Both the position numbers and the translations under genes were made by a program. A DNA stretch of 64,000 nt from a virus, in IMG/VR virus record IMGVR_UViG_3300021961_000068, positions 1-64,000 of that record; one strand, 5' to 3'. A model generated the notes under the pieces. That model was given only the letters and a program-made list of their open reading frames with translations. It ran no database searches and had not been told where the DNA came from. Within the stretch, counting starts at the first letter, position 1; each line of letters starts with the position of its first letter. Positions 1 through 64,000 of this stretch are shown piece after piece.

Positions 1-498
1 CAAGATGTCTACAGGTTGTGGTGAGAGTAGGTCTACATCAAACGGGTTGATGAGTTCGCCTCTCCACCATGATTCGCCTTCAACTCGGTCTAACCAATCA
101 ACAGAATACGCACCGCCGTAACCCATCAAAGTGTTTCCTGCGATGGTGAAACGACACCCACGAGGGATGTATTGACACCACTCGTTAGGGGTGTTGATAG
201 GTGCGTGTTTGCCGAACTTGTCGGTAAGGTCACGAAGTATGTCGTGGTTTTCGTGGTTGCCGTCAATCCACAAAAACTTGATTTGTGCTTTTTCTGCGAG
301 TTGCGCAACACGGTTCACGAACTTTTGTCCACGAGGTAGGTGAACCCAATACCCGAAGTCGCCTACGGAGATGATGTGTGTGCAATCCTGTTCGGATGCA
401 TACTTGATTACCCATTCTGCGTGTTTCGTGTCGCCGTGGATATCACCTGCGAACAAGACTCTTTGGTTTAGTTGTTTAGTGTTGTCTAGTTGTTTCAT
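1..498 (-). CDS. Calcineurin-like metallophosphoesterase (runs off left edge)
   Basis: Hand translation from ATG at 498: MKQLDNTKQLNQRVLFAGDIHGD...VGDFGYW...IDGNHENH; the GDxHG, GDxG and GNHE motifs. Absent from the ORF track because it has no stop in the window. Confidence 0.85.
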   Translation of the reverse strand, partial: MKQLDNTKQLNQRVLFAGDIHGDTKHAEWVIKYASEQDCTHIISVGDFGYWVHLPRGQKFVNRVAQLAEKAQIKFLWIDGNHENHDILRDLTDKFGKHAPINTPNEWCQYIPRGCRFTIAGNTLMGYGGAYSVDWLDRVEGESWWRGELINPFDVDLLSPQPVDIL

Positions 499-504
499 AC
501 TTCC

Positions 505-533
505 ATTATATAGCGTTACAGTCATATTGTCAA
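505..533 (-). promoter_or_regulatory. Consensus sigma70/SigA promoter, probably leaderless
   Basis: Minus strand TTGACA-17 bp-TATAAT; the ATG at 498 lies 6 nt after the -10 box. Confidence 0.8.
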
Positions 534-597
534 GCCCATAAACGCCCTATTTTGAAGGCTTCCCGTGAAATACCCCCAATTAAGGTAGTGTATTCGT

Positions 598-1014
598 ATG
601 ACCCCCAAAGAACTAGTCGCCCGCATGCCCGAAGACTTCGTAGAACTAATCGGTCGTTTTATCTCCGACCCTGATATCAACACCGAACACCTTGATGTCC
701 AAGAACTGATGCCGTCGCAGCCGTGTGTGGCTTTAATTGCCAACCATTTGGGGCTAGAGAAAGAACCCCTCGGGACTGATGAATTAGATCAAGCAAAAGC
801 ATGGCTAGACGAACAATCCAGTTGGCAAGACAGGTCCGTTGCGGTTCAACAGAAACTCGCAGAAAAAGCCCCCTTCGGAGAAGAACAGGCGATGAAAGGT
901 GAAATCCCTTTATGGATGAACGCAAAATGGGCACCAAAGTTACTATTCCAATGGTCTGACGGTTTGCGTGACGCAGTATTACAAGCAGAAGAATATGTGG
1001 AGGAAGTCCAATGA
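598..1014 (+). CDS. Hypothetical protein
   Basis: 138-aa ORF, ATGA-coupled to the next gene. Confidence 0.7.
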   Translation: MTPKELVARMPEDFVELIGRFISDPDINTEHLDVQELMPSQPCVALIANHLGLEKEPLGTDELDQAKAWLDEQSSWQDRSVAVQQKLAEKAPFGEEQAMKGEIPLWMNAKWAPKLLFQWSDGLRDAVLQAEEYVEEVQ

Positions 1015-1400
1015 ACGAAGAAACCACACCCGCAGAAGACAACCTTGAATCCGCGATGGACAAAGTCGCCGAAACGTTAGAACCAACCCGGTCACGATTG
1101 GTCGGCAAAAAGAAGAAAGACAAAGACGGGACTGAACTTTCTTCCACAGCACAAGAACAGGTCCTGTTCCGTGCAACAACTGAAGACAAACAGAAGTGGG
1201 AAGAGTGCGCCAAACATTTAGGTGTTTCCATGGCAGAGTTCCTTCGTGTTGCGGCTAACGAAAAGGTTGAAAGAAGCACTGTCGTATGTGAACACCCACA
1301 AGAGTTCCGTAAAACATACCCGTGGAGAGAAGATTGCTTGAAGTGCGGGAAAGTTCTGTGGATTAAGAACGACAACACTAACTTTGGGAATCGTCGCTAG
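1011..1400 (+). CDS. Ribbon-helix-helix-like DNA-binding protein with C-terminal Cys/His cluster
   Basis: QVLFRATTEDKQKWEECAKHLGVSMAEFLRVAAN is RHH/CopG-like; CEH...CLKC. Confidence 0.55.
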   Translation: MNEETTPAEDNLESAMDKVAETLEPTRSRLVGKKKKDKDGTELSSTAQEQVLFRATTEDKQKWEECAKHLGVSMAEFLRVAANEKVERSTVVCEHPQEFRKTYPWREDCLKCGKVLWIKNDNTNFGNRR

Positions 1401-1754
1401 TTGAAGTCCCGCAAACCGCTTAAACGGTCTCCACTGAAACGATCAACAAAACCAATTAAGCAGAAGTCCGCCAAAAGGGAAGTCGCCGATGTGGAAAGGC
1501 GCATCTTTGTTGCGATGATGCTCAACAAACACCCGTATTGTGTTGCGTGTCCTGTGTTCGCTGAACATGACGGCTTGGTTGCGTATGTGCGTCGTCCTTC
1601 GCGGGACATTCATGAACTTGTGCGTCGTTCTCAGGGTGGTTCTGTGGTGGATGAGGGCAACTGTATTGCTGTGTGTCGTCCGTGTCACACACGGATAGGT
1701 AACTACCCTCAACTAGCGTTTGACTTGGGGTTGGCTAAACGGTCATGGGAATAA
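1401..1754 (+). CDS. HNH endonuclease
   Basis: CVAC...DIHELVRRSQGG...NCIAVCRPCH. Confidence 0.8.
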   Translation: MKSRKPLKRSPLKRSTKPIKQKSAKREVADVERRIFVAMMLNKHPYCVACPVFAEHDGLVAYVRRPSRDIHELVRRSQGGSVVDEGNCIAVCRPCHTRIGNYPQLAFDLGLAKRSWE

Positions 1755-1766
1755 CACCCGTAGGGC

Positions 1767-1843
1767 TGTGGATAACCCTGTGGAAAAATAATTAAAAAAA
1801 TAACTTAAAAATAGTTGCTTTTTTAATTCGGGGTGGCTATGCT
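1767..1843 (+). promoter_or_regulatory. Two DnaA-box matches followed by an AT-rich tract and a sigma70-type promoter
   Basis: TGTGGATAA (1767-1775) and TGTGGAAAA (1779-1787); TTGCTT (1815)-17 bp-TATGCT (1838). Confidence 0.6.
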
Positions 1844-1890
1844 TGTATATGTAAGGAAATAAACCAACTAGACAACAAGGAGAAACAAAA

Positions 1891-2142
1891 ATGAGCACAT
1901 CAACCAAAAGCCAAGGAATATGGCACAACGAGAATTTCGTTGAAGCGTCAGTAGAAATTGAAAAACTGTTCGCACAAGCAAAGCAAGTAGTCCGCAGTCT
2001 TGAAAAACTTGAAGAAGACGGCGATCTTGCGATGACATCACAAGACCTCCAAAACAAAGTTCAATTCATGATTGAATTTGCGCAAGGCATCTCGGGATTC
2101 AGCAAAATCAAACTTGTTGAAGACCTGAAAGATGTTCTCTAA
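1891..2142 (+). CDS. Hypothetical protein
   Basis: 83-aa ORF with AAGGAG RBS. Confidence 0.75.
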   Translation: MSTSTKSQGIWHNENFVEASVEIEKLFAQAKQVVRSLEKLEEDGDLAMTSQDLQNKVQFMIEFAQGISGFSKIKLVEDLKDVL

Positions 2143-2154
2143 AACAAAAATGTT

Positions 2155-2178
2155 AAGGGGAGGGGAAACCCTCCCCTT
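2155..2178. terminator. Perfect GC-rich hairpin (terminator or processing site)
   Basis: AAGGGGAGGG-GAAA-CCCTCCCCTT; no clear U-tract on the plus strand. Confidence 0.5.
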
Positions 2179-2203
2179 ACAAAAACTAGAGAAAAAAATA
2201 AGC

Positions 2204-2455
2204 ATGAACTATAAATACATACTGTTTTACACCAAATTAAATGACTACTATTTCATAGACAAAAACGATGTCAAACACATTCTGTTATCGGAAGACATCA
2301 TTGTTGCAGACATCTCCCATTGGAACAAAAACGATGCAACTAGGTTCGCATCATTAGGGCACGACCAAAGAATTAAAGAACTTGGAACACTTGAATCATT
2401 TAATGAAATAAAAAGAAACAAAGAAGGATTCTATTTAGACGAACTCAAGTATTAA
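2204..2455 (+). CDS. Hypothetical protein
   Basis: ORF 2132..2455; start moved to the ATG at 2204, downstream of the hairpin. Confidence 0.6.
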   Translation: MNYKYILFYTKLNDYYFIDKNDVKHILLSEDIIVADISHWNKNDATRFASLGHDQRIKELGTLESFNEIKRNKEGFYLDELKY

Positions 2456-2492
2456 CAAAACACGAACCACACCACCCACAACACCCGTAACA

Positions 2493-2591
2493 CTATTTTC
2501 GTTTGCGACCGTGTCTGCGTTCGTGTTGAACACTTATGCGATACAGCCATATGCCTGCTACTAGTAGCACGAAACCCACCACAACACTCAT
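2493..2591 (-). CDS. Small single-TM peptide (32 aa)
   Basis: MSVVVGFVLLVAGIWLYRISVQHERRHGRKRK; ATGA overlap with the upstream stop. Confidence 0.5.
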   Translation of the reverse strand: MSVVVGFVLLVAGIWLYRISVQHERRHGRKRK

Positions 2592-3124
2592 ACAGTTTTA
2601 TTCCTCTTACAGAAGTCAATGAACTTAGACATTACGAAATCAACGAACTCTGATTTCACTATCGCCTCATCGTGTTCTTTGACGACAGTGAACTCGGGTA
2701 AACCTTTATCGTTGTAAACATAAGTTACACACTTGCCTGCACTCTCCCCGTGATACCCGTAGGTCGCTACAGTCAATGCCTCAGAAACAGGTGCATTGGG
2801 GTTGTGTTTGTATTCGCGTTCTAGATCACCTCTCTGATAATCACCAATACGGTCTGCGGGTTTAAGACGAACATAACTATCTACAACAATGCTGACAGTA
2901 TCAAACTCTGTTAAACCATCATTGAATGCGTCGCTCAAAACATCAGGCAACGACTCAAAAGGATGACCGTCCACACCACTCTGACGACACTCAAACACAT
3001 CGCCCCTCTGAAAGACAACGAAAGACTGCATATCACTAATACCATTATCTTCCTGACATACCTCAGTCTTACGAAGTTGCGCTATCTTCGCAACCTTCTC
3101 TACCTCTAACGCTATGTCAATCAT
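2588..3124 (-). CDS. Hypothetical protein, paralog of 15181..15813
   Basis: 178-aa ORF; shares IALxVE..KT..ED.GI.SD and NxPVxE motifs with 15181..15813. Confidence 0.7.
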   Translation of the reverse strand: MIDIALEVEKVAKIAQLRKTEVCQEDNGISDMQSFVVFQRGDVFECRQSGVDGHPFESLPDVLSDAFNDGLTEFDTVSIVVDSYVRLKPADRIGDYQRGDLEREYKHNPNAPVSEALTVATYGYHGESAGKCVTYVYNDKGLPEFTVVKEHDEAIVKSEFVDFVMSKFIDFCKRNKTV

Positions 3125-3285
3125 CTCTTCACCCGTGCGCCCTTTTTGTCAATCAACAAACATTCCCTATACGCCTCTGCCCTAGTGTCATGCGATGACA
3201 CAGGTGAATTGTTATTCAGTGTGTCAATCACTAACCACTTAGTAGACGGATATCTATCAGGTGATATGTCGTATCTGTAGTTCAT
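3121..3285 (-). CDS. Small hypothetical protein (54 aa)
   Basis: MNYRYDISPDRYPSTKWLVIDTLNNNSPVSSHDTRAEAYRECLLIDKKGARVKR; AGGAG RBS; ATGA coupling. Confidence 0.6.
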   Translation of the reverse strand: MNYRYDISPDRYPSTKWLVIDTLNNNSPVSSHDTRAEAYRECLLIDKKGARVKR

Positions 3286-3327
3286 TGTGCTCCTATGTCT
3301 AGTAATGCGTCTGTAGTCATGTGTCTA

Positions 3328-3356
3328 ACTATATAACAGTAGCGAGTATATGTCAA
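3328..3356 (-). promoter_or_regulatory. Sigma70-type promoter
   Basis: Minus strand TTGACA-17 bp-TATAGT. Confidence 0.7.
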
Positions 3357-3645
3357 GTATCATCTGAAATGTTTCTGCAAGGCACTAGCAATCCAATAAA
3401 CAAACAAAATAACAAAACAAATCACAAAAGAAGCAACAACACCAGCGAAATGCGTAACAAACACAAACCACAACAACTGACAAAACCAATAAACCGCAAC
3501 CATCACAAACAACAAGGGCACAAAAAAACGCATCACAAGAAGACCACAACTGATTTCATAAACGGGGCTGTGAACCTTTTTGCTCTTGGTCTATAGCGTG
3601 GGCGGTGGTGCGACAAATTTTTTGGTTGTAGTTCTTTTTTTAGGT

Positions 3646-4083
3646 TTATCTGACGGGGGTGTGTTGAGTTGTTTTTGGAGTTGTTGGTTTTCTTTTTGTA
3701 GTTGGGTTATTTCTTTTTGTAGTTTTTTGTTTTGTTGGTCTATTGAGGTTTTGGGTTTTGGGGTTGTCATTGGTTGTGCTTTCTTGTTGGTGGATCATGT
3801 TGATGCAGGTGAGGTAGCCGATGGTGTCTAGGAGTGTGTCGTAATGGAGTTGTCCTTGGTCTAGGTTTGTTTTTAGTCTTGCGAGTTTGACTGAGACCAT
3901 GAATAGTAGTGCTTCTGTGAGGGTGAGTTGTTTCCCCGTGAGAGTCTGATAGATGTTTACGACTTTGGTGTAGTCGTCTTTTGGGTGTCCGTAGGTGTTT
4001 TGTCTGTCTTGGTTGACTATTTGGTAGGCGTGCTGGAGGATTTCGGTTCCGGGTGTGGGTTTATTTTTTGGTGTGGTTGTCAT
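3646..4083 (-). CDS. DUF6378-like protein (nucleotide-modification-associated helical domain)
   Basis: EILQHAYQIVNQDRQNTYGHP...MVSVKLARL...HYDTLLDTIGY. Confidence 0.7.
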   Translation of the reverse strand: MTTTPKNKPTPGTEILQHAYQIVNQDRQNTYGHPKDDYTKVVNIYQTLTGKQLTLTEALLFMVSVKLARLKTNLDQGQLHYDTLLDTIGYLTCINMIHQQESTTNDNPKTQNLNRPTKQKTTKRNNPTTKRKPTTPKTTQHTPVR

Positions 4084-4108
4084 GTCGTTTTAGTTTATCT
4101 AAGCGGGG
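4081..4108 (-). repeat. Intergenic motif, copy 1 (copy 2 at about 6163-6189)
   Basis: CATGTCGTTTTAGTTTATCTAAGCGGGG vs CATGTTGTTTTAGTTTATCTAGCGGGG. Confidence 0.7.
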
Positions 4109-4634
4109 ACTGTTGGGGTGTTTTTAAAATTTTTGCGCGGCGTTTATAGTTTTTTTGGTAGTTGCGGTCGTATTCTAATATTTTTTGTCGTTTTTCGGGG
4201 TTGTTTCTGTTGTTTTTTTTGAGGATGTTTCGGCATGTTCTACAGTTTTGGTATTGTGTGCCGTCGGGTTCAGTTCTGATGAAGGTAGTTTTGGGTGTGA
4301 ATTTGTGTCCTTTTCGGCAGTGTGTTTGTCGGCGCATGTTTTTGCCGTGCCTGTTTTTTTTGATCATGTCGCGATTGTTGTCGGTGTGTGTCCCCAACCA
4401 TAGGTGGTCGGGGTTGACGCATCGTGGTGTGTCGCAGGTGTGGCAGACGATGAGTTTGTCGGGTATTTCGCCTTTGTGTAGTAGGTAACTGAGTCTGTGG
4501 GCGGTGGTATTTTTTCCGTTGTATGACATGGCGCCGTAGCCTTTAGAGTTTTTTGCTCCTGTCCATAGCCAACATGTGTTGGTTTTGTTTGTTTTTTGGT
4601 TGAAGCGTTCTATGTAGGTCATGTGTTTTGCCAT
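4095..4634 (-). CDS. HNH homing-type endonuclease
   Basis: CWLWTG...GYG...AHRLSY...[24 protein letters not shown]; C-terminal THCRKGH...CRTC. Confidence 0.9.
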
Positions 4635-4635
4635 T

Positions 4636-4866
4636 TTAGTTTTGTTCCTCGTAGAGTCGTTCTAATGTGATTCGGTTTTCCAGCATTGTCCAATGAAATG
4701 CGTCCATAAAGATGTCGCGTTTTATTTTGTTGCTGAGGACGCGAGTTGGGAATAGTCTTTCGGCTCGTTGACGCGCTTTTTCGGTTTCTGACGCAAGATG
4801 GACAATCCACCAGTCGTTGAATTTATTGAGGGCTTGCTTTGTGGTCTGCATTAGTTGTTGCTCCAA
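4636..4866 (-). CDS. Hypothetical protein
   Basis: 76-aa ORF within the operon. Confidence 0.6.
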
Positions 4867-5600
4867 TTCATTTGTGAACCTGGAAGCGTTCTCAGCCCAA
4901 AGTCCTTTGTGGCGATTCCGTTGGAATTTGACACGGTTGCTCTAGCGTAAAAACTTCCAGTTATTCTGTTTACTTTATTCCAAGACGCAAATGGGCTTTT
5001 ACCTGGCGCCGAAATATCAAAGCCCATAGAACACCATCTTAAATCACAGTTCCAACTGGAGTCAAAGTATGGGCTGGCGGTGAACGAATACACAACTTGT
5101 GTGTATGCCGAATCTAACGCTATTTGGAGGGTGTATGTGGTTGTTGTGTTGGTGCTTGTTTTTAGGTAGTAACCCACAAGACTGCCGTAGACAGAATACC
5201 CACCGTAGTCATCCCACCTGTCTTGGATTTCCGGTTGTATTGAATTTGATGCACGAGTTAGGCAGGTAAGGTTTTTGCCAAAGTTGCAGTCGTAGTATCT
5301 CCACAGCAGTAGGTTGCCGACTCTTTGGCACTGGTAGTTCCAGCCATCTTTGCCAAGAATTAAGGTTAAGTATTGACTTGTTCCGCAACGGTATTCACCT
5401 GGTGCAGGGTGGCTAGGCGTAGGCAGAATAACTGATGGCACCTCATCACTGAGTTCGTCTAATGGATCCGAAAGTGCTTGAACAGTTATGCCATTCTCTG
5501 TTTGTGAGCCCTGTTCTGCCGGTGGGTTTGCGAGCGCAGAGCCTGCCGTGAGCGTGGAGAGGATCAGTGTCAGAACAATGCTTGCTGAAATTTTTTTCAT
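4851..5600 (-). CDS. Secreted or surface protein with signal peptide
   Basis: MKKISASIVLTLILSTLTAGSALA| signal peptide; Cys pairs; beta-rich. Confidence 0.7.
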   Translation of the reverse strand: MKKISASIVLTLILSTLTAGSALANPPAEQGSQTENGITVQALSDPLDELSDEVPSVILPTPSHPAPGEYRCGTSQYLTLILGKDGWNYQCQRVGNLLLWRYYDCNFGKNLTCLTRASNSIQPEIQDRWDDYGGYSVYGSLVGYYLKTSTNTTTTYTLQIALDSAYTQVVYSFTASPYFDSSWNCDLRWCSMGFDISAPGKSPFASWNKVNRITGSFYARATVSNSNGIATKDFGLRTLPGSQMNWSNN

Positions 5601-5631
5601 AGTTTAGTAATTCTTTCTATTTAGTTATGGT

Positions 5632-6165
5632 TTATAGGTGTGTTAGTTGGTTTTCGTTTAGGGTGAGTCTTGGTCCGTAACCGTAGTCGGTTTTTTGGGC
5701 GTTTGCAAAAAAGTTTTCGCGTGTTGTTCCGCCGATTATTTGGAATTGGGTGTTTGTGCCGATGTTTTCCCATTGGGTTTTGGGTTGGTTGCACCATACG
5801 ACGATGCATTGTTCTGTGTCGGGTTTCCATAGCCCGTATTTGCAGTGTTCAGGGTCGTTGATGATGAGACTTTTTTGGCTTGATGTTTTTATTTCGGTTG
5901 TTTTGTTGTTTATGGTGGTGTCAAAGCCGTGGTCTGCGCCTATGTAGATGTCCCAATCTATTTGTGTGTTGTAGTAGCGGGAGACGATTACTTCTCCTGC
6001 TTTGCCGAGCATGATGATGCCTTTTTCTGTGGCTGTGGGCGTGTATTTGCGGTCGGTGACTTGGTGTTGGTCTTTGTTTTGTTTACAGTTTTGTGTGAAT
6101 TGGCGCAGTTGTATTACTTCTTTGGCGGTGAGGTGCATCAACGGATATTTTGTAGCGGTTTCCAT
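5632..6165 (-). CDS. Hypothetical protein, PD-(D/E)XK-like
   Basis: GKAGE...DHGFD...TEIKTS pattern. Confidence 0.5.
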   Translation of the reverse strand: METATKYPLMHLTAKEVIQLRQFTQNCKQNKDQHQVTDRKYTPTATEKGIIMLGKAGEVIVSRYYNTQIDWDIYIGADHGFDTTINNKTTEIKTSSQKSLIINDPEHCKYGLWKPDTEQCIVVWCNQPKTQWENIGTNTQFQIIGGTTRENFFANAQKTDYGYGPRLTLNENQLTHL

Positions 6166-6191
6166 GTTGTTTTAGTTTATCTAGCGGGGGG

Positions 6192-6659
6192 CTATTTACG
6201 ATATTTTTTCTTCCATTGCTTGATACATGTTCGGCAATGTCTTGCGGGTAGTCCTGTTCTTCTGCTTAGACGCCAAATTGTGTTTGATTCATCAAATGGG
6301 TGCCCTTGTACGCAATGTGTTTTTCTGCTTTGTTTGTTGTTGCCGTGTAGAACGGAGTATCTCATGTTGTGTGAGTGTGTCCCTATTTCTAGGTGGCTTG
6401 GTTTGACACATAGCGGGTTGTTGCATTTGTGGCAGACTTGAAGCCCTTTAGGGATTTTTGTTCCGTTCGTTTTTTCCCAACTGTATCTGTGGGTTGAAAC
6501 ATTTTTTGCTTTTCTGTTATTGGTGACTTTGAACATTCCGTAGCCTTTGGTTGAGTATCCTGTCCATTCCCAACAGTCTGGAAATTTTGGGTTTCGTCCG
6601 TTTTTGTCTACTTTTTCCCAAAAGCGTTCTTGTTCTGAGATTGGTTTTCTGCCGACCAT
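6192..6659 (-). CDS. HNH homing-type endonuclease
   Basis: CWEWTG...GYG...THRYSW...VCHKCNNPLCVKPSHLEIGTHSHN; THCVQGH...CRTC. Confidence 0.9.
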   Translation of the reverse strand: MVGRKPISEQERFWEKVDKNGRNPKFPDCWEWTGYSTKGYGMFKVTNNRKAKNVSTHRYSWEKTNGTKIPKGLQVCHKCNNPLCVKPSHLEIGTHSHNMRYSVLHGNNKQSRKTHCVQGHPFDESNTIWRLSRRTGLPARHCRTCIKQWKKKYRK

Positions 6660-6661
6660 GG

Positions 6662-7066
6662 CTAGTTTGATTTACCTTTGGTTATTGGGCTAGTTTTTTT
6701 GTTTTTGAGTTCTAGTGCTTGTTTTGATAGCCAAATTTTAGAGTTCCAGATTTTAAGTTGGTTATCTACTTCTTTTGAACTCACTTTGTAAAGTGCGTGT
6801 GAGCCCGTATCTTGGGAGCCGTCATTGTCCCAAGTGAAAGTGTAGTTTATACATAGACCAAAACTTTTTTTACTTTGGCTTACTTCAATGGTGTAATTAA
6901 ACCAAACCCCGTCCTCTTCCCATTGACCCTTTTCGTTAATGTAGTATAAATAGTCGTATCGTTTTATTTCGCTTTTGTAGCGTAAATCCATTTCTACAAA
7001 TATCTGGTTTTTTTCTTTTTTATTTTCTTTAGTTGCTACGTTCATGTCTTTCTGCTTTCTGCCCAT
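6662..7066 (-). CDS. Hypothetical protein
   Basis: 134-aa ORF. Confidence 0.6.
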   Translation of the reverse strand: MGRKQKDMNVATKENKKEKNQIFVEMDLRYKSEIKRYDYLYYINEKGQWEEDGVWFNYTIEVSQSKKSFGLCINYTFTWDNDGSQDTGSHALYKVSSKEVDNQLKIWNSKIWLSKQALELKNKKTSPITKGKSN

Positions 7067-7087
7067 CGGGCGTTTGTTTATGTTTAA

Positions 7088-7231
7088 CTACTTTTTCATC
7101 CCGATCAGATATTCAATTGCCTCCGCTTGGTCGTCGGTGACATCATCGGTTATTGGTTTGTTAAAGTAGTCTGCAATTTGAGCCTCGCACCACTTTGTGT
7201 ATTCGTCTGAGTTGAGTTCTGGCTTGTTCAT
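7088..7231 (-). CDS. Small hypothetical protein (47 aa)
   Basis: MNKPELNSDEYTKWCEAQIADYFNKPITDDVTDDQAEAIEYLIGMKK; AAGGA RBS. Confidence 0.55.
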   Translation of the reverse strand: MNKPELNSDEYTKWCEAQIADYFNKPITDDVTDDQAEAIEYLIGMKK

Positions 7232-7262
7232 TGGTTTTCCTTTTTGATTGGTTTATGTTTAA

Positions 7263-7766
7263 TTACTTCTGTGCTTCTCTGTCTGCTTTTGCGTCACGGA
7301 TCTCCCACAAACCTTTTTTGAGTTTACGGAATGTTGGGGTTTCTTGTAGATACTTGAGGGTGGTTTGGTAGGAGAAACCGCTTCGCTCGGTCAGTTGCTC
7401 GGTTGTGTATTGCTCAAAATGGTGTTCGTTCGCCCATTTTAAGAACTTGCTAAATTTCTCTGCTCGCGACGGTTCACGCAGTTCTTCGGGTTTTGCACAG
7501 GTTTGTTTGCCGAGGTATTGGGTTACGAGTACAGGGATGACTTGTTCGTGGACGCTATAACTGCTTAAAAAGATTTCGGGTGCTGTCTTTGCGCCCTCGC
7601 TTTGCCACTTTGATAAAACACACAAACCTCTGTAGATTTCGCTTAGAAATGTGCTTTCATCTTGATGTTCTTTTCGCCACGACCAACCATCACCATATTT
7701 GGTGGTTCGTTCTGAAAAAAGTGATTTGAATGTTTCGTTTACAAAACTGTCGGTTATTTGTTTCAT
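7263..7766 (-). CDS. Hypothetical protein with C-terminal wHTH-like segment
   Basis: YTTEQLTERSGFSYQTTLKYLQE...FRKLKKGLWEI; GGAG RBS. Confidence 0.6.
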   Translation of the reverse strand: MKQITDSFVNETFKSLFSERTTKYGDGWSWRKEHQDESTFLSEIYRGLCVLSKWQSEGAKTAPEIFLSSYSVHEQVIPVLVTQYLGKQTCAKPEELREPSRAEKFSKFLKWANEHHFEQYTTEQLTERSGFSYQTTLKYLQETPTFRKLKKGLWEIRDAKADREAQK

Positions 7767-7808
7767 TTTTATCTCCGTGTCTAGATATGTTTATTTGTTA
7801 CAGATGAC

Positions 7809-7837
7809 ATTCTAGCAACACCGTCAATAAAAAGCAA
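7809..7837 (-). promoter_or_regulatory. Sigma70-type promoter
   Basis: Minus strand TTGCTT-17 bp-TAGAAT; same AGTTGCTTTTT -35 context as the promoter at 1815. Confidence 0.6.
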
Positions 7838-7873
7838 CTCTTATTTTTTGACCCATTTTTGGGGTGTACCTTT

Positions 7874-7913
7874 TTTCTGCCAGTTTCTGCCAGTTTCTGC
7901 CAGTTTCTGCCAG
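7874..7913. repeat. 10-bp tandem repeat x4
   Basis: (TTTCTGCCAG)4, intergenic. Confidence 0.9.
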
Positions 7914-7950
7914 TATCCAATATTTGATAACTGTATTATATAGTTCGCGT

Positions 7951-8658
7951 CTATTGACTTGCCTGTTTTACATATTTCTCATCTAGGTCGTATCCGATAT
8001 AGCGTCTACCGAGTTTCTGTGCCATAGATGTGGTGGTGCCTATCCCATTGAAGGGGTCTAGGACAATATCATCAGGTTGTGTGGTTAGAAGGATGCAGTT
8101 TTCCACCAATTGTGGTGGGAATGGCGCAGGGTGTGTGGTTTGTCTTTGTGGTGAAATGTCCCATATTTCACCTAGGTATTTTGAGTCTATGTTCCCGCGA
8201 AATGTTTTTGGCTTGTTCTTAGATAGCCAATAGATGTGTTCTGTGTTTGGGAGTAGATGGTCTTTGCGTATGTTCGGACTGTTCTTGCGGTTCCAAATAA
8301 TGAGTTGATAGATGTTTGCATTTGTCTTGTGAATGAACTCTGTTGGTAGCCGTGCTTGATTATTGTGTCGTCTTGGTTTGTGATTAAAAAAGATGGATCC
8401 GTCGGGGGTAATAACACGGTGTAGTTCGTTGATTATTTCTATCATCCATTCTTGATACATTTTTTCTGGCATGTTGTCGTGATATTCGTTGTAATCAATG
8501 TTGTGTTTCTGCCATATTTGATTACTGTTCTGTGTTTTACCGTTCTGTATTCCTTTTTTGTTGTATGGGGGTGAGGTGACAACAGTGTTGATTGTGCAAT
8601 CAGACAATTTTTTTAATTCATCTAACGCGTCAGCGCATTTCACGAAGTTTGATTCCAC
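7951..8658 (-). CDS. N4-C/N6-A DNA methyltransferase (beta class)
   Basis: TSPPY...HPAPFP...DPFNGIGTT. Confidence 0.92.
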   Translation of the reverse strand: MESNFVKCADALDELKKLSDCTINTVVTSPPYNKKGIQNGKTQNSNQIWQKHNIDYNEYHDNMPEKMYQEWMIEIINELHRVITPDGSIFFNHKPRRHNNQARLPTEFIHKTNANIYQLIIWNRKNSPNIRKDHLLPNTEHIYWLSKNKPKTFRGNIDSKYLGEIWDISPQRQTTHPAPFPPQLVENCILLTTQPDDIVLDPFNGIGTTTSMAQKLGRRYIGYDLDEKYVKQASQ

Positions 8659-8668
8659 TCCGTTTAGT

Positions 8669-9859
8669 TTATTTAACTAGGGACTCCTCGGCGAGTCTTA
8701 ACGAGGCAATTTTTGCATATTCGGGGTTTATTTCGCATCCAATCCAATTTCGCCCATATTTCTGTGCGACTAAACCTGTTGTCCCTGAGCCAAAAAACGG
8801 GTCTAGAACAGTGGCGGGAACTGGTTGACTGTTTATGCATTCACAAGTTTTCTGCCAACCAACTTGATGTTGTGGTATAGCAACCATGTCAACACTATTA
8901 AGACGAGTAGTTGTCAATCTGTTTGGATGAACACCCAATGTGTTGTCTCTTGTTTTTCTTTCAGGTATTGTGCCTTTTTCCATTTTGCGTTCGTATTGTT
9001 TTCCGCATTGATTGCAAACACCGAATTCTGATGTGCCAGAAAGAATGCATGGTTCTATGAGTTCTGGTGGAAATGTTGCAAAATGTGCTTCTTTGAATGG
9101 TTTTACATTTATTGTCCAAACAGATCTTCTATTGCGCTTACCATCTTGTCGTGTGAGGTTTGATGTGACTCCTTTGCCGTGAACCACTCTTTGTGTTCCG
9201 TTGCGTGTACCGTCTCCAACGATTACATTTCCTGCTGTTGCCCCCGCTTCTTTGCGTTCTTGCCATGTTGCGCCGGGTTTTGTTTTTGCATCTTCTTGTA
9301 TTGCTCGTGAATCAAAAAAATATTTTGGCGATTTGGTTAGAAGAAATATGTACTCATGGCTTTTGGTGCATCTGTCTAGAACAGATTCAGGCATCGGGTT
9401 GGGTTTAGCCCAAATAATGTCTTGTCTTAAATACCATCCGTCTGCTTGTAGGGCGAAAGCAAGACGCCATGGGATACCGACTACATCTTTGTGTTTGATT
9501 GAAGTGTTGACAAATGACGACGCCATACGGTTGGATGCTTTACCTTTTTCTACAAGCGTTCCGTCACTTTCGCCTCGTGCGGTGTCAGGTGTGACTTTCC
9601 CATCTCTGAACGACGCATAACTATCACCAATGTTCAGCCACAAGGTGCCATCGTCTCGCAACACCCGATAAATTTCTCGGAATACTTTTACTAGTTCTTC
9701 AATATATTCGGTTGGTGTCGGCTCTAAACCTAGTTGCCCTTCGTTGCCGTAGTCTCGTAACCCCCAATAGGGCGGGCTCGTAACACAGCAATGAACCGAT
9801 TTATCTGCTATCTGTTTGAGTGTGTCCCGCACATCGCCAACAAGTAAATGGTTTTTCAT
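8669..9859 (-). CDS. N4-C/N6-A DNA methyltransferase (beta class) with Cys-rich insertion
   Basis: TSPPYWG, WAKPNPMPES, HFATFP, DPFFGSGTT. Confidence 0.93.
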   Translation of the reverse strand: MKNHLLVGDVRDTLKQIADKSVHCCVTSPPYWGLRDYGNEGQLGLEPTPTEYIEELVKVFREIYRVLRDDGTLWLNIGDSYASFRDGKVTPDTARGESDGTLVEKGKASNRMASSFVNTSIKHKDVVGIPWRLAFALQADGWYLRQDIIWAKPNPMPESVLDRCTKSHEYIFLLTKSPKYFFDSRAIQEDAKTKPGATWQERKEAGATAGNVIVGDGTRNGTQRVVHGKGVTSNLTRQDGKRNRRSVWTINVKPFKEAHFATFPPELIEPCILSGTSEFGVCNQCGKQYERKMEKGTIPERKTRDNTLGVHPNRLTTTRLNSVDMVAIPQHQVGWQKTCECINSQPVPATVLDPFFGSGTTGLVAQKYGRNWIGCEINPEYAKIASLRLAEESLVK

Positions 9860-10272
9860 TTTTGTTTAGACCACCGAATAATGCCATTAATTTGCGCGTT
9901 TTTCATTCTTGTTTTATATTCTCGTTCTCTTTGTTTTCTGGCTAAATACATTAAAGCGTGTTCTCCAGACAAAGTAATTTTGTACATGTTTTTCATGTTG
10001 TGATGTGTTGGGTTGGGATTATCGGATTTTTCTAAATAGCCGACATCTGATAAAAAATTTACTGCTTCACGCACTCTTTCGGGCAATACTTCTTTGAGCA
10101 TAAATTCTCGGTAATCAGTAGTCGTAAAAGAACGATTGTTTCTGAAACGGGCGTAAGACAATACTTTGTAAGCAATTGAATTGTATTTAACGTATTTGCC
10201 GGGGTTTGTTAGTGGGGTGTTTGATTTTTTTATAATTTTCGTAATCGCAATGTCTTTTTTCATTGCCGTCAA
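9856..10272 (-). CDS. Winged-helix-like protein
   Basis: VREAVNFLSDVGYLEK...YKITLSGE (wHTH wing). Confidence 0.5.
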   Translation of the reverse strand: MTAMKKDIAITKIIKKSNTPLTNPGKYVKYNSIAYKVLSYARFRNNRSFTTTDYREFMLKEVLPERVREAVNFLSDVGYLEKSDNPNPTHHNMKNMYKITLSGEHALMYLARKQREREYKTRMKNAQINGIIRWSKQK

Positions 10273-10284
10273 TTTACAGGTAAT

Positions 10285-11052
10285 TTAATAGTTTGCGTGT
10301 GCGTCAACGAAATTTAATACTCGTTCCGCAGTTGTTTCTCCGTCCGTGCCAGGATCTGTTTTTAGCCAGCGAATAAAGTCGTACCATTTTCGTTGTTGGT
10401 CAGGGCTGTCAAATACGAGCGTGTATTGAACTATGGTTTTGGAACCGTTTGCCACCACAGATGGTGCGCCTTGAGTTACTGCTTGTTGTATGTCTGTGCC
10501 TTTGGGCGCGGTGAGCATTGTTTCACCGTTCTCCATTTGAGTGCTTATTGCAGTTGGGTTATTTGATGATTCCGTCGTTGCTATTTGTTGAATGACTGGT
10601 GCTTCGTAGGGTACGTCATCCTCTTGGTAGTATTCGCCTTCCATGGCGGCTAAATCAAATTGATCCCAGCCAAGCGCATCTATCAGTGTGTCGTATTGTT
10701 CTCCGACTTCTCCTAGTAATTCAAAAAGCATATTGCTGTCTGTGGTACCGAGTTCATTTGTTCGGTTGTCGGCTAAGGCGTAAGCAATAGCGCTTTCTGT
10801 GTCGCCTTCAAATTTGACGCAAGCAATTTTATCCCAACCAAGTTTTTTAGCGGCTTCGTATTGATGGTTGCCTGCAATGATTGTTGAAGTTCCATCTTTA
10901 TTGTCTTTAATCACGATCGGCTTTACTTGACCGAATTCTTTGTATGAGGCAACAATTGCGTCTATGTTGCCTTTTCTTGGGTTGTTCTCTAGGTGAACAA
11001 GTTCGGAGAGGGGAACAGCCAAGTGCTCAATGTTTTTGTGAATATTAGACAT
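10285..11052 (-). CDS. ParB/Srx-like nuclease domain protein
   Basis: NPRKGNIDAIVASYKEFGQVKPIVI...IIAGNH...ALADNR. Confidence 0.85.
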   Translation of the reverse strand: MSNIHKNIEHLAVPLSELVHLENNPRKGNIDAIVASYKEFGQVKPIVIKDNKDGTSTIIAGNHQYEAAKKLGWDKIACVKFEGDTESAIAYALADNRTNELGTTDSNMLFELLGEVGEQYDTLIDALGWDQFDLAAMEGEYYQEDDVPYEAPVIQQIATTESSNNPTAISTQMENGETMLTAPKGTDIQQAVTQGAPSVVANGSKTIVQYTLVFDSPDQQRKWYDFIRWLKTDPGTDGETTAERVLNFVDAHANY

Positions 11053-11397
11053 CTATAATCCTGTTTGTACACGAACATTGGCGTTCAAGGTTCTGAGTGC
11101 GTCCAATGATGTTCGCACGGTCAATAGTTTTTCTCTCTTAGATTTAACCAACGCCTCACTAATCTTATATGAGTACGCTTCGTCAGAAAGTTTGTAGTCA
11201 GCCCACGCTTCTCGTTCCTTGATGCTTCCTTTGGCGGCTAGGTATTCTTTAGCCCAGTTGCCTTTCATAAGTGCATCTTTTTTCGCCGCATCTACTGCGA
11301 GAACTTCAAATGCCTCGGTTTCTTCTTCAAGAATACTCAACAAGCGCATAATCTCCGACTCAATTTCCACCTGCGATATGGGTTGCGACCTAGCCAT
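11053..11397 (-). CDS. Hypothetical coiled-coil protein
   Basis: 114-aa ORF coupled to RuvC. Confidence 0.65.
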   Translation of the reverse strand: MARSQPISQVEIESEIMRLLSILEEETEAFEVLAVDAAKKDALMKGNWAKEYLAAKGSIKEREAWADYKLSDEAYSYKISEALVKSKREKLLTVRTSLDALRTLNANVRVQTGL

Positions 11398-11920
11398 TTT
11401 TGTCCTTTTCTATTTCCTTGAAATCACATTTATCTAATCCGAGCATTTGTTCTTTTCGCCATTCGTATTCAGAAAAACCTAAATATGTAAGCGTCATTTG
11501 TTCTAGTATCCACGCATCGCATTTGTCGCTTCCATCAGCACCTGTAAACATTATCCCTGTTTTCTGTGCTACGGCGCTCATAACTTCTATTTTCCCTGAA
11601 TTACCTTTTCCTGTAGCAAATTTAGCCCTACATGTCGGTGGAATTATGACGATGGGAAGACCCAATTCCTTCATGGCGACTTTTACGACTCCACCTAGTT
11701 CCCCAATGGAGTGGGCTTGAGAATACTGAGAAGCATACGAATAGCCTTCAATTGCGACTATTTCTATTTTTTCGTTTTTTGCGATTTTTACGATTTCGTC
11801 ACGAATCTCTATGAGGCGTTTTGCACCCCTATTTTTTGACTTTATGCTCTGAGTTAACCCACCGACGCTTACCCCTGTGCTCGTCAATGAGAGATCTAGA
11901 CCCATCACATTTTTTTTCAC
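11390..11920 (-). CDS. ruvC: RuvC-like Holliday junction resolvase
   Basis: MGLDLSLTSTG...VAIEGY...ELGGV...KFATGKGN...DKCDA. Confidence 0.85.
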   Translation of the reverse strand: MKKNVMGLDLSLTSTGVSVGGLTQSIKSKNRGAKRLIEIRDEIVKIAKNEKIEIVAIEGYSYASQYSQAHSIGELGGVVKVAMKELGLPIVIIPPTCRAKFATGKGNSGKIEVMSAVAQKTGIMFTGADGSDKCDAWILEQMTLTYLGFSEYEWRKEQMLGLDKCDFKEIEKDKNG

Positions 11921-11946
11921 AGTCGCAACATTACTACAATAAATGT

Positions 11947-12381
11947 GTGATAAATAAAAAGTCTGCTCCGCAAAAAAATATTGTTTCTATTGACAAACAA
12001 GGGGCTTGGGGTGATGTTTCTTATTATCATAAACTTGAGTGCGGGCATATAGAAGTTCGCAAACGAGCGTCAACAGCCCCAAAAATTGCGTGCACTTGGT
12101 GTGTTATTGGTGAAGAAAAGGGCAGAGAATTAAAAGCATTAACTATCGTTCAGCCACCAACTCTTGAAGAAGTGTGGGACTTTTACGATGACTCAATCAA
12201 CGAGGAAGTCAATGTTGCTCAATTGCGTGCAGGAATTGCTAGCGCAATAGGTTGTCCACAGGACAGTGTTGAAGTGATATCCGAAGTCGGAGATGACAAC
12301 ATTCTTCGTGTCAATTATGTAACAATTTTTTTAGACATTGAACTCGCAAAGAAAATTGGCAAATATCAAAAAAATATTTGA
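11947..12381 (+). CDS. Hypothetical protein with Zn-ribbon-like LECGH...CTWC
   Basis: ORF 11821..12381, likely GTG start at 11947. Confidence 0.6.
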   Translation: MINKKSAPQKNIVSIDKQGAWGDVSYYHKLECGHIEVRKRASTAPKIACTWCVIGEEKGRELKALTIVQPPTLEEVWDFYDDSINEEVNVAQLRAGIASAIGCPQDSVEVISEVGDDNILRVNYVTIFLDIELAKKIGKYQKNI

Positions 12382-12448
12382 TGTTTCTCGCAAGGTTTGG
12401 TAGGGTAAGGCGAATCATCAATCACTTATAGGTTTATTCGGGGGAAAT

Positions 12449-12805
12449 TTGAAAAGTCAAGTTATAGACGACTTTTTTGATACGGAAAAAGCCGCATGCA
12501 GAGGTAAAGACATCACATTGTTTTATCCAGTCATCTCACCGCGCCAAAGAAGAATTGAGCCAACTCAATCAGCAAAGTTTATTTGCGGTCAATGCTCTGT
12601 TGCGGAAGGCTGTTTAGAGTATTCTCTCCATTTTGAACCGCTTGGTGTATGGGGTGGTAGAAATGAGGTTGAGAGAGAAATTTTGAGGCGCCAAAAAAAC
12701 ATAAGTTTGCCTTTTGACCGTCAAGCATCTCATTCGGTACGACGGTCAGTGAACGCTGGGAGGGTTGGCAGGATGGTTAACCGATTAAACTCTTTAGATG
12801 AGTAA
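12449..12805 (+). CDS. whiB: WhiB-family Fe-S transcription factor
   Basis: AAC...FYP...AKFICGQCSVAEGCLEY...GVWGG; four Cys plus G(V/I)WGG. Confidence 0.9.
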   Translation: MKSQVIDDFFDTEKAACRGKDITLFYPVISPRQRRIEPTQSAKFICGQCSVAEGCLEYSLHFEPLGVWGGRNEVEREILRRQKNISLPFDRQASHSVRRSVNAGRVGRMVNRLNSLDE

Positions 12806-14552
12806 TGTTTCCGTCCCTATTCATGTTGATAAGTTCCTAGCCAAATTAAACGGGGTTCGCTCAACAAGTAACGGATGGGAGGCACGCTGTCCCTGTCGTA
12901 ACGACGACGAAAATCCATCGCTATCCGTAGGTGTAGGTAACGAGGAAAAGATTTTGGTTACTTGCCATCGTGGTCAGGGTTGTTCCGTTGACCAAGTTTG
13001 TCAGGCGATGGGTCTCAAAGTGGTGGATTTGTACCCACCCAAAAAGGAAGAAAGAAAACTTTCTTTAGTCGCAACATACGATTACCGTGACGAAAAAGGT
13101 CAACTTTTGTTTCAAAAGCAAAGGTTTGTAGACCAGTGGGGCAAAAAAACTTTTAGGCAACGAAGACCCGATCCCGCCAATAAAGGTAAATATATTTTTT
13201 CGTTGGATGACACACCCAAAATTCTTTACCGTTTACCTGATGTGCTTCACGCTAAAAGTCTTGGTGAAGTTATTTGGCTTGTTGAGGGAGAAAAAGATGC
13301 CGACAATTTAGTCAAACTTGGCTTATGCGCAACCACCCCACCAAACGGTGCGGGTAAATGGCTTGATATACATACACGAGCATTAGAGGGCGCTCAGGTT
13401 TGGATCATTGCAGATAATGATGTTGTTGGTAGAGATCACGCAAAAATGGTCACCAAAACCCTTCAACAAAACGGTTGCACAGTTGTTAGTTGGGTTCCCC
13501 CAAATAACTATAAAGATGTTTCTGAACTTCTTGGCGCAGGTGGAAGCGTTGATGACTTAATTGAGATGGAAAACGCCGAACCGCTTGATGACATCGTTCA
13601 ACATGAAGAAGAAGAACAGCAAACAGAAGCAATCATTGAAGCAACAACTCCCCTGATAGCGCTTGCTGAGCGCATTAATTCTCTTTTAATACGAGAAGAC
13701 ATTTCTGAGACAGTACGACTTACAAAAGCATCAATGATGATTGGTTCTTTTGGGCATGAAGACGAAATTGATAGAGGCAGGCTCGTTAATTGGTCTGATT
13801 TTTTGTTGGAGGCAGAAAATGATAGTTATGACTGGATTATCCCTAATGTTCTTGAAAGAGGTGAGCGAGTAATCGTCGTTGCTGCAGAGGGTGTCGGAAA
13901 GACGATGCTCGCTAGACAGATAGCAATATGTAGTTCTTTTGGTATTAATCCATTCAATTTTTCAAGGATGAAACCAATCAGAACATTGACAATTGATCTT
14001 GAAAATCCTGAGCGAATTATTAGAAGAACTTCAGCAAATATTATGGGTGCCGCTCGGCGACTTGGATACTTAGAAGGGCAACCAGAATGCCATATTTTGA
14101 TAAAGCCTTCGGGTGTGGATTTGATGCGACCATCAGATCGTTTAATCATTGAAGAAGCAGTTGAGACTATTAAACCTGATTTAATTCTGCTCGGTCCGAT
14201 TTACAAGTCTTTCGTTGACCCAGGTGGGAGAACATCTGAATCAATTACTGTTGAAGTAGCAAAATATTTTGACATGTTGCGTGACTACTACAACTGTGCC
14301 TTATGGCTTGAGCACCATGCGCCGTTGGGGACATCTTCATCCACAAGAGATCTGAGACCATTTGGTTCTGCTGTTTGGTCACGCTGGCCGGAGTTCGGTC
14401 TTTCCCTTACCCCCGATCCAACCGCTGTTGGCGATTATGTTTACGATGTACGCCATTTCCGTGGGGCGCGAGACCTAAGAGCATTTCCGACTAAAATGAG
14501 AAGAGGGAAAGTTTTCCCGTTTGAAGTTATTGAATTCATGGAAGCATCTTAA
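12798..14552 (+). CDS. Primase-helicase (Zn finger + Toprim + RecA/AAA helicase)
   Basis: ARCPC...CHRGQGC; LVEGEKDAD and IADND Toprim; AAEGVGKT Walker A; LEHHA. Confidence 0.9.
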   Translation: MSNVSVPIHVDKFLAKLNGVRSTSNGWEARCPCRNDDENPSLSVGVGNEEKILVTCHRGQGCSVDQVCQAMGLKVVDLYPPKKEERKLSLVATYDYRDEKGQLLFQKQRFVDQWGKKTFRQRRPDPANKGKYIFSLDDTPKILYRLPDVLHAKSLGEVIWLVEGEKDADNLVKLGLCATTPPNGAGKWLDIHTRALEGAQVWIIADNDVVGRDHAKMVTKTLQQNGCTVVSWVPPNNYKDVSELLGAGGSVDDLIEMENAEPLDDIVQHEEEEQQTEAIIEATTPLIALAERINSLLIREDISETVRLTKASMMIGSFGHEDEIDRGRLVNWSDFLLEAENDSYDWIIPNVLERGERVIVVAAEGVGKTMLARQIAICSSFGINPFNFSRMKPIRTLTIDLENPERIIRRTSANIMGAARRLGYLEGQPECHILIKPSGVDLMRPSDRLIIEEAVETIKPDLILLGPIYKSFVDPGGRTSESITVEVAKYFDMLRDYYNCALWLEHHAPLGTSSSTRDLRPFGSAVWSRWPEFGLSLTPDPTAVGDYVYDVRHFRGARDLRAFPTKMRRGKVFPFEVIEFMEAS

Positions 14553-14553
14553 A

Positions 14554-15174
14554 ATGGCTGAAAAAGGATTAACAAGAGAATTTCTTGCTGAACGTGATTT
14601 GCGTATTTTTAAAATGAGACAAGCAGGGGTGCCTACAGCCGAGATTGCTAGAAGGTTTGGGATTGGCACGTCTAATGTTTCAAATTCTATTAAGAGACAA
14701 TTAAATAAATTAAGCCAAGAAGCATTGCTTGTTTATCCAGAAGTGCTTCAGATGGAACTTGAACGATTGGATGCTTTGCAGTCTGCGATCTGGCCGTTAA
14801 CGCAACACAGAAAACAGAAAATGGATGATGGTACAGAAGTTTCAATTGAACCTGACATCAAAGCGGTATCAACTGTTCTTTCAATAATTGACCGACGGGC
14901 AAAACTGCTTGGCATGGAACAAACGAATGTGAATGTTCAGATGGATGTTAGAGACGCTTCGCCAATGCGGGCGGTATTGGCTGGCGCACCAGGTGTTGTT
15001 CAGGCTGAGAAGTTTGATTCAGAGGCTGAGGCTAAAAAACTTTTGATACTGATGAGCGACGCTGGCATCATGCCTAGGGAAACAATTAAAGAACTTCTTG
15101 GTGATTTACCAGCCCTGAATGATGGCGAAGAAGATATTGAAGATGCAGATATTGTTGAAAAGACAGACGAATAA
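14554..15174 (+). CDS. HTH protein, probable terminase small subunit
   Basis: N-terminal HTH (PTAEIARRFGI); ELERLDAL...IIDRRAKLLGME pattern typical of actinophage TerS-like proteins. Confidence 0.6.
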   Translation: MAEKGLTREFLAERDLRIFKMRQAGVPTAEIARRFGIGTSNVSNSIKRQLNKLSQEALLVYPEVLQMELERLDALQSAIWPLTQHRKQKMDDGTEVSIEPDIKAVSTVLSIIDRRAKLLGMEQTNVNVQMDVRDASPMRAVLAGAPGVVQAEKFDSEAEAKKLLILMSDAGIMPRETIKELLGDLPALNDGEEDIEDADIVEKTDE

Positions 15175-15180
15175 AAACTT

Positions 15181-15813
15181 TTATACGTCATCTCTATAAA
15201 AAACTTCAAACCCGCAATGCATTATTGCAGAAGCAAGTGTTCCGAAATATATTTCTCTATCCATGGAAGTATCTACTGGTTCTGTTTTAAGTTTCAATGA
15301 TGCCTTGAGGGCGGCGGGGTATTCAATGTCTCGCATTGCTTTTCCACCGTTAAACCAAAGAACATCACCAAAGTCAACTTTTCTGCCTAGTTTTACTTGA
15401 TATGGCATGGCGACAAATGTGTGGTCGTCGTCTTTCAGGTGGGTAAAAGATATGCATTCTTTAACTGGTGAATTGTTTAAAGCAAAAAGTTGTGCAAGGT
15501 TTTCTCCCTGTGTTTCGGCGGGAGAAATTGAACAATACCCTTCTGCAGCGAGGGTGTATTCCGTAATACCCCATCCTCGTCTCATGATTATTGACGCTTC
15601 TATTAAGGACTCAATTCTCTTATTTTTTGGAGTAGCAAAAGTATTTTTCAACTGAATTATTGTTGCTAATTCATTATTTCTCCACCCAAATATGTTTATA
15701 TTTAAATCTGAGCCTATTCCATCTTCGTCTATTAAAGATGTTTTTGCGGTCTTAATTGACTCAACGCATAGCGCGATTTTGTCAAAGTCTGTCTCGTAAA
15801 AACCTGTGTACAC
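15181..15813 (-). CDS. Hypothetical protein, paralog of 2588..3124
   Basis: 210-aa ORF sharing motifs with 2588..3124. Confidence 0.7.
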   Translation of the reverse strand: MYTGFYETDFDKIALCVESIKTAKTSLIDEDGIGSDLNINIFGWRNNELATIIQLKNTFATPKNKRIESLIEASIIMRRGWGITEYTLAAEGYCSISPAETQGENLAQLFALNNSPVKECISFTHLKDDDHTFVAMPYQVKLGRKVDFGDVLWFNGGKAMRDIEYPAALKASLKLKTEPVDTSMDREIYFGTLASAIMHCGFEVFYRDDV

Positions 15814-15894
15814 AAAACAAACCCTACTTCATTAAGGCTTTATAAAAATAATAGGTTGCATTTTGTCGGAAAACTTTGTACTAGGGTTTTGAAT

Positions 15895-16188
15895 ATGACA
15901 TCAAAACAACCTAAAAAATCCAACAAAAAGAAGGCTCCTGCGAAGAAGGCTCCCGCAAAGAAGGCGTCTGCTAGCAAAAAGGCTTCCGCATCTAAAAGCA
16001 CAATCGGTGTTCAAACAAAAGACGCAGATCTTCTGCTGTCAAAAGTGGGCGAACAAAAAACACAGTTTGTGGGCGCAGAAAAAATGATGAAAGCGATTGC
16101 TGAAACATCAACTATCGTTAGGGCAAATGACGTAAAGTCAAAATCTATTCGTCAAAAAATGCTTGCGTGGTTTAAAATTTCCAAGTAG
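15895..16188 (+). CDS. Lys/Ala-rich histone-H1-like protein
   Basis: KKKAPAKKAPAKKASASKKASASK repeats. Confidence 0.65.
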   Translation: MTSKQPKKSNKKKAPAKKAPAKKASASKKASASKSTIGVQTKDADLLLSKVGEQKTQFVGAEKMMKAIAETSTIVRANDVKSKSIRQKMLAWFKISK

Positions 16189-16226
16189 TATTTGTCTCCT
16201 ACATGGGAGACAACGGGGGAGACGCA

Positions 16227-17603
16227 ATGACAGAAACAATTAGTGGGCTGCCTCTAAATCTTGATCCCAAAATTCTTCTTGGTGATGTCCGAGAAACTTT
16301 GGCTTCGTTGCCAGACAAAAGTATTCATTGCGTAGTCACATCGCCACCGTATTGGGGTTTGCGGGATTATGGCACGGCAACTTGGGTGGGTGGAGATCCC
16401 GATTGCTCACATAAAAGAGACAGTAAATTTAGCGAAAGTTGCTCAACCGGACAAAAACTTTTAGAGGGTGCGATTGGCGACGGAATCTACAAGGTTCAAT
16501 GTCCTCGTTGTGGCGCAATGAGGGAAGATAGCCAACTTGGTTTAGAGCCAACAGTGGATGAATATGTAGAACATATGGTTCAAGTTTTTCGTGAAGTTCG
16601 TAGAGTTCTACGAGACGATGGGACTTTGTGGCTAAATCTTGGTGATTCTTATGCAGGTAGCAACGGTAACGGTTGGAAGCAAGCGATTGCTACAACGAAT
16701 GCTTCAAACGGTGGCGGGGAAAACGAGATTTTCAGAGCAAAAAACGGTAGAGATGACGGCGATTTAAAACCAAAAGATTTGGTTGGTGTGCCATGGCGTG
16801 TGGCTTTTGCGTTGCAAGCAGACGGGTGGTATCTGCGTCAGGATATTATTTGGGCTAAACCGAACCCGATGCCTGAATCGGTGCGAGACAGATGCACCAA
16901 GGCGCATGAGTACATGTTTTTGCTCACTAAAAAATCTCATTATTTTTTTGACAGCGAAGCAATTAAAGAGCCAGCCAAATATGCTTATGATGACAGGGGG
17001 TCTCGTGCTGATAGTAGAAAAGGAGCAGGGATATCTAATGCGATGTATGGCTCAACAGGGGCATTCAGGAACAAGAGGTCAGTATGGACAGTAACTACCA
17101 AACCGTTCAAAGGGGCGCACTTCGCCACATTTCCACAAGACCTGATAGAGCCTTGTATTGCTGCTGGTACGAGCAAAAAGGGTTGCTGTGCTCAATGTGG
17201 CTCGCCGGTGGTTCGTCAAGTCAGTCGCAAACGGATAGCACGCAACGAACTTCCGACAAACGACCCGAGATACCGACCAAACGACTACAACGGCGCATAT
17301 GGAGAAATAAATGGGAAAGGGGACGCAGGGTTCTCTCAAACAGACACAATTGGTTGGGCTAAAGAATGTAAATGTGACACCCAAGAGGTTGTCCCTTGTA
17401 CTGTTTTGGATGTCTTTTTCGGTGCAGGAACCACTGGTGTCGTAGCCCAAAGACTCGGTAGGGCGTACCTTGGGTGTGAGTTGAACCCCGAATACGCAAA
17501 AATAGCGACCGAACGCCTCGCAAGCGAAAAAGAAAAAAACAGGCTTTTAGCAATAGAAAATGAAAGCCAGCCTTCTTTATTTGAGGTTGCTTCCGACGAG
17601 TAG
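16227..17603 (+). CDS. N4-C/N6-A DNA methyltransferase with two Cys-rich insertions
   Basis: TSPPYWG, WAKPNPMPES, HFATFP, DVFFGAGTT; paralog of 8669..9859. Confidence 0.93.
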   Translation: MTETISGLPLNLDPKILLGDVRETLASLPDKSIHCVVTSPPYWGLRDYGTATWVGGDPDCSHKRDSKFSESCSTGQKLLEGAIGDGIYKVQCPRCGAMREDSQLGLEPTVDEYVEHMVQVFREVRRVLRDDGTLWLNLGDSYAGSNGNGWKQAIATTNASNGGGENEIFRAKNGRDDGDLKPKDLVGVPWRVAFALQADGWYLRQDIIWAKPNPMPESVRDRCTKAHEYMFLLTKKSHYFFDSEAIKEPAKYAYDDRGSRADSRKGAGISNAMYGSTGAFRNKRSVWTVTTKPFKGAHFATFPQDLIEPCIAAGTSKKGCCAQCGSPVVRQVSRKRIARNELPTNDPRYRPNDYNGAYGEINGKGDAGFSQTDTIGWAKECKCDTQEVVPCTVLDVFFGAGTTGVVAQRLGRAYLGCELNPEYAKIATERLASEKEKNRLLAIENESQPSLFEVASDE

Positions 17604-17658
17604 TAAATGTTGTATGATTTATCTACATAAGAATTCTCTTTGACTTGGAGGTCAAATA

Positions 17659-18090
17659 ATGTCAGCATCAGCCCCACTCCTTCTCCCAATGACAGTCACA
17701 GGCGCTTGCGCAACATCTTCAACAGTTGTCGCTCGCACTCCTGTTGCAGGTCGTGTCCGTGGAATCACAGTCGCAGTTGGTACTGCTCCTGCAGGTTCGG
17801 CACTTAACGGAACTGTTCGCAAGGCAACAGCCGCAGGAACAGTTATCGGAACTTGGTCAATCGCAGCCGCTGGAACTTCGGCAGTCGCAACAATGTCAAC
17901 AGTAGACGGCGCTGATGAACTCGCCGCTGACGACTTGGTTCACCTCGTGGTCGCTGCTGTAGGTTCAGGAACTGCTGGTTCAAACTTGACCGCTCTTCTT
18001 CAGATTGATCAGTCAGCAGATCAAGACGGCTCAGATGTTGTTGCAGTAGCAACACTTCGTGGCAACCACCCAGGTGGCGTAGTCGCCTGA
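17659..18090 (+). CDS. Ala/Gly/Thr/Val-rich protein, possible virion decoration protein
   Basis: GGAGG RBS; composition and codon usage resemble sheath and capsid; own terminator. Confidence 0.55.
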   Translation: MSASAPLLLPMTVTGACATSSTVVARTPVAGRVRGITVAVGTAPAGSALNGTVRKATAAGTVIGTWSIAAAGTSAVATMSTVDGADELAADDLVHLVVAAVGSGTAGSNLTALLQIDQSADQDGSDVVAVATLRGNHPGGVVA

Positions 18091-18132
18091 TTTTAAGTAA
18101 GTAAGTAAAAGAGAATTAAACCCGACAAACTT

Positions 18133-18170
18133 TTAGTCCCCCACTTCCGTGCAGGTCGGTGGGGGACTAA
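18133..18170. terminator. Hairpin between convergent genes (bidirectional terminator)
   Basis: TTAGTCCCCCAC-14 nt-GTGGGGGACTAA. Confidence 0.7.
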
Positions 18171-18176
18171 TTGTAT

Positions 18177-18542
18177 TTACGGGCGTAAAAATGTTATAGC
18201 GACTCTCTCGCTTGCTCTCACAAGCAAAAACAATGCTTCAGTTTGTGTGTGTGTTGAACACCATTCCGAGATTTCTGTATCAGTAATAAGTTCCAAATAT
18301 TCACAAAAGAATCTTGACCTACCACACATAAATGGTGGCACACCGCACTCTTCTGCTTCCATGAAGCCTTCTGCTAAAAGTTTTTCTTTAGCGCCACATG
18401 CAAGAAGTATTGCCCCCCATATATCTATTTCTTTTGTGTATGGATCGTAGGTTGCGTAGTTGGAGAACCCATGTTCCTTTATGTAGTCAATAGCCTTGTC
18501 GTAGATCCCGTCAGCCCCAAGTTGTTTTAATGTTGGGAACAT
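18177..18542 (-). CDS. Hypothetical protein
   Basis: 121-aa ORF coupled to nrdJ. Confidence 0.65.
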   Translation of the reverse strand: MFPTLKQLGADGIYDKAIDYIKEHGFSNYATYDPYTKEIDIWGAILLACGAKEKLLAEGFMEAEECGVPPFMCGRSRFFCEYLELITDTEISEWCSTHTQTEALFLLVRASERVAITFLRP

Positions 18543-20470
18543 TATCTAATTGGGCAAGCACCTGTTGCACAATCGTCAAGCGACAATTCTGAACCTGTTG
18601 CCTGACTTAAAGGCAAAGATGTATCAATCTTTTTCACAAGTGCATCATAATCGGCTTGAGTGATCTGCTCATACGGAGGAAGTGGGAAGTTGTGGTCTGC
18701 GTGCAGAAGAAATGATACCGATTTGACACCGGTGTCATAATTTTTTGACAACCATTCTTTGATTGATTCAAGTTCTTCTTTGCGGTAATAAACGGTTACA
18801 GAAACAGCGTTGTCAGCCCATTCTGTCTGCATTTTTTTGACCCATTCAAGTTGTTCTACTGCCGTCATGTTCTCGGCGAGAACTGCGTTGTCTGGTGACT
18901 TGCATGGGAACTCAACGACATAACGACTGTGATCCTCGCGACCATCAATACCGATGTCCCAAACAACCTTATGTCCCCTTGCACGCAAGCCTGCCACAAG
19001 GGCGTCAGACGCACCAAAACGCACCCTACGGATGTAAAACGGCGCAAATGCGGGATGAATGCCCGGAGTGATACCGGGGAGCAAGGAGAGCGTTCCTGAC
19101 GGTTGGACAGTGGTAAGTCTGACAGAACGAGGGAAGCCTTTTTCCTTTGAGTAATAAATGTCAAACTCGTCTAGGTGTCTGTAAGCCTCGTCCAGCCAAG
19201 AAACTTGCTCTGCTGAAGCCTGCAAAACACCAGAAATGCTTTGTCCTAGTCGTGCATTTTTTGCAACGATTGCGTTTGTTTTTGCATAGGGGTAGGTAAG
19301 ACGGGTGATCTGTTTTTGAACCATGTAGAGAAGTTCTGATATTTCTTTGAATTGTTTGATGTCGCAGATATTGGGTAGGAATATGGTTGAAAGATTGCAT
19401 GACTCTCCGTCACCTAAACCGATCTCGGCGCATGGGTTGAAACCTTCAATGGTTTTATCTGCTCGTTCTTCTTTGAGGCGACCGTATTTGCGGGCAAGAC
19501 GGCGATTTACGAGACCGTAAGGTTCTCCACCGCCCGTATAGCCCTTCCATAGTTCAGGCATGATGTGGTCGTAGTAGTCGGCATAGATGCTGTTGTTTGA
19601 ATTTGCTCGGTAACCAGGGATATCTCCCGAAGCCCAATTTTTTGCTCGCAGGAAAAGCACATCGTCGGGGTCGCCAATAGCGATTTGAGCGGAGCGACGA
19701 GATGAACCCGAGACAACCACGCGACCGATGATGTTGCAAATGTCTAGAACATCAATTGAGCGAAGTTTCTTTCCCTCTCGTGCTTCCATGACTTGGCATA
19801 TGTCTGTAATTCCGTCAACTAGTGCGCCAGGTCCGCTTGCTGTACCGCCAAATGTTTTGAGGGGTGCACCGAATTCTCGGATAAGAATCGTTGAGTATGA
19901 GAATGATTTACCTGTATCAAAATATGATTTCAATACGCTGTGTAGTAGTCGTCGCCAACCTTGACGGGAATCGGGGACAATAATGTCTGCGTCGTTTGAA
20001 CGCTCGTGAGTGATTTTTACATTAGGGAGAACCTTTGGAAGATCGTGAATTTTTGCTCGTTCCACAGAGAACCCAACACCACCGCCAAGCATTAGGTGGT
20101 CAAAAAGAAACTCAAAATCTTCTACTTTTTCTATGTTTACGAAATAGCAGTTATTAAGCGATGCGGCGTTAAATTGTTTGATGAGTGGTGTCCCCAGTTG
20201 CCAAAGAGCACGACCTGAGAACGAACCACGCAAGTTGAAAACATGATCAAAAAGTTTCTCTGCTTGAGTCTTAGTAAGAGGAGTTCCAATATCTATGGCT
20301 CCGTTTACACAGCGTTGTACAGTTTCAAGCCAAGTTTCATTGCGATTCATGTCCTCAATGCGTCGAGAATATGTGCGGAGGTAGACAACTTCTCCTAGCC
20401 CATTAAATCCCCAAGGAGGTGTCTGTGTTTTGTATTGGTCTACGAATTCTTGGGATAGGTGGGCAGTCAT
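18542..20470 (-). CDS. nrdJ: Class II (B12-dependent) monomeric ribonucleotide reductase
   Basis: YLRTYSR, GRALW, LNNC, LMLGGGVG, RRSAQI, NPCAEI, QPSGTLS, C-terminal CATGACPIR. Confidence 0.93.
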   Translation of the reverse strand: MTAHLSQEFVDQYKTQTPPWGFNGLGEVVYLRTYSRRIEDMNRNETWLETVQRCVNGAIDIGTPLTKTQAEKLFDHVFNLRGSFSGRALWQLGTPLIKQFNAASLNNCYFVNIEKVEDFEFLFDHLMLGGGVGFSVERAKIHDLPKVLPNVKITHERSNDADIIVPDSRQGWRRLLHSVLKSYFDTGKSFSYSTILIREFGAPLKTFGGTASGPGALVDGITDICQVMEAREGKKLRSIDVLDICNIIGRVVVSGSSRRSAQIAIGDPDDVLFLRAKNWASGDIPGYRANSNNSIYADYYDHIMPELWKGYTGGGEPYGLVNRRLARKYGRLKEERADKTIEGFNPCAEIGLGDGESCNLSTIFLPNICDIKQFKEISELLYMVQKQITRLTYPYAKTNAIVAKNARLGQSISGVLQASAEQVSWLDEAYRHLDEFDIYYSKEKGFPRSVRLTTVQPSGTLSLLPGITPGIHPAFAPFYIRRVRFGASDALVAGLRARGHKVVWDIGIDGREDHSRYVVEFPCKSPDNAVLAENMTAVEQLEWVKKMQTEWADNAVSVTVYYRKEELESIKEWLSKNYDTGVKSVSFLLHADHNFPLPPYEQITQADYDALVKKIDTSLPLSQATGSELSLDDCATGACPIR

Positions 20471-20544
20471 TACGTCCTCTTTCGGCGCATATGGGGATAT
20501 GGGTGAACAACCATATTACAACACGAGAGATTTTAAGTAAAATG

Positions 20545-20844
20545 CTAATTACGGGTAAGGTTATATTTTCTTGCCTCAGATAGGGGAATGATCTGTCCGA
20601 CAGCAAATTTACGAGTTTTTGCAAAAACTCCAGTAGAAACTTCTTCGGCAACAAAAAAATCTTCTTCCACACGAAATGTTTGTTTTTCGTCTAATGATTT
20701 AAAAAGCCCCAACCCAAGAAGTTTTTCAGGTGGTTTGTGCCCTTTGGGCACACAATTCCCTGTTGGATCACCACAGACAATGCAAGGCTCTCCTGTGGCA
20801 CGGAGAATTTCTATATCGCCATAGATGTATTCAGGCATAAACAA
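20545..20844 (-). CDS. Hypothetical protein (CxxC)
   Basis: EPCIVCGDPTGNC. Confidence 0.6.
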   Translation of the reverse strand: MFMPEYIYGDIEILRATGEPCIVCGDPTGNCVPKGHKPPEKLLGLGLFKSLDEKQTFRVEEDFFVAEEVSTGVFAKTRKFAVGQIIPLSEARKYNLTRN

Positions 20845-20869
20845 TGATACCTCTTGCCCTTAAAAGGAA

Positions 20870-20893
20870 AAGGAGCACCTTGCGGTGCTCCTT
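20870..20893 (-). terminator. Rho-independent terminator
   Basis: AAGGAGCACC-GCAA-GGTGCTCCTT on the minus strand followed by TTCCTTTT. Confidence 0.75.
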
Positions 20894-20938
20894 AGTCGTT
20901 CCTTCTATGCGGGGGGCATAGACTTTGTGCCCTAAAGA

Positions 20939-21184
20939 TTAGTTTTTGGGTGCGAACTTGTTTTCTGACTTCATCGCTTTCATTTCCTCTGCAAACAGTT
21001 CATCAAATTCTTCGTTGTACCGTGTCTGTAAAACAAAAGATGCTCGTCGTTTTGCCTCATTGCGGCGCTTTGCCTCAATTTTGCGAAGTTCTGCTCGCCG
21101 TGCACGTTCCTCGGCTGGAAGTGGCTTACGTCCACGACTAACTCCGAGTTTCTTTTTAAGTTGCTGATATGTTGTTGTAGCCAT
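20939..21184 (-). CDS. Small basic protein (AT-hook-like RGRKP)
   Basis: 81 aa; AAGGAG RBS. Confidence 0.7.
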   Translation of the reverse strand: MATTTYQQLKKKLGVSRGRKPLPAEERARRAELRKIEAKRRNEAKRRASFVLQTRYNEEFDELFAEEMKAMKSENKFAPKN

Positions 21185-21300
21185 TAAGGGCTCCTTAATC
21201 TTTCTGTTTAGTTGTTTATGTACTTCTTACAAGAAAGATACTAACTAGTTTCTCAAAGAAAAACAACTTTTATTAAAAAAAATATTAAATACATTTCTGT

Positions 21301-21377
21301 TTATCCACAGGGCTCACCATAGGGCTTATCCACAGGGTTTTAGGGGGTTGCTAAACCCCATCTATGGGGGCTACACT
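21301..21377 (+). promoter_or_regulatory. Two perfect DnaA boxes plus a promoter with an internal inverted repeat
   Basis: TTATCCACA at 21301 and 21326; TTGCTA (21348)-18 bp-TACACT (21372); CCCCAT-CT-ATGGGG inverted repeat in the spacer. Confidence 0.65.
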
Positions 21378-21423
21378 TACGGTATAAGTAATATAAACTA
21401 CAAATACTAAAGAAAGAAAAACA

Positions 21424-21912
21424 ATGGAAACATCCTTAATAACCCCACCAACGGTCAGAAATCTAGAAGAAGCAAGAGAGCAATGTCTTGAATATGACGC
21501 AGTTTTGACCGCAGGACCAAACAAAGATGAAGTCAGCGACTTCAATCACCCTATTCATAAAGTCGTTCAGTTTATTGACACTGCGTATGAGAAGAACGGC
21601 GGACCGACCTTAGAGAATGTTGTTGAACTTATAGAGTTCGGCGCAGGTGTCCCCAAATTGTTGGTGCACTGTCACGCAGGTATTTCCCGTTCAACAGCAA
21701 CAGCGTGGGGGGTATCAATAGCAAACGGCAACGATCCTTTGGAAGCATTTCTATACCTGCAAGATAAACACCCTGAAGAAAAAGGATATTTCGGTCACGG
21801 TAAAAGACCCTTTGCGCCGAACATCCTAATTGTTAAGCACCTAGATACATATTTCAATCTTGGTACTACTCTTTTGGAAATTCGCAACAAGTATTCACGG
21901 AGAGGTTGGTAA
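21424..21912 (+). CDS. Protein-tyrosine/dual-specificity phosphatase
   Basis: LVHCHAGISRSTA (HCxxGxxRS); downstream FAPN. Confidence 0.9.
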   Translation: METSLITPPTVRNLEEAREQCLEYDAVLTAGPNKDEVSDFNHPIHKVVQFIDTAYEKNGGPTLENVVELIEFGAGVPKLLVHCHAGISRSTATAWGVSIANGNDPLEAFLYLQDKHPEEKGYFGHGKRPFAPNILIVKHLDTYFNLGTTLLEIRNKYSRRGW

Positions 21913-21916
21913 AGCA

Positions 21917-22888
21917 ATGAAGGTTTTTTGGAACGAAAACTACACATCCATCAAATATGACTTTGATACATCAAGAAAATCCAACAATATTGTTCGTTTA
22001 ATTAACAAAATAGCGTCAGAAACACCTACGAAAGTTCGTGTGTTGCAGGATGTTCCGACAGTAGAGATAGTTGATCCCGAACAAGTATCCGACATTTCAA
22101 AAACAGAAAAATTGATTAACAGATGGTTGCACCCCACATATGTTGAGGCGTTAAAAACGAACAACAACCCACGACTATCGCAAAGTCAAGGTTTTGAATG
22201 GTGTCCCAACACTTACGAGTTTGCTCGTGCACATACACACGGTTTAATCGCATCAGTTGATCAAGTTTTAGTGAATGGTGGGAGAAGCGGAAGTCTTTCT
22301 TCAGGTTTGCATCACGCATCAAAAACTAGTGGCGCAGGATTTTGCACAATCAACGGCATAGCACTATCAGCAATTCACGCATACGAGCAAGGTCTTGAAC
22401 CTATAGTTTTAGACTTTGACGCACATTGCGGTGGAGGCACGATGGACTTTTTAAAAACTTTCAATGGTGTTTTGCAAACCAAAGACACTATTTTAGGTAA
22501 ATCAACACCCTTAATCCGTCACATTGATTTATCAACCAACTACTTTGACGAATACGAGATTAAAGTTCATGAAACTTGGGCGAATCTGCATGTTCTTGAC
22601 TGGGAAGAAGATTATTTAGACGAAGTACAAAAATCTCTTTCTTTAACAGAACCTCACATCACCGACAAAACTGTGTTTATTTATAATGCAGGGATTGACC
22701 CTATTGGTTCGCAGGGGATAGATGAGGAAGTTATCGGGCAACGAGAAAAAATTGTTTCCGAATTCATTGGTAACCGCAAGGCTGTCTTTGCGTTAGCAGG
22801 CGGTTATTCAGGTATGTCAACAACACGAGACGATGTGGCAAACATGCACCTCAAAACGATTTATGGTTGGTCATGGCAGACGAAATAA
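21917..22888 (+). CDS. Histone-deacetylase-family (Zn-dependent) deacetylase
   Basis: GLHHA...GAGFCTING; LDFDAHCGGGT; YNAGIDP; LAGGYS. Confidence 0.9.
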   Translation: MKVFWNENYTSIKYDFDTSRKSNNIVRLINKIASETPTKVRVLQDVPTVEIVDPEQVSDISKTEKLINRWLHPTYVEALKTNNNPRLSQSQGFEWCPNTYEFARAHTHGLIASVDQVLVNGGRSGSLSSGLHHASKTSGAGFCTINGIALSAIHAYEQGLEPIVLDFDAHCGGGTMDFLKTFNGVLQTKDTILGKSTPLIRHIDLSTNYFDEYEIKVHETWANLHVLDWEEDYLDEVQKSLSLTEPHITDKTVFIYNAGIDPIGSQGIDEEVIGQREKIVSEFIGNRKAVFALAGGYSGMSTTRDDVANMHLKTIYGWSWQTK

Positions 22889-23139
22889 TTCACGGGCTTT
22901 ACGCCACATATACGAACGAAAAATGCAGATGCCCCATCTGTAAAAAAGCCGCCGCCGAATATATGCGCGGTTACAGAAAAACAGCCGTAGGTAAAGACAA
23001 TGCAAAGTTTTATCAAATTGTTGCAAATAAACGCTCACAAATGGCTATCAAATGGATCAAAGATAATCACCCAGAACAATGGGATAAGATATGTGCTAGA
23101 GCATTAAAAATTGTTGAAAAACAAGAAAGCAGAGAATAA
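22873..23139 (+). CDS. Small Zn-binding actinophage-type protein
   Basis: HGLYATYTNEKCRCPICKKA (HG..Y...CRC..C). Confidence 0.7.
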   Translation: MADEIIHGLYATYTNEKCRCPICKKAAAEYMRGYRKTAVGKDNAKFYQIVANKRSQMAIKWIKDNHPEQWDKICARALKIVEKQESRE

Positions 23140-23140
23140 T

Positions 23141-23362
23141 ATGCCTTATGGTGCCGAAAGCATGGAAAGCCGTTTTGATGACTTCGTGGAAGAAACAAAC
23201 AAAAAGATTGACGAACTTGAAGCAAAAATTCGTTCACTTCAAACAGAAATTAATAAAACAAAAACTTTAAAAAACACCAACAATGCGGTTAACATAACTA
23301 ACCAAGACATAAAAAACTCTCTTGGTGCAACAATCAGATCAGTTGGGGATATTGTTAAATAA
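23141..23362 (+). CDS. Small coiled-coil protein
   Basis: KKIDELEAKIRSLQTEI. Confidence 0.6.
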   Translation: MPYGAESMESRFDDFVEETNKKIDELEAKIRSLQTEINKTKTLKNTNNAVNITNQDIKNSLGATIRSVGDIVK

Positions 23363-23390
23363 GGCTTAATATATCTACTAAGATATCAAA

Positions 23391-23549
23391 ATGCTTGAAA
23401 AAACATCTTTAGCCGAAACAGAATTTAACACCCTATACAACAACGCTACACGCAGATTACAAGATGAGATAGCGTCGCTCAAACTAAAGATCGGCGAACT
23501 TCAAAGTCAAATAAATTGGTTAGAGCGAGAAAACTCTAAATATTTGTAA
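23391..23549 (+). CDS. Small coiled-coil protein (52 aa)
   Basis: MLEKTSLAETEFNTLYNNATRRLQDEIASLKLKIGELQSQINWLERENSKYL. Confidence 0.55.
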   Translation: MLEKTSLAETEFNTLYNNATRRLQDEIASLKLKIGELQSQINWLERENSKYL

Positions 23550-23553
23550 CCTT

Positions 23554-23904
23554 CTATTGTTTTGCTTTTACAACTCCGTCAGGAATGACAGCGAATCTGC
23601 ATTTCCCTTCAGGGGCGACAGGGAGAGAAATTATCTTGCACGAAGAACCGCCTTCGTATAAAACACAATTAGAACACTTGACACCTATCTGCGCCACCTC
23701 ATTTTTTGATGGATCTTCATAGCCAGCCCACACTCCTGTGTAATCTTGGTTAAATTTTCCATATTTTTGAGTTATTTCAATAAGCGAATCGGCGAGTGCT
23801 CGTTCTTCGGGGTGAAGAGTTGGTGTTTGTGGTTTAGATATGGCAATCATCCTCATAGGGAGTTGCGACATCAGCATTTCAATAAAAGATTTTTCTGTTG
23901 CCAT
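23554..23904 (-). CDS. HiPIP-like four-Cys protein
   Basis: VKCSNCVLY...CKIISLPVAPEGKCRF. Confidence 0.6.
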   Translation of the reverse strand: MATEKSFIEMLMSQLPMRMIAISKPQTPTLHPEERALADSLIEITQKYGKFNQDYTGVWAGYEDPSKNEVAQIGVKCSNCVLYEGGSSCKIISLPVAPEGKCRFAVIPDGVVKAKQ

Positions 23905-23905
23905 T

Positions 23906-24313
23906 TTACTTTGTTTCCTTTTTGAACTCTGCCCAAGTTTTATCTCCGACGCCATAATATTCTCTAGCGTTCCCTGATTGAATCATGTCAATATTGAGGC
24001 ACGCTGTTTGAGGGTCATCAATTTTGTCTGATGAATAAATTCTTGCCAAAACACGACCATACTTGTCGCTCTTATCAGGAATTGTGTTAACAAAAACCCA
24101 TTTATGATTAGTCATCCAATCCTGAACAAACTTCTTGGCTTTCAAACCGAGTTCCTTTTCTTTCAAATCTTTTGTTCGTGATTCAGGGGTGTTGATGCCA
24201 TACAGGCGGACACGAATTTTGTGGTGAACACTAAAACCAAGATCAACCATTAAATCAACGGTGTCGCCGTCAACTACTTTGAGAATTGTTGCTCCATACC
24301 AAAATCGTTCCAC
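23906..24313 (-). CDS. Staphylococcal-nuclease (thermonuclease) family protein
   Basis: KVVDGDTV...VRLYGINTPES...DKYGRVLA. Confidence 0.9.
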   Translation of the reverse strand: MERFWYGATILKVVDGDTVDLMVDLGFSVHHKIRVRLYGINTPESRTKDLKEKELGLKAKKFVQDWMTNHKWVFVNTIPDKSDKYGRVLARIYSSDKIDDPQTACLNIDMIQSGNAREYYGVGDKTWAEFKKETK

Positions 24314-24315
24314 GG

Positions 24316-25077
24316 CTAATCCTTTTCTTTAGAGTTCTTATAGCGCTCCAACAATCGTCTGCCTTTTTCGGCAAGGCGAGCCGCCGATTCTCTGTCTTGT
24401 GGAACTGGTTCACCCCACGCCGCGGCGGAAAGAGCAAGTCGTGTTGGGCGTCCTTTTTCGTCTTTCATGGGACCTGAAGGGTTTGTGAAGAACCGTGTAA
24501 GGAATGATCCTTTGCGACGCATTTTCTCTGGTGTGTCAGCGCGACCCTTGACACCAGGTTTTAGGTTTGATCCTTCGGTGCGATTAAAGTGCGCTCTACC
24601 CGCGGCGGTTAAACCACCTTTAGGGTCTCGTAACGGTTCAGCAGATTTTTCTTTAATGATTGGTCCACCAGCGACCCATGCGCGACATGTTCTTTTTGAT
24701 GCACATTTGAAATCAAACGCTTCGCAATATCCAAGTTCACCAGCGCTATCTATCGCTTCCCATTCATCTTGTCTTTCCCCACCGGTGACACCAGATTCAA
24801 TACATTTTTTCATTGACGGGGTTTGAATAAAAAGAGAACAGTTGCCGCACAGTTGTTTCTTTGCAGATGTTGTATCCACATCCCACTCTTTTGCCAACTT
24901 GCCCCAATACTCTGTGTTGGGTTCGGCGGGATTCAGTGGACCATACATTGCTGTCTTGATTGCTTTGCCTCTGTTGGCAAGATTGACTGCAATGTCCTGT
25001 GTTGCTTTCGGGCATTGTTTATCGGCTTTGATGCGAACAGAAATCTGTTGCTCAGCCAAAATGTCAGAGAATTTCAT
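24316..25077 (-). CDS. Two-module phage protein (Cys-rich module + DUF6321-like module)
   Basis: CPKATQD...CGNC...GYC...CASKRTCRAW; then RDPKGGLTAAGR...NLKPGV...RRKGSF...PTRLALS. Confidence 0.65.
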   Translation of the reverse strand: MKFSDILAEQQISVRIKADKQCPKATQDIAVNLANRGKAIKTAMYGPLNPAEPNTEYWGKLAKEWDVDTTSAKKQLCGNCSLFIQTPSMKKCIESGVTGGERQDEWEAIDSAGELGYCEAFDFKCASKRTCRAWVAGGPIIKEKSAEPLRDPKGGLTAAGRAHFNRTEGSNLKPGVKGRADTPEKMRRKGSFLTRFFTNPSGPMKDEKGRPTRLALSAAAWGEPVPQDRESAARLAEKGRRLLERYKNSKEKD

Positions 25078-25103
25078 TGTCCCTCATTATCTCACAAAAC
25101 ACA

Positions 25104-25142
25104 AAACCCCCACCCCAACCTTGCGGTTAGAGCGGGGGTTCT
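25104..25142 (-). terminator. Rho-independent terminator after major capsid gene
   Basis: Minus strand AACCCCCGCTCTAACC-GCAA-GGTTGGGGTGGGGGTT then TTGTGTTTT. Confidence 0.8.
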
Positions 25143-25158
25143 GTTAATTACTTAGTGA

Positions 25159-26481
25159 TTACGGTGCTGCTGGTGCGCCGTCAAAACTTACCTTCACGAA
25201 CGACTCTGGTCGCTTCACAGCGAGAGCCAATCGTTGCTCGGCAAGGATCACGATTGCGTTGCGGACGAAGAAGTCTGCATGCTGTTCGCTCACTCGGATG
25301 CTTGGTGATTCACGGTCGTAGATTTGTGCTCCCGTACCGAATGCACCGATCAATGCTGTACCTTCAGCAATTGCTGGAGTGTCCACTACTGGAATTCTCC
25401 ACAAGCGCTGTTCGCCACCCATTGCAACAGAGACTGCTACGACGTAAGCGCCGTTGCCATCTTTGCTGAGTTCAATGTCTTCCCAATCGTTCGGGTTAAG
25501 AACGATACCCGATGGCTCGTAGTAAGCCAAGAAGGAAAGGGTTGCGGCACGGCGGACTGCGTCAGCCTTGGTGTCAGTCTGACCTGCTACTGCTGAGTAT
25601 GTGCCTGCCGACCAATCGTAGGTTTGCACGCCCGGTGTATTCAAGATACCTCGGAGGTTTTCGCCTGATCCTGAACCGTTCAAGATTTGTGCATCTTCCT
25701 GCAAACGGAGACCGTACATCAACTCGTTGTCGATGATTGAGCGTAGTTGTGGCTCATCAGCAAGAACATTGCGGTGTGCGGCTTCCCAGTGTGCCATTGT
25801 GCGAACAGGAGCCTGCTCACCAACGAAGGTGAAGGACGACTGTGGCTTCGCACCGAAGGCATCGCCTGAACGCTCAGATACTGCTGCTGCGTTGTTGACG
25901 AAACCTGTCATACGGAAGTATTCAATGATCGCGGCGTTCGTGGTGCGGCTTGGGAACAAGTCACGGACACGCTTCGTGCGCATTGGTGGGATAACCATTG
26001 CATCGCGTTGAATGGTTCCAAACGAGCCAGGTGTACCTGTCGGAAGTGCCGAGTACAGATCTTTTACGCTGTAATCGCTACCCGAACGGTATGGGCTTGG
26101 CATGTTTGCTGAACCGCTTGCGAGCAACGACTTGAACTCTGCTGAAGCAAGGAATGCTTCGCCGATTGTCTTTGCACGCATTGGCTGTACTGCGTTTTGC
26201 AATTCTGCAGTTGCGTAAGCCGAAGCCTGTGCTACTGAATCTTGTGGTTCTGAAGCCCATTTGTCGGCATCGCGCATTGACTCAAGGCTCTCAACGAGGG
26301 ACTTGATTTCGCGGATGTCTGACATGTTCTTGTCAAACGCTGTTTTTTGTTCTGCTGATACGAGAACAGTGCCATCTTCAATTTTGAAGTTGTCTGCGAT
26401 CTCTTTGTTTTCTGCCATCTTGGCACGCATTGCGCCTTGAAGTTCAGTTAAACGACTGTTGTCAAATGACATGATTTTCAC
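25159..26481 (-). CDS. HK97-fold major capsid protein
   Basis: N-terminal coiled-coil delta domain; RVRDLF; EDAQILNGSGSGENLRGILN; LNPNDW; RLWRIPVV; FVRNAIVILAEQRLALAVKRPESF. Confidence 0.95.
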   Translation of the reverse strand: MKIMSFDNSRLTELQGAMRAKMAENKEIADNFKIEDGTVLVSAEQKTAFDKNMSDIREIKSLVESLESMRDADKWASEPQDSVAQASAYATAELQNAVQPMRAKTIGEAFLASAEFKSLLASGSANMPSPYRSGSDYSVKDLYSALPTGTPGSFGTIQRDAMVIPPMRTKRVRDLFPSRTTNAAIIEYFRMTGFVNNAAAVSERSGDAFGAKPQSSFTFVGEQAPVRTMAHWEAAHRNVLADEPQLRSIIDNELMYGLRLQEDAQILNGSGSGENLRGILNTPGVQTYDWSAGTYSAVAGQTDTKADAVRRAATLSFLAYYEPSGIVLNPNDWEDIELSKDGNGAYVVAVSVAMGGEQRLWRIPVVDTPAIAEGTALIGAFGTGAQIYDRESPSIRVSEQHADFFVRNAIVILAEQRLALAVKRPESFVKVSFDGAPAAP

Positions 26482-26620
26482 TCCTAGTGAATTGGATTTA
26501 TGTTGGTGTTTACTTATTTTTTATTATTAAGACTTCGGTAAGCACCTAGTCCAGTTACATTTACTGTAATACGAGAATAACATCAAAGTAACATCAGAAA
26601 TGCAACCCCCATGATTGGGT

Positions 26621-28303
26621 TTATTTTGCGTGATATCGTTTTACGACTTGTGGGCAACATTTTTCGGCGTACTTGACTCCGTATTCGCCGTCGTCAAATC
26701 CTGCCCATTTTTTGGTTGTTTTTCGGTTCCGCCAAGGGTGGTCTAATGGGAGCAGGTCATTATCATCAAAATATTTGACATCTTTAGGTTTGTCTGACAT
26801 CAATAGTGATAAGAACTTGGAAATGCGCTTATTTGCTGAGGCTTTGTCACCATCTTGAAGACCTCGTAGGTATACATTTTTGAGGTCTCGCAGGTTAGCC
26901 CGCTGTGCAGGCTTGGCTTTAGCGTTGTGTTGACGCACACGGACAGCAAGATTGTTGATATCGGTGCTTGTGACTGTCGGCGGTTTCTTGCGGGCTTTGG
27001 GTACGCCTTTGAATAAAAACAAGCCTTCACCTAGTTTTTCGGCAGGCTGGTCAAGTGATTTTTTTTCTTGGTTTTTAACAATAACAAACCCAGACAGTTC
27101 CCCTTTTTCATTGGTTGACGTTTCAATGAGTACTTCGTACCCTTTGTCCTTAAGCGTCTTTGCGTAGTTTTCTAATGTTGTTTGTAACATTCTTGTGGCT
27201 TTTTCAAAGTTTGCTTTTCTTTGATCATCAGAAAGACCGATCAAGCCCACATTTCGGTAAACACCCATTGGAACTGTGTGTTCAATTTCAAAATCGCCAT
27301 TTTCTAATTTTCTAGATCGCCAACCAGCCGTCGTTGATCCATAACCACGAACCATAGCCCCACCCCTGTAGCCTGCCTTGCGATAATTACGATCATTTAG
27401 TGCTCGGGCAATTCCTACCTGTGTTGGATTTCTGAACTTTTCCTTTATGATTTTTGGGACTACTGGTATTTTGTCTTTCCCGCCAACAATTCCACCAGTT
27501 GTGAACCCATCCCCGTCGCCGTCCACGAGTTCGTCACTAGGTTTTACTCCGATCGGCGTACCAAGAACCTTTTTCCTGAATTTTGAACCTCGTCGTCTTG
27601 GATTGTTCCTAGGGCTGTTATCCCCTCGGATACCTGTGCGACGGTTGTAGTCAGACACGTTTGTGCAGGGCATCCAAACAAGTTTTCCATCTCGTGCCGT
27701 GTAACGGCGAATACCAATACACCCAAGATTCCTTGAACGGATACGGGCAGACTCAGGGTTACTGAAAGTATCAGGGTCGGTTGAACGGCTAACAAAGTTA
27801 ACGAAACCTTTTTCCTCTACATCATCTTCAGCGTCTTTCCCCGAGAAAGAACCAGTGACCAACCCACCACCCGGTAAGGTCGCAATACCTGTAATAGGTT
27901 TCTCATCAAGTTTTTCCCAACCTTTACGGGGTTTATGGTCGCAAGGCGTGTAATACCTTTTCCCCGCAAGGATCACAGTGCGGACACCTCCGCAACCACG
28001 CGCCTTAGAAATAGATAGAGCGTCAGCACGGCTTTCGTAATACGCATCAGATTTTGTTTCCAAACGCTTAGTGCGTTGAACCATCTTAGGCAAAGGTTTC
28101 TTTTTCTTTGAAGCAAGGGCTTTCAGATATTCTTCTTTGCCTTTTTTGATCGCCTCATACTCTTCATACGACCCGCACGGCATCCAATTGCCGTCTTCTC
28201 CTTCATGCGCACCACTACACCCGAGTTGACGGGCAACACGCATCGCCTGCTCTCTTGTGACCTTTGGTTTCTCTGCTTTAACAGAGAAAGGGATTGATTC
28301 CAC
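26621..28303 (-). CDS. Multi-module head-associated protein with three GCxG...(W)MPC repeats
   Basis: Three DUF3721-like repeats, a DGDGDG motif, and a C-terminal VYLRG...DDNDLLPLDHP module. Confidence 0.7.
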   Translation of the reverse strand: MESIPFSVKAEKPKVTREQAMRVARQLGCSGAHEGEDGNWMPCGSYEEYEAIKKGKEEYLKALASKKKKPLPKMVQRTKRLETKSDAYYESRADALSISKARGCGGVRTVILAGKRYYTPCDHKPRKGWEKLDEKPITGIATLPGGGLVTGSFSGKDAEDDVEEKGFVNFVSRSTDPDTFSNPESARIRSRNLGCIGIRRYTARDGKLVWMPCTNVSDYNRRTGIRGDNSPRNNPRRRGSKFRKKVLGTPIGVKPSDELVDGDGDGFTTGGIVGGKDKIPVVPKIIKEKFRNPTQVGIARALNDRNYRKAGYRGGAMVRGYGSTTAGWRSRKLENGDFEIEHTVPMGVYRNVGLIGLSDDQRKANFEKATRMLQTTLENYAKTLKDKGYEVLIETSTNEKGELSGFVIVKNQEKKSLDQPAEKLGEGLFLFKGVPKARKKPPTVTSTDINNLAVRVRQHNAKAKPAQRANLRDLKNVYLRGLQDGDKASANKRISKFLSLLMSDKPKDVKYFDDNDLLPLDHPWRNRKTTKKWAGFDDGEYGVKYAEKCCPQVVKRYHAK

Positions 28304-28306
28304 GGT

Positions 28307-28570
28307 TTAACCTTTTTTGCGTTTACGTTGTGATGTTTCTGTTTCTGTTTCTATAGATGTTGCTCCAGCGAACTTTGGGAACAATTCATCAACTCGTTCA
28401 GGGTTTTCTGTCAAAAAATAAACCATCTCATCTAATGCGTTTTCGTCTTTAGGATTTTCATTAGCGTAATGGAATCCAATTGTGAGTATTCGGCTACGAG
28501 TTTTTTCGTCTTTGATTTTTTCAAATAATGACATCCGTATTTCGGTTCGTTGTTCTTCTGTAATTTTCAT
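28307..28570 (-). CDS. Small protein, candidate immunity/partner of the GNAT effector
   Basis: 87 aa; start overlaps the stop of 28570..32580. Confidence 0.6.
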   Translation of the reverse strand: MKITEEQRTEIRMSLFEKIKDEKTRSRILTIGFHYANENPKDENALDEMVYFLTENPERVDELFPKFAGATSIETETETSQRKRKKG

Positions 28571-31500
28571 TATCGTATGTTCCCGTCTGTTGGAGCCCGC
28601 AGACTTCTTGGTGTTACATCTGAATTTACTGGAATACGTGGTCGTCTTGTACGAGTCACCCTAGGAGTAGGGGCAACTGCTTGCCCTCGTCTTCTACTAC
28701 CTATTCTTTGTTCAGCAAAACTTAAAAAACCATGACCACCCTTCGCGTTTTGTTTGAACCAGTTTTTTATTTGGTTTTCTCTTCTATTACTACCAACACC
28801 GCTACCGCCCGGCAGTGAACGAGATTGGCTAACAGCAAAAATAAATTCTTGGTGTGTCCCTGGTGGTCGTTTCTCAACTAGGTATTTTAGTCTCCAATAT
28901 TCTTCCGGCGAAGAAATTAGTGGTGAATATCCAAATTTTGCATACTTGTCAAGTTCGGATTGAAATCTGCCAACATTTAGCGGATTGTCGGGTTTGAATC
29001 CAACTTTAGCCCAAACAAACTCACCGTCATCTGCTGGTCCAACCTCTGCTGTGGTCACACCTATTTTTTGCAAGAAATGGAAAGCATGTTGATTATAAAG
29101 TGTTGCTATACCTGCTCCCTTGTCAGTTTCACCTCGTCTGTTAATAAATAAACGACTCTGATACACCTTGTTTGAACCTAATTGAATGCTTCTGACTGAT
29201 TCACCAATATCGGCAGCAATAATATTGCCATTGCTGTCTATCTCATGAAAACGAATACCTATGGTGTAATTAGGTCCAGCACCAGAAACATCAGCCTCCG
29301 ATTTATATGTGCGACCATTTTGTCCTTTTATTGGACCAATTGAATATGCTTCTTTGAGGTACGTTTTTTTATCTGTGCGGCTTAAAGCAGCCCATTTTTG
29401 GGGAGTCATATCGGCGTATGGTTCGTTCGCTGATCCATACTTTTCGTCTAAATAATTAAACAAAACGTCTTGTCGTTTTTCAATCTGCGCAGAAATTTTG
29501 GCTTGTATTTGGTCGCCAACAGGTCCCATTGCTTGACGTCTTTGAGAAACTTCGGGGTCGTTTAAATTCATGAACTCGTCACCTGGATTATTGGATGTTG
29601 CTCTATGTATCAACGCAGAATCAGCATCCCAGTTATCAACGACAAGTTGTAATTGACCGACCTGTGTTAACTGTTTATACAGTTCGGTATTTTTGTATAC
29701 TTGTTCCTTGACTTGCAGAGCAACAATTTGACGGTCTGCCAATAATGTGTTTAATCTTTCTTTTGTGCTTGCAAGAAGTGTTTCCGCATCCTCTTTAGTG
29801 CGAAGTGAGCCATTTGGGTCAATATATCCCCTAAGTCTTGCTTCTCTTTCTTTTCTCGCATCTCTAACACTTAATGTTTGAATTTTAGCAATTGCATTAC
29901 CGTGCTCAGCAGACAACGAGTCTTCAATTGATTTAACTATCAAATTCCATTGAGTTTTGGATGCTGCTCGTCTTACTTCAATTTCTTGTTCATCAATTGC
30001 ATCTAAGACTTTTTGTGCGTTTCCACCAGCGGTAACTTTTGCTACAGCATTATCAAAAACGGGAGCCATATTTCTTACTTGCGCAAAATTAATTGGCTGT
30101 ACAGGACCTGCTAACTGTGCCTGTCGTAATGCTTCTGCTTGTTCTCGGGCTATTCTTTCTGCCTCAAGAACCGCCACTGCTTCTTTTCTTGTTTCAAGAT
30201 TTTCTAGTCTTTGTTCTAGGTTGGATACATTGCCTAGGTTGGCGATTATTCTGTTTAATCTCTGTTCATTTGCGTTTCGCCCACTAGCATCGTCCGCTTC
30301 ACGATTGCTTATCAATGCAGTTAATTCTGTCATAGCCGCTCGCAAAGCCGTTTCGCGTTCTCTTTTTCTTTCAGCAATAGTTGAATTTACTGAATCTAGA
30401 CTCATGCCATTTACAGTACTTAGACGACCCCGAGCATCGCTTTCCGCATTTTGTTTTGCAGCCACCGCCGCCCGTTCAAGTCGTTGCAATACTTGCGTTC
30501 TCTCTGCTTCGGGGAAAACTTCAGCAAAATCTGTTATGAGGTCATTAACTTTTTGCTCTAAATCTTGTCTACGTGCTTGTCCATCTGGGGTATTGATTGC
30601 GTTTTGTATTGCTGCGCTAAGTCTTGATACTGGGGCGGTTCTAGCAAATGCCGCTTGCGTGTTTGGTGCCGCAGGTGCAGGGTCAGGCGCAGGCGCATCA
30701 TTGCGATTAAGAACATTTTGCTTGTGCCAAGCAATTGCATCTTCGCGGTTGGTAAACCCTTGTTTATCTTGCGCAGGTCGACCATGGATAACAAACCATG
30801 TATTGGTAACAGCCTGCTGGTCAATGATGTCGCCGTTTTCGTGCGTAATAATGGTGCCAGGTCCTTGATTCCACCCTTGTGGTAAAGCATTTTGTGCCCC
30901 ACGATCAGGTGCTTGAGGTGCCGCGGGTGTCGGGTCGGGCGTAGGTGCTTGAGGTGCCGCGTCTGGTCTCGGTGACTGTGCTTCGGCTGCTGGTGGTGGA
31001 TTATTTTCAGGTCGTCTTGTTGCAGTTCTTTCTGCTTGCCGTTCCGATGCACGACGACGATTATTTCTATTATTGGTTCTGTTGCCCTGAGCAACCTGTT
31101 CTCGTCTTTGAATTTCCGCTAATACTCGTTGATATTCGGGATTTTCTTTATCAAAATCTGGGTCTGCTTCCATTTCTCTTCGCATACCTTGGAGAACTTC
31201 ATCTGATTCTGGTGCCAACAAATTTACATTTTGTCTTTCGTTTGCATTTGGTCGGCGTCTTTGAGGGCGAGCAGGAATATTTCTTGGTGCGCGTTCATCC
31301 GTGCGAGGGGCGCCGGGTTCAATAATTTCTCGTTCCATTCTCCGTTGTTCAGATTCACGAAGATTAGGTCGTCGCCTTTGACGGGCAGGACGAGCCTGCG
31401 GCGCTGGTGGTTCAAAATCTTGTGGTGCGCTACGACCGTGAGCATCTTTCCAAGCGTCACGAAGATTTTCTTTATTGATTGCGTACCATTCTCGGCGTGT

Positions 31501-32580
31501 CAACATTCCTGCGTTGCCTCCACCTTCACGGATTTCGCGGACACGCTGTGCGTACTCATCGTATTTTCGTAATACGTAAGGTTTGAAGTCTTCTGTTTCT
31601 CCTGCGTCTGATGCGTCTCGTGCTGTGAGTACATCAACATTTTCAGGTTGTGGTGCAACTTGTGGGCGTGGTCGTCGTGCGGGTCTTGGAGTTGGTTCTG
31701 TTTCTGGTGTTACATCTTGTCTTGGAAGTTCAGGAACTTCCCGAGTTAGGGTTGCAGGACGAGCCCGTGGTCTATCCCTATTAATTCTTCGGTTAATAAC
31801 ACCGGCTAAGCCTTCGTTATTTACTCTTTCTAACAAATTCCCTCTTTGTTGAGGTTCTCCTCCCTCAAGACGCTCGGCAACGTTTCGTAGACCGCCTTCA
31901 ATGCGACCCGGCTCGGCGACCCCACTTAACCTTCTGATCATTCGTGCGTTGCGACGGTCAAGGCGACGTTTCCGTTTGTCATCATCTCGTTGCTCTAGTC
32001 GTTCACCGATGTCGGCGATTTGGTTTGCGATTCGTCGCGCTACTCCCCATCCACAAGATCTGCCGAATCTGTCAGTAATCTGTCCGCCGTAGCGTGTCCC
32101 CACAGGGCATCGCCAGCCACCTCTACGGTTCGTTCCAGGAATAGACAAACCTGGATCCCAAAGAGCACGAACTCTTTTAACTTCGTAGTTGAAAGTTGTT
32201 TTTTGTTGTTCACTAATAAATGTGGCGGCTTTATAAGAAATAACGTTTTCAAATTCATATTCAGAAAATATTTTAATTGGTGCATCAGAAACAGACATAA
32301 TAGGAAGATAGTCCCTGTAAATAAAGTCCGATTTGCTTCCACTTTTCAACGCCGAGGGAACTGCCGATTGAGGCATCGGACCTTGCACTGTCATTCCCGA
32401 ATCTAAGGCAGCAGTTAATTCGGTTTTATTTATTTGAGATTTACTGTATTCTTCACTAAATGCTTTGGCAATGTTTTTAGCGTCATTGGAAAGAGGTTTA
32501 AAAGTGCTTCCTTCAGCGGATGACATAACAAGCATGAATGGCTTGCCGTTTCGTGTTTTGATAACAAACGAGGTTTTCAT
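28570..32580 (-). CDS. 1336-aa protein: conserved RCP motif domain, Pro/Arg linker, coiled coil, C-terminal GNAT acetyltransferase
   Basis: GGWRCPVGTRYGGQITDRFGRSCG; C-terminal DKGAGIAT (motif A) and GEFVWAKVGF (motif B). Confidence 0.75.
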   Translation of the reverse strand: MKTSFVIKTRNGKPFMLVMSSAEGSTFKPLSNDAKNIAKAFSEEYSKSQINKTELTAALDSGMTVQGPMPQSAVPSALKSGSKSDFIYRDYLPIMSVSDAPIKIFSEYEFENVISYKAATFISEQQKTTFNYEVKRVRALWDPGLSIPGTNRRGGWRCPVGTRYGGQITDRFGRSCGWGVARRIANQIADIGERLEQRDDDKRKRRLDRRNARMIRRLSGVAEPGRIEGGLRNVAERLEGGEPQQRGNLLERVNNEGLAGVINRRINRDRPRARPATLTREVPELPRQDVTPETEPTPRPARRPRPQVAPQPENVDVLTARDASDAGETEDFKPYVLRKYDEYAQRVREIREGGGNAGMLTRREWYAINKENLRDAWKDAHGRSAPQDFEPPAPQARPARQRRRPNLRESEQRRMEREIIEPGAPRTDERAPRNIPARPQRRRPNANERQNVNLLAPESDEVLQGMRREMEADPDFDKENPEYQRVLAEIQRREQVAQGNRTNNRNNRRRASERQAERTATRRPENNPPPAAEAQSPRPDAAPQAPTPDPTPAAPQAPDRGAQNALPQGWNQGPGTIITHENGDIIDQQAVTNTWFVIHGRPAQDKQGFTNREDAIAWHKQNVLNRNDAPAPDPAPAAPNTQAAFARTAPVSRLSAAIQNAINTPDGQARRQDLEQKVNDLITDFAEVFPEAERTQVLQRLERAAVAAKQNAESDARGRLSTVNGMSLDSVNSTIAERKRERETALRAAMTELTALISNREADDASGRNANEQRLNRIIANLGNVSNLEQRLENLETRKEAVAVLEAERIAREQAEALRQAQLAGPVQPINFAQVRNMAPVFDNAVAKVTAGGNAQKVLDAIDEQEIEVRRAASKTQWNLIVKSIEDSLSAEHGNAIAKIQTLSVRDARKEREARLRGYIDPNGSLRTKEDAETLLASTKERLNTLLADRQIVALQVKEQVYKNTELYKQLTQVGQLQLVVDNWDADSALIHRATSNNPGDEFMNLNDPEVSQRRQAMGPVGDQIQAKISAQIEKRQDVLFNYLDEKYGSANEPYADMTPQKWAALSRTDKKTYLKEAYSIGPIKGQNGRTYKSEADVSGAGPNYTIGIRFHEIDSNGNIIAADIGESVRSIQLGSNKVYQSRLFINRRGETDKGAGIATLYNQHAFHFLQKIGVTTAEVGPADDGEFVWAKVGFKPDNPLNVGRFQSELDKYAKFGYSPLISSPEEYWRLKYLVEKRPPGTHQEFIFAVSQSRSLPGGSGVGSNRRENQIKNWFKQNAKGGHGFLSFAEQRIGSRRRGQAVAPTPRVTRTRRPRIPVNSDVTPRSLRAPTDGNIR

Positions 32581-32681
32581 TTAGGTCTTTCTTCTTGATA
32601 TATCCCTAGAAACGAGGGAGAGAATACCTTAAAATGGTATCACTATTATGTAAACCCAAAAGAGCAGTATAGGCACCGCCA

Positions 32682-32972
32682 CTAATTATTCAGGCTGTAA
32701 CCCATTTCCTGGATTAACCCATCAATCTTAATTTTTGCTTTACCGCTATATTCACCGCTTTCGCAGTCGTAATACGAAAAGCCAGATGTGACGTCTTCAA
32801 ATCCTGCCATTTCAGGACTTTCTTTAGCCACATCTTTATACCAATTAGCAAAAAATTCGTCTTCTTCTTTGTCGTCAGAGTATCTAACTACCCCATCTTC
32901 TTTTTCAATAAAAATAATAGGGTTAAGGTTTGGAACAGCAATTCCTGTCAACCTGAAAATTTTATATCGCAT
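32682..32972 (-). CDS. Small acidic protein, candidate immunity/partner of the kinase effector
   Basis: 96 aa, begins 10 nt after the kinase gene stop. Confidence 0.6.
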   Translation of the reverse strand: MRYKIFRLTGIAVPNLNPIIFIEKEDGVVRYSDDKEEDEFFANWYKDVAKESPEMAGFEDVTSGFSYYDCESGEYSGKAKIKIDGLIQEMGYSLNN

Positions 32973-32982
32973 ATATACTTGA

Positions 32983-35685
32983 CTATATCACAGGTGCGAG
33001 CATCGCATCAACTATTTGTTCTGGAGTCTGCGACAACACCCAGTCTATTCTTTGTTGAGTAAATGAAATTTTGCGTGGTTCACTCGCTCGCGCACCTGAC
33101 GCTCCAGTAACAGGCGGTACTTGTGGGTTTTGACCAGCGGCATCAATAACATTTTGACCAAACTCAGCGAATCTTTTTTGTGCTTCAGCCTCGCGCAAAA
33201 GTTGTTGCGATTTTCTCGCTTCTTCAATCATTGCTGTTCTAGTCCTGCCAGCATCACGACCAGTTTCGGAGTCATGTTTAGTTCTCAAAGACCCAATTAA
33301 TTTGTTTCTTCTACCTCCGTAGGAACTCTTTAACCACTTTTTAAAACCTGTTTCGTCCGCATAAGACAAATCACGGTCAAATTCTCTAGCCGCAAAACCA
33401 AGAGACGGGTCATACGGAATAACATGGTCTTGACCATTGGCATCCCTTTGGACAAAAAAGTTACCACCGTGTCTATCTGTGTTTAGAATCAAAAAATCTA
33501 ACATTGTCAAACGAATTTTTTCGTTTAACGGGATTGAATTTTCGTACCCATTTCTTTGTGGTGGGGCTACTGTGCCGTCAATGTAGTTTTCTGCATGTTC
33601 AAACAAAATTGGTCTACCTTGACCATGTCTGTCTCTGTACACAGGTCCAGCAAATCTAAATTCGCCTACCGGGTATCCAAGTCGTCCTTGAATTTCGTTT
33701 CCTAAAATCTCATTAACATCTTCATTATTCCTATATCTTGTTCCGTCATATTTTATAAGTAGTGTTTTACCAGTATTTGCGTCTTTGTATTGCTGTATTT
33801 GACCATTACTGTTTCGCCCCAGATCACCTAATGGTTTTAATTTGATAAAACGTTTAGACGCATCAACTGGTCCGCCCGGCTGACCGGGTCTGCCTACGCG
33901 TATTGTCGTTGAGTTTTTCTTGATTGCTTCATACACAAACTCATCGGGGACATCTGCTAAATCGCCACCATTGTTGACATGTGCTACCGCATCTTGCTTA
34001 GTGTTGATGCTTTTGTTCCCTATATCAACTCTTTTACCTGTCCCTAAACCGTTAAAATCTCTTGGGGCAAGTTTGTTATCGTTTTCTTTTGCTTTAGCCA
34101 GGTCTGAATCCACTGTTCTTGGGGCTGGACGACCATCGTTATCGTTTCCTCTTTGTTGTTGCCTATTTGTCTCTCTTGGTCTTCTTGGTGCTCTTGGTGC
34201 TCTTGGAGCAGGTGGAGCAGGTGGAGCAGGTGGTTCTGATCGTGCAGGGGCAGGTTCCTGTGTAATTATGGCTCCGTCTAAGTCCCTTGTTCTTGTATCT
34301 TGTAAATTCCCAATACGATTACGTAGCGCATCCCTTCTTCTTTGTTCTTCTCGAACAATTGCGTCTCTTGCACCGTTTCGCTCCATTTGGTCAAGATTGC
34401 GTTCTGCTTCTGATACAAGTTTGCGTAGTTCAGCAATTTGTCTTTGGCGCTCAACTTCGTCTGATGGCATGCGAGCGTTTACAGCATTTTCCGCATTATC
34501 CGCTCTCTGTCTAGCGTCTTCAATTGCTGCTTCAGCCATTGCTTCACGGTTTTGTCGTAATTCTTCTGAACGAGCAGCATTATCGCTGTTTCCGGGTTGC
34601 CGTGGCGGTTGAGGAGGTTGACTTCTTGGTTGGGCTGGCGTATTAGTCTCTTTTTTAATTTTTCGGTTTACATAATCGCCTCGTGCGTTACGTTGATTGT
34701 TATCGTCGTAGTAGCGACCAAATCTACGTTCAAGTTCCGCCTTGTCGTCTCCTTGATATGCGTCTTCGCGCCAGTAAGCGGTATCTGGAAGTCCTCTTTC
34801 ACGAAAACGATTACGCACATTTCTTTGTGACCGAGTATCAGGAAGACTCCCACCTAGGTCTGGTGCGTTAAAATCAGGATCTGGTTCTACAACTAATGGC
34901 TGTGGAGGCGCTGATGGTGGCTTTCGTTGTGGAACCGCTGTAGGTACGGGCTTAGCGCCGTCAACGAAATCTGCTTCAGGTTTTCTGCGTGCGGTTCTCC
35001 TTGCACCCTGTTGTGTGGCGGCTCTGCGTCGCCCTCTTGGTCTATTAGGTTTTGGTGGTTCACCTGTACGAGGTGCACCGGGTTCTACGATTTCTCGTTC
35101 CATTCGTCTTTGTTCTGATTCACGAAGATTTCCGCGACGACGTCTTGCAGGTTTTCGTCCACGTTGTTCTCGTTCTACAAGTTCCACAATTTGGTCTGTA
35201 TTAATTTGTGGTGACGGTCTACCTCTTCTGCGTTGTGGACGAGGTGAAACTGAATCAATATCAGCAACTGGGAGTTGAGGTGGTTGCTCGCCGTCAAGTG
35301 CTTCAGCAACACCTCTTGCGCCACGCTCAAGAAAACCGGGTTTCTGCTGACGAGACAAAAGCCTTTGCATACGAGCATTCCGTTTAGCGATACGGTTATT
35401 TCGTTTGCGGTCATCAATATTCTCTAAACGCTCACCAATGTCGGCAATTTGATTAGCAATACGCCTAGCAACACCCCAACCACACGAACGACCAAACCTG
35501 TCAGTTATTTGACCGCCGTAACGAGTACCGACAGGACAACGCCAACCACCACGGCGGTTAGTGCCGGGGATGGAAAGACTTGGATCCCATAAAGCACGGA
35601 CACCTTTTACTTCGTAGTTGAAAGTGCTTGCTGTTTGTTCTGAGATGAAAGTCAAAGCCTTGAAGTTGACTTCATTTTTCTGCAT
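32983..35685 (-). CDS. 900-aa protein: conserved RCP motif domain, Pro/Arg linker, C-terminal HipA/PI3-4-kinase-like domain
   Basis: Same N-terminal motif as 28570..32580; LLIKY...NEILG...DFLILNTDRHGGNF...IPYDPSLGF. Confidence 0.8.
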   Translation of the reverse strand: MQKNEVNFKALTFISEQTASTFNYEVKGVRALWDPSLSIPGTNRRGGWRCPVGTRYGGQITDRFGRSCGWGVARRIANQIADIGERLENIDDRKRNNRIAKRNARMQRLLSRQQKPGFLERGARGVAEALDGEQPPQLPVADIDSVSPRPQRRRGRPSPQINTDQIVELVEREQRGRKPARRRRGNLRESEQRRMEREIVEPGAPRTGEPPKPNRPRGRRRAATQQGARRTARRKPEADFVDGAKPVPTAVPQRKPPSAPPQPLVVEPDPDFNAPDLGGSLPDTRSQRNVRNRFRERGLPDTAYWREDAYQGDDKAELERRFGRYYDDNNQRNARGDYVNRKIKKETNTPAQPRSQPPQPPRQPGNSDNAARSEELRQNREAMAEAAIEDARQRADNAENAVNARMPSDEVERQRQIAELRKLVSEAERNLDQMERNGARDAIVREEQRRRDALRNRIGNLQDTRTRDLDGAIITQEPAPARSEPPAPPAPPAPRAPRAPRRPRETNRQQQRGNDNDGRPAPRTVDSDLAKAKENDNKLAPRDFNGLGTGKRVDIGNKSINTKQDAVAHVNNGGDLADVPDEFVYEAIKKNSTTIRVGRPGQPGGPVDASKRFIKLKPLGDLGRNSNGQIQQYKDANTGKTLLIKYDGTRYRNNEDVNEILGNEIQGRLGYPVGEFRFAGPVYRDRHGQGRPILFEHAENYIDGTVAPPQRNGYENSIPLNEKIRLTMLDFLILNTDRHGGNFFVQRDANGQDHVIPYDPSLGFAAREFDRDLSYADETGFKKWLKSSYGGRRNKLIGSLRTKHDSETGRDAGRTRTAMIEEARKSQQLLREAEAQKRFAEFGQNVIDAAGQNPQVPPVTGASGARASEPRKISFTQQRIDWVLSQTPEQIVDAMLAPVI

Positions 35686-37425
35686 TTAATTTTTCTTTCG
35701 GTTTTTAGCCAAATCTGGTTTAATGAATGTCTCGTAAAGCCAGCGTGTAGCAGTTCGTTTAATGCCGTCAGCGCCTGTGTACTCCACAAGTTCTAATGCG
35801 TCAGGCACGGCTCCCGTATCAGCAACAAATTTGAATGCACCATCAGAATTTTTTGCGAAGTCTTCAATGTTTTTGATGATGTTGTCTTTGTTGCTTGACT
35901 CTGCAAGAGAATTGATCATGCGTGGGAACTTGCGTTTTTCACCAATCGTGAAAGGTCGTGAGCGTTCAATACTGACAGTCACGCCGTTCGGTGCAACAAA
36001 AGCAATTTTACTCATCGATGGACCACCAAGAAGTGCCAAATCGTCCGCCTCTATGTCGGCAGGTAATTGAATAGCACGAATCATTGCGCCATCTTCCATG
36101 TCAGGGTTTTCACTAAACGAACGCAGAACCGAAGAAGGAACAACAGGACGCAAAATGACACCATCTCGGCGAATCATTCTACCTTCTCCCCTTGGGGCAC
36201 CTTTAAGCAGTTTGATTGAATCCGCTACTGAACGATTAAATTTATCTTTTTGAAAAGCGCCAGTTCTTGGGATTTGTGCCATGCGTTGAATTTGAATAGT
36301 TCTCGTATTGCTTGGATTTCCTTCTAATACTTCAGAAAGATTTTCTGCTCTTGCTGTTGGAAGTTTAGGGTTTACAAGTCTGCGTGCTGCTCGTGCAAGT
36401 AAAGCAAGCGGTCCTGGTATTTCAAATAGTTGCGCACCACAAGTAGAGAAACGGTTATCTGTAAATCGTCCGCCGAATGCAAAACCGGCAGGGCATCGTG
36501 CTTGTCTTCTGCGGTTTGGCTTTAATCTACTGAGTACACCTTGTCCTCCACCCGGTATTAAAGCACCGTAAACTCTTGAACGAATAGGTGAATTTGATGG
36601 AGAAATATTTCCTGGTGTTAGCGCTGATCCAACCGCCTGAGCCGCTCTACCTAATGGGTTACCTGAACCGATAATACCTGCTTTGGTTTCAATATCCTCA
36701 GCGTCGTCTTTCTCAACACGGTATCCACCGCCACGTTTCTTGTATTCGCGAACAAGCCAAGCATTTGCATAAGCAGACGGGTACACATTGAACTTCTTTT
36801 TTGCTTCCGCTTTCACCCTTGCGTAAAGTTCGGAGTCAGTCGGAATATTGACACCCTTGATTTCGGTTTCTTCGCAACAAGATGTGACTACATCAGACTT
36901 CATTGTGGACACATTGATTGGCTTCTTATCTACACGAGTCTGAGAGTTTTCGGCTCGGCGTTTCCTGCTTATAGCAGAAGCAATCTGCTCGGGAGTCATG
37001 CTCATTGCTCTAGATTTTTTTACACATTTTGGATACTTGCCCGTATTGGCGTCTCCTCTACCGCAAGACTCAAAACCTCCACCTTTTTTGGGACGAGATA
37101 TATCAACCCATTCTTCTTCAAACCATTTACCTAAACCACCTCGTTTAGTTTCATCGCCAATAAAAGTTTCTGCACCCAAACGAGAGGTACGGGATTTTAG
37201 GTAAAGTTTTGCTTTAAAGTTTAAAAGAGCCCTATTCCCGTCCAAGGGTGTTTTGCGAACGTTGGATCCTTTGGTAAAAATAAACTGTGTTTTTGCGTTC
37301 TCGGGGTCAAAAAATAGTTCTTGCCCTAACGCAATATTTGTTCTTTTCATTTTCGTTTTCTCACGCATAGACATACGAAGTTTCCGTGCGAAATATTCAA
37401 AGTCTTGGTTGAGGTAATTGTTCAT
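35686..37425 (-). CDS. Multi-module protein with DUF5872-like modules and RCP motif
   Basis: GLGKWFEEEWVDI...CGR...YPKC; LYARVKAEAKKKFNVYPSAYANAWLVREYKKRGGGY; RCPAGFAFGGRFTDNRFSTCG. Confidence 0.7.
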   Translation of the reverse strand: MNNYLNQDFEYFARKLRMSMREKTKMKRTNIALGQELFFDPENAKTQFIFTKGSNVRKTPLDGNRALLNFKAKLYLKSRTSRLGAETFIGDETKRGGLGKWFEEEWVDISRPKKGGGFESCGRGDANTGKYPKCVKKSRAMSMTPEQIASAISRKRRAENSQTRVDKKPINVSTMKSDVVTSCCEETEIKGVNIPTDSELYARVKAEAKKKFNVYPSAYANAWLVREYKKRGGGYRVEKDDAEDIETKAGIIGSGNPLGRAAQAVGSALTPGNISPSNSPIRSRVYGALIPGGGQGVLSRLKPNRRRQARCPAGFAFGGRFTDNRFSTCGAQLFEIPGPLALLARAARRLVNPKLPTARAENLSEVLEGNPSNTRTIQIQRMAQIPRTGAFQKDKFNRSVADSIKLLKGAPRGEGRMIRRDGVILRPVVPSSVLRSFSENPDMEDGAMIRAIQLPADIEADDLALLGGPSMSKIAFVAPNGVTVSIERSRPFTIGEKRKFPRMINSLAESSNKDNIIKNIEDFAKNSDGAFKFVADTGAVPDALELVEYTGADGIKRTATRWLYETFIKPDLAKNRKKN

Positions 37426-37596
37426 TTTGTCAGTTCTTTAGGTGCTAGTCGGTCTGAAAGGGATTTCCTTATTGCATATTGGGCACCAACCCACTGTTCC
37501 AAGAATATCAGGTTTAATACCTTCGTAAATCTTTGTGTACTAGTCAATAAGTTTTAGTCGTTTTGTTTTACGGGCTCCCAATACCCACAAGATAAA

Positions 37597-37668
37597 CCTG
37601 ACCCGCCCCAGATGTTGGGCTCCAAACCGCATCTACGGTTGGCGTACCAACGGGCGCGGGTTTGTAGG
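37597..37668. ncRNA. Candidate structured RNA element
   Basis: GC-rich island with ACCCGC/GCGGGT closing stem, GTTGG/CCAAC and CCAACCGT/GCGGTTTGG stems, and complementary AGAT(G)/(C)ATCT loops. Confidence 0.35.
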
Positions 37669-37712
37669 TAGGTCTTCCAAGACTATCTCCGCCTGCATAT
37701 GTTGAAAGCGAC

Positions 37713-37952
37713 TCAATCTCTTTTTTCATCATTAATTGATTGGCGCCAAGATTCTATGTTTTTATCGTTGATATTAAATGGAATTTTGTTTGGTTCGTTT
37801 TTGAGCATCAAACTGAAATCAGCAGACGATACTTTGTCTCCACTGACCATATACCAAACTTTGCCATCTGTCCCATGTACAGCAAAGCCGTCGCCATACG
37901 GGAAAACTCTTTCACTCGTATTCCCACTATATTTCGGTGAACCAATATCCAT
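37713..37952 (-). CDS. Small protein, candidate immunity/partner of the metallopeptidase effector
   Basis: 79 aa, abuts the stop of 37953..40319. Confidence 0.55.
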   Translation of the reverse strand: MDIGSPKYSGNTSERVFPYGDGFAVHGTDGKVWYMVSGDKVSSADFSLMLKNEPNKIPFNINDKNIESWRQSINDEKRD

Positions 37953-40319
37953 TTAGATAACGCTACCCTGTTCTAATTCGGGCATGGAATTTATTGCTGT
38001 CTGAAGCATCTTAACCCATGCTTTTGCTTGTGGAGTCATAATAGTCGGAGTCGCTAGACCTGAATCACTTGGTGCCATTGATTGCACCATATTTTTCATT
38101 TCGTCAAAAGATTTATCGTCCATAATTTTGGTATCAGGGAAGTTTTCTGTGAGCATTGTCAATAATTTTGCCTCAGCGAAAGCCTCCCAATTATTGGTTT
38201 GAGCATATTTTGAAGCAGAGCCAAGAACAGGCATAATTTCGCTTGGTTTGATGCCTTTAGTATTTATTCTTGTCGAATCAAAACCTAAAGTTTCGTCAAA
38301 TAGTTGTTTCCCTTCTTCCAAAAACTTTTCAATTGTTTGACCACCAAGTTGGTTTTCTACAAGTTCTCTAATTTTTTCAACTGAAGAAATACTGTCATTG
38401 TCTTCAAAAGAGTACATTGAAACTTTATTATTTTTAACTGAAATCAATGCTTCTCTAAACAGTTTCTTTTTAGGGTCAAGACCTTCGCTAAAATTGTTAA
38501 GAATAAAACCCAAATTATCCATTACTGAATCAGAATCTAAGTCATTATCGTTGTGGGCTATATTTTTTGCATATACAGCAAAAAGAGAATTTAAATTTGG
38601 TGTAGATGTATAACCAAAAATTTTTGCCCGCATTCTTTTATCGTTGAATGCTATTTCAACATCTTCCCAATCAGTATCGGGGTCAATATTGTAAGAAACA
38701 GCAAACTTTGCGCCAATAAAAGTGTCGCCAATTTTTGAACCTTGTTTTTTGATTTGTTCAAGCGCTGGTGGGTCGGATGCTGTTGAATTTATGCCTAGCG
38801 TTTTTAAAACTTCCGCATAATGGGCGACATGAGATAGTTCGTGTATTGAAAGACCTATTTGATAGTCATCGGTTCCTGCAATTTTTACAGAGCCGTTAAA
38901 CATGTCCCCTTTTTCCATTGCGTCACCACCGGCGCCAACATTACTTATCAGCAGTGAATCAGCATAAAATCTTGTTGCTGAAATAATTTTCCCGTCAGGG
39001 TAATCCGCTATCCACGCATAAGCCGAAGCAGTTTCAGGTCCGCCATCACCTGTTTGATGTATCTCAAATGTGAATGCTCCACGCAAAGAAGGATTGTCTT
39101 GCATATGCAATTCTGCTCCCGCGAGAGCCTCAACAAAACCTCTTCCTATTTCTTTACGGACAGCGTCACGACCATCTTCTGTCTCCAACATTGATTTGAT
39201 TTTTTCTAGTTGGTCAGCGGTGTTTCTCAATCGTTCCTTTGATGCATCATCAACCCCATCTTCATCAGATTTATTTCTCAGTCGGGAAATCCTTGTAGTT
39301 AACAAATCACCTCTTAAATCATTCATCCCACCATCAAGCATTTCTTTCATGCTTCTTGACTTAGGGATACCCATTTTTGCAATCAGTTCATCACCGTATT
39401 CTTCAACTTCTTTGTTTTTTGCGTCGGGAACATATTTGTCTAAAAGTTTTGTGATTTTTGCATCCAACTCTGTGTTGAAAGAATCAGCGTCAAATGTAAC
39501 TTTTGCTAAATCATCTTTTCTTATTGAAGCATCAGGTGGAGCCGCATTTGCTTTAGTGATGTCATCGGTTGGGGAGCGCGTATCTACTTTGGATTTTTCT
39601 ATTTTGGGTGTATTGACTACATCTGTTGCGCCGCTTAATTCTGAGATCAAGTTGTCATCAATTTCTTTCTGTTTTTCTTTTTTCTCTTTACGCCTTTTTA
39701 GGTTCGCTAGAACAAAGTTTCTTGCATCAACTAAGGCATCTTTTTTAAGTTTTGACGCAATTGCATCTAGTTGCTCTTTCCTTTGGTCAGATATTTTTCC
39801 TCTTTTTTGAAGAGACTCGGTAGCGAACTCTAAAACCTGAGCCCCACCAGCCCTCAATAAAAGCATGCTCATTAATGTGGAATCAGTAAGAGAACCTGAA
39901 CCGTCCACTTGCATATAATCCATTGCTTGCAAAGCCGCGAGTGCTGTTGCTTTTGCGCCGTTTCTTACGTTTTCGCTTTTTAAGATGCCTTTTGCGCCGT
40001 CAATCATTTTCCCTACCAAAGCAGCGGCTCCTCGTGCCGCCGTCTCCGCGCTAGGTATCAAACAATTGGACATTTGCATGTCGGTGAATTGGTTTGCGTT
40101 CGGAGTACCTGGTGGGCATCGCAATTTACCTAGCGCATCCACTATCACGCCAGACGCACGAGCAGCACGTGTTCCAACAGAATCTAGATCGGGTCTATCT
40201 TTTACGGTCGGTCCGAGGAATCCTTTAAAAAGTAAAAGGTTTTCTTGAACTACCGCAACGGATTTGCGATACTCTGCGACTCTTTCGTTTGCGTCAAAAG
40301 CGCGAGACGATTTAATCAT
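37953..40319 (-). CDS. 788-aa protein: RCP motif and C-terminal HExxH zinc metallopeptidase
   Basis: KLRCPPGTPNANQFTDMQMSNC; IHELSHVAH and downstream SKYAQTNNWEAFAEA. Confidence 0.75.
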   Translation of the reverse strand: MIKSSRAFDANERVAEYRKSVAVVQENLLLFKGFLGPTVKDRPDLDSVGTRAARASGVIVDALGKLRCPPGTPNANQFTDMQMSNCLIPSAETAARGAAALVGKMIDGAKGILKSENVRNGAKATALAALQAMDYMQVDGSGSLTDSTLMSMLLLRAGGAQVLEFATESLQKRGKISDQRKEQLDAIASKLKKDALVDARNFVLANLKRRKEKKEKQKEIDDNLISELSGATDVVNTPKIEKSKVDTRSPTDDITKANAAPPDASIRKDDLAKVTFDADSFNTELDAKITKLLDKYVPDAKNKEVEEYGDELIAKMGIPKSRSMKEMLDGGMNDLRGDLLTTRISRLRNKSDEDGVDDASKERLRNTADQLEKIKSMLETEDGRDAVRKEIGRGFVEALAGAELHMQDNPSLRGAFTFEIHQTGDGGPETASAYAWIADYPDGKIISATRFYADSLLISNVGAGGDAMEKGDMFNGSVKIAGTDDYQIGLSIHELSHVAHYAEVLKTLGINSTASDPPALEQIKKQGSKIGDTFIGAKFAVSYNIDPDTDWEDVEIAFNDKRMRAKIFGYTSTPNLNSLFAVYAKNIAHNDNDLDSDSVMDNLGFILNNFSEGLDPKKKLFREALISVKNNKVSMYSFEDNDSISSVEKIRELVENQLGGQTIEKFLEEGKQLFDETLGFDSTRINTKGIKPSEIMPVLGSASKYAQTNNWEAFAEAKLLTMLTENFPDTKIMDDKSFDEMKNMVQSMAPSDSGLATPTIMTPQAKAWVKMLQTAINSMPELEQGSVI

Positions 40320-40331
40320 CGCCTCTCCTTA

Positions 40332-40595
40332 TCAGTCGCTTGAATCTGACGCTTTATTAATCGTTGACATTGAAACCACATCATCATCCTCTACTTCTTT
40401 TTTCTTAGAAGCCTTTTTGGGTTCCACTTTTTCTTCAACAACTTTTTCAACGACTACTGGTTCTTCTTTGACTTCAACCTCAACAACAGCAACCTCTACT
40501 TCAGGTGTCACCACCACAGGGGCTTGTTCTTGTTTTGTATCAAAAAGGAGCCCTGAAGTGTTTACCGAATCAACAGGTTGATTTAGTTTTTTCAC
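40332..40595 (-). CDS. Small low-complexity Glu/Val/Lys-rich protein
   Basis: 87 aa, in operon. Confidence 0.6.
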   Translation of the reverse strand: MKKLNQPVDSVNTSGLLFDTKQEQAPVVVTPEVEVAVVEVEVKEEPVVVEKVVEEKVEPKKASKKKEVEDDDVVSMSTINKASDSSD

Positions 40596-42088
40596 TTGTC
40601 AAAACCTGTTTCAATTTCAAGCATCTCAAGTTCCATCAAACTGCTCAAGAACTCTTTTGCTTCATCGTCAAGGAGAACTTTCTCGTTTGGTTTCTCTGAA
40701 TTCCATGATTCTGGAATCATGTCTTCTTTGCCGAGTTCCTTAGCACGCTTCATGCAATGCATCTTCGCTTCGTCTTGATCTTTTGCACGACCGACAGCCA
40801 TAATTGCCATCTTCAAGTCCTCTTCATCCTTGATTGGGTAAGAGCCGTCTGCCATTGCCATTCCGCCCTTAGCCATTTCCATGCGCTCATCTTCGCTATA
40901 CATTGCTTTTAAAGCAATGTCGGCTACTTCTTCGTCAATGTCGGCTGCTTCCTCTGGCTCATATTCATCAAAGCCAAGAATTTCACCGTCAACACCAACA
41001 TAAACATCGTAAGATTTTCCGTCTACGCCTTCAATCTCTACGGCGTAAGCGTCATATCCGTCAAACATGTCTGCGTCAACAGAAACAACTTCACCATCAA
41101 TTGACTTTGTTGCAATAGCGGAAGCCTCACTGAACGAAATCACTTTCTGACCAGGAACTGTTGCTACTTCGCCAATCAAGTCTTCATTGAGAAGATGCCA
41201 ACCCATGCATTCACCGCTTGAACCATCAAAGTAAGCCTCAACAGGTTTTCCGTCTTTGCGTTGAACATCAACAACAAAAATATCAACTTCATCTGCGTAG
41301 CCCGAGTCAAGAACTTTCCCTGCAAACATACTTTCAGCCATACCTTCAACCTCTAGAAGACTTGGCATTGTGTCTTGCTGTTCGCAACCACCTGGGCATG
41401 ATGCACAAATTTCTGAACCGCCCGCATAAACCCGACGCTCAATAGCGCAAACAAAAGCAAGATCGTCATAGTCAGCCGACTTGACGCCCATTGTTTCCAT
41501 GCGCTTCGCACGAGCCTTCTTGCGTTGCTCCATCATTTTTTCAATTTCGCCGTACATTTTTTCTTCTTCGTCGTCAAGATCTTCTGGCATGTCTTCTTCT
41601 TCGTCGTCTTCTTCTTCGGCGACCATTGGCATTGCAGGCTTCTTTTTCTTTTTAGGAGTAGGCATATCCTCGTCCATCACGGCGATGTCTTCTTCTAACT
41701 TTGCACCCTTTTCTTCGGATGCAGTGACCCACTCACTCTTTTCGCCCTCAACCGGCGTTGCTACTTCTGGTGCAGCGTCATTGGGTACGGCTTCTTCTGT
41801 TTGGGTCACAGCCTTTGCTCCGCACTTACCACAAACTTTTGCACCCGGCTTGTAACCACAATCTTTGAGTTCTAAACCTTTTGCGCACTCAATTCCGCCG
41901 TCTGCCAAAAGTTTTACTATCGGTGTTTCGCTAGCCATGTTCGTGGACTCCTTATAGTGCATTGTTTTGGCAATGCACCGTGATGGATTAGAGCAAACAG
42001 AGCATGGTGTCAAGCGTTTTTCGCCTGACATCAAACACTGATACTTTGCTGTTTTTTGTGGTAAACCTGTTATTGAAGTATAACTCAT
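40592..42088 (-). CDS. Acidic multi-module protein (Zn ribbons, two PepSY-like repeats), possible scaffold
   Basis: CxxC pairs; ISFSEASAIATKSIDGEVVSVDADMFDGYDAYAVEIEGVDGKSYDVYV; C-terminal DGSYPIKDEEDLKMAI...RAKELG..IPESW; alternative start 41938. Confidence 0.7.
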   Translation of the reverse strand: MSYTSITGLPQKTAKYQCLMSGEKRLTPCSVCSNPSRCIAKTMHYKESTNMASETPIVKLLADGGIECAKGLELKDCGYKPGAKVCGKCGAKAVTQTEEAVPNDAAPEVATPVEGEKSEWVTASEEKGAKLEEDIAVMDEDMPTPKKKKKPAMPMVAEEEDDEEEDMPEDLDDEEEKMYGEIEKMMEQRKKARAKRMETMGVKSADYDDLAFVCAIERRVYAGGSEICASCPGGCEQQDTMPSLLEVEGMAESMFAGKVLDSGYADEVDIFVVDVQRKDGKPVEAYFDGSSGECMGWHLLNEDLIGEVATVPGQKVISFSEASAIATKSIDGEVVSVDADMFDGYDAYAVEIEGVDGKSYDVYVGVDGEILGFDEYEPEEAADIDEEVADIALKAMYSEDERMEMAKGGMAMADGSYPIKDEEDLKMAIMAVGRAKDQDEAKMHCMKRAKELGKEDMIPESWNSEKPNEKVLLDDEAKEFLSSLMELEMLEIETGFDK

Positions 42089-42142
42089 CTTAGTCTTTTG
42101 TTTTTGCTACAAATGGAACCAACATAAAAAGGTTTTAATTAT

Positions 42143-44278
42143 TTACATTGTGTCCATAATGTTGAGTAACGCATCAAACGCATCGTCTGTTGCGCCGCCA
42201 ATTTCAACCTGTACACCTTCTTCCGTAACCTCTGATTTCATTTGATAATAATCCAAAATTGGATCTAAAAGTTCTTTAACTTCGTACAAACTATGTTCTG
42301 GTGAAGAAATTAAAAGTGTTTCTTTTTCATCAACCGACAAGGATTTGGCTTCAATATCAGACATAGCGCCACCCGCACTCAAGACTTCTTTGAGAAGATT
42401 GAAGGCGTTTTGTAGTTTTGCCATGTTGCGAGAGTTGATAACCCTGCCCGCCTTAACTTCAATGTCTTCCTCGGCATCTTTGCCCATGAGTTCAGAAATA
42501 GCCGCCATCAACATTGGAATCATGCTTTGTGGGGTCATGCTCTCCCCACCGCCACAACCACAGTCGTGTTCTTTTTCTGAGTCATAGTAAGGCATTTCTA
42601 TGACACCACCTTTATCGTCGTCGCCCTCCATAATCCAGTTATCTTTATCTGCCATGTAGTTGATGAAGTCAGGTTCTTCGTTCATGAATTCTTTTAGAAC
42701 CTCGTAAGCCTTTTCGTTGCCCTCGTCTTCGTTTTCAAACTCAACGTCCTCAAGTTGCATCTCTTGTTCGCCCTTTGGTGTGTCTTCTTCGGCAAGACGG
42801 GTAGCAAGTTGTTCCATCATTTCGTATCCCTTTTCCTCACCATCAAGGAAATCAAAGATTGATTTGAGTTCTTGTTCGTTTAAGGAATCTAGAGATTTGC
42901 CCGGCGTGATCATTCTGCCTAACCGCCTACCGAACTCTGAATCGTTCCAATTATTCTTCCTTAACTTGCCTCGGCAGTTCTTCATGCCGGGGTGATGGCA
43001 TCCTTCGTTCGGCCAGAGACCAGTGGTTTCATGGTGTAGCCACGCGCAGATATTGCTCAACGGGTATAACTCGGGGTGGTTTGCGAGGATTACTCGGCAC
43101 CGACGGAAACCGCCTGGCTTTCGCATAATTGGGCGCCAATAGCGCAACAACTTTTCAAGGTTGCCTCTGCGAGGACCGTAGCCTCGTGTGCGTGCAGTGA
43201 TAATTTCCTGAGGAATGATTCCGCCAAGAGGGTCAGCCTTTTCGGGGGACTTTGGTTTTACGCCTGCTGGAACTTGTGGGTCTTGTTCCATTCGGTAGCG
43301 GTCTTCAAAACGGCGTTCACCATCAGAGCCACTTGGTTTATCTCCGTCAACATTTACATATACGGTTTGTGGTTTAACTCTCGTAGGTTCGCCAATCATG
43401 AACTGATCGTCTTCGTAATGATAGGAAACACGCATTGTGACTATTTCGCCTGTTTCCCCTCTGTGGTCAAATATGACGCTGTTTGGGTCGGACTCACGAA
43501 TTCTTACTGAGCCGCCGAATTTTTTTGCTAAGGCGTATGGGAGATTTTCTTTGCGTCCTTTGTCAGGCATGGGAGCATCAACTGCGTCATCGTTGCCATC
43601 TTCTTCTGACTCTTTACGAGGCTTCTCTTCTTCGGGCTTTTGTCTTGCCATGCTGCTTGCTAAAATGCGCATCAGTAATGAACGACCTTGTTCTGTGAGT
43701 TTGCCATCCTCGCCACGCATCTGACCTTTGATGCTCTCGTTTTCGTTTTGCCCTTCAACAGATTTGATTGAGATAGTGCCAGTGAGTTGATTTGCGCCGT
43801 GAAGAACAGGGCTTGCTTCGTAGAGTTCAACTTTTTTAAGAACATTGGCTTGACGCTTGGGATCAAAATCTGCGTCTAATGTTTTGTAGCCAATTGACCA
43901 CTCTTGTTCCTCTCCAAAGAAAGCAACATCAGCAAAAGCCTGTTTCCCTCGTTCTGATTTCAGGTTGAATTGAACTTTGGCGTAAAGACCGCCAATCCCC
44001 GCAGCACGCATTTTTATTGGGAGACGAGGGTCGGAGGCTGGTACTTCGTACATTTCAAGAACTTTGCCAATAGGTTCATTCCAGTTGTGACCCCACACAA
44101 CTCGGGGTTTGCGCCTCTTTAGACTTTCGTTGAAAGCACCCGGCACGATGATGTCACCCACAGAGTCTTTGTTCCCGATACCAGCAACGAAACATTCAAC
44201 AACGCCAAGTGCCTCGTCAATGTTGAATTGACCTTGGAGTGCTTTATATTGCTGTGATTCAGATAGTGCTGTAGGCAT
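42143..44278 (-). CDS. HK97-family prohead maturation protease with long C-terminal extension
   Basis: GNKDSVGDIIVPGAF; VWGHNWNEPIGK; WSIGY; ELYEASPVLHGAN. Confidence 0.92.
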   Translation of the reverse strand: MPTALSESQQYKALQGQFNIDEALGVVECFVAGIGNKDSVGDIIVPGAFNESLKRRKPRVVWGHNWNEPIGKVLEMYEVPASDPRLPIKMRAAGIGGLYAKVQFNLKSERGKQAFADVAFFGEEQEWSIGYKTLDADFDPKRQANVLKKVELYEASPVLHGANQLTGTISIKSVEGQNENESIKGQMRGEDGKLTEQGRSLLMRILASSMARQKPEEEKPRKESEEDGNDDAVDAPMPDKGRKENLPYALAKKFGGSVRIRESDPNSVIFDHRGETGEIVTMRVSYHYEDDQFMIGEPTRVKPQTVYVNVDGDKPSGSDGERRFEDRYRMEQDPQVPAGVKPKSPEKADPLGGIIPQEIITARTRGYGPRRGNLEKLLRYWRPIMRKPGGFRRCRVILANHPELYPLSNICAWLHHETTGLWPNEGCHHPGMKNCRGKLRKNNWNDSEFGRRLGRMITPGKSLDSLNEQELKSIFDFLDGEEKGYEMMEQLATRLAEEDTPKGEQEMQLEDVEFENEDEGNEKAYEVLKEFMNEEPDFINYMADKDNWIMEGDDDKGGVIEMPYYDSEKEHDCGCGGGESMTPQSMIPMLMAAISELMGKDAEEDIEVKAGRVINSRNMAKLQNAFNLLKEVLSAGGAMSDIEAKSLSVDEKETLLISSPEHSLYEVKELLDPILDYYQMKSEVTEEGVQVEIGGATDDAFDALLNIMDTM

Positions 44279-44370
44279 GGTACTCCAAAAAATGTTTGTT
44301 TATTAACAATAAACTATTTGGAGCGCCAAAAAATGAACACTTTAAGTATATTGGGGGTATTTTACTGAAA

Positions 44371-46581
44371 CTACCCCTCGTTGAATCCGAAACGGAGACG
44401 GCAACGGCAGTTAAAAGTGAGTGCGGGTGGGGCTATCGGGTCGCCAGGAAAACGCAACACCATTCCGTCAACAACAAACCCATCACCAAAATCTACTGTT
44501 TTCCCTTCAAGAAATTTATGCGCAGTACGAACACGAGAATCTTTTCGGGTTAGCCAAGTCTTAGTAAAATTACCTGTGCTGTCTTTGCCTGCCAAATATA
44601 CGCCCCCGTTATAGGAAGACTGTGCTTCATGTTCGGCAATGTCTCGTTTACGCTTGGAAATAAGTTTCAAGAATATTGCGATTAAAGCCAGACGTAGAAG
44701 AACTGATCTTTCTTCTTGATTTTCTTCCATCAACGCTACAGCAATAGCCGCGGCAATTTCCGCTCCTGTACTTGTATTGGCTTCTTGCACCCTTGCAACT
44801 TGTTGTTGGGCGAGTTTCTCAACTTCTTGAGGATTAAGGGATACCTGCTCGCTAGTTCTAGAAGCAACATATTCTTTTGCATCTTGATAGATGGCAACGA
44901 TTATTGGTTCCAAATCATCTGCAAGTTGTTTGTTCCAAACCTCAGGGTCAAAGACCATGTCTACAGTCAGAGCACCGCTTGTCAACGCTTTCATTCCTCG
45001 TTTACCAAATGCTTTCTCCATGACGACTCTTTGTTGTCTCTCAAATAGTCGTTCAAGGGCGCGGTCAAGAATCTCAGTCCATCTTTCGGTGTCTGTGTCC
45101 GCTTTGGTTTCAAGGTCGTTGAGAAACTTGAGTTGCATTTCGCTCTGAATCTTTTCAAACTCAGAGAGTTGTTGATCAGGTGTGAGAGCCGCTGTTTCTG
45201 TTGGTGCTTCCGCTGGTAGGTCTGGCGCAGGTACTGGCGCTGGCGGTGCGGGTTGTGGCATTTCCATAGCACCTTCTTGTGGTGGGAGACCACCGGGGAC
45301 AGCGTTTGGATCAACACCCGCCATATCAACTGGCTGTTGTTCTTCAGGTTTAAACGGTTTCTCTGTGTTGGCAATAGGTGTGAGGTTCGGGTTAGACAGA
45401 AGACTGTCAGCGAGTTCGGACTCAACCTTTTTACGACCTGTTGCGTTTCGGTATTCGTTAAGGCTGATCAAGCCTTGCTGAAATTCGTCCATGACATAGC
45501 GTTCACGTTCTTGTTTGGCGAGAATAAGAATTGGAATATCGTCAGTATCAAAGTCAACATAATATTTATCGTCAAGTTCATCAAGCGCCCGAGCAAGAGT
45601 GTGAAGATGAGGTGCCATTGTTTCCATCCAAAACACTCTTAATTCTTCAGAAGCGTTCGCAAAAGTTCTGCCAGCGGCGTTACCTATAACTGATTCAGGA
45701 ACACCGAACGCGGCGAAGATTTCATTCTTTTGTATTTCACGCATCTGTGTATAAGCGGCGTCTCTTGGTGACGCGGAAGTATCCACATAGTCAACTCCTG
45801 CTTCTGAAGCAATAACTGTCGTAGAACCTGTTTTGGAAAGGTTGCCACGAAAACGGTTTTTTAACTCTTGTTTGTCATCGTCTTCCATGTCGCCACGAAC
45901 AACAAGTAACCCGCCAGGTCGTCCATCATTTAGAAGATAGTTGCGGTTATAAAGTTTTGACAAAGTTTCTAATTCAATCGCTATACCAGCAGATTCCATT
46001 GGGGTCATTGAAAGGTATGGATCTAGCGGATGTGGTCTACGGATCCAACAAACATCTTCTGGTTTGAGGGTAAATTTTGTGCCGTTACGCATATCTACTT
46101 CAAAACCTGACACAAATTTTTTCGGGTCAGGAAGCGGAGCAGTAAATTGAGGAGGAAGAAGTTGTAGGGCAATAATTTTGCCGTCACGAGAACGAACCTT
46201 CTCAATGAAAACACCTCTTGTACTCATCAAAAGTTGTGCTGAAATTCTGTACCTAAAAGCAAAAGAATTTTCGCCCTCATTTGATTTTGAGTTAAAAATT
46301 TCTAGCAACGATTCGTTACTTTTAGTTTTTTCCCCACGTTGGTCGTTGCCTTTTCTTAAAATTACAGGGAGTCGGGCTTGGTTTCCTGCGATTGCATCGA
46401 TACACCGAAAAACCCAAGTAACTTTTTGCATACCGTCTCGGTACGCACGCTCAATATCCCAACCATCTTTATACGGTTTTCCTGCCCGTTGAGTATCAAA
46501 CGCAATAGGGGCGCCAGGATTGGACATCGCTTTTTCACTGATGTTCCTAAGATCTTTATTGTTATTACTGTTCCAAGCCAT
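44371..46581 (-). CDS. HK97-family portal protein fused to MuF/gp7 head-morphogenesis domain
   Basis: WVFRCIDAIA; NDGRPGG; IFAAFGVP; ISLNEYR; C-terminal KTWLTRKDSRVRTAH...FPGDP...NCRC. Confidence 0.92.
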   Translation of the reverse strand: MAWNSNNNKDLRNISEKAMSNPGAPIAFDTQRAGKPYKDGWDIERAYRDGMQKVTWVFRCIDAIAGNQARLPVILRKGNDQRGEKTKSNESLLEIFNSKSNEGENSFAFRYRISAQLLMSTRGVFIEKVRSRDGKIIALQLLPPQFTAPLPDPKKFVSGFEVDMRNGTKFTLKPEDVCWIRRPHPLDPYLSMTPMESAGIAIELETLSKLYNRNYLLNDGRPGGLLVVRGDMEDDDKQELKNRFRGNLSKTGSTTVIASEAGVDYVDTSASPRDAAYTQMREIQKNEIFAAFGVPESVIGNAAGRTFANASEELRVFWMETMAPHLHTLARALDELDDKYYVDFDTDDIPILILAKQERERYVMDEFQQGLISLNEYRNATGRKKVESELADSLLSNPNLTPIANTEKPFKPEEQQPVDMAGVDPNAVPGGLPPQEGAMEMPQPAPPAPVPAPDLPAEAPTETAALTPDQQLSEFEKIQSEMQLKFLNDLETKADTDTERWTEILDRALERLFERQQRVVMEKAFGKRGMKALTSGALTVDMVFDPEVWNKQLADDLEPIIVAIYQDAKEYVASRTSEQVSLNPQEVEKLAQQQVARVQEANTSTGAEIAAAIAVALMEENQEERSVLLRLALIAIFLKLISKRKRDIAEHEAQSSYNGGVYLAGKDSTGNFTKTWLTRKDSRVRTAHKFLEGKTVDFGDGFVVDGMVLRFPGDPIAPPALTFNCRCRLRFGFNEG

Positions 46582-46769
46582 TATTCAGATCCCAACAGAT
46601 ACCCATAGATTCCGCAAGCAATACCACCAGTAATAAATCCCGCAGGCGGAAATATAAGACCAGTACCTAACGCAACGCCTACGACGAATAGAAACATCAG
46701 ACAGTTTGCAAGGTTGCGGCGTGTGGCGAATAACTTAAGTTTGCGATAAATATCCATTGAGACCGTCAC
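46581..46769 (-). CDS. Small two-TM membrane protein upstream of portal
   Basis: LMFLFVVGVALGTGLIFPPAGFITGGIACGIYGYLLG; same position and type as in many HK97-like head operons. Confidence 0.7.
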   Translation of the reverse strand: MTVSMDIYRKLKLFATRRNLANCLMFLFVVGVALGTGLIFPPAGFITGGIACGIYGYLLGSE

Positions 46770-46831
46770 CTTAGCAAATGAAAGACCTATTTAATACTAC
46801 ATTATGTATCTACCTATTTTTACGAGGGCTA

Positions 46832-48136
46832 ATGGCTGACTGGGATAAAATTTACGAATACCTTCAACCGAAGGAACCTTTGTTTTGTCCTGAGGAAGCA
46901 TCGTTGACTCAAAAAGTTTTTTTGAGAAGTTATTCACTTGAAGGTCTTTTTGGTGGGGCGGCTGGCGGAGGTAAGTCTTCTGCGTTGTTGATGTCTGCTT
47001 TGCAGTATGTAGATGTACCTAATTATTCAGCCATTTTGTTCCGTCGCACATATGCGGACTTGGCTTTGCCTGGTGCGCTAATGGATCGTTTCCGTGGTTG
47101 GGTTTCGGCATACGAAGATGTTCATTGGAACGCCAATAGTTATGTTGCAACATTCCCATCTGGTGCCCGTGTTTCGTTTGGATATCTAAATAACACAAAC
47201 GACTACCTGAGATATAAAGGCTCGGAGTTTCAGTTTATTGGCATGGACGAGGTGACAGAAATCCGTGAGAATGATTACAGGTATATGTTTTCTCGTTTGC
47301 GCCGACCTGCTTCTGGTCCTCTTTCTAAGGTTCCCCTACGAATGCGTTCAGCCTCTAACCCTGCCCCTAACTGGGTTCGGCAGAGATTTATTGTGGAAGG
47401 CAAAAATGAGCAGCGATTTTTTGTACCTTCATTTTTAACTGATAACCCAGGAATTGATGCCGAGTCATATCGTCAGGCATTGTCCGTCCTTGACCCTGTT
47501 GAGCGCCGAAGGCTTGAATTTGGTGACTGGTGGGCAACCACTCTTGGAACATTGTTTGACAGAACTGACTTCCCGATTATTGATGGAGCAGACGTCCCAA
47601 CAATCACTAGCGCTGCTCGTGCCGTAAGGTATTGGGACTTGGCGGCTACAGAACCGCACTCAGGTAATACCGACCCTGACTGGACGGTGGGAACATTAAT
47701 GCTTTTTGACCAAGGAATTGCCTACATTATGGATGTTCGCAAGATTAGGGCAAAATCAGACAAAGTAGAAACCTTTATTTCGCAGACCGCTCAAGAAGAC
47801 GGCAAAGCCGTGGCTATCCGAATGGAGCAGGAACCGGGTTCTTCAGGTAAAGCATTGATAGACCAATATGCAAGATACGTCGTGCCGGGTTGGGATTTGG
47901 AGGGAATTCGTTCATCAGGCGATAAACAAACCCGAGCGAGACCATTTGCCGCGGCTGTTGCTAACGGCAATGTGCGTTTAGTGCGTGGGAAATGGATTAC
48001 TGACTGGTTGGATGAAATATCTTCGTTTCCCGAGGCTTGTAATCATGATGACCAAGTGGACTCGGCGGTTGGAGCATTTACTTTTTTAACTGGTTTAGGG
48101 TTGCCTCAAAGGAAAAGAGCCACTATCATCGTCTAG
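46832..48136 (+). CDS. terL: Terminase large subunit
   Basis: GGAAGGGKS Walker A; FIGMDEV Walker B; ASNP; YWDLAA; EQEPGSSGK; HDDQVDS. Confidence 0.95.
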   Translation: MADWDKIYEYLQPKEPLFCPEEASLTQKVFLRSYSLEGLFGGAAGGGKSSALLMSALQYVDVPNYSAILFRRTYADLALPGALMDRFRGWVSAYEDVHWNANSYVATFPSGARVSFGYLNNTNDYLRYKGSEFQFIGMDEVTEIRENDYRYMFSRLRRPASGPLSKVPLRMRSASNPAPNWVRQRFIVEGKNEQRFFVPSFLTDNPGIDAESYRQALSVLDPVERRRLEFGDWWATTLGTLFDRTDFPIIDGADVPTITSAARAVRYWDLAATEPHSGNTDPDWTVGTLMLFDQGIAYIMDVRKIRAKSDKVETFISQTAQEDGKAVAIRMEQEPGSSGKALIDQYARYVVPGWDLEGIRSSGDKQTRARPFAAAVANGNVRLVRGKWITDWLDEISSFPEACNHDDQVDSAVGAFTFLTGLGLPQRKRATIIV

Positions 48137-48173
48137 GTAAACCTATACCACTATTGCCGAGAGGATTAAACTA

Positions 48174-48425
48174 ATGAATAAAACGTATAAATCCCCAACC
48201 AAAACGCAGTTAAAAACTGCAACTAATCAAAGCAAAGATGTAATTGCTGAATGGGTGAAAAAGTCAAGAAAAAATCTTGAACTAAGCCAAGAGGGTTTAG
48301 CAGAAATTGCAGGCATTGATCGCAAGACTATTAACCGAATTGAGAACGGTCACTTTTCTCCAAGCATTGAAACCTTGGTCAGAATTTCTGTTTCACTTAA
48401 CTCCAAAATTCCTTCACTTGTATGA
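48174..48425 (+). CDS. XRE-family HTH regulator
   Basis: LSQEGLAEIAGIDRKTINRIENGHFSPSIETL. Confidence 0.9.
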   Translation: MNKTYKSPTKTQLKTATNQSKDVIAEWVKKSRKNLELSQEGLAEIAGIDRKTINRIENGHFSPSIETLVRISVSLNSKIPSLV

Positions 48426-48934
48426 GCGAATTCCCTTTTAAAAATGTTGACAGGCTTAAGCCTTTCCTTGAATTTCGTAAAGCGTTAATGGCGGTAGAAG
48501 AAAGCGCTTTACAAAATTTAGAAACAGACGATGAGCAACTATGGTATGACACCCTTGTCTTGCTTCACTCAATCAAAGGTGATGTTGCTTCTATGTTTAC
48601 GCAATATTCAAACCTGTTCGCAAACAAAATTGAGACCGATGAAGCAACAGCATCTAACGGTCAAAAGATTGAGAAGAAATCGGCGTTTGATCGCAAAGGA
48701 TGGAAGCACGAAGATCTTGCTTCTGAGGTTTTACGGAGACTCAATGATTTGTCTGTTGATATGGATACGGGCGAAGTTGTCATGTCAGCCAATGAGGTTG
48801 CTATGAAACTTCTTGACTATGTACAACCTTCTTATTGGCGCATAAAAGAGTTGTCAAAACTAGGTATCAATGCAGATCAATACTGTGAAGTAGGCGAACT
48901 TAAAACAAGCATCATCGTAAGAAAGGAACAATAA
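48422..48934 (+). CDS. Hypothetical protein in recombination operon
   Basis: 170 aa, coupled to both neighbours. Confidence 0.7.
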   Translation: MSEFPFKNVDRLKPFLEFRKALMAVEESALQNLETDDEQLWYDTLVLLHSIKGDVASMFTQYSNLFANKIETDEATASNGQKIEKKSAFDRKGWKHEDLASEVLRRLNDLSVDMDTGEVVMSANEVAMKLLDYVQPSYWRIKELSKLGINADQYCEVGELKTSIIVRKEQ

Positions 48935-49629
48935 TGAATAACATTTATTCACAACTCACAGAATCTTTTCCACCCGAAATGGAAAAACGCCTCAACAAAG
49001 GTGGCGCGAACTTGGTCTATGTGCCAATTAGTGAGGTCATCAACCGTATGAATAAAGTTCTCGGCGTGGAAAATTGGTCGTTCACTGTCAAAAATTGGCA
49101 ACAACTTGGAACATCAATCGTTGCCCAAGTTTCTGTCGTCGCAACTATTGAAGGCAATACCGTTACCCGTGATGGTGTTGGCGGACAAAAAATTAAAATG
49201 TCCAAAAATGGTGACCCTGTTGATATTGGGGACGAAGTTAAAGGCGCTGTTTCGGACGCTTTGAAGAAAGCGGTTCAGACTCTTGGCATTTGCTTGTATC
49301 TTGCCCGCTCAGAAGAAGCAATTGAAATAGAGCAAGCAATGGAAGCCACTGCGGTTGTATCTTTAGCGCCTGTTGTCTCTCCTAAATATGCGCAGTTCAA
49401 AACATTACTTGAAGCCAAAGATGAAAATAAAGCAAAGATTAAAAGTTTTTGGTCTAACTATGGCGGAGGTCGCCCTGTTCCTAAACCATCAGAGTTCACC
49501 GAAGAAGAACTTGATGTGCTTATTACAGAACTAATTTCTTACCAGTTTGAAGGATCAGTTGTCGTGGAAACGCCGACACCTAAAAAGACCAAATCTCCCG
49601 AGATGCCACCTCGCAAAGATATTGACTAG
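48934..49629 (+). CDS. Rad52/Sak-like single-strand annealing protein
   Basis: YVPISEVINRMNKVLGVENWSF...KGAVSDALKKAVQTLGICLYL. Confidence 0.85.
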   Translation: MNNIYSQLTESFPPEMEKRLNKGGANLVYVPISEVINRMNKVLGVENWSFTVKNWQQLGTSIVAQVSVVATIEGNTVTRDGVGGQKIKMSKNGDPVDIGDEVKGAVSDALKKAVQTLGICLYLARSEEAIEIEQAMEATAVVSLAPVVSPKYAQFKTLLEAKDENKAKIKSFWSNYGGGRPVPKPSEFTEEELDVLITELISYQFEGSVVVETPTPKKTKSPEMPPRKDID

Positions 49630-49630
49630 T

Positions 49631-50395
49631 GTGCTCAATGCCCCTGAATATCTCTCACCGAGTTCAATAAGCACATTTCAGCAATGTCCGTATAAGTACA
49701 AACTTTCTCGGATTGATGGGCTTAAAGAACCTGCAACAGAGCATACATTGCTCGGCAATTATGTGCATTCCATTTTGGAAGAGTTCTACCGTCTTGATGC
49801 ATCACAGCGGACAGTGTTAGGTGCTCGGACTTTATTTCGTTCTATTTGGGATAACTATTCTGAAGAAGTCATCAATATTTATCGTGGTAACAAAACTCGT
49901 ATCAATGAATTTAGGTTAAGGGCGCGTTACTGCATAGAAAACCTTATGGCGATGGAACCGTCTGATGCAATTGAGTTTGACGGTATTGAGACAGAACTAA
50001 ATCACTCCGTGCTTGGCGTTCAAATCAAAGGTTTTATTGACAGATGGGTAGTCAAAGAAGGAAAAATAAATATTGGAGATTACAAAACAGGCAAAGTTCC
50101 TCAGTTGCGATTCCGAGATGACAAATTTGACCAACTACTTATTTATGCGGTTATCTTGTCCGAAATTGAAGAGAAGGAGATTGGTACCTTAGAGTTGCTC
50201 TACATTAAAGACGGGGTTAAACTAACCAAGGATCCAACTCAAGAAGATGTAAATAGAATAAAAACAATGTTAGTGGAAGTAAGAAGCGCCATAGATGAAC
50301 GATGCCAAACGGAAGTTTTTGAAACCAAAGTCGGTGTATTGTGCGGATGGTGTCACTTTAAACCTATATGTCCTGCATGGAGTAAAAAGAAATGA
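49631..50395 (+). CDS. RecB/Cas4-like PD-(D/E)XK exonuclease
   Basis: LSPSSISTFQQCP...GNYVHSILE...GFIDR...DYKTGK...QLLIY...CGWCHFKPICP. Confidence 0.9.
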   Translation: MLNAPEYLSPSSISTFQQCPYKYKLSRIDGLKEPATEHTLLGNYVHSILEEFYRLDASQRTVLGARTLFRSIWDNYSEEVINIYRGNKTRINEFRLRARYCIENLMAMEPSDAIEFDGIETELNHSVLGVQIKGFIDRWVVKEGKINIGDYKTGKVPQLRFRDDKFDQLLIYAVILSEIEEKEIGTLELLYIKDGVKLTKDPTQEDVNRIKTMLVEVRSAIDERCQTEVFETKVGVLCGWCHFKPICPAWSKKK

Positions 50396-50901
50396 ACGAC
50401 GAAGCATTCTCGCGACTTGTCGCAGAAGAAGTAAAAAACAAAGCATCCGAAGCACAAAAAAAATATTTGTCAATGCCTGAAAATCTAGATAGATGGAAGC
50501 GGGCGTTGCAGTATCTCGCCACAAACCTTGAAGAACAAATCAAAGAAATTGATCGTCAAGAAAAATTACGCTCAATTCAATATAAGAGTTTAGGTGAGGA
50601 AGGCGACCTTTTGCTCGCCGAGGCTTCAGCAAACTCTGGTGTACGTAGATCAAAAATTGACAGGTTCAGATTTTTTGTGTCAGCCAAACTTGATGAAGTT
50701 TCAAGGATGGTTGCATCTGTTTCTGATGATGGTTCTTCAGATGATTTTCATCGTAAAGCAATAAAAAAGTGGTGGTCTCTAATGCAAGAATTTGAGATGG
50801 AACCAACACGAATAGACCATGCGCTTTATGCGTCGCTAGATGGCAAATGGGAGTTTGACGAACTTAGCCTAGAAAACAACTTTGACGATTTTGAAGACTA
50901 G
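50392..50901 (+). CDS. Hypothetical protein
   Basis: 169 aa, ATGA-coupled. Confidence 0.7.
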   Translation: MNDEAFSRLVAEEVKNKASEAQKKYLSMPENLDRWKRALQYLATNLEEQIKEIDRQEKLRSIQYKSLGEEGDLLLAEASANSGVRRSKIDRFRFFVSAKLDEVSRMVASVSDDGSSDDFHRKAIKKWWSLMQEFEMEPTRIDHALYASLDGKWEFDELSLENNFDDFED

Positions 50902-50912
50902 GAAATTGTCTT

Positions 50913-52046
50913 TTGACCCGTCAACGACTGTTCCTTGACACATCGTGTGTTGATGCGGCAAGAGAACGGCTACGCCATGTCTACAACACTTTTGACACTG
51001 TCTGCTACCAATTTTCTGGAGGGAAGGACAGCACAGCCATAATTTATTTGGCTAAAGAAATACACGAAGAAAGAAACCTTGGAAAAGTAAAAGTTATTTT
51101 TCGTGACGAAGAAATGGTTAGCCCTGCCGTAATCAGATTTGTTGAAAAAGTTCGGCAATACGATTGGGTTGACATGGAATGGTATTGCCTTCCATCGGGT
51201 CAAGAGATTTGGGTTTTAGGTAGACGAGAATATGTTTTGTTGTGGTCACCCCAACGACGAGAAGATGGTCGTTTAATAAGAGAAATGCCTGAGTGGGCTA
51301 TTAAGGCGGAACATTTTGGTTTAGATCCGTCTAAACCCTGTCCGAATCTTGTTGATTATTACACCATGCAAGGCAAAAAAGGTAGAACTGCCTTCGTTAT
51401 GGGTGTTAGAGCAAACGAGTCAATGGTTAGGTATCGGTCGTGTGTTCAAAAACTTCACGAAAATTATATTGTTTCCCCGTTCCTACTGCAAAAATCTATT
51501 CCATTAAAATTTGCAAAAGTTATTTACGATTGGACAACTGAAGACGTTCTCAAATTCATTATTGACGAACACAAAGCCGAGTATTGCGAATATTATGACT
51601 TGGCTGAATTAACTGGAAGCAATAGTCGTGTTGGGATACCGCTTCACTCAGTTGCAATTCGGAGAATAGGTGATGTTGTTGCAACCGAACCAGAGTTCTA
51701 CGACCAACTTGTTCGTTGTTTCCCGCAGATAGACGCACAACGAAGATACTGGGCGGATTTCAACATTGAGACACTCATTTTAAATTATGCGGTCAATGGG
51801 TGGGATGGTGTTTCTGAGTGCATAGATGACCACATGCTGACGCCAGGTATCCGCTTAGACGCACTAAAATTTGCTTCCGCGTTTCGCAAAAAACGTGCCG
51901 TAGATCCTCACGGGTTCCCCTTGGAGTATCTAATAAGAACTTTGATGTTAAATGAATTCCATCAGTCAACACCAACACCCGTAGGACCCAAAACAAGAGC
52001 GCACACAATGAGGCTTAAAGCCATAGAGGCTGGAGAGGATTACTAA
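50913..52046 (+). CDS. PAPS-reductase-like PP-loop protein (IbrA-like)
   Basis: AARERL...FSGGKDS; FRDEE; MGVRANESMVRY; IYDWTTEDV. Confidence 0.85.
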   Translation: MTRQRLFLDTSCVDAARERLRHVYNTFDTVCYQFSGGKDSTAIIYLAKEIHEERNLGKVKVIFRDEEMVSPAVIRFVEKVRQYDWVDMEWYCLPSGQEIWVLGRREYVLLWSPQRREDGRLIREMPEWAIKAEHFGLDPSKPCPNLVDYYTMQGKKGRTAFVMGVRANESMVRYRSCVQKLHENYIVSPFLLQKSIPLKFAKVIYDWTTEDVLKFIIDEHKAEYCEYYDLAELTGSNSRVGIPLHSVAIRRIGDVVATEPEFYDQLVRCFPQIDAQRRYWADFNIETLILNYAVNGWDGVSECIDDHMLTPGIRLDALKFASAFRKKRAVDPHGFPLEYLIRTLMLNEFHQSTPTPVGPKTRAHTMRLKAIEAGEDY

Positions 52047-52048
52047 CT

Positions 52049-52597
52049 ATGAAAATTGTTGATGTAAGTAATAAGGTTTTAAAAATATCCCCATGGGGGG
52101 CAACAAGTATTTTACGACCTGAAAAGATGTTATTGAGGGTCTCTTTGTTGGAACACGGTTGGCTTCAACCGCTTGTTGTGAGATCGTCAGACAACACAAT
52201 CATTGACGGTTATCAGCGTTATCTTATTTCTGTGGACGAAGACAAGTTTGTGAAGAAGCACGGGAGTTCTATCCCTGTTCTATATCAGGATGTGGATGAA
52301 ATTGATGCAATGGTTCTCCATGTGAGATTGAACAGGGCTAAGGGTTCGGTCAACTCTTACGCTTTAAGTAGGCTGATTAAAAGAATAATTTCGTCAAATA
52401 AATATGATGAAAACGACTTGGCTAATTTGTTTTTAATGCATGACGACGAAATAGACCTTCTCATGTCTGATGGTTTATTAAAGAAAAAGAATTGGCAGAA
52501 GTACGAGTATTCTCGTGCTTGGGTTCCGATTGAGGTAGCCAAACCCGCATCGGAGGATTCTATGCAGATTGAGCGACCTCCAAACAAAGATCGTTAG
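52049..52597 (+). CDS. ParB-like protein (IbrB-like)
   Basis: LLRVSLLEHGWLQPLVV...IIDGYQR...HVRLNRAKG. Confidence 0.85.
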   Translation: MKIVDVSNKVLKISPWGATSILRPEKMLLRVSLLEHGWLQPLVVRSSDNTIIDGYQRYLISVDEDKFVKKHGSSIPVLYQDVDEIDAMVLHVRLNRAKGSVNSYALSRLIKRIISSNKYDENDLANLFLMHDDEIDLLMSDGLLKKKNWQKYEYSRAWVPIEVAKPASEDSMQIERPPNKDR

Positions 52598-52655
52598 ATA
52601 TTGCCAATAGATGATATGTGGTAAAATTCGGGTAGTCCTTTTCAGGAGAGTACCC

Positions 52656-53066
52656 ATGCCACGACCAAGAATGACGGAAGATGTTGAATTCCGAACAGAT
52701 GTAGATGCTGACGGCGGTGTTGTTCGTCGTGCCCGTTTTGTTAGTCGCCCTCGTGTCGTGGGTGGTCGTAGGGTTCCAGGTAATGCAAGATATTACCGCC
52801 GTCGTCAAGCACAACTGAACGCAGCAAGAAGGCAACGCCGTGGTGCTGTCGCTGGTGCCCGTAATGCTGCTCGTCGTGGTCGTGCTGCCGAAAGAACAGC
52901 GCGTGGTGCGGGTCGTACGGGTCGTAATGCAGGCAATCCAAGAACAGTAACCCCAAGAAGCGCTGGAAGCGCAGGTCGTCGTCGTGGCGGTGTCAGGGGG
53001 GCTCTTGCTCGTGTCGCTAGAGGTGTTGCTGACAGGCTTGAAAGACGCCGCACCCGTCGTCGCTAA
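52656..53066 (+). CDS. Arg-rich, protamine-like protein
   Basis: Extremely Arg/Gly/Ala-rich; AGGAG RBS before ATG 52656. Confidence 0.65.
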   Translation: MPRPRMTEDVEFRTDVDADGGVVRRARFVSRPRVVGGRRVPGNARYYRRRQAQLNAARRQRRGAVAGARNAARRGRAAERTARGAGRTGRNAGNPRTVTPRSAGSAGRRRGGVRGALARVARGVADRLERRRTRRR

Positions 53067-53082
53067 CAATCGGAGGTAACCG

Positions 53083-53958
53083 ATGGCTTTAGTGACGGTA
53101 TCTGATCTAAAGACTTACATGGATATTAGTTTTTCTAATAGGCAAGAAGACGCTGCCCAATTTGTTATTGATGGTCTTCAAAGCGAGTTGGAAACATATT
53201 TGCGCCGACCCATTGAGGTTGCATCATTTGTGGAGACTTATGTTCTTGATTCTGACCATGTTGGTTTGCCAATGGGTTCAAGTCTTTTCAACGATGTTTA
53301 CAACTCCACCGATGTTGACCCTGTTGGAATTATTACTTACGGCACACCACCTCCAACAATTTATTTAAAGAATTCTCCTGTTATTTCCGTTCAAAGCGTT
53401 ACCGTCAAAAATCTTTCGGAAGTTCAGCAAACTTTAGGTGAGGCACTAAAGAGGCAAGCAACAGTTAGTTCAGTAACGGTGTCAGGCTCCAATGCTGTCT
53501 ACACTGCTTCTAGTCACGGTATGACTGTTGGTCAGACAGTGTCTATAACGGAGATGTCTAGTAGCGCATTGAATTTAACTTCAAAGGTGATTACTGCTGT
53601 TGCGACCAATACGTTCACTGTTGTCCAGAGTGGTCTCTCAGCAGGAACCTACGCTGAAGCAGGCACTGCAAATGCATACGGTTACGACTACACGGTTCGC
53701 ACATATGGCATTGATTATTACCGTGGGTACGCCAACGACAATGTGACCATAACTTACACTGCTGGTTTGGCTGGCGACGGAATCAAAATGTTTAAGTTAA
53801 TGATTCTTCGCGCTGCGGCTCGTGAAGTACAAAACATGCACGACGATGTTGTAGGTATTAAAGATCTCGGTGCTCGTGAAGTTGCTTTACAGGAAACAGG
53901 TTTCTTGGAAAAAGAATTGATGTCTGTGAAACGGTGGCGCAGAAACAGGATTGGTTAA
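53083..53958 (+). CDS. Head-tail adaptor (gp6/gp15-like) with beta-rich insertion
   Basis: MALVTVSDLKTYM...ETYLRR...VTITYTAG...VKRWRR; first gene of the neck module. Confidence 0.75.
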   Translation: MALVTVSDLKTYMDISFSNRQEDAAQFVIDGLQSELETYLRRPIEVASFVETYVLDSDHVGLPMGSSLFNDVYNSTDVDPVGIITYGTPPPTIYLKNSPVISVQSVTVKNLSEVQQTLGEALKRQATVSSVTVSGSNAVYTASSHGMTVGQTVSITEMSSSALNLTSKVITAVATNTFTVVQSGLSAGTYAEAGTANAYGYDYTVRTYGIDYYRGYANDNVTITYTAGLAGDGIKMFKLMILRAAAREVQNMHDDVVGIKDLGAREVALQETGFLEKELMSVKRWRRNRIG

Positions 53959-53961
53959 ATC

Positions 53962-54426
53962 GTGCCAAGTAATCTGCGAATCAAAATCAAAGTTGACGCC
54001 CGAGCGGCTATAGCAAGAATGAACGCCATGGAGCGCCGTTCTAAAGATTTTCGTCCTGTTTTTAGGTGGGCTAAAAGAGAACTAGAAAAAGCAAACGCAG
54101 AAAACTTTGCACGAAACGGTTTACCGGTTGGTGGATGGTCTCCTCTTAAACCTCGTTACGCAGCATGGAAAGCAACTAAGTTCCCAGGCGCTCCAATTAT
54201 GGTGGCGTCTGGAAAACTGTTCAGAGAATTGCGATCCTTAAACGGTCCTGCCAACAGCATTAGATTGAGATCAGCAACTTTTGGTACGAATTTAGAGTAT
54301 GCAAAATTCCATCAATATGGAACGAGTAAGATGCCTAAACGACAGATTGTTTACGAACCAAAACAATTTGCTGAGCGTCTTGCAATATTGGCAGCAGATT
54401 ATGTTTCAGATGGAAGAACAAGATAA
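53962..54426 (+). CDS. Virion morphogenesis protein (Mu gpG/P2 gpS-like)
   Basis: WSPLKP...SGKL...FGTNLEYAKFHQYGTSKMPKR. Confidence 0.85.
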   Translation: MPSNLRIKIKVDARAAIARMNAMERRSKDFRPVFRWAKRELEKANAENFARNGLPVGGWSPLKPRYAAWKATKFPGAPIMVASGKLFRELRSLNGPANSIRLRSATFGTNLEYAKFHQYGTSKMPKRQIVYEPKQFAERLAILAADYVSDGRTR

Positions 54427-55038
54427 ATGAGCACACCAGTAACAGACTTGATGCACGGGGCACAGTGGGCTAAGTACTATGTCAACACATATTTGAACAG
54501 CGATTTGCCTAACAGAATCAACCGTTATCGCTCAGGTTGGAATCTTGACTCAAATGAGTTGCCAACACCTGAGTTCTTTTTGACCTATGAACCCATCGCT
54601 TTAGATCACTGGCCGACAATTATTACGGTATGTTTATCAAGTTCTCCTTTTGAGCGCATGATGCAAGGCATTCAAGGTGATCCCCTTTATAGGGTCACCT
54701 ATAATATGCGCACCTATATTTGGACAAAAACTGAGGGTTCGGAAGCCGTCACATTAATGCGAGATAGGTTGACAACGGTTGTTCGCTCGGCATTGATGGA
54801 TAAACCTTGTTTGACACGGTATGACAGCACTTTTGATGCCGATGTGATGGTTGACGAATCTTCTATTACTGAGGAGTTTTCTGATTTAACTCTGATAAAA
54901 GGTGACCGAGTATTAGCAGGTGCTTATTTAGGCTACAATTTAATATTGAACGAAGTCATTTATAGAGATCAAATTGCGGCTATAACTGGTTACGAGATAC
55001 AAAATTACAACATGCGCAATACGGGAGCAACTTACTAA
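54427..55038 (+). CDS. Probable tail terminator/neck protein
   Basis: Position between the morphogenesis gene and the sheath. Confidence 0.55.
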   Translation: MSTPVTDLMHGAQWAKYYVNTYLNSDLPNRINRYRSGWNLDSNELPTPEFFLTYEPIALDHWPTIITVCLSSSPFERMMQGIQGDPLYRVTYNMRTYIWTKTEGSEAVTLMRDRLTTVVRSALMDKPCLTRYDSTFDADVMVDESSITEEFSDLTLIKGDRVLAGAYLGYNLILNEVIYRDQIAAITGYEIQNYNMRNTGATY

Positions 55039-55403
55039 TGGAACCAAGTTACGGTAAAACAGGCTCAAAAGGCACTATGCGTGTCTGGAATAAGACCAAT
55101 GGGTATCTTGATGTGTCTAAAGAAGGACATTTACTTATGGGTCAGACCGCTGCCTGGGTTGAGGAAACCGATGAAATCGTTGCCCTTATTGATGGCGGAT
55201 TGTTAGAAGTTTTAGAAGGTCAGTTAAGCAAGGTATCTTCAGCCTCATCTGACGAAAATTCAAAAAAAAAGAAGTCTTTACCTACAACAGATCAGCCGCC
55301 CCTCAGTTCGGGCACAGAAAATCTAGTTGTTGCGGTTGAGAATAAAAAAGATGAAAAAGAAATAGTCCCATCAAATAATGATGTTTCTGTTAAGACAGTT
55401 TAA
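55038..55403 (+). CDS. Hypothetical protein upstream of sheath
   Basis: 121 aa, coupled. Confidence 0.6.
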   Translation: MEPSYGKTGSKGTMRVWNKTNGYLDVSKEGHLLMGQTAAWVEETDEIVALIDGGLLEVLEGQLSKVSSASSDENSKKKKSLPTTDQPPLSSGTENLVVAVENKKDEKEIVPSNNDVSVKTV

Positions 55404-55456
55404 GTAATGTATACTCGTTTTACGGAAATTTCTTCAACTCAAATGGAGGGTGCTAG

Positions 55457-56923
55457 ATGCCCGGCGTAACAATCTCAACAGCAGTTCGTACAGGCGCAAC
55501 AAATACTGGCACTGCACCAGCAGCAACATTTTTTCTTTTAGGTACAGCGGAGCGTGGAAAAGGCTCTGTAGCCGTACCCGTTACTTCGCTTTCAGACTTT
55601 GAAACAAAATTTGGTGAGCATGTAACTGGCTCTTACTCGTGGTATTCCATGAAAACATTCTTCGAAGAAGGTGGCGTAAGCGCTTACTTCGTTAAAGTTA
55701 ATGCCGCCGCTGGCGTTGCGGCAACAAATGCATTCACAACCGCAACTGGTGCAGGACCTGGTGTAACTTTTACGGCAGTAAGTAAAGGCGCTTGGGGTAA
55801 CACGGCAACATTCGTGGTAGCCAATAACACAACCACTTTTGACGTGACTATCGCCTATAGCGGAACAACCATTTTTTCTGGCACGGGCTACACCTCGCTT
55901 ACCGAATTGGTCACTGCAGCGAATGCAGATACGACACTGGCGAACTATTACACCTGCGCTCTGACATCTGGTGCAGATGCTTCACACCTTTTGGCGACAT
56001 CTGCTTCTTCTTCGGCAGTTAACGGAGCGGACGGAACTGTAGCGAAAACAGATTTCATTTCCGCAATTTCTTTGTTCACCGAAGAACTTGGCGCAGGCGC
56101 TGTAGCGGCACCTGGTATCGCTACAGGTTCTTCAGATGCAACTTTGTATGATGCTCTTCGCACACACGCAGCCGCAAACAATCGTATTGCGTTGGCAGGT
56201 TTTGCTTCAACAAACACTTTGGCGCAGGCTCGTTCCGCTTCAACTGGATACACGGGAACAACTTCACACGAATACATGGCTTTCTACCATCCATGGGTCA
56301 CAATCCCACAGGGTTCAGCAACAGTTGAACTACCACCAGAAGCGTATGTAGCCGCTGTCCGTGCTCGTACACACAACTCAACAGGTCCGTGGAAGGCTTA
56401 TGCAGGTGTTGCGTCAGAGGCAAGGTTTGTCACAGGCATCACGCTTGCGGTTAGCCGTGCGGATGCTGATTTGATGGACGCATCATATGTGAACCCTTTG
56501 CGTTTGGTTAACGGACGAGTTCGCATCTACGGCGCTCGTTCACATTCATCAGTTGTTGCTCAATGGCGTTTCATCACCGCACGCGAGACGATCAACTACA
56601 TCGTCACACAAGCGAACAACCGTCTTGAGGATCTCGTGTTCTCAACGATTGACGGTCGTTCAACACTGTTTGCAAACATTATTAACGCCATTCAATCAGT
56701 TGTGGAACCAATCCGCATTGAAGGTGGTTTCTACGAAGGGTTTGATTCCCTTGGCAAGCGAATTGATTACGGTTACACAATTAAGTGTGACGCTTCATTG
56801 AACCCTGTCGCTGACCTTGAAACAGGAACAGTTAAGGCAAGAATCGGTGTCCGTGTTTCAAGCGTCGGAGACAAAATTGAAGTTGATCTAATCAAGTCAA
56901 ATCTAACAACTGCTTTGGCATAA
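55457..56923 (+). CDS. Contractile tail sheath protein
   Basis: MPGVTI; FETKFG; FFEEGG; GAWGN; YHPWV; VNPLR...IYGARS; WRFI. Confidence 0.92.
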   Translation: MPGVTISTAVRTGATNTGTAPAATFFLLGTAERGKGSVAVPVTSLSDFETKFGEHVTGSYSWYSMKTFFEEGGVSAYFVKVNAAAGVAATNAFTTATGAGPGVTFTAVSKGAWGNTATFVVANNTTTFDVTIAYSGTTIFSGTGYTSLTELVTAANADTTLANYYTCALTSGADASHLLATSASSSAVNGADGTVAKTDFISAISLFTEELGAGAVAAPGIATGSSDATLYDALRTHAAANNRIALAGFASTNTLAQARSASTGYTGTTSHEYMAFYHPWVTIPQGSATVELPPEAYVAAVRARTHNSTGPWKAYAGVASEARFVTGITLAVSRADADLMDASYVNPLRLVNGRVRIYGARSHSSVVAQWRFITARETINYIVTQANNRLEDLVFSTIDGRSTLFANIINAIQSVVEPIRIEGGFYEGFDSLGKRIDYGYTIKCDASLNPVADLETGTVKARIGVRVSSVGDKIEVDLIKSNLTTALA

Positions 56924-56934
56924 CGGAGGAATAA

Positions 56935-57411
56935 ATGGCTCGTCCAACACTGTTCAAAAATCTTGCTACACAACGCCAAATTGTTGGCAGGATCACGCCT
57001 TCAGAGGGCACAACAGGTCTTCCAACATTCCCTGACTATTTCACTCAGGTCGCTGGTGGAGAAATCACCGCTTCAGTAGAAAAGGTTTACCACGGTGGAG
57101 ACTTGTTCTCTGAGACGCTTTGCGCGCCATCAGAAATTGGTGACATCACTTTGACTGGTTATGTGTCAACAGATACTGCATTTCTTGGAAAAATTCAACA
57201 GTTGCGTCAAGTGGTCGGTCGTGTTCGTTACGACATAGATGTTCATCTTTTTGACTGCGACATTGCTGTTCCTGGTGCCGACCGTCAGTACACAAAGGCT
57301 TTGCTTGTCGGTTTAACTGAGCCAGACGGTGATGCAACCTCGGGAACGCCAGCAACTTTTACGCTGACTTTTAGTGTCGCCACTGTTTCTGTAGGTAACG
57401 CACCTTTCTGA
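56935..57411 (+). CDS. Tail tube protein
   Basis: 158 aa directly after the sheath; FTQVAGG...GDITLT. Confidence 0.8.
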   Translation: MARPTLFKNLATQRQIVGRITPSEGTTGLPTFPDYFTQVAGGEITASVEKVYHGGDLFSETLCAPSEIGDITLTGYVSTDTAFLGKIQQLRQVVGRVRYDIDVHLFDCDIAVPGADRQYTKALLVGLTEPDGDATSGTPATFTLTFSVATVSVGNAPF

Positions 57412-57469
57412 TAGACCTCAAAGTTTGAGGGTTACATTTTGATGGTTTGAGTCATGCTAGTGTTCGGTT

Positions 57470-58000
57470 ATGACCAACATTACATTCAGTTCAGACGACA
57501 ATAAGACATCAAAGACATCTAAGAGTTCACAGGAAGTCACAGACACTGACAATGTTCTTGACCAACTAAAAAAGGTAATCAAAGACAAAGTCCGTCGTGA
57601 CGATGTTTATATTCCAATTCCTGAGCGACCAGGCGTCATGATTCGTGTTTCCCCAAACATCACACAACAACAATTGAAGTCTTGGCGTAGGAACGCTGGC
57701 GAAGAACGCAAGGGAGGTATGGACACCTTGAAGTTCTCAACCAACTTGATTGCCGCAACAACAACAGGCATTCTGCTTAATGATGTTGTCGCAACCGATT
57801 CCAACGGTGTTGAGGTCACTTTTGCTTCACCAGAAATCATGCAGATGACAGACACGACACGACCACATCCTGATTGTGTTTTGGCTTTCTTCGGGTTGGA
57901 ACCTCATGTTGAGTCCGCAGCGGTTGCAATTATTGAGGCTGCTGGTTACGGAGATGCGGTTGATGCGTTGGACCCTATGAAGAGGTCTTCCGAGATTTAA
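57470..58000 (+). CDS. Tail assembly chaperone (gpG-like)
   Basis: Between tube and tape measure; ends ...ALDPMKRSSEI. Confidence 0.75.
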   Translation: MTNITFSSDDNKTSKTSKSSQEVTDTDNVLDQLKKVIKDKVRRDDVYIPIPERPGVMIRVSPNITQQQLKSWRRNAGEERKGGMDTLKFSTNLIAATTTGILLNDVVATDSNGVEVTFASPEIMQMTDTTRPHPDCVLAFFGLEPHVESAAVAIIEAAGYGDAVDALDPMKRSSEI

Positions 58001-58173
58001 CGGACGATTTCCGCGTAATTTTAGCGGCAAGGCTTGGAGACCTCTTCAAAACAGATCCGATAAAACTCCTTGATAGCAGTGAAGAAGAATGGATCATACG
58101 CCTTGCGTGTGCTAAAGTAATACAGACGGATAGAGAAAAACAGGAAGCAGAATTACGGAAACAAAACCGTTAA
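57964..58173 (+). CDS. -1 frame extension of the chaperone (gpGT-like)
   Basis: Start-less open -1 frame YEEVFRDLTDDFRVILAARLGDLFKTDPIKLL...RKQNR, bounded by TGA 57961 and TAA 58173. Confidence 0.7.
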   Translation, partial: CVGPYEEVFRDLTDDFRVILAARLGDLFKTDPIKLLDSSEEEWIIRLACAKVIQTDREKQEAELRKQNR

Positions 58174-58220
58174 TCTGCTGGAGCGCTCATATTCATAACC
58201 TTTAACACGGAGATGAATCC

Positions 58221-61200
58221 ATGCCAGCAGAGCGCGTAGTAATTGACATTGAGGTCAATTCTGATATTGCAACGATTGTTGCTACTCGTCGTGCGCTTGA
58301 AGATTTAACCAATGCTCAAAGACGGTACAACCGTGAGAAAGACCGAGAACCCAGAGGCGGTGGCGGTGATGACTCAAGCGGAGGCAGAGGCGGAGGCGGC
58401 GGCGGTGGTGGTGGTCGTAGACGCCCTAGGGGAGGCGGGGGTCGTCGTGGAAACGGACGTTACGACGGTTTGGCTGGTCAAGTTTTTGATTTCCGTGGCG
58501 ACGCCGGGAAAATGATTCAGGCGTATGGCTCGCTTCTCAGGATAGTTAACAAACTTGCCATGATTTCCCTTCCATTAATGATGGGTTTGCTTGGCTCAAT
58601 CAGCCTCTTGTTCAAAATGGGTACATATTTTGTAAATATGTATAGAGCAGCAATGTCATCTATGGCTAGTGCCGTCGGTCTTGCGTATGTTGCTTTAACA
58701 ACGTTGTTGGCTGCCCAAAGAGAATTTTCTGCGGTACAAAACTCTCCTGCCTACATAAAGGGCACAATGAATACCAACAGCAGGTTTACCGCTGCTAGTC
58801 AAGCAATTTCTATGTTTGTCGGTAATTCACAACTTGCTGTTGTCAGTGCAAAATCTTTGCAATCTTCGTTCACAACTTTAAGTAAGGTTTCTCCTGTAAC
58901 TGGCAAGACTACTGAGGCATTCACATCTTTGATGGATGTTGTTGCTGGTAGCGGTGGGGATTTAGATAAGGGGTCAGAAAAACTTGCAACGTTTCTGTCG
59001 GAAGTTCAAAAGAAAGGCACTCTTGCTGCTGGTGCAGAAGCCGCCAAGGATTTGGGTCCTGACTTTGAAAAGATTGTTAAAGAAGCAAGCGCATTGGGTA
59101 TCAAGACTAGTGATGAGTTCCTTAAAGCAGCCGCTGAAGGAAAACTTGGTGAAACGTTTGCCACAAAATATGCTGGCACATTGGACGCATTAAACAATAC
59201 GGTGATGGGTCGTTTCAAGACCGCTATTAGTGTTATCAAAGAGCAGTTAACAAGTCTCGGCGGCGAATATTTAGACGAAGCAGGTGGAGCGATTAGTCGC
59301 CTTCAAGGAATCATTTCCACAACTATTACTCGTCTCAGTTTTGTGCTTCAAGATTTTGATGCCACAGGTAAAATGGGAAGTTTCATGGATATGGTGCAAG
59401 ATGCTTCAGACAAACTGATTCACCTGATGACCAAATATCTTAATACTACACCAACTATTTTTGAATTTTTTGCAGACAGTTTTACAAAAATTGGTGATGG
59501 TTTTGATGCGATGCAGGATTGGATGCGTCAGTTTCAAAAAGCGGGCGAATTGATCAATAAATATTTTTTTGATCCGTTGTTTAACGCTATGGGTGAGAGT
59601 TTTACGGCAAGCATGCGAGACCTCGCGGACGTGATTGAGGGCAACGCTCCACTGATTGAAAGTTTTGCGACACAAATAGGTAATACTCTTGTGGCGATAG
59701 GAAAATATGGTGATGTTGTCAGAAGGTTGTTTCTTTCGGCTATCCCTTTCTTTAATATGGTTTTGAAACTTGTTGAACTGTTTTTTAAGGGTTTAGATAA
59801 ATTTGGTGAAGCAGCGATTAAGATAGGGGATATTTTTGCCAAGTTAGGACCTTTAGGAAAAGTTGCTGGTCAGTTAGTTAAAGTCGCTGCTCTTTACTCA
59901 TTGTTCACTCTTGCTACAAGATTTTTTAAAGTTTTTGGGACAATGTTTGGCAGAAAAATACCTGCTATGAATATTCAGGCTGGAATCGTTAATGTCAATG
60001 GGGGAATGGGATTAAGTCCTGGTCAGATGGCTGGTAGGGGCTACATGTCGGGGAGCCAGAGGGCTATGTCCTTTGGCAGAAGTACTCTTTCTAGAATCCC
60101 TGGTGGCGGAAGATTGGCAAGTGCTGGAGGAAGAGTAGCGAGCGCTGGTAGTCGTATCGCATCTGGCGGGATGGCTCCACTTGCTATCGCTGGTGGCGCG
60201 TATATGGCTGGAAGCGCAATATCTGGCAAGTTTAACGATGACTCTGTTACATCTCGGGGAATGTCCGCTGGTGCGAGCGCTCTCGCTGGTGCTGCAATTG
60301 GTGCAACTATTGGCTCGTTCGTTCCTATTATCGGAACTGGCATCGGAGCAGCAATAGGCGCGGCTGTAGGTGGTCTTACAGGATATCTCAAAGCAGGTAA
60401 ACAGAGAAAAGAAACACGCAAAGCCGCAGAAGCCCTTTTGACCAATTTTTCGGAAAGTATTAATGATGCTATTGCTGGCGGAAATATTGATGATCTTCTT
60501 AAAGCACGGGAAGATTTGATTGAAAGCAAAGCAAAACTGATCAGCGAGAACGACGACCCAGCGTATGCTGCTCAGGCTTTAGCAAAATATAATGCAGAGT
60601 TTACAATGTTGAATAGGACTATAGATAACTATACGAACAATGCTGGTCTTGCTGAAAAATATTTTGATACTGGTGCTGAGGCTTTAAACAAACTTGCGAA
60701 AGATGCTGGTATTAATCTTACAGATAAAATGATGAATTTCCGAGAAGTTCTTTCTCTTGTTGGCAAGACCGCTGAAGACCAAGCCAGATTGATGAAAGTT
60801 GCGTGGGCGAATATTGGCGCACAGGCTACTAGTGATGTGATGAGTTATTTTGATAAGAAAGCACAGGAAAAAGATCAAGCATTGGCTATAAATGCAGCCG
60901 AAGCCAGAATTCTTGGCGGCGATACTAGTGTCGAAGCGCAAGATGATTTACTCAAGAAAGCATTAGATTTCAATATTGCAAAATTTGGTGATGTTGGGGG
61001 CATAATAAATACTTTGGCAGGTTTTCAAGCCGACTTTGGTGAGGGTGGGAGACTCTCTGGTTTGGATCCAGAGGTAATTGCGAACATGCAACAAACATTG
61101 AATGATGCTGGTGTTTCCGGTACAGCAATTTTGAAGACCTTTGACTTTCAAGACCTCGCCGACAGGACTGGTGGAATCGCCAACATGGGTGGGCTACTAA

Positions 61201-61583
61201 ATCCAGAGGGGTTAGTTGACCCTCAAAAACTTGAAAAAATGCTTTACGAACAAGTGGAGAAGAATCCTCTTTTCTTGCAACAATTTATAAATGCTGCGTC
61301 TAACCCTGACACAGTTATTGCTGGTGCAAGAATGAATAACTTATTGAAAGATACAGGCTATGGAGGTACTGGAACTGGTAAAGTTCGTGTTCCTGCTGAC
61401 AGTATGGTTCCTCCTGCTCAAGGTGCACAAAACTATATAGCGAACACAAACATAACTGCGGCAATGTTGGATGGCAAAACTATTGATCAAATTGAGAGGA
61501 CTATTGCAAAAGCGTTGAAAGAGCAGAGGGAACGCGGTATGGCGCCAGTAACGGGTGGCACAGTAGACCCGAACAGAAACTAG
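58221..61583 (+). CDS. Tape measure protein
   Basis: 1120 aa, helical and Ala/Gly-rich with hydrophobic segments; follows the chaperones. Confidence 0.9.
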   Translation: MPAERVVIDIEVNSDIATIVATRRALEDLTNAQRRYNREKDREPRGGGGDDSSGGRGGGGGGGGGRRRPRGGGGRRGNGRYDGLAGQVFDFRGDAGKMIQAYGSLLRIVNKLAMISLPLMMGLLGSISLLFKMGTYFVNMYRAAMSSMASAVGLAYVALTTLLAAQREFSAVQNSPAYIKGTMNTNSRFTAASQAISMFVGNSQLAVVSAKSLQSSFTTLSKVSPVTGKTTEAFTSLMDVVAGSGGDLDKGSEKLATFLSEVQKKGTLAAGAEAAKDLGPDFEKIVKEASALGIKTSDEFLKAAAEGKLGETFATKYAGTLDALNNTVMGRFKTAISVIKEQLTSLGGEYLDEAGGAISRLQGIISTTITRLSFVLQDFDATGKMGSFMDMVQDASDKLIHLMTKYLNTTPTIFEFFADSFTKIGDGFDAMQDWMRQFQKAGELINKYFFDPLFNAMGESFTASMRDLADVIEGNAPLIESFATQIGNTLVAIGKYGDVVRRLFLSAIPFFNMVLKLVELFFKGLDKFGEAAIKIGDIFAKLGPLGKVAGQLVKVAALYSLFTLATRFFKVFGTMFGRKIPAMNIQAGIVNVNGGMGLSPGQMAGRGYMSGSQRAMSFGRSTLSRIPGGGRLASAGGRVASAGSRIASGGMAPLAIAGGAYMAGSAISGKFNDDSVTSRGMSAGASALAGAAIGATIGSFVPIIGTGIGAAIGAAVGGLTGYLKAGKQRKETRKAAEALLTNFSESINDAIAGGNIDDLLKAREDLIESKAKLISENDDPAYAAQALAKYNAEFTMLNRTIDNYTNNAGLAEKYFDTGAEALNKLAKDAGINLTDKMMNFREVLSLVGKTAEDQARLMKVAWANIGAQATSDVMSYFDKKAQEKDQALAINAAEARILGGDTSVEAQDDLLKKALDFNIAKFGDVGGIINTLAGFQADFGEGGRLSGLDPEVIANMQQTLNDAGVSGTAILKTFDFQDLADRTGGIANMGGLLNPEGLVDPQKLEKMLYEQVEKNPLFLQQFINAASNPDTVIAGARMNNLLKDTGYGGTGTGKVRVPADSMVPPAQGAQNYIANTNITAAMLDGKTIDQIERTIAKALKEQRERGMAPVTGGTVDPNRN

Positions 61584-61590
61584 AGGTGTC

Positions 61591-62436
61591 ATGGCTAGCA
61601 CAGTAACAGTTTGGGTGAGAATGAGAGACTCAGGAGAGGAAGCAGACCGTCTTCAGTCGTCAACACCTGGTGCTTTGCCTCTTATCTTGCGTATGCGTTC
61701 ATCAAATCCCGCCGAGGAGCAAGATTTTGTTTTCCCATATAGCCCGAGGGAAATGAGTATCGGACAATTGGCGGACGAAATGGTTCAGATACCAAGACCT
61801 GGCACTACGCCTATAGTTGCGTTTAAATCACACAGACTCATGACTCTTGATTTCACAGCACTTATTGCTCATCCGGGTGATGGTCTTATTAGGGATGTTG
61901 AAAAAGAGATTTTTAATTTGCGGTCATTTGCTTCAAGTAGTAACAAAGTTTTCCAATTAATTAATTACGACGTTTTCACTCAAGAACCTTATGTTTTTCG
62001 CAACATGAGCGAAGAAAGAGTGAGTGGTTTGTTTTTCTCCATCACAGATATGAGCGTTGAGGTTATGAGAAGAAACAAAGATAATTTGATTACTCAAGCA
62101 AATGTGAGAATAAGTCTGGTTGAGAACAGAAACCCTAGAATTAATGTTGTATTGATCCCGCCTCTTGTTTTGACAAGGCAAAACCCTAATTGCACAAAGC
62201 GTAAATATGCAAAAAAATATCCTGACAGATGTAAAAAACCAAAAGATGAGCCTACTCCTGTGGGTTTCAGTAAATCTCAGAGCGATTCAGCGATTGAGTT
62301 TTTCAACAGAAGACATGGTCCGAATTCGTTTACGCCCAATACTTTAAAGAGTTTTAAACTGTGTTATATCAAAGCCGCTAAAATGGCTCGCTATGTTCCA
62401 ATGAATACAACTCCGTGTCTTGGTAATCCTAAATAG
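61591..62436 (+). CDS. Probable tube initiator/baseplate protein
   Basis: Position after TMP; FPYSP...PRPG..P pattern. Confidence 0.6.
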   Translation: MASTVTVWVRMRDSGEEADRLQSSTPGALPLILRMRSSNPAEEQDFVFPYSPREMSIGQLADEMVQIPRPGTTPIVAFKSHRLMTLDFTALIAHPGDGLIRDVEKEIFNLRSFASSSNKVFQLINYDVFTQEPYVFRNMSEERVSGLFFSITDMSVEVMRRNKDNLITQANVRISLVENRNPRINVVLIPPLVLTRQNPNCTKRKYAKKYPDRCKKPKDEPTPVGFSKSQSDSAIEFFNRRHGPNSFTPNTLKSFKLCYIKAAKMARYVPMNTTPCLGNPK

Positions 62437-62438
62437 TC

Positions 62439-63461
62439 ATGATTAGCGACCAAACAATAGTTTTTGTTGGACACAAGGAAGCAAACGTTAGGGCACAAAT
62501 TGCTCAAAGTATTACAAATATTTCTGTAAGTTACACAGTTGACGGTGCATCTCAGATCACGGTTGAACTTGTTGATGAAAAACTTGAGATGTGGAATAAC
62601 GGTTATTTTGCCATTGGGAATATCGCAAATTTTTTTGACGGAACAATTACTGAAAGATACATGGTTGCTTCTCATGAAATTTCTGCAGGGGAAGGCGAGT
62701 ATTTTAAGATTACCTTAGCGTTAAGAACTGAAGCGATTCAGCGAATGAAATTGGACAAAAAACCTCAAGCGTTTAAATCAACTACCGCATACGATTTTGC
62801 GGAAAAAGTAGCCAAAAAATTTGGTTTACAGTTTTTGGGTCAAAGACCTGTTGGTGTAAAAACCACCACAATCAAAGTCAAAACCGAAAAAAATCAAGAG
62901 TCCGTTTACGATGTTTTGGTTCGTTCAGCAAAAGACCTTCAATATCTTTGTTTTGTTATGTATGCGATTCCTGCTGGCGGAACTGTTCCAGTACCAACCT
63001 TATTTTATGGTTCACCAAAATGGCTTCTTGGTCGTTGGGGTATAGAAAAAACAGAGGAATTTACTTTTGCCAAAATTGGTGGAGGCACAGAAAAACGTTC
63101 TCTTTATTTTATTCCCCTAAAGTACCCAAACGACGACAAGTTAAATTTTTTTCTTACGCAAGTTCCAGAAATGCGCAGGTCTATGGATAGCCCTAAAGAA
63201 TCTGAAGGCTCCGCCAGTCTTTGGGTTGGTGACAGATTCGAGGAAAATGTTGGGAGTGCTTACAACATAAGAGCGGGCATGACGGTAGTCGTATACGGGA
63301 TTAAAGGTTTTGATACGACCGCATATTTGATTACATCAGTTGAATATCAGTATGGGCAACCAGAACCGTTGGCAATCAGTTTTGCTACGATAGACAAAAT
63401 CTCGCCTGACGACAAAGAAAAAATTGATAAAAAAGTAGGCGAAACAACGGTGATTGGGTAA
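62439..63461 (+). CDS. Baseplate hub protein (gp27/gpD-like)
   Basis: ITNISVSYTVDGASQITVEL...ESVYDVL...YLITSVEY. Confidence 0.65.
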   Translation: MISDQTIVFVGHKEANVRAQIAQSITNISVSYTVDGASQITVELVDEKLEMWNNGYFAIGNIANFFDGTITERYMVASHEISAGEGEYFKITLALRTEAIQRMKLDKKPQAFKSTTAYDFAEKVAKKFGLQFLGQRPVGVKTTTIKVKTEKNQESVYDVLVRSAKDLQYLCFVMYAIPAGGTVPVPTLFYGSPKWLLGRWGIEKTEEFTFAKIGGGTEKRSLYFIPLKYPNDDKLNFFLTQVPEMRRSMDSPKESEGSASLWVGDRFEENVGSAYNIRAGMTVVVYGIKGFDTTAYLITSVEYQYGQPEPLAISFATIDKISPDDKEKIDKKVGETTVIG

Positions 63462-63469
63462 AGGGGAAA

Positions 63470-63880
63470 ATGTCTATTTACGGTGATTCTATGGATGGGA
63501 TGGATAGGGCAGATTCCGCTGCGCAAACTAATGCATCTTTTTCGTCTATCCATGTGGGTATTTTGACTGCAAAAAATAATTCTGACAAAACTGGTTTTGT
63601 TAAAGTTCCAGCGTTAAACAATGAGGCTCAACTAGGTCCATACAAGTTCATGGCTCATTTCACTTTTCCCGTAACCACCCCGATTCAGCAAACTTTGACC
63701 ACGACTACAGGTACGGTTGATTCAACCAGTGTGGTTACGGGGGTTTCCCTGTCGGCAACCACGACCAGTATCTCTGGTGTCTACAACACCTCATTGAATT
63801 TGCCTAATGTGGGGACACGCGTTCTTGTTGTATTATTGAATGGTTCCCTTGATGAAGGCGTGATTGTAGGGTCAATATGA
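63470..63880 (+). CDS. Baseplate spike/gpV-like OB-fold protein
   Basis: FVKVPAL...GP...LPNVGTRVLVV. Confidence 0.6.
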   Translation: MSIYGDSMDGMDRADSAAQTNASFSSIHVGILTAKNNSDKTGFVKVPALNNEAQLGPYKFMAHFTFPVTTPIQQTLTTTTGTVDSTSVVTGVSLSATTTSISGVYNTSLNLPNVGTRVLVVLLNGSLDEGVIVGSI

Positions 63881-64000
63881 ACACAATTAGATTACCGATA
63901 CAGTTCAATAAAGACAATTTTGAAATGGAAAAAATACTTGAAAACACTGACGAATATTATGCGAATCTCATAGGTTTGACTGTGCAAATAGTTCCAGGCG
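63877..64000 (+). CDS. Probable gp25-like baseplate wedge protein (partial, right edge)
   Basis: MNTIRLPIQF...VQIVPG; ATGA coupled; position. Confidence 0.45.
   Translation, partial: MNTIRLPIQFNKDNFEMEKILENTDEYYANLIGLTVQIVPG

Follow-up and report, generated by a model that had tools for sequence, protein, structure and literature searches.

An uncultured 73-kb phage carries an array of effector genes between its S78 prohead protease and HK97-type capsid genes, and we find it somewhat probable that this stretch is the cargo section of the phage head operon, in which a 'polyvalent' effector protein is split into separate genes. Four large proteins encoded on the minus strand (p788, p579, p900 and p1336) have one front module in common. 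Alignments with 26 related viral contigs or loci show that recombination behind such conserved fronts swaps an enzyme domain and a small partner gene as one cassette.

Organization of the head operon

The original prediction for the window (the whole 64,000-nucleotide stretch of DNA analysed here) had placed three tagged genes, each followed by a small ORF, between the protease and capsid genes. All of these ORFs are present on the minus strand, the large ones at 28570–32580, 32983–35685 and 37953–40319 and the small ones at 28307–28570 (87 aa), 32682–32972 (96 aa) and 37713–37952 (79 aa), and the flanking genes are likewise as described: an S78 protease, an HK97-type capsid gene and a portal with a C-terminal MuF domain (Pfam). 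The number of tagged genes rises to four, as p579 (35686–37425) had been left uncounted, and a small ORF follows p788, p900 and p1336 but not p579. From portal to capsid every gene is co-oriented on the minus strand, with gaps of −4 to 139 bp except for one 287-bp gap that contains a relic.

The first gene of the operon encodes the portal (44371–46581, 736 aa; Pfam Phage_portal at residues 56–380, E 7e-48), whose C-terminal MuF-like domain, at residues 642–729, scores 29.8 bits against a Phage_Mu_F cut-off of 29.6. It is followed by the prohead serine protease (42143–44278, 711 aa; Peptidase_S78 at residues 27–172, E 7e-11), which has a C-terminal extension of ~540 aa, and by p498 (40592–42088), a strongly acidic protein with a net charge of −10 to −24 per 100 aa past residue 100 and a weak PepSY match below the cut-off (E 3.6e-4). 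Among the 24 loci with this gene its product is 80–95% identical in 23 and 65% identical in L028; it could be a scaffold-like head-assembly protein. Next to it lies s87b (40332–40595), an acidic 87-aa ORF without an enzyme partner and without a family match in our searches, Pfam among them; of the 24 loci that include this position, 20 have a homologue (46–97% identity), and none was found in the other four (L018, L019, L020 and L028). At the other end, p560 (26621–28303), a basic protein with a DUF3721 module (Pfam, E 6e-13), separates the array from the capsid gene and has homologues at the same place in relatives. The HK97-type major capsid protein itself (25159–26481; Phage_capsid at residues 166–433, E 2e-44) has an N-terminal delta-like region, and its best cultured relatives are those of Brevibacterium phage Cantare (48%) and Gordonia phage GMA6 (47%).

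Scans of positions 27000–46900 gave no signal for promoters (21 promoter-like sites, 28.8 expected) or terminators (25 terminator-like sites, 22.3 expected), and a tRNA scan detected none. No integrase or repressor was found among the ten largest other ORFs scanned, so no lysogen that would gain from immunity is evident. The DNA of the array had no match in the GenBank phage collection. The same genome carries a phosphatase-like gene and an HDAC-family deacetylase gene at 21424–22888.

A common front module

The front module spans ~90 aa around the core R-C-P-x-G-x4-[GN]-x-[FI]-T-D-x5-C, which contains two cysteines; seven columns of this core (R-C-P-x-G...T-D...C) are invariant across 19 non-redundant copies. 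The common N-terminal motif predicted from the window is borne out by p1336 and p900, whose residues 111–575 and 3–518, respectively, align with E 3e-68 and are 83% identical over the first ~90 aa. At E≤1e-3 the module is found in 497 protein-cluster representatives. It matched no known fold or family in Pfam, ESM Atlas gave no usable match, and neither search linked it to capsid, portal or protease. A tblastn search of the GenBank phage collection found no cultured phage with the module, and a scan of viral contigs using P0264 gave no match.

As had been predicted, the four effector proteins carry no MuF domain in Pfam searches, the only MuF match being on the portal. The label 'MuF-independent' is nevertheless not established, since the MuF domain of the portal may yet contribute to loading.

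The fourth tagged protein, p579 (35686–37425), carries its core motif at residues 310–330 (nt 36436–36498), behind the small modules DUF5872 and phrog_23735 at its N-terminal end, and has a conserved C-terminal domain to which no function is assigned. It is present in all 26 loci (63–91% identity), and none of the 25 complete copies, counting those of the loci and the window, has a small ORF behind it. In the GenBank phage collection p579 has matches only via the small N-terminal modules, in 10 aquatic phages. In L018, L019 and L028 a short ORF of the s1 type lies directly before p579, with an enzyme other than a kinase as the nearest one upstream; this ORF is either an orphan or has another role.

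C-terminal enzyme domains and their small partners

Single-sequence searches of the PDB with the C-terminal domains of p788, p900 and p1336 found nothing significant. Pfam matches were below threshold for p900 and nil for p1336 and p788; the enzyme names used here rest on profiles, conserved residues and predicted folds. By these measures each of the three proteins has one recognisable enzyme, and the folds proposed originally are plausible: the GNAT fold, the kinase catalytic set and the HExxHxxHY motif speak for them, while the zincin match is weak.

In p900 (32983–35685) the front module, with its motif at residues 49–69 (nt 35479–35541), is joined by an Arg/Pro-rich linker (residues ~100–560) to a C-terminal domain (residues 562–900, nt 32986–34002) that, judging from profiles and catalytic residues, is a PI3/4K/HipA/CtkA-like kinase with an intact catalytic set (K645, E659, D737, H739, N742 and D759). 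In domain numbering, K84, E98, D176, R177, H178, N181 and D198 are invariant or nearly so, and the K/E/DRHxxN/D set is conserved in 11 of 12 aligned domains, the exception being a stand-alone copy in L005. The domain scores 16 bits against Pfam PI3_PI4_kinase, below the cut-off of 27.1, and a paralogue in L004 passes it with 31.5 bits. A kinase profile matched PDB entries with E-values from 1.6e-4 to 0.1, including Fam20-like 4kqa (1.6e-4), CtkA (4.6e-4) and PI4KB (1.7e-3).

Behind this gene lies s96 (32682–32972), an acidic 96-aa protein whose family, s1, follows kinase subclasses C1.1, C1.2, C1.8 and C1.11 in 28 of 28 cases and behind two types of front module. P18, S66 and Y67 are invariant in the family alignment. 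Predicted complexes of the kinase with s96 scored 0.73 (runs of 0.58, 0.79 and 0.73), a measure of model confidence that uses alignments built in this analysis and does not distinguish inhibitor from substrate, while the best of three controls scored 0.00; of solved complexes 58 of 80 attain the mark for this score, as do 2 of 110 mismatched pairs. Contacts agree between runs to at least 54%, and the pLDDT of s96 is at least 81. The modelled interface joins kinase residues K84, 176–181 and 197–198 (domain numbering) to s96 residues 63–71 and takes in the catalytic Lys and loop as well as the metal-binding Asp. Thus s96 is predicted to sit over the kinase active site, as an occluding inhibitor or a pseudosubstrate, in line with the suggestion that the small ORF binds its neighbour.

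The largest protein, p1336 (28570–32580), consists of an extended front module (motif at residues 157–177, nt 32050–32112), an Arg/Pro-rich linker, a coiled-coil (residues ~700–1000) and a C-terminal domain (residues ~1070–1296, nt ~28690–29373) without a sequence match in Pfam or the PDB. An AF2 model of this domain (pLDDT 84.4, pTM 0.79) matched p300/CBP HAT (E 3e-4) and the GNATs 3d8p and 3fix (probability 1.00) in Foldseek, and the best 50 VIA matches were all of the GNAT fold (Z 7.1–8.8, rmsd 2.5–7.0, 96–144 residues). The domain also has a conserved G-x-G turn ahead of the helix, and by its fold the model marks it as a putative GNAT acyltransferase. Its partner is the 87-aa s87a (28307–28570) of family s2, members of which, 39–41% identical to s87a, stand behind the GNAT-like class in nine of ten cases, the tenth being at a locus end. 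From its alignments p1336 appears to be a recombinant, in which the front of one slot was joined to the end of the next. Residues 723–830 resemble the N-terminal 101 aa of the capsid protein (E 4e-4 in a BLAST search of 14 proteins; the local score is 80, shuffles give 39 ± 6.4, and 0 of 300 reach 80); we treat this likeness as a lead only, since both stretches are coiled-coil-like, a property that shuffling destroys.

In p788 (37953–40319) the front module (core motif at residues 67–87, nt 40059–40121) and a long Arg/Pro-rich linker precede a domain at residues ~380–788 (nt 37956–39182) with the catalytic-motif residues H493, E494, H497, H500 and Y501. The HExxHxxHY motif is unchanged in 8 of 8 homologues of the domain, and in an AF2 model (pLDDT 63) HExxH lies on helix 106–128 in domain numbering. 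The best VIA matches were mostly zincin peptidases (Wss1, SPRTN, M1, M13, minigluzincins) with Z of only 5.0–6.3, ESM Atlas gave leads to zincin/ATLF clusters (0.86–0.88), and neither Foldseek at E≤0.001 nor Pfam returned a match. Modest fold support from the model thus suggests a zincin-like HExxH domain. Its partner ORF, s79 (37713–37952, 79 aa), has a sole homologue (42% identity), which lies in L028 behind an HExxH-class protein, the only one that the 26 loci contain.

Cassette exchange

The 287-bp gap behind s79 is not empty. At 37557–37747 it holds, both out of frame and non-coding, fragments of a DUF3626 domain and of its partner s7, a displaced cassette of the kind expected from the predicted layout. 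In tblastn searches the effector part (37616–37747) is identical in 37 of 44 aa to residues 431–474 of a 562-aa protein of L016 (E 4e-19), and the partner part (37557–37601) corresponds to the last 15 codons of s7, with 12 of 15 identical (E 5e-4). Comparison with L016, L021 and L026 shows a deletion of ~430 bp, on either side of which the DNA is 84% identical. An orphan ORF of the s1 type was also sought in this gap and was not found. The DUF3626 family takes in SopF, an ADP-ribosyltransferase. The L016 domain matches Pfam DUF3626 with E 7e-11. Passages of PMC6682159 place SopF in this family. Single-sequence PDB searches with the DUF3626-class (C4) and C7-class domains of relatives found nothing; C7 is therefore left without a name, and C4 is called only DUF3626, a family that includes SopF.

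Across the 26 loci the front modules are 62–100% identical, also where the ends do not align, and the C-terminal domain changes together with the small ORF behind it, which upholds the predicted layout of a conserved front, an exchangeable enzyme and a co-varying small downstream gene. Homologues do not always carry the same C-terminus: front type N788 bears five full-length ends (kinase, HExxH, DUF3626, ParB-like and C7), and front types N900 and extended bear kinase or GNAT-like ends. Each of 11 kinase subclasses and the GNAT-like, DUF3626 and HExxH classes has its own partner family behind it in 65 of 66 evaluable genes, the one exception being at a locus end. The partners thus travel with the enzyme domain rather than with the front module, although part of this co-variation is plain synteny among related genomes. 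Partner families have diverged past recognition while the kinases remain alignable. A 'D-G-K' hairpin-like stretch had hinted at one superfamily for all small partners; this idea was dropped, as hhalign linked only s4 with s12 (probability 64.5) and s6 with s11 (46), and every other pair scored below 4.

The open-ended diversity of polymorphic toxins was not found. Among the 150 best representatives, at least one of seven classes (kinase, GNAT-like, HExxH, C7, DUF3626, ParB-like and the p579 end) occurs in 131, and 17 of the 19 without a class are fragments shorter than 600 aa. So narrow a set of ends would be expected of a fixed toolkit more than of an open-ended arsenal of toxins. Several relatives encode more than one effector, with GNAT-like and kinase ends (P0153, P0208), p579, GNAT-like and kinase ends (P0234, P0253) or NUDIX and kinase ends (P0250). 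In fused forms, single proteins of 2409–4528 aa contain the same domains, and a lineage with a 62–63% identical capsid has one giant fused protein at the same place between protease and capsid.

Proposed function and alternatives

If the array is head cargo, as we favour, the front module would dock the effector proteins in the assembling procapsid and the Arg/Pro-rich linkers would lie alongside DNA; the effectors would then leave the head together with the genome and modify proteins of the host as soon as infection begins. We infer loading and ejection from the position of the genes. The small, fast-evolving partner would occupy the active site, as predicted for the kinase pair and as we infer for the other two, and keep the enzyme silent in the producing cell; its ability to neutralise a toxic enzyme is putative, as are the toxicity and any part that the array plays in overcoming host defence or shutting out competitors. 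More tentatively, and with some doubt, we propose that the RCPxG module, with its two cysteines, acts as a hitherto unrecognised tag for capsid loading in widespread uncultured, probably lytic phages. It would mark out a recombining effector system, delivered by the virion, whose injected enzymes are each co-made with a private active-site plug. The phosphatase-like and HDAC-family genes (21424–22888) may be matching erasers that reset the marks or resist those of rival phages.

It seems unlikely that the proteins are late cytoplasmic enzymes, encoded in the head operon but left unpackaged, that modify host or phage proteins during assembly, for instance, or time lysis. On this reading the shared module would serve regulation, oligomerisation or localisation, in keeping with its having no recognisable link to capsid proteins, and a partner inhibitor would be sensible for an enzyme controlled in the producing cell. 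However, the position between protease and capsid is kept in the lineage whose capsid is only 62–63% identical; long basic disordered linkers and giant fusions are typical of head-internal or ejected proteins in the passages of PMC5512222 that treat them; and a late-acting enzyme needs no stoichiometric active-site plug from the same operon. The divergence of partners beyond recognition beside alignable kinases is the usual pattern of inhibitors and antitoxins, and their movement with the enzyme domain, together with a predicted interface in which the substrate site, the ATP-binding Lys and the metal-binding Asp are all buried, makes it distinctly improbable that the small ORFs encode substrates, folding or packaging chaperones, or co-loaded adaptors instead. 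What would fit such a role is that the invariant Ser66-Tyr67 of s96 lies against the catalytic loop in the model, where a phospho-acceptor would sit likewise, and that p579 has no partner. Secretion chaperones are small acidic proteins encoded beside their effector, so the pattern seen here is also theirs.

The layout, the displaced cassette and the orphan relic are features by which polymorphic toxins for bacterial or phage competition are defined in the relevant passages of PMC3482391 and PMC5576092, and such toxins might be released at lysis or carried on particles and kill neighbours, with the small ORFs protecting kin, a role that has been proposed for MuF toxins in temperate phages. We regard this as very improbable here, given that no integrase or repressor is among the ten largest other ORFs scanned, that the ends are few and are protein-modifying enzymes rather than nucleases or pore-formers, and that the effector proteins have no MuF domain.

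Were the module a loading tag, as in our tentative proposal, it would be a portable signal by which any chosen protein could be directed into heads of HK97-type phages, and a simple sequence handle for injected effectors in metagenomes, with 497 protein clusters already. The enzyme and partner pairs would supply new inhibitors of kinases, acetyltransferases and proteases. Cassette exchange would diversify the weapons of lytic phages as it does those of bacteria with polymorphic toxins, and the relic in the window would be its direct footprint. The broad disarming of defences by phage kinases would also extend to enzymes delivered ahead of all phage gene expression.

Comparison with known systems

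The internal proteins and Alt of phage T4, which carry a capsid-targeting sequence, and the Dar proteins of P1 are loaded into the prohead via an N-terminal signal, processed by the protease and ejected against host defences. These head-loaded proteins are not known to have partner inhibitors. They share no sequence likeness with the effectors described here, whose module is ~90 aa long with two invariant cysteines, in contrast to a peptide of ~10 aa. The protein kinase of phage T7 is an early gene product of another kinase family and not a head-operon protein. As described in passages of PMC13645617, it phosphorylates many host proteins and disarms defences, and it is a precedent for the possible action of an incoming phage kinase.

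The array is a variant of polyvalent or polymorphic-toxin-like phage effectors. With the MuF toxins that temperate phages encode (Jamet et al. 2017, PMC5576092) it shares phage origin, a conserved N-terminus that here too would be head-associated, a variable C-terminal domain and a downstream immunity-type gene. Here, however, MuF is on the portal, the effectors lack it, and several tagged genes stand in a row in the head operon; in addition, the ends are narrow in range and no lysogeny genes are among those scanned. Exchange of C-terminal cassettes, an immunity-type gene downstream and displaced relics are common to polymorphic toxins as presented in passages of Zhang et al. 2012 (PMC3482391), whereas delivery here would be by a phage capsid and not a secretion system, and toxicity and immunity are putative.

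A close parallel is offered by the polyvalent proteins (Iyer, Burroughs, Anand, de Souza and Aravind 2017, PMC5512222). The passages that describe them report effectors packaged in phage heads, and in such proteins kinases, GNATs, peptidases and ParB-like domains are found repeatedly. As here, these effectors are encoded among late or structural genes and are thought to be packaged and injected, and the domain types are the same, with 2H and NUDIX also present in distant members of our set. Relatives of the array fuse their enzymes into single proteins much like the polyvalent giants, whereas in the window each enzyme has a separate gene with its own copy of the front module. That module goes unmentioned in those passages, and the supplement of the paper may list it. 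The kinase is PI3/4K/HipA-like, in contrast to the truncated Ser/Thr/Tyr-kinase clade reported there, and, unlike the polyvalent proteins as those passages present them, the enzymes of the array come with a cognate small partner gene.

A head operon with four tagged genes for candidate effectors

The window covers the first 64 kb of a tailed-phage genome, a single contig of 73,027 bp that lacks a terminal repeat. Among its gene products are a large terminase (46778-48136, plus strand), a portal protein with a C-terminal MuF-like domain (44371-46581, minus strand), an S78 prohead protease with a long extension (prot711; 42143-44278, minus strand), and an HK97-type capsid protein (25159-26481, minus strand) whose closest cultured relatives are actinobacterial (48% in Brevibacterium phage Cantare, 47% in Gordonia phage GMA6). 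Elsewhere the genome carries three DNA methylases, a primase-helicase and a class II ribonucleotide reductase; no integrase was found among the ten large ORFs scanned. The methylases are of the N6/N4 type (7951-9859, minus strand, and 16203-17603, plus strand; E 2e-43 to 5e-48), and together with a ParB_N protein (10285-11052) and a PAPS-reductase-like protein (50913-52046) they mean that a 73-kb genome invests heavily in DNA modification or anti-restriction.

From protease to capsid, the gene order is p498, s87b, p788, s79, a 287-bp gap, p579, p900, s96, p1336, s87a and p560. All of the ORFs listed in the original prediction are present. Here p788, p579, p900 and p1336 are large tagged proteins, s79, s96 and s87a are the small ORFs behind p788, p900 and p1336, s87b is a small unpaired ORF, and p498 (acidic) and p560 are conserved head-operon proteins. 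With the exception of the 287-bp gap, spacing ranges from a 4-bp overlap to 139 bp. p560 (26621-28303, minus strand) matches DUF3721 (E 6e-13) and on reading contains repeated short Gly/Cys-containing motifs; p253 (24316-25077, minus strand) matches DUF6321 (E 2e-30). Both are head-module proteins with domains of unknown function, and a staphylococcal-nuclease homologue lies directly after p253 (23906-24313, E 3e-13). In the Cantare/GMA6-type actinobacterial phages, large enzyme genes likewise sit between portal and capsid, with annotations as RNA ligase, VIP2-like ADP-ribosyltransferase toxin, endolysin and hydrolase.

The N-terminal motif that had been proposed to link three proteins is real. 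p900 and p1336 agree at 83% of positions in a front region of ~90 aa and remain similar along their linkers (E 3e-68). A diverged version of this module is present in both p788 and p579, so the tagged proteins number four rather than three. Seven columns (R, C, P, G, T, D, C) do not vary across 19 non-redundant copies taken from the window and its relatives. Arg and Pro abound in the linkers of p900 and p1336 (per 100 aa, as many as 22 Arg and 20 Pro), and a second motif, of 22 aa, is common to both linkers. Residues 95-236 of p579 (35686-37425) hold two small modules, phrog_23735 and DUF5872, which are found as small stand-alone proteins in phages of Pelagibacter, Roseobacter and Synechococcus. 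In p1336, a coiled-coil stretch (aa 723-830) resembles the N-terminal delta-like region of the capsid protein (aa 1-101; 26% identical across 108 aa, with E 4e-4 against a database of 14 proteins, a score matched by none of 300 shuffles); this could offer a route to co-assembly with the capsid interior, or could reflect coiled-coil composition only.

A widespread module with a narrow set of ends

A search with the p900 front returned 457 proteins of 495-1575 aa; among the 120 listed, 102 end in a kinase and 17 in a GNAT-like domain, and one is a fragment. A module profile matched 497 representatives (one per 50%-identity cluster) at E<=1e-3, 248 at <=1e-10 and 84 at <=1e-30. Among the 150 listed representatives, of which some have more than one class, the kinase class occurs in 70, the GNAT-like class in 43, the p579 end in 15, the HExxH class in nine, an unnamed class (C7) in five, the ParB-like class in three and DUF3626 in one; 19 had no class, 17 of them shorter than 600 aa. 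Judged from these class counts, the repertoire of ends is narrow. Outlying members of the family bring in new domains, NUDIX in P0250 and a 2H phosphoesterase in P0264. The front module had no match in any GenBank phage.

Fused forms also occur, including giants that join GNAT-like and kinase ends (2669 and 4528 aa) or a p579 end and further domains (~1900-2400 aa). In the P0250 lineage, whose capsid and portal are 62-63% and 60-65% identical to those of the window, a single tagged protein of 2409-2447 aa takes the place of the array. Ahead of it stand the protease and a p498-like gene, and three small ORFs separate it from a p560-like gene and the capsid gene. Residues ~19-126 of the fused giants in four contigs (L029, L031, L035 and L037) are 50-67% identical to part of prot711 (E ~1e-26 to 1e-27), and the protease extension and the cargo proteins may share a module.

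Ends and small partners are exchanged together

A scan that used p579 as its anchor yielded 26 viral contigs with the same operon for comparison. These usually have five tagged genes, with p560 and the capsid gene after them. Slot 1 combines a p788-type front with a variable end, slot 2 is p579, slot 3 joins a p900-type front to a kinase, slot 4 an extended front to another kinase, and slot 5 a p900-type front to a GNAT-like end. The front of p1336 resembles slot 4 (53-59% identity over residues 1-390/457) and its end slot 5 (36-42% over residues ~960-1300), and for this reason p1336 looks like a recombinant in which one kinase cassette has been lost. Other clusters, P0089 and P0134 among them, have the same combination of front and end.

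Full-length ends of at least five kinds follow the p788-type front (69-87% identity in relatives over the first ~200 aa): kinase (13), DUF3626 (three), and ParB-like 'DGHHR', C7 and HExxH (two each). The layout of a variable end with a small ORF downstream, as originally predicted, held when tabulated across the related loci, with the partner family tracking the end in 65 of 66 evaluable genes; the sole miss is at a locus end. Family s1, which includes s96, follows kinase subclasses C1.1, C1.2, C1.8 and C1.11, s3 follows C1.3, s5 follows C1.4, s6 follows C1.5, s4 follows C1.6 and C1.7, s11 follows C1.9 and s12 follows C1.10; the GNAT-like class is paired with s2 (s87a), DUF3626 with s7 and HExxH with s9 (s79). 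Much of this co-variation is shared ancestry. Three facts exceed synteny: s1 follows kinases behind two different front types, end and partner are replaced jointly within a given slot, and where partner families can still be related to each other (s4 with s12, s6 with s11) their kinases are mutually closest subclasses. An s1-type short ORF also lies directly before p579 in L018 (9757-10008), L019 (9748-10008) and L028 (9648-9920), where the enzyme upstream is not a kinase (a C7 end in L018 and L019, HExxH with s9 in L028); this ORF may be an orphan from a kinase cassette since lost, or its role may be linked to p579.

Two out-of-frame fragments lie in the 287-bp gap that follows s79. One shares 37 of 44 residues with the DUF3626-class L016 protein at positions 431-474 (E 4e-19), and the other matches the last 15 residues of s7, that protein's partner (12 of 15 identical, E 5e-4). 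The window DNA is ~84% identical to L016, L021 and L026 on both sides of a ~430-bp deletion, and the front ahead of the exchanged cassette is 73% identical over residues 1-242. Judged from these fragments and the flanking identity, the HExxH and s79 cassette has displaced most of a DUF3626 and s7 cassette behind an unchanged front. Relics of displaced cassettes are a known pattern of polymorphic toxin loci.

The enzyme ends

Three C-terminal enzymes had been proposed; the kinase is supported by its catalytic residues and the GNAT fold by structure prediction, and the metallopeptidase has modest support. The C-terminus of p900 matches Pfam PI3_PI4_kinase below threshold, and one paralogue of this kinase clears Pfam's own cut-off. 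The ATP-binding Lys, helix-C Glu, DRHxxN loop and metal-binding Asp are kept in 11 of 12 aligned domains, the exception being a stand-alone 253-aa copy. Against the PDB, the kinase profile matched a Fam20-like protein (1.6e-4), H. pylori CtkA (4.6e-4) and PI4KB (1.7e-3), followed by PI3K, DNA-PKcs and mTOR. The 253-aa ORF (L005 7756-8517, L006 8928-9689) lies behind the ParB-like 'DGHHR' end of slot 1, has E-R-D in place of D-R-H, and may be a pseudokinase.

The C-terminal domain of p1336 was modeled from a 38-row alignment with pLDDT 84.4 and pTM 0.79. Foldseek matched it to p300/CBP acetyltransferase domains (E 3e-4) and small GNATs, and an independent search returned GNAT-fold domains in all 50 rows (Z 7.1-8.8). 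The matches include protein N-acetyltransferases and the tRNA-acetylating toxins TacT and AtaT.

The end of p788 has six homologues in the database and one in L028, and HExxHxxHY is kept in all eight sequences including that of the window. Its model is mediocre (pLDDT 63) and had no Foldseek match; zincin peptidases led a wide structure search at Z 5.0-6.3, and the Atlas leads, zincin and lethal-factor-type clusters at 0.86-0.88, fall below that tool's reliable level. We therefore call this end zincin-like, with modest support.

s96 is predicted to bind the kinase active site

We predicted the complex of the window's own kinase domain with s96, each entered as an alignment. It scored 0.73 (runs 0.58, 0.79 and 0.73), and the best of three controls scored 0.00. 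Of 80 solved complexes, 58 reach this score mark, as do 2 of the 110 mismatched pairs; these counts hold only roughly here because our own alignments were used. The runs share at least 54% of contacts, with partner pLDDT of at least 81. On the kinase side, the confidently predicted interface includes the ATP-binding Lys (84), the catalytic loop (176, 178-181) and the metal-binding Asp (197-198), and on the s96 side residues 63-71, which contain the family's invariant Ser66-Tyr67. The prediction supports, but does not show, binding of s96 at the active site. A pose of this kind suggests an active-site plug or a pseudosubstrate; the same spot would also be taken by a true substrate.

Proposed function and relation to known systems

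The array is a real and coherent feature, and is best classed with phage effectors of the polyvalent or polymorphic kind; its front module is undescribed. We propose that this module would direct loading into the procapsid, that the prohead protease would process the tagged proteins, and that, once ejected, they would act on proteins of the host; the GNAT and HExxH domains would, like the kinase, have inhibitors as their partners. The main rival explanation is that the tagged proteins are late enzymes that stay unpackaged. The chief interest of the array lies in the module as a possible capsid-loading tag and in the dynamics of enzyme/inhibitor cassettes. Two adjacent genes at 21424-22888 (plus strand) encode a phosphatase-like protein of 162 aa (DSPc, dual-specificity phosphatase, sub-threshold at E 1.8e-4, 21.7 bits vs 33.5) and an HDAC-family deacetylase of 342 aa (Hist_deacetyl, E 7e-18, above cut-off); these are candidate erasers that could remove marks set by the head-operon kinase and GNAT-fold enzymes.

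The array has its layout in common with MuF polymorphic toxins but differs in the trafficking domain, and no MuF domain is found in the window effectors. For the T4 capsid-targeting sequence and the P1 Dar proteins, the analogy is confined to function. The phage T7 kinase provides a precedent for broad anti-defence phosphorylation (PMC13645617). The closest concept is that of polyvalent proteins: Iyer et al., 2017 (PMC5512222) describe phages that package effectors into the head, with peptidases, kinases, GNATs and ParB-like DNases as recurrent domains. Unlike polyvalent proteins as described there, the window system is split into separately tagged genes, has a PI3/4K/HipA-like kinase, and is equipped with partner genes.
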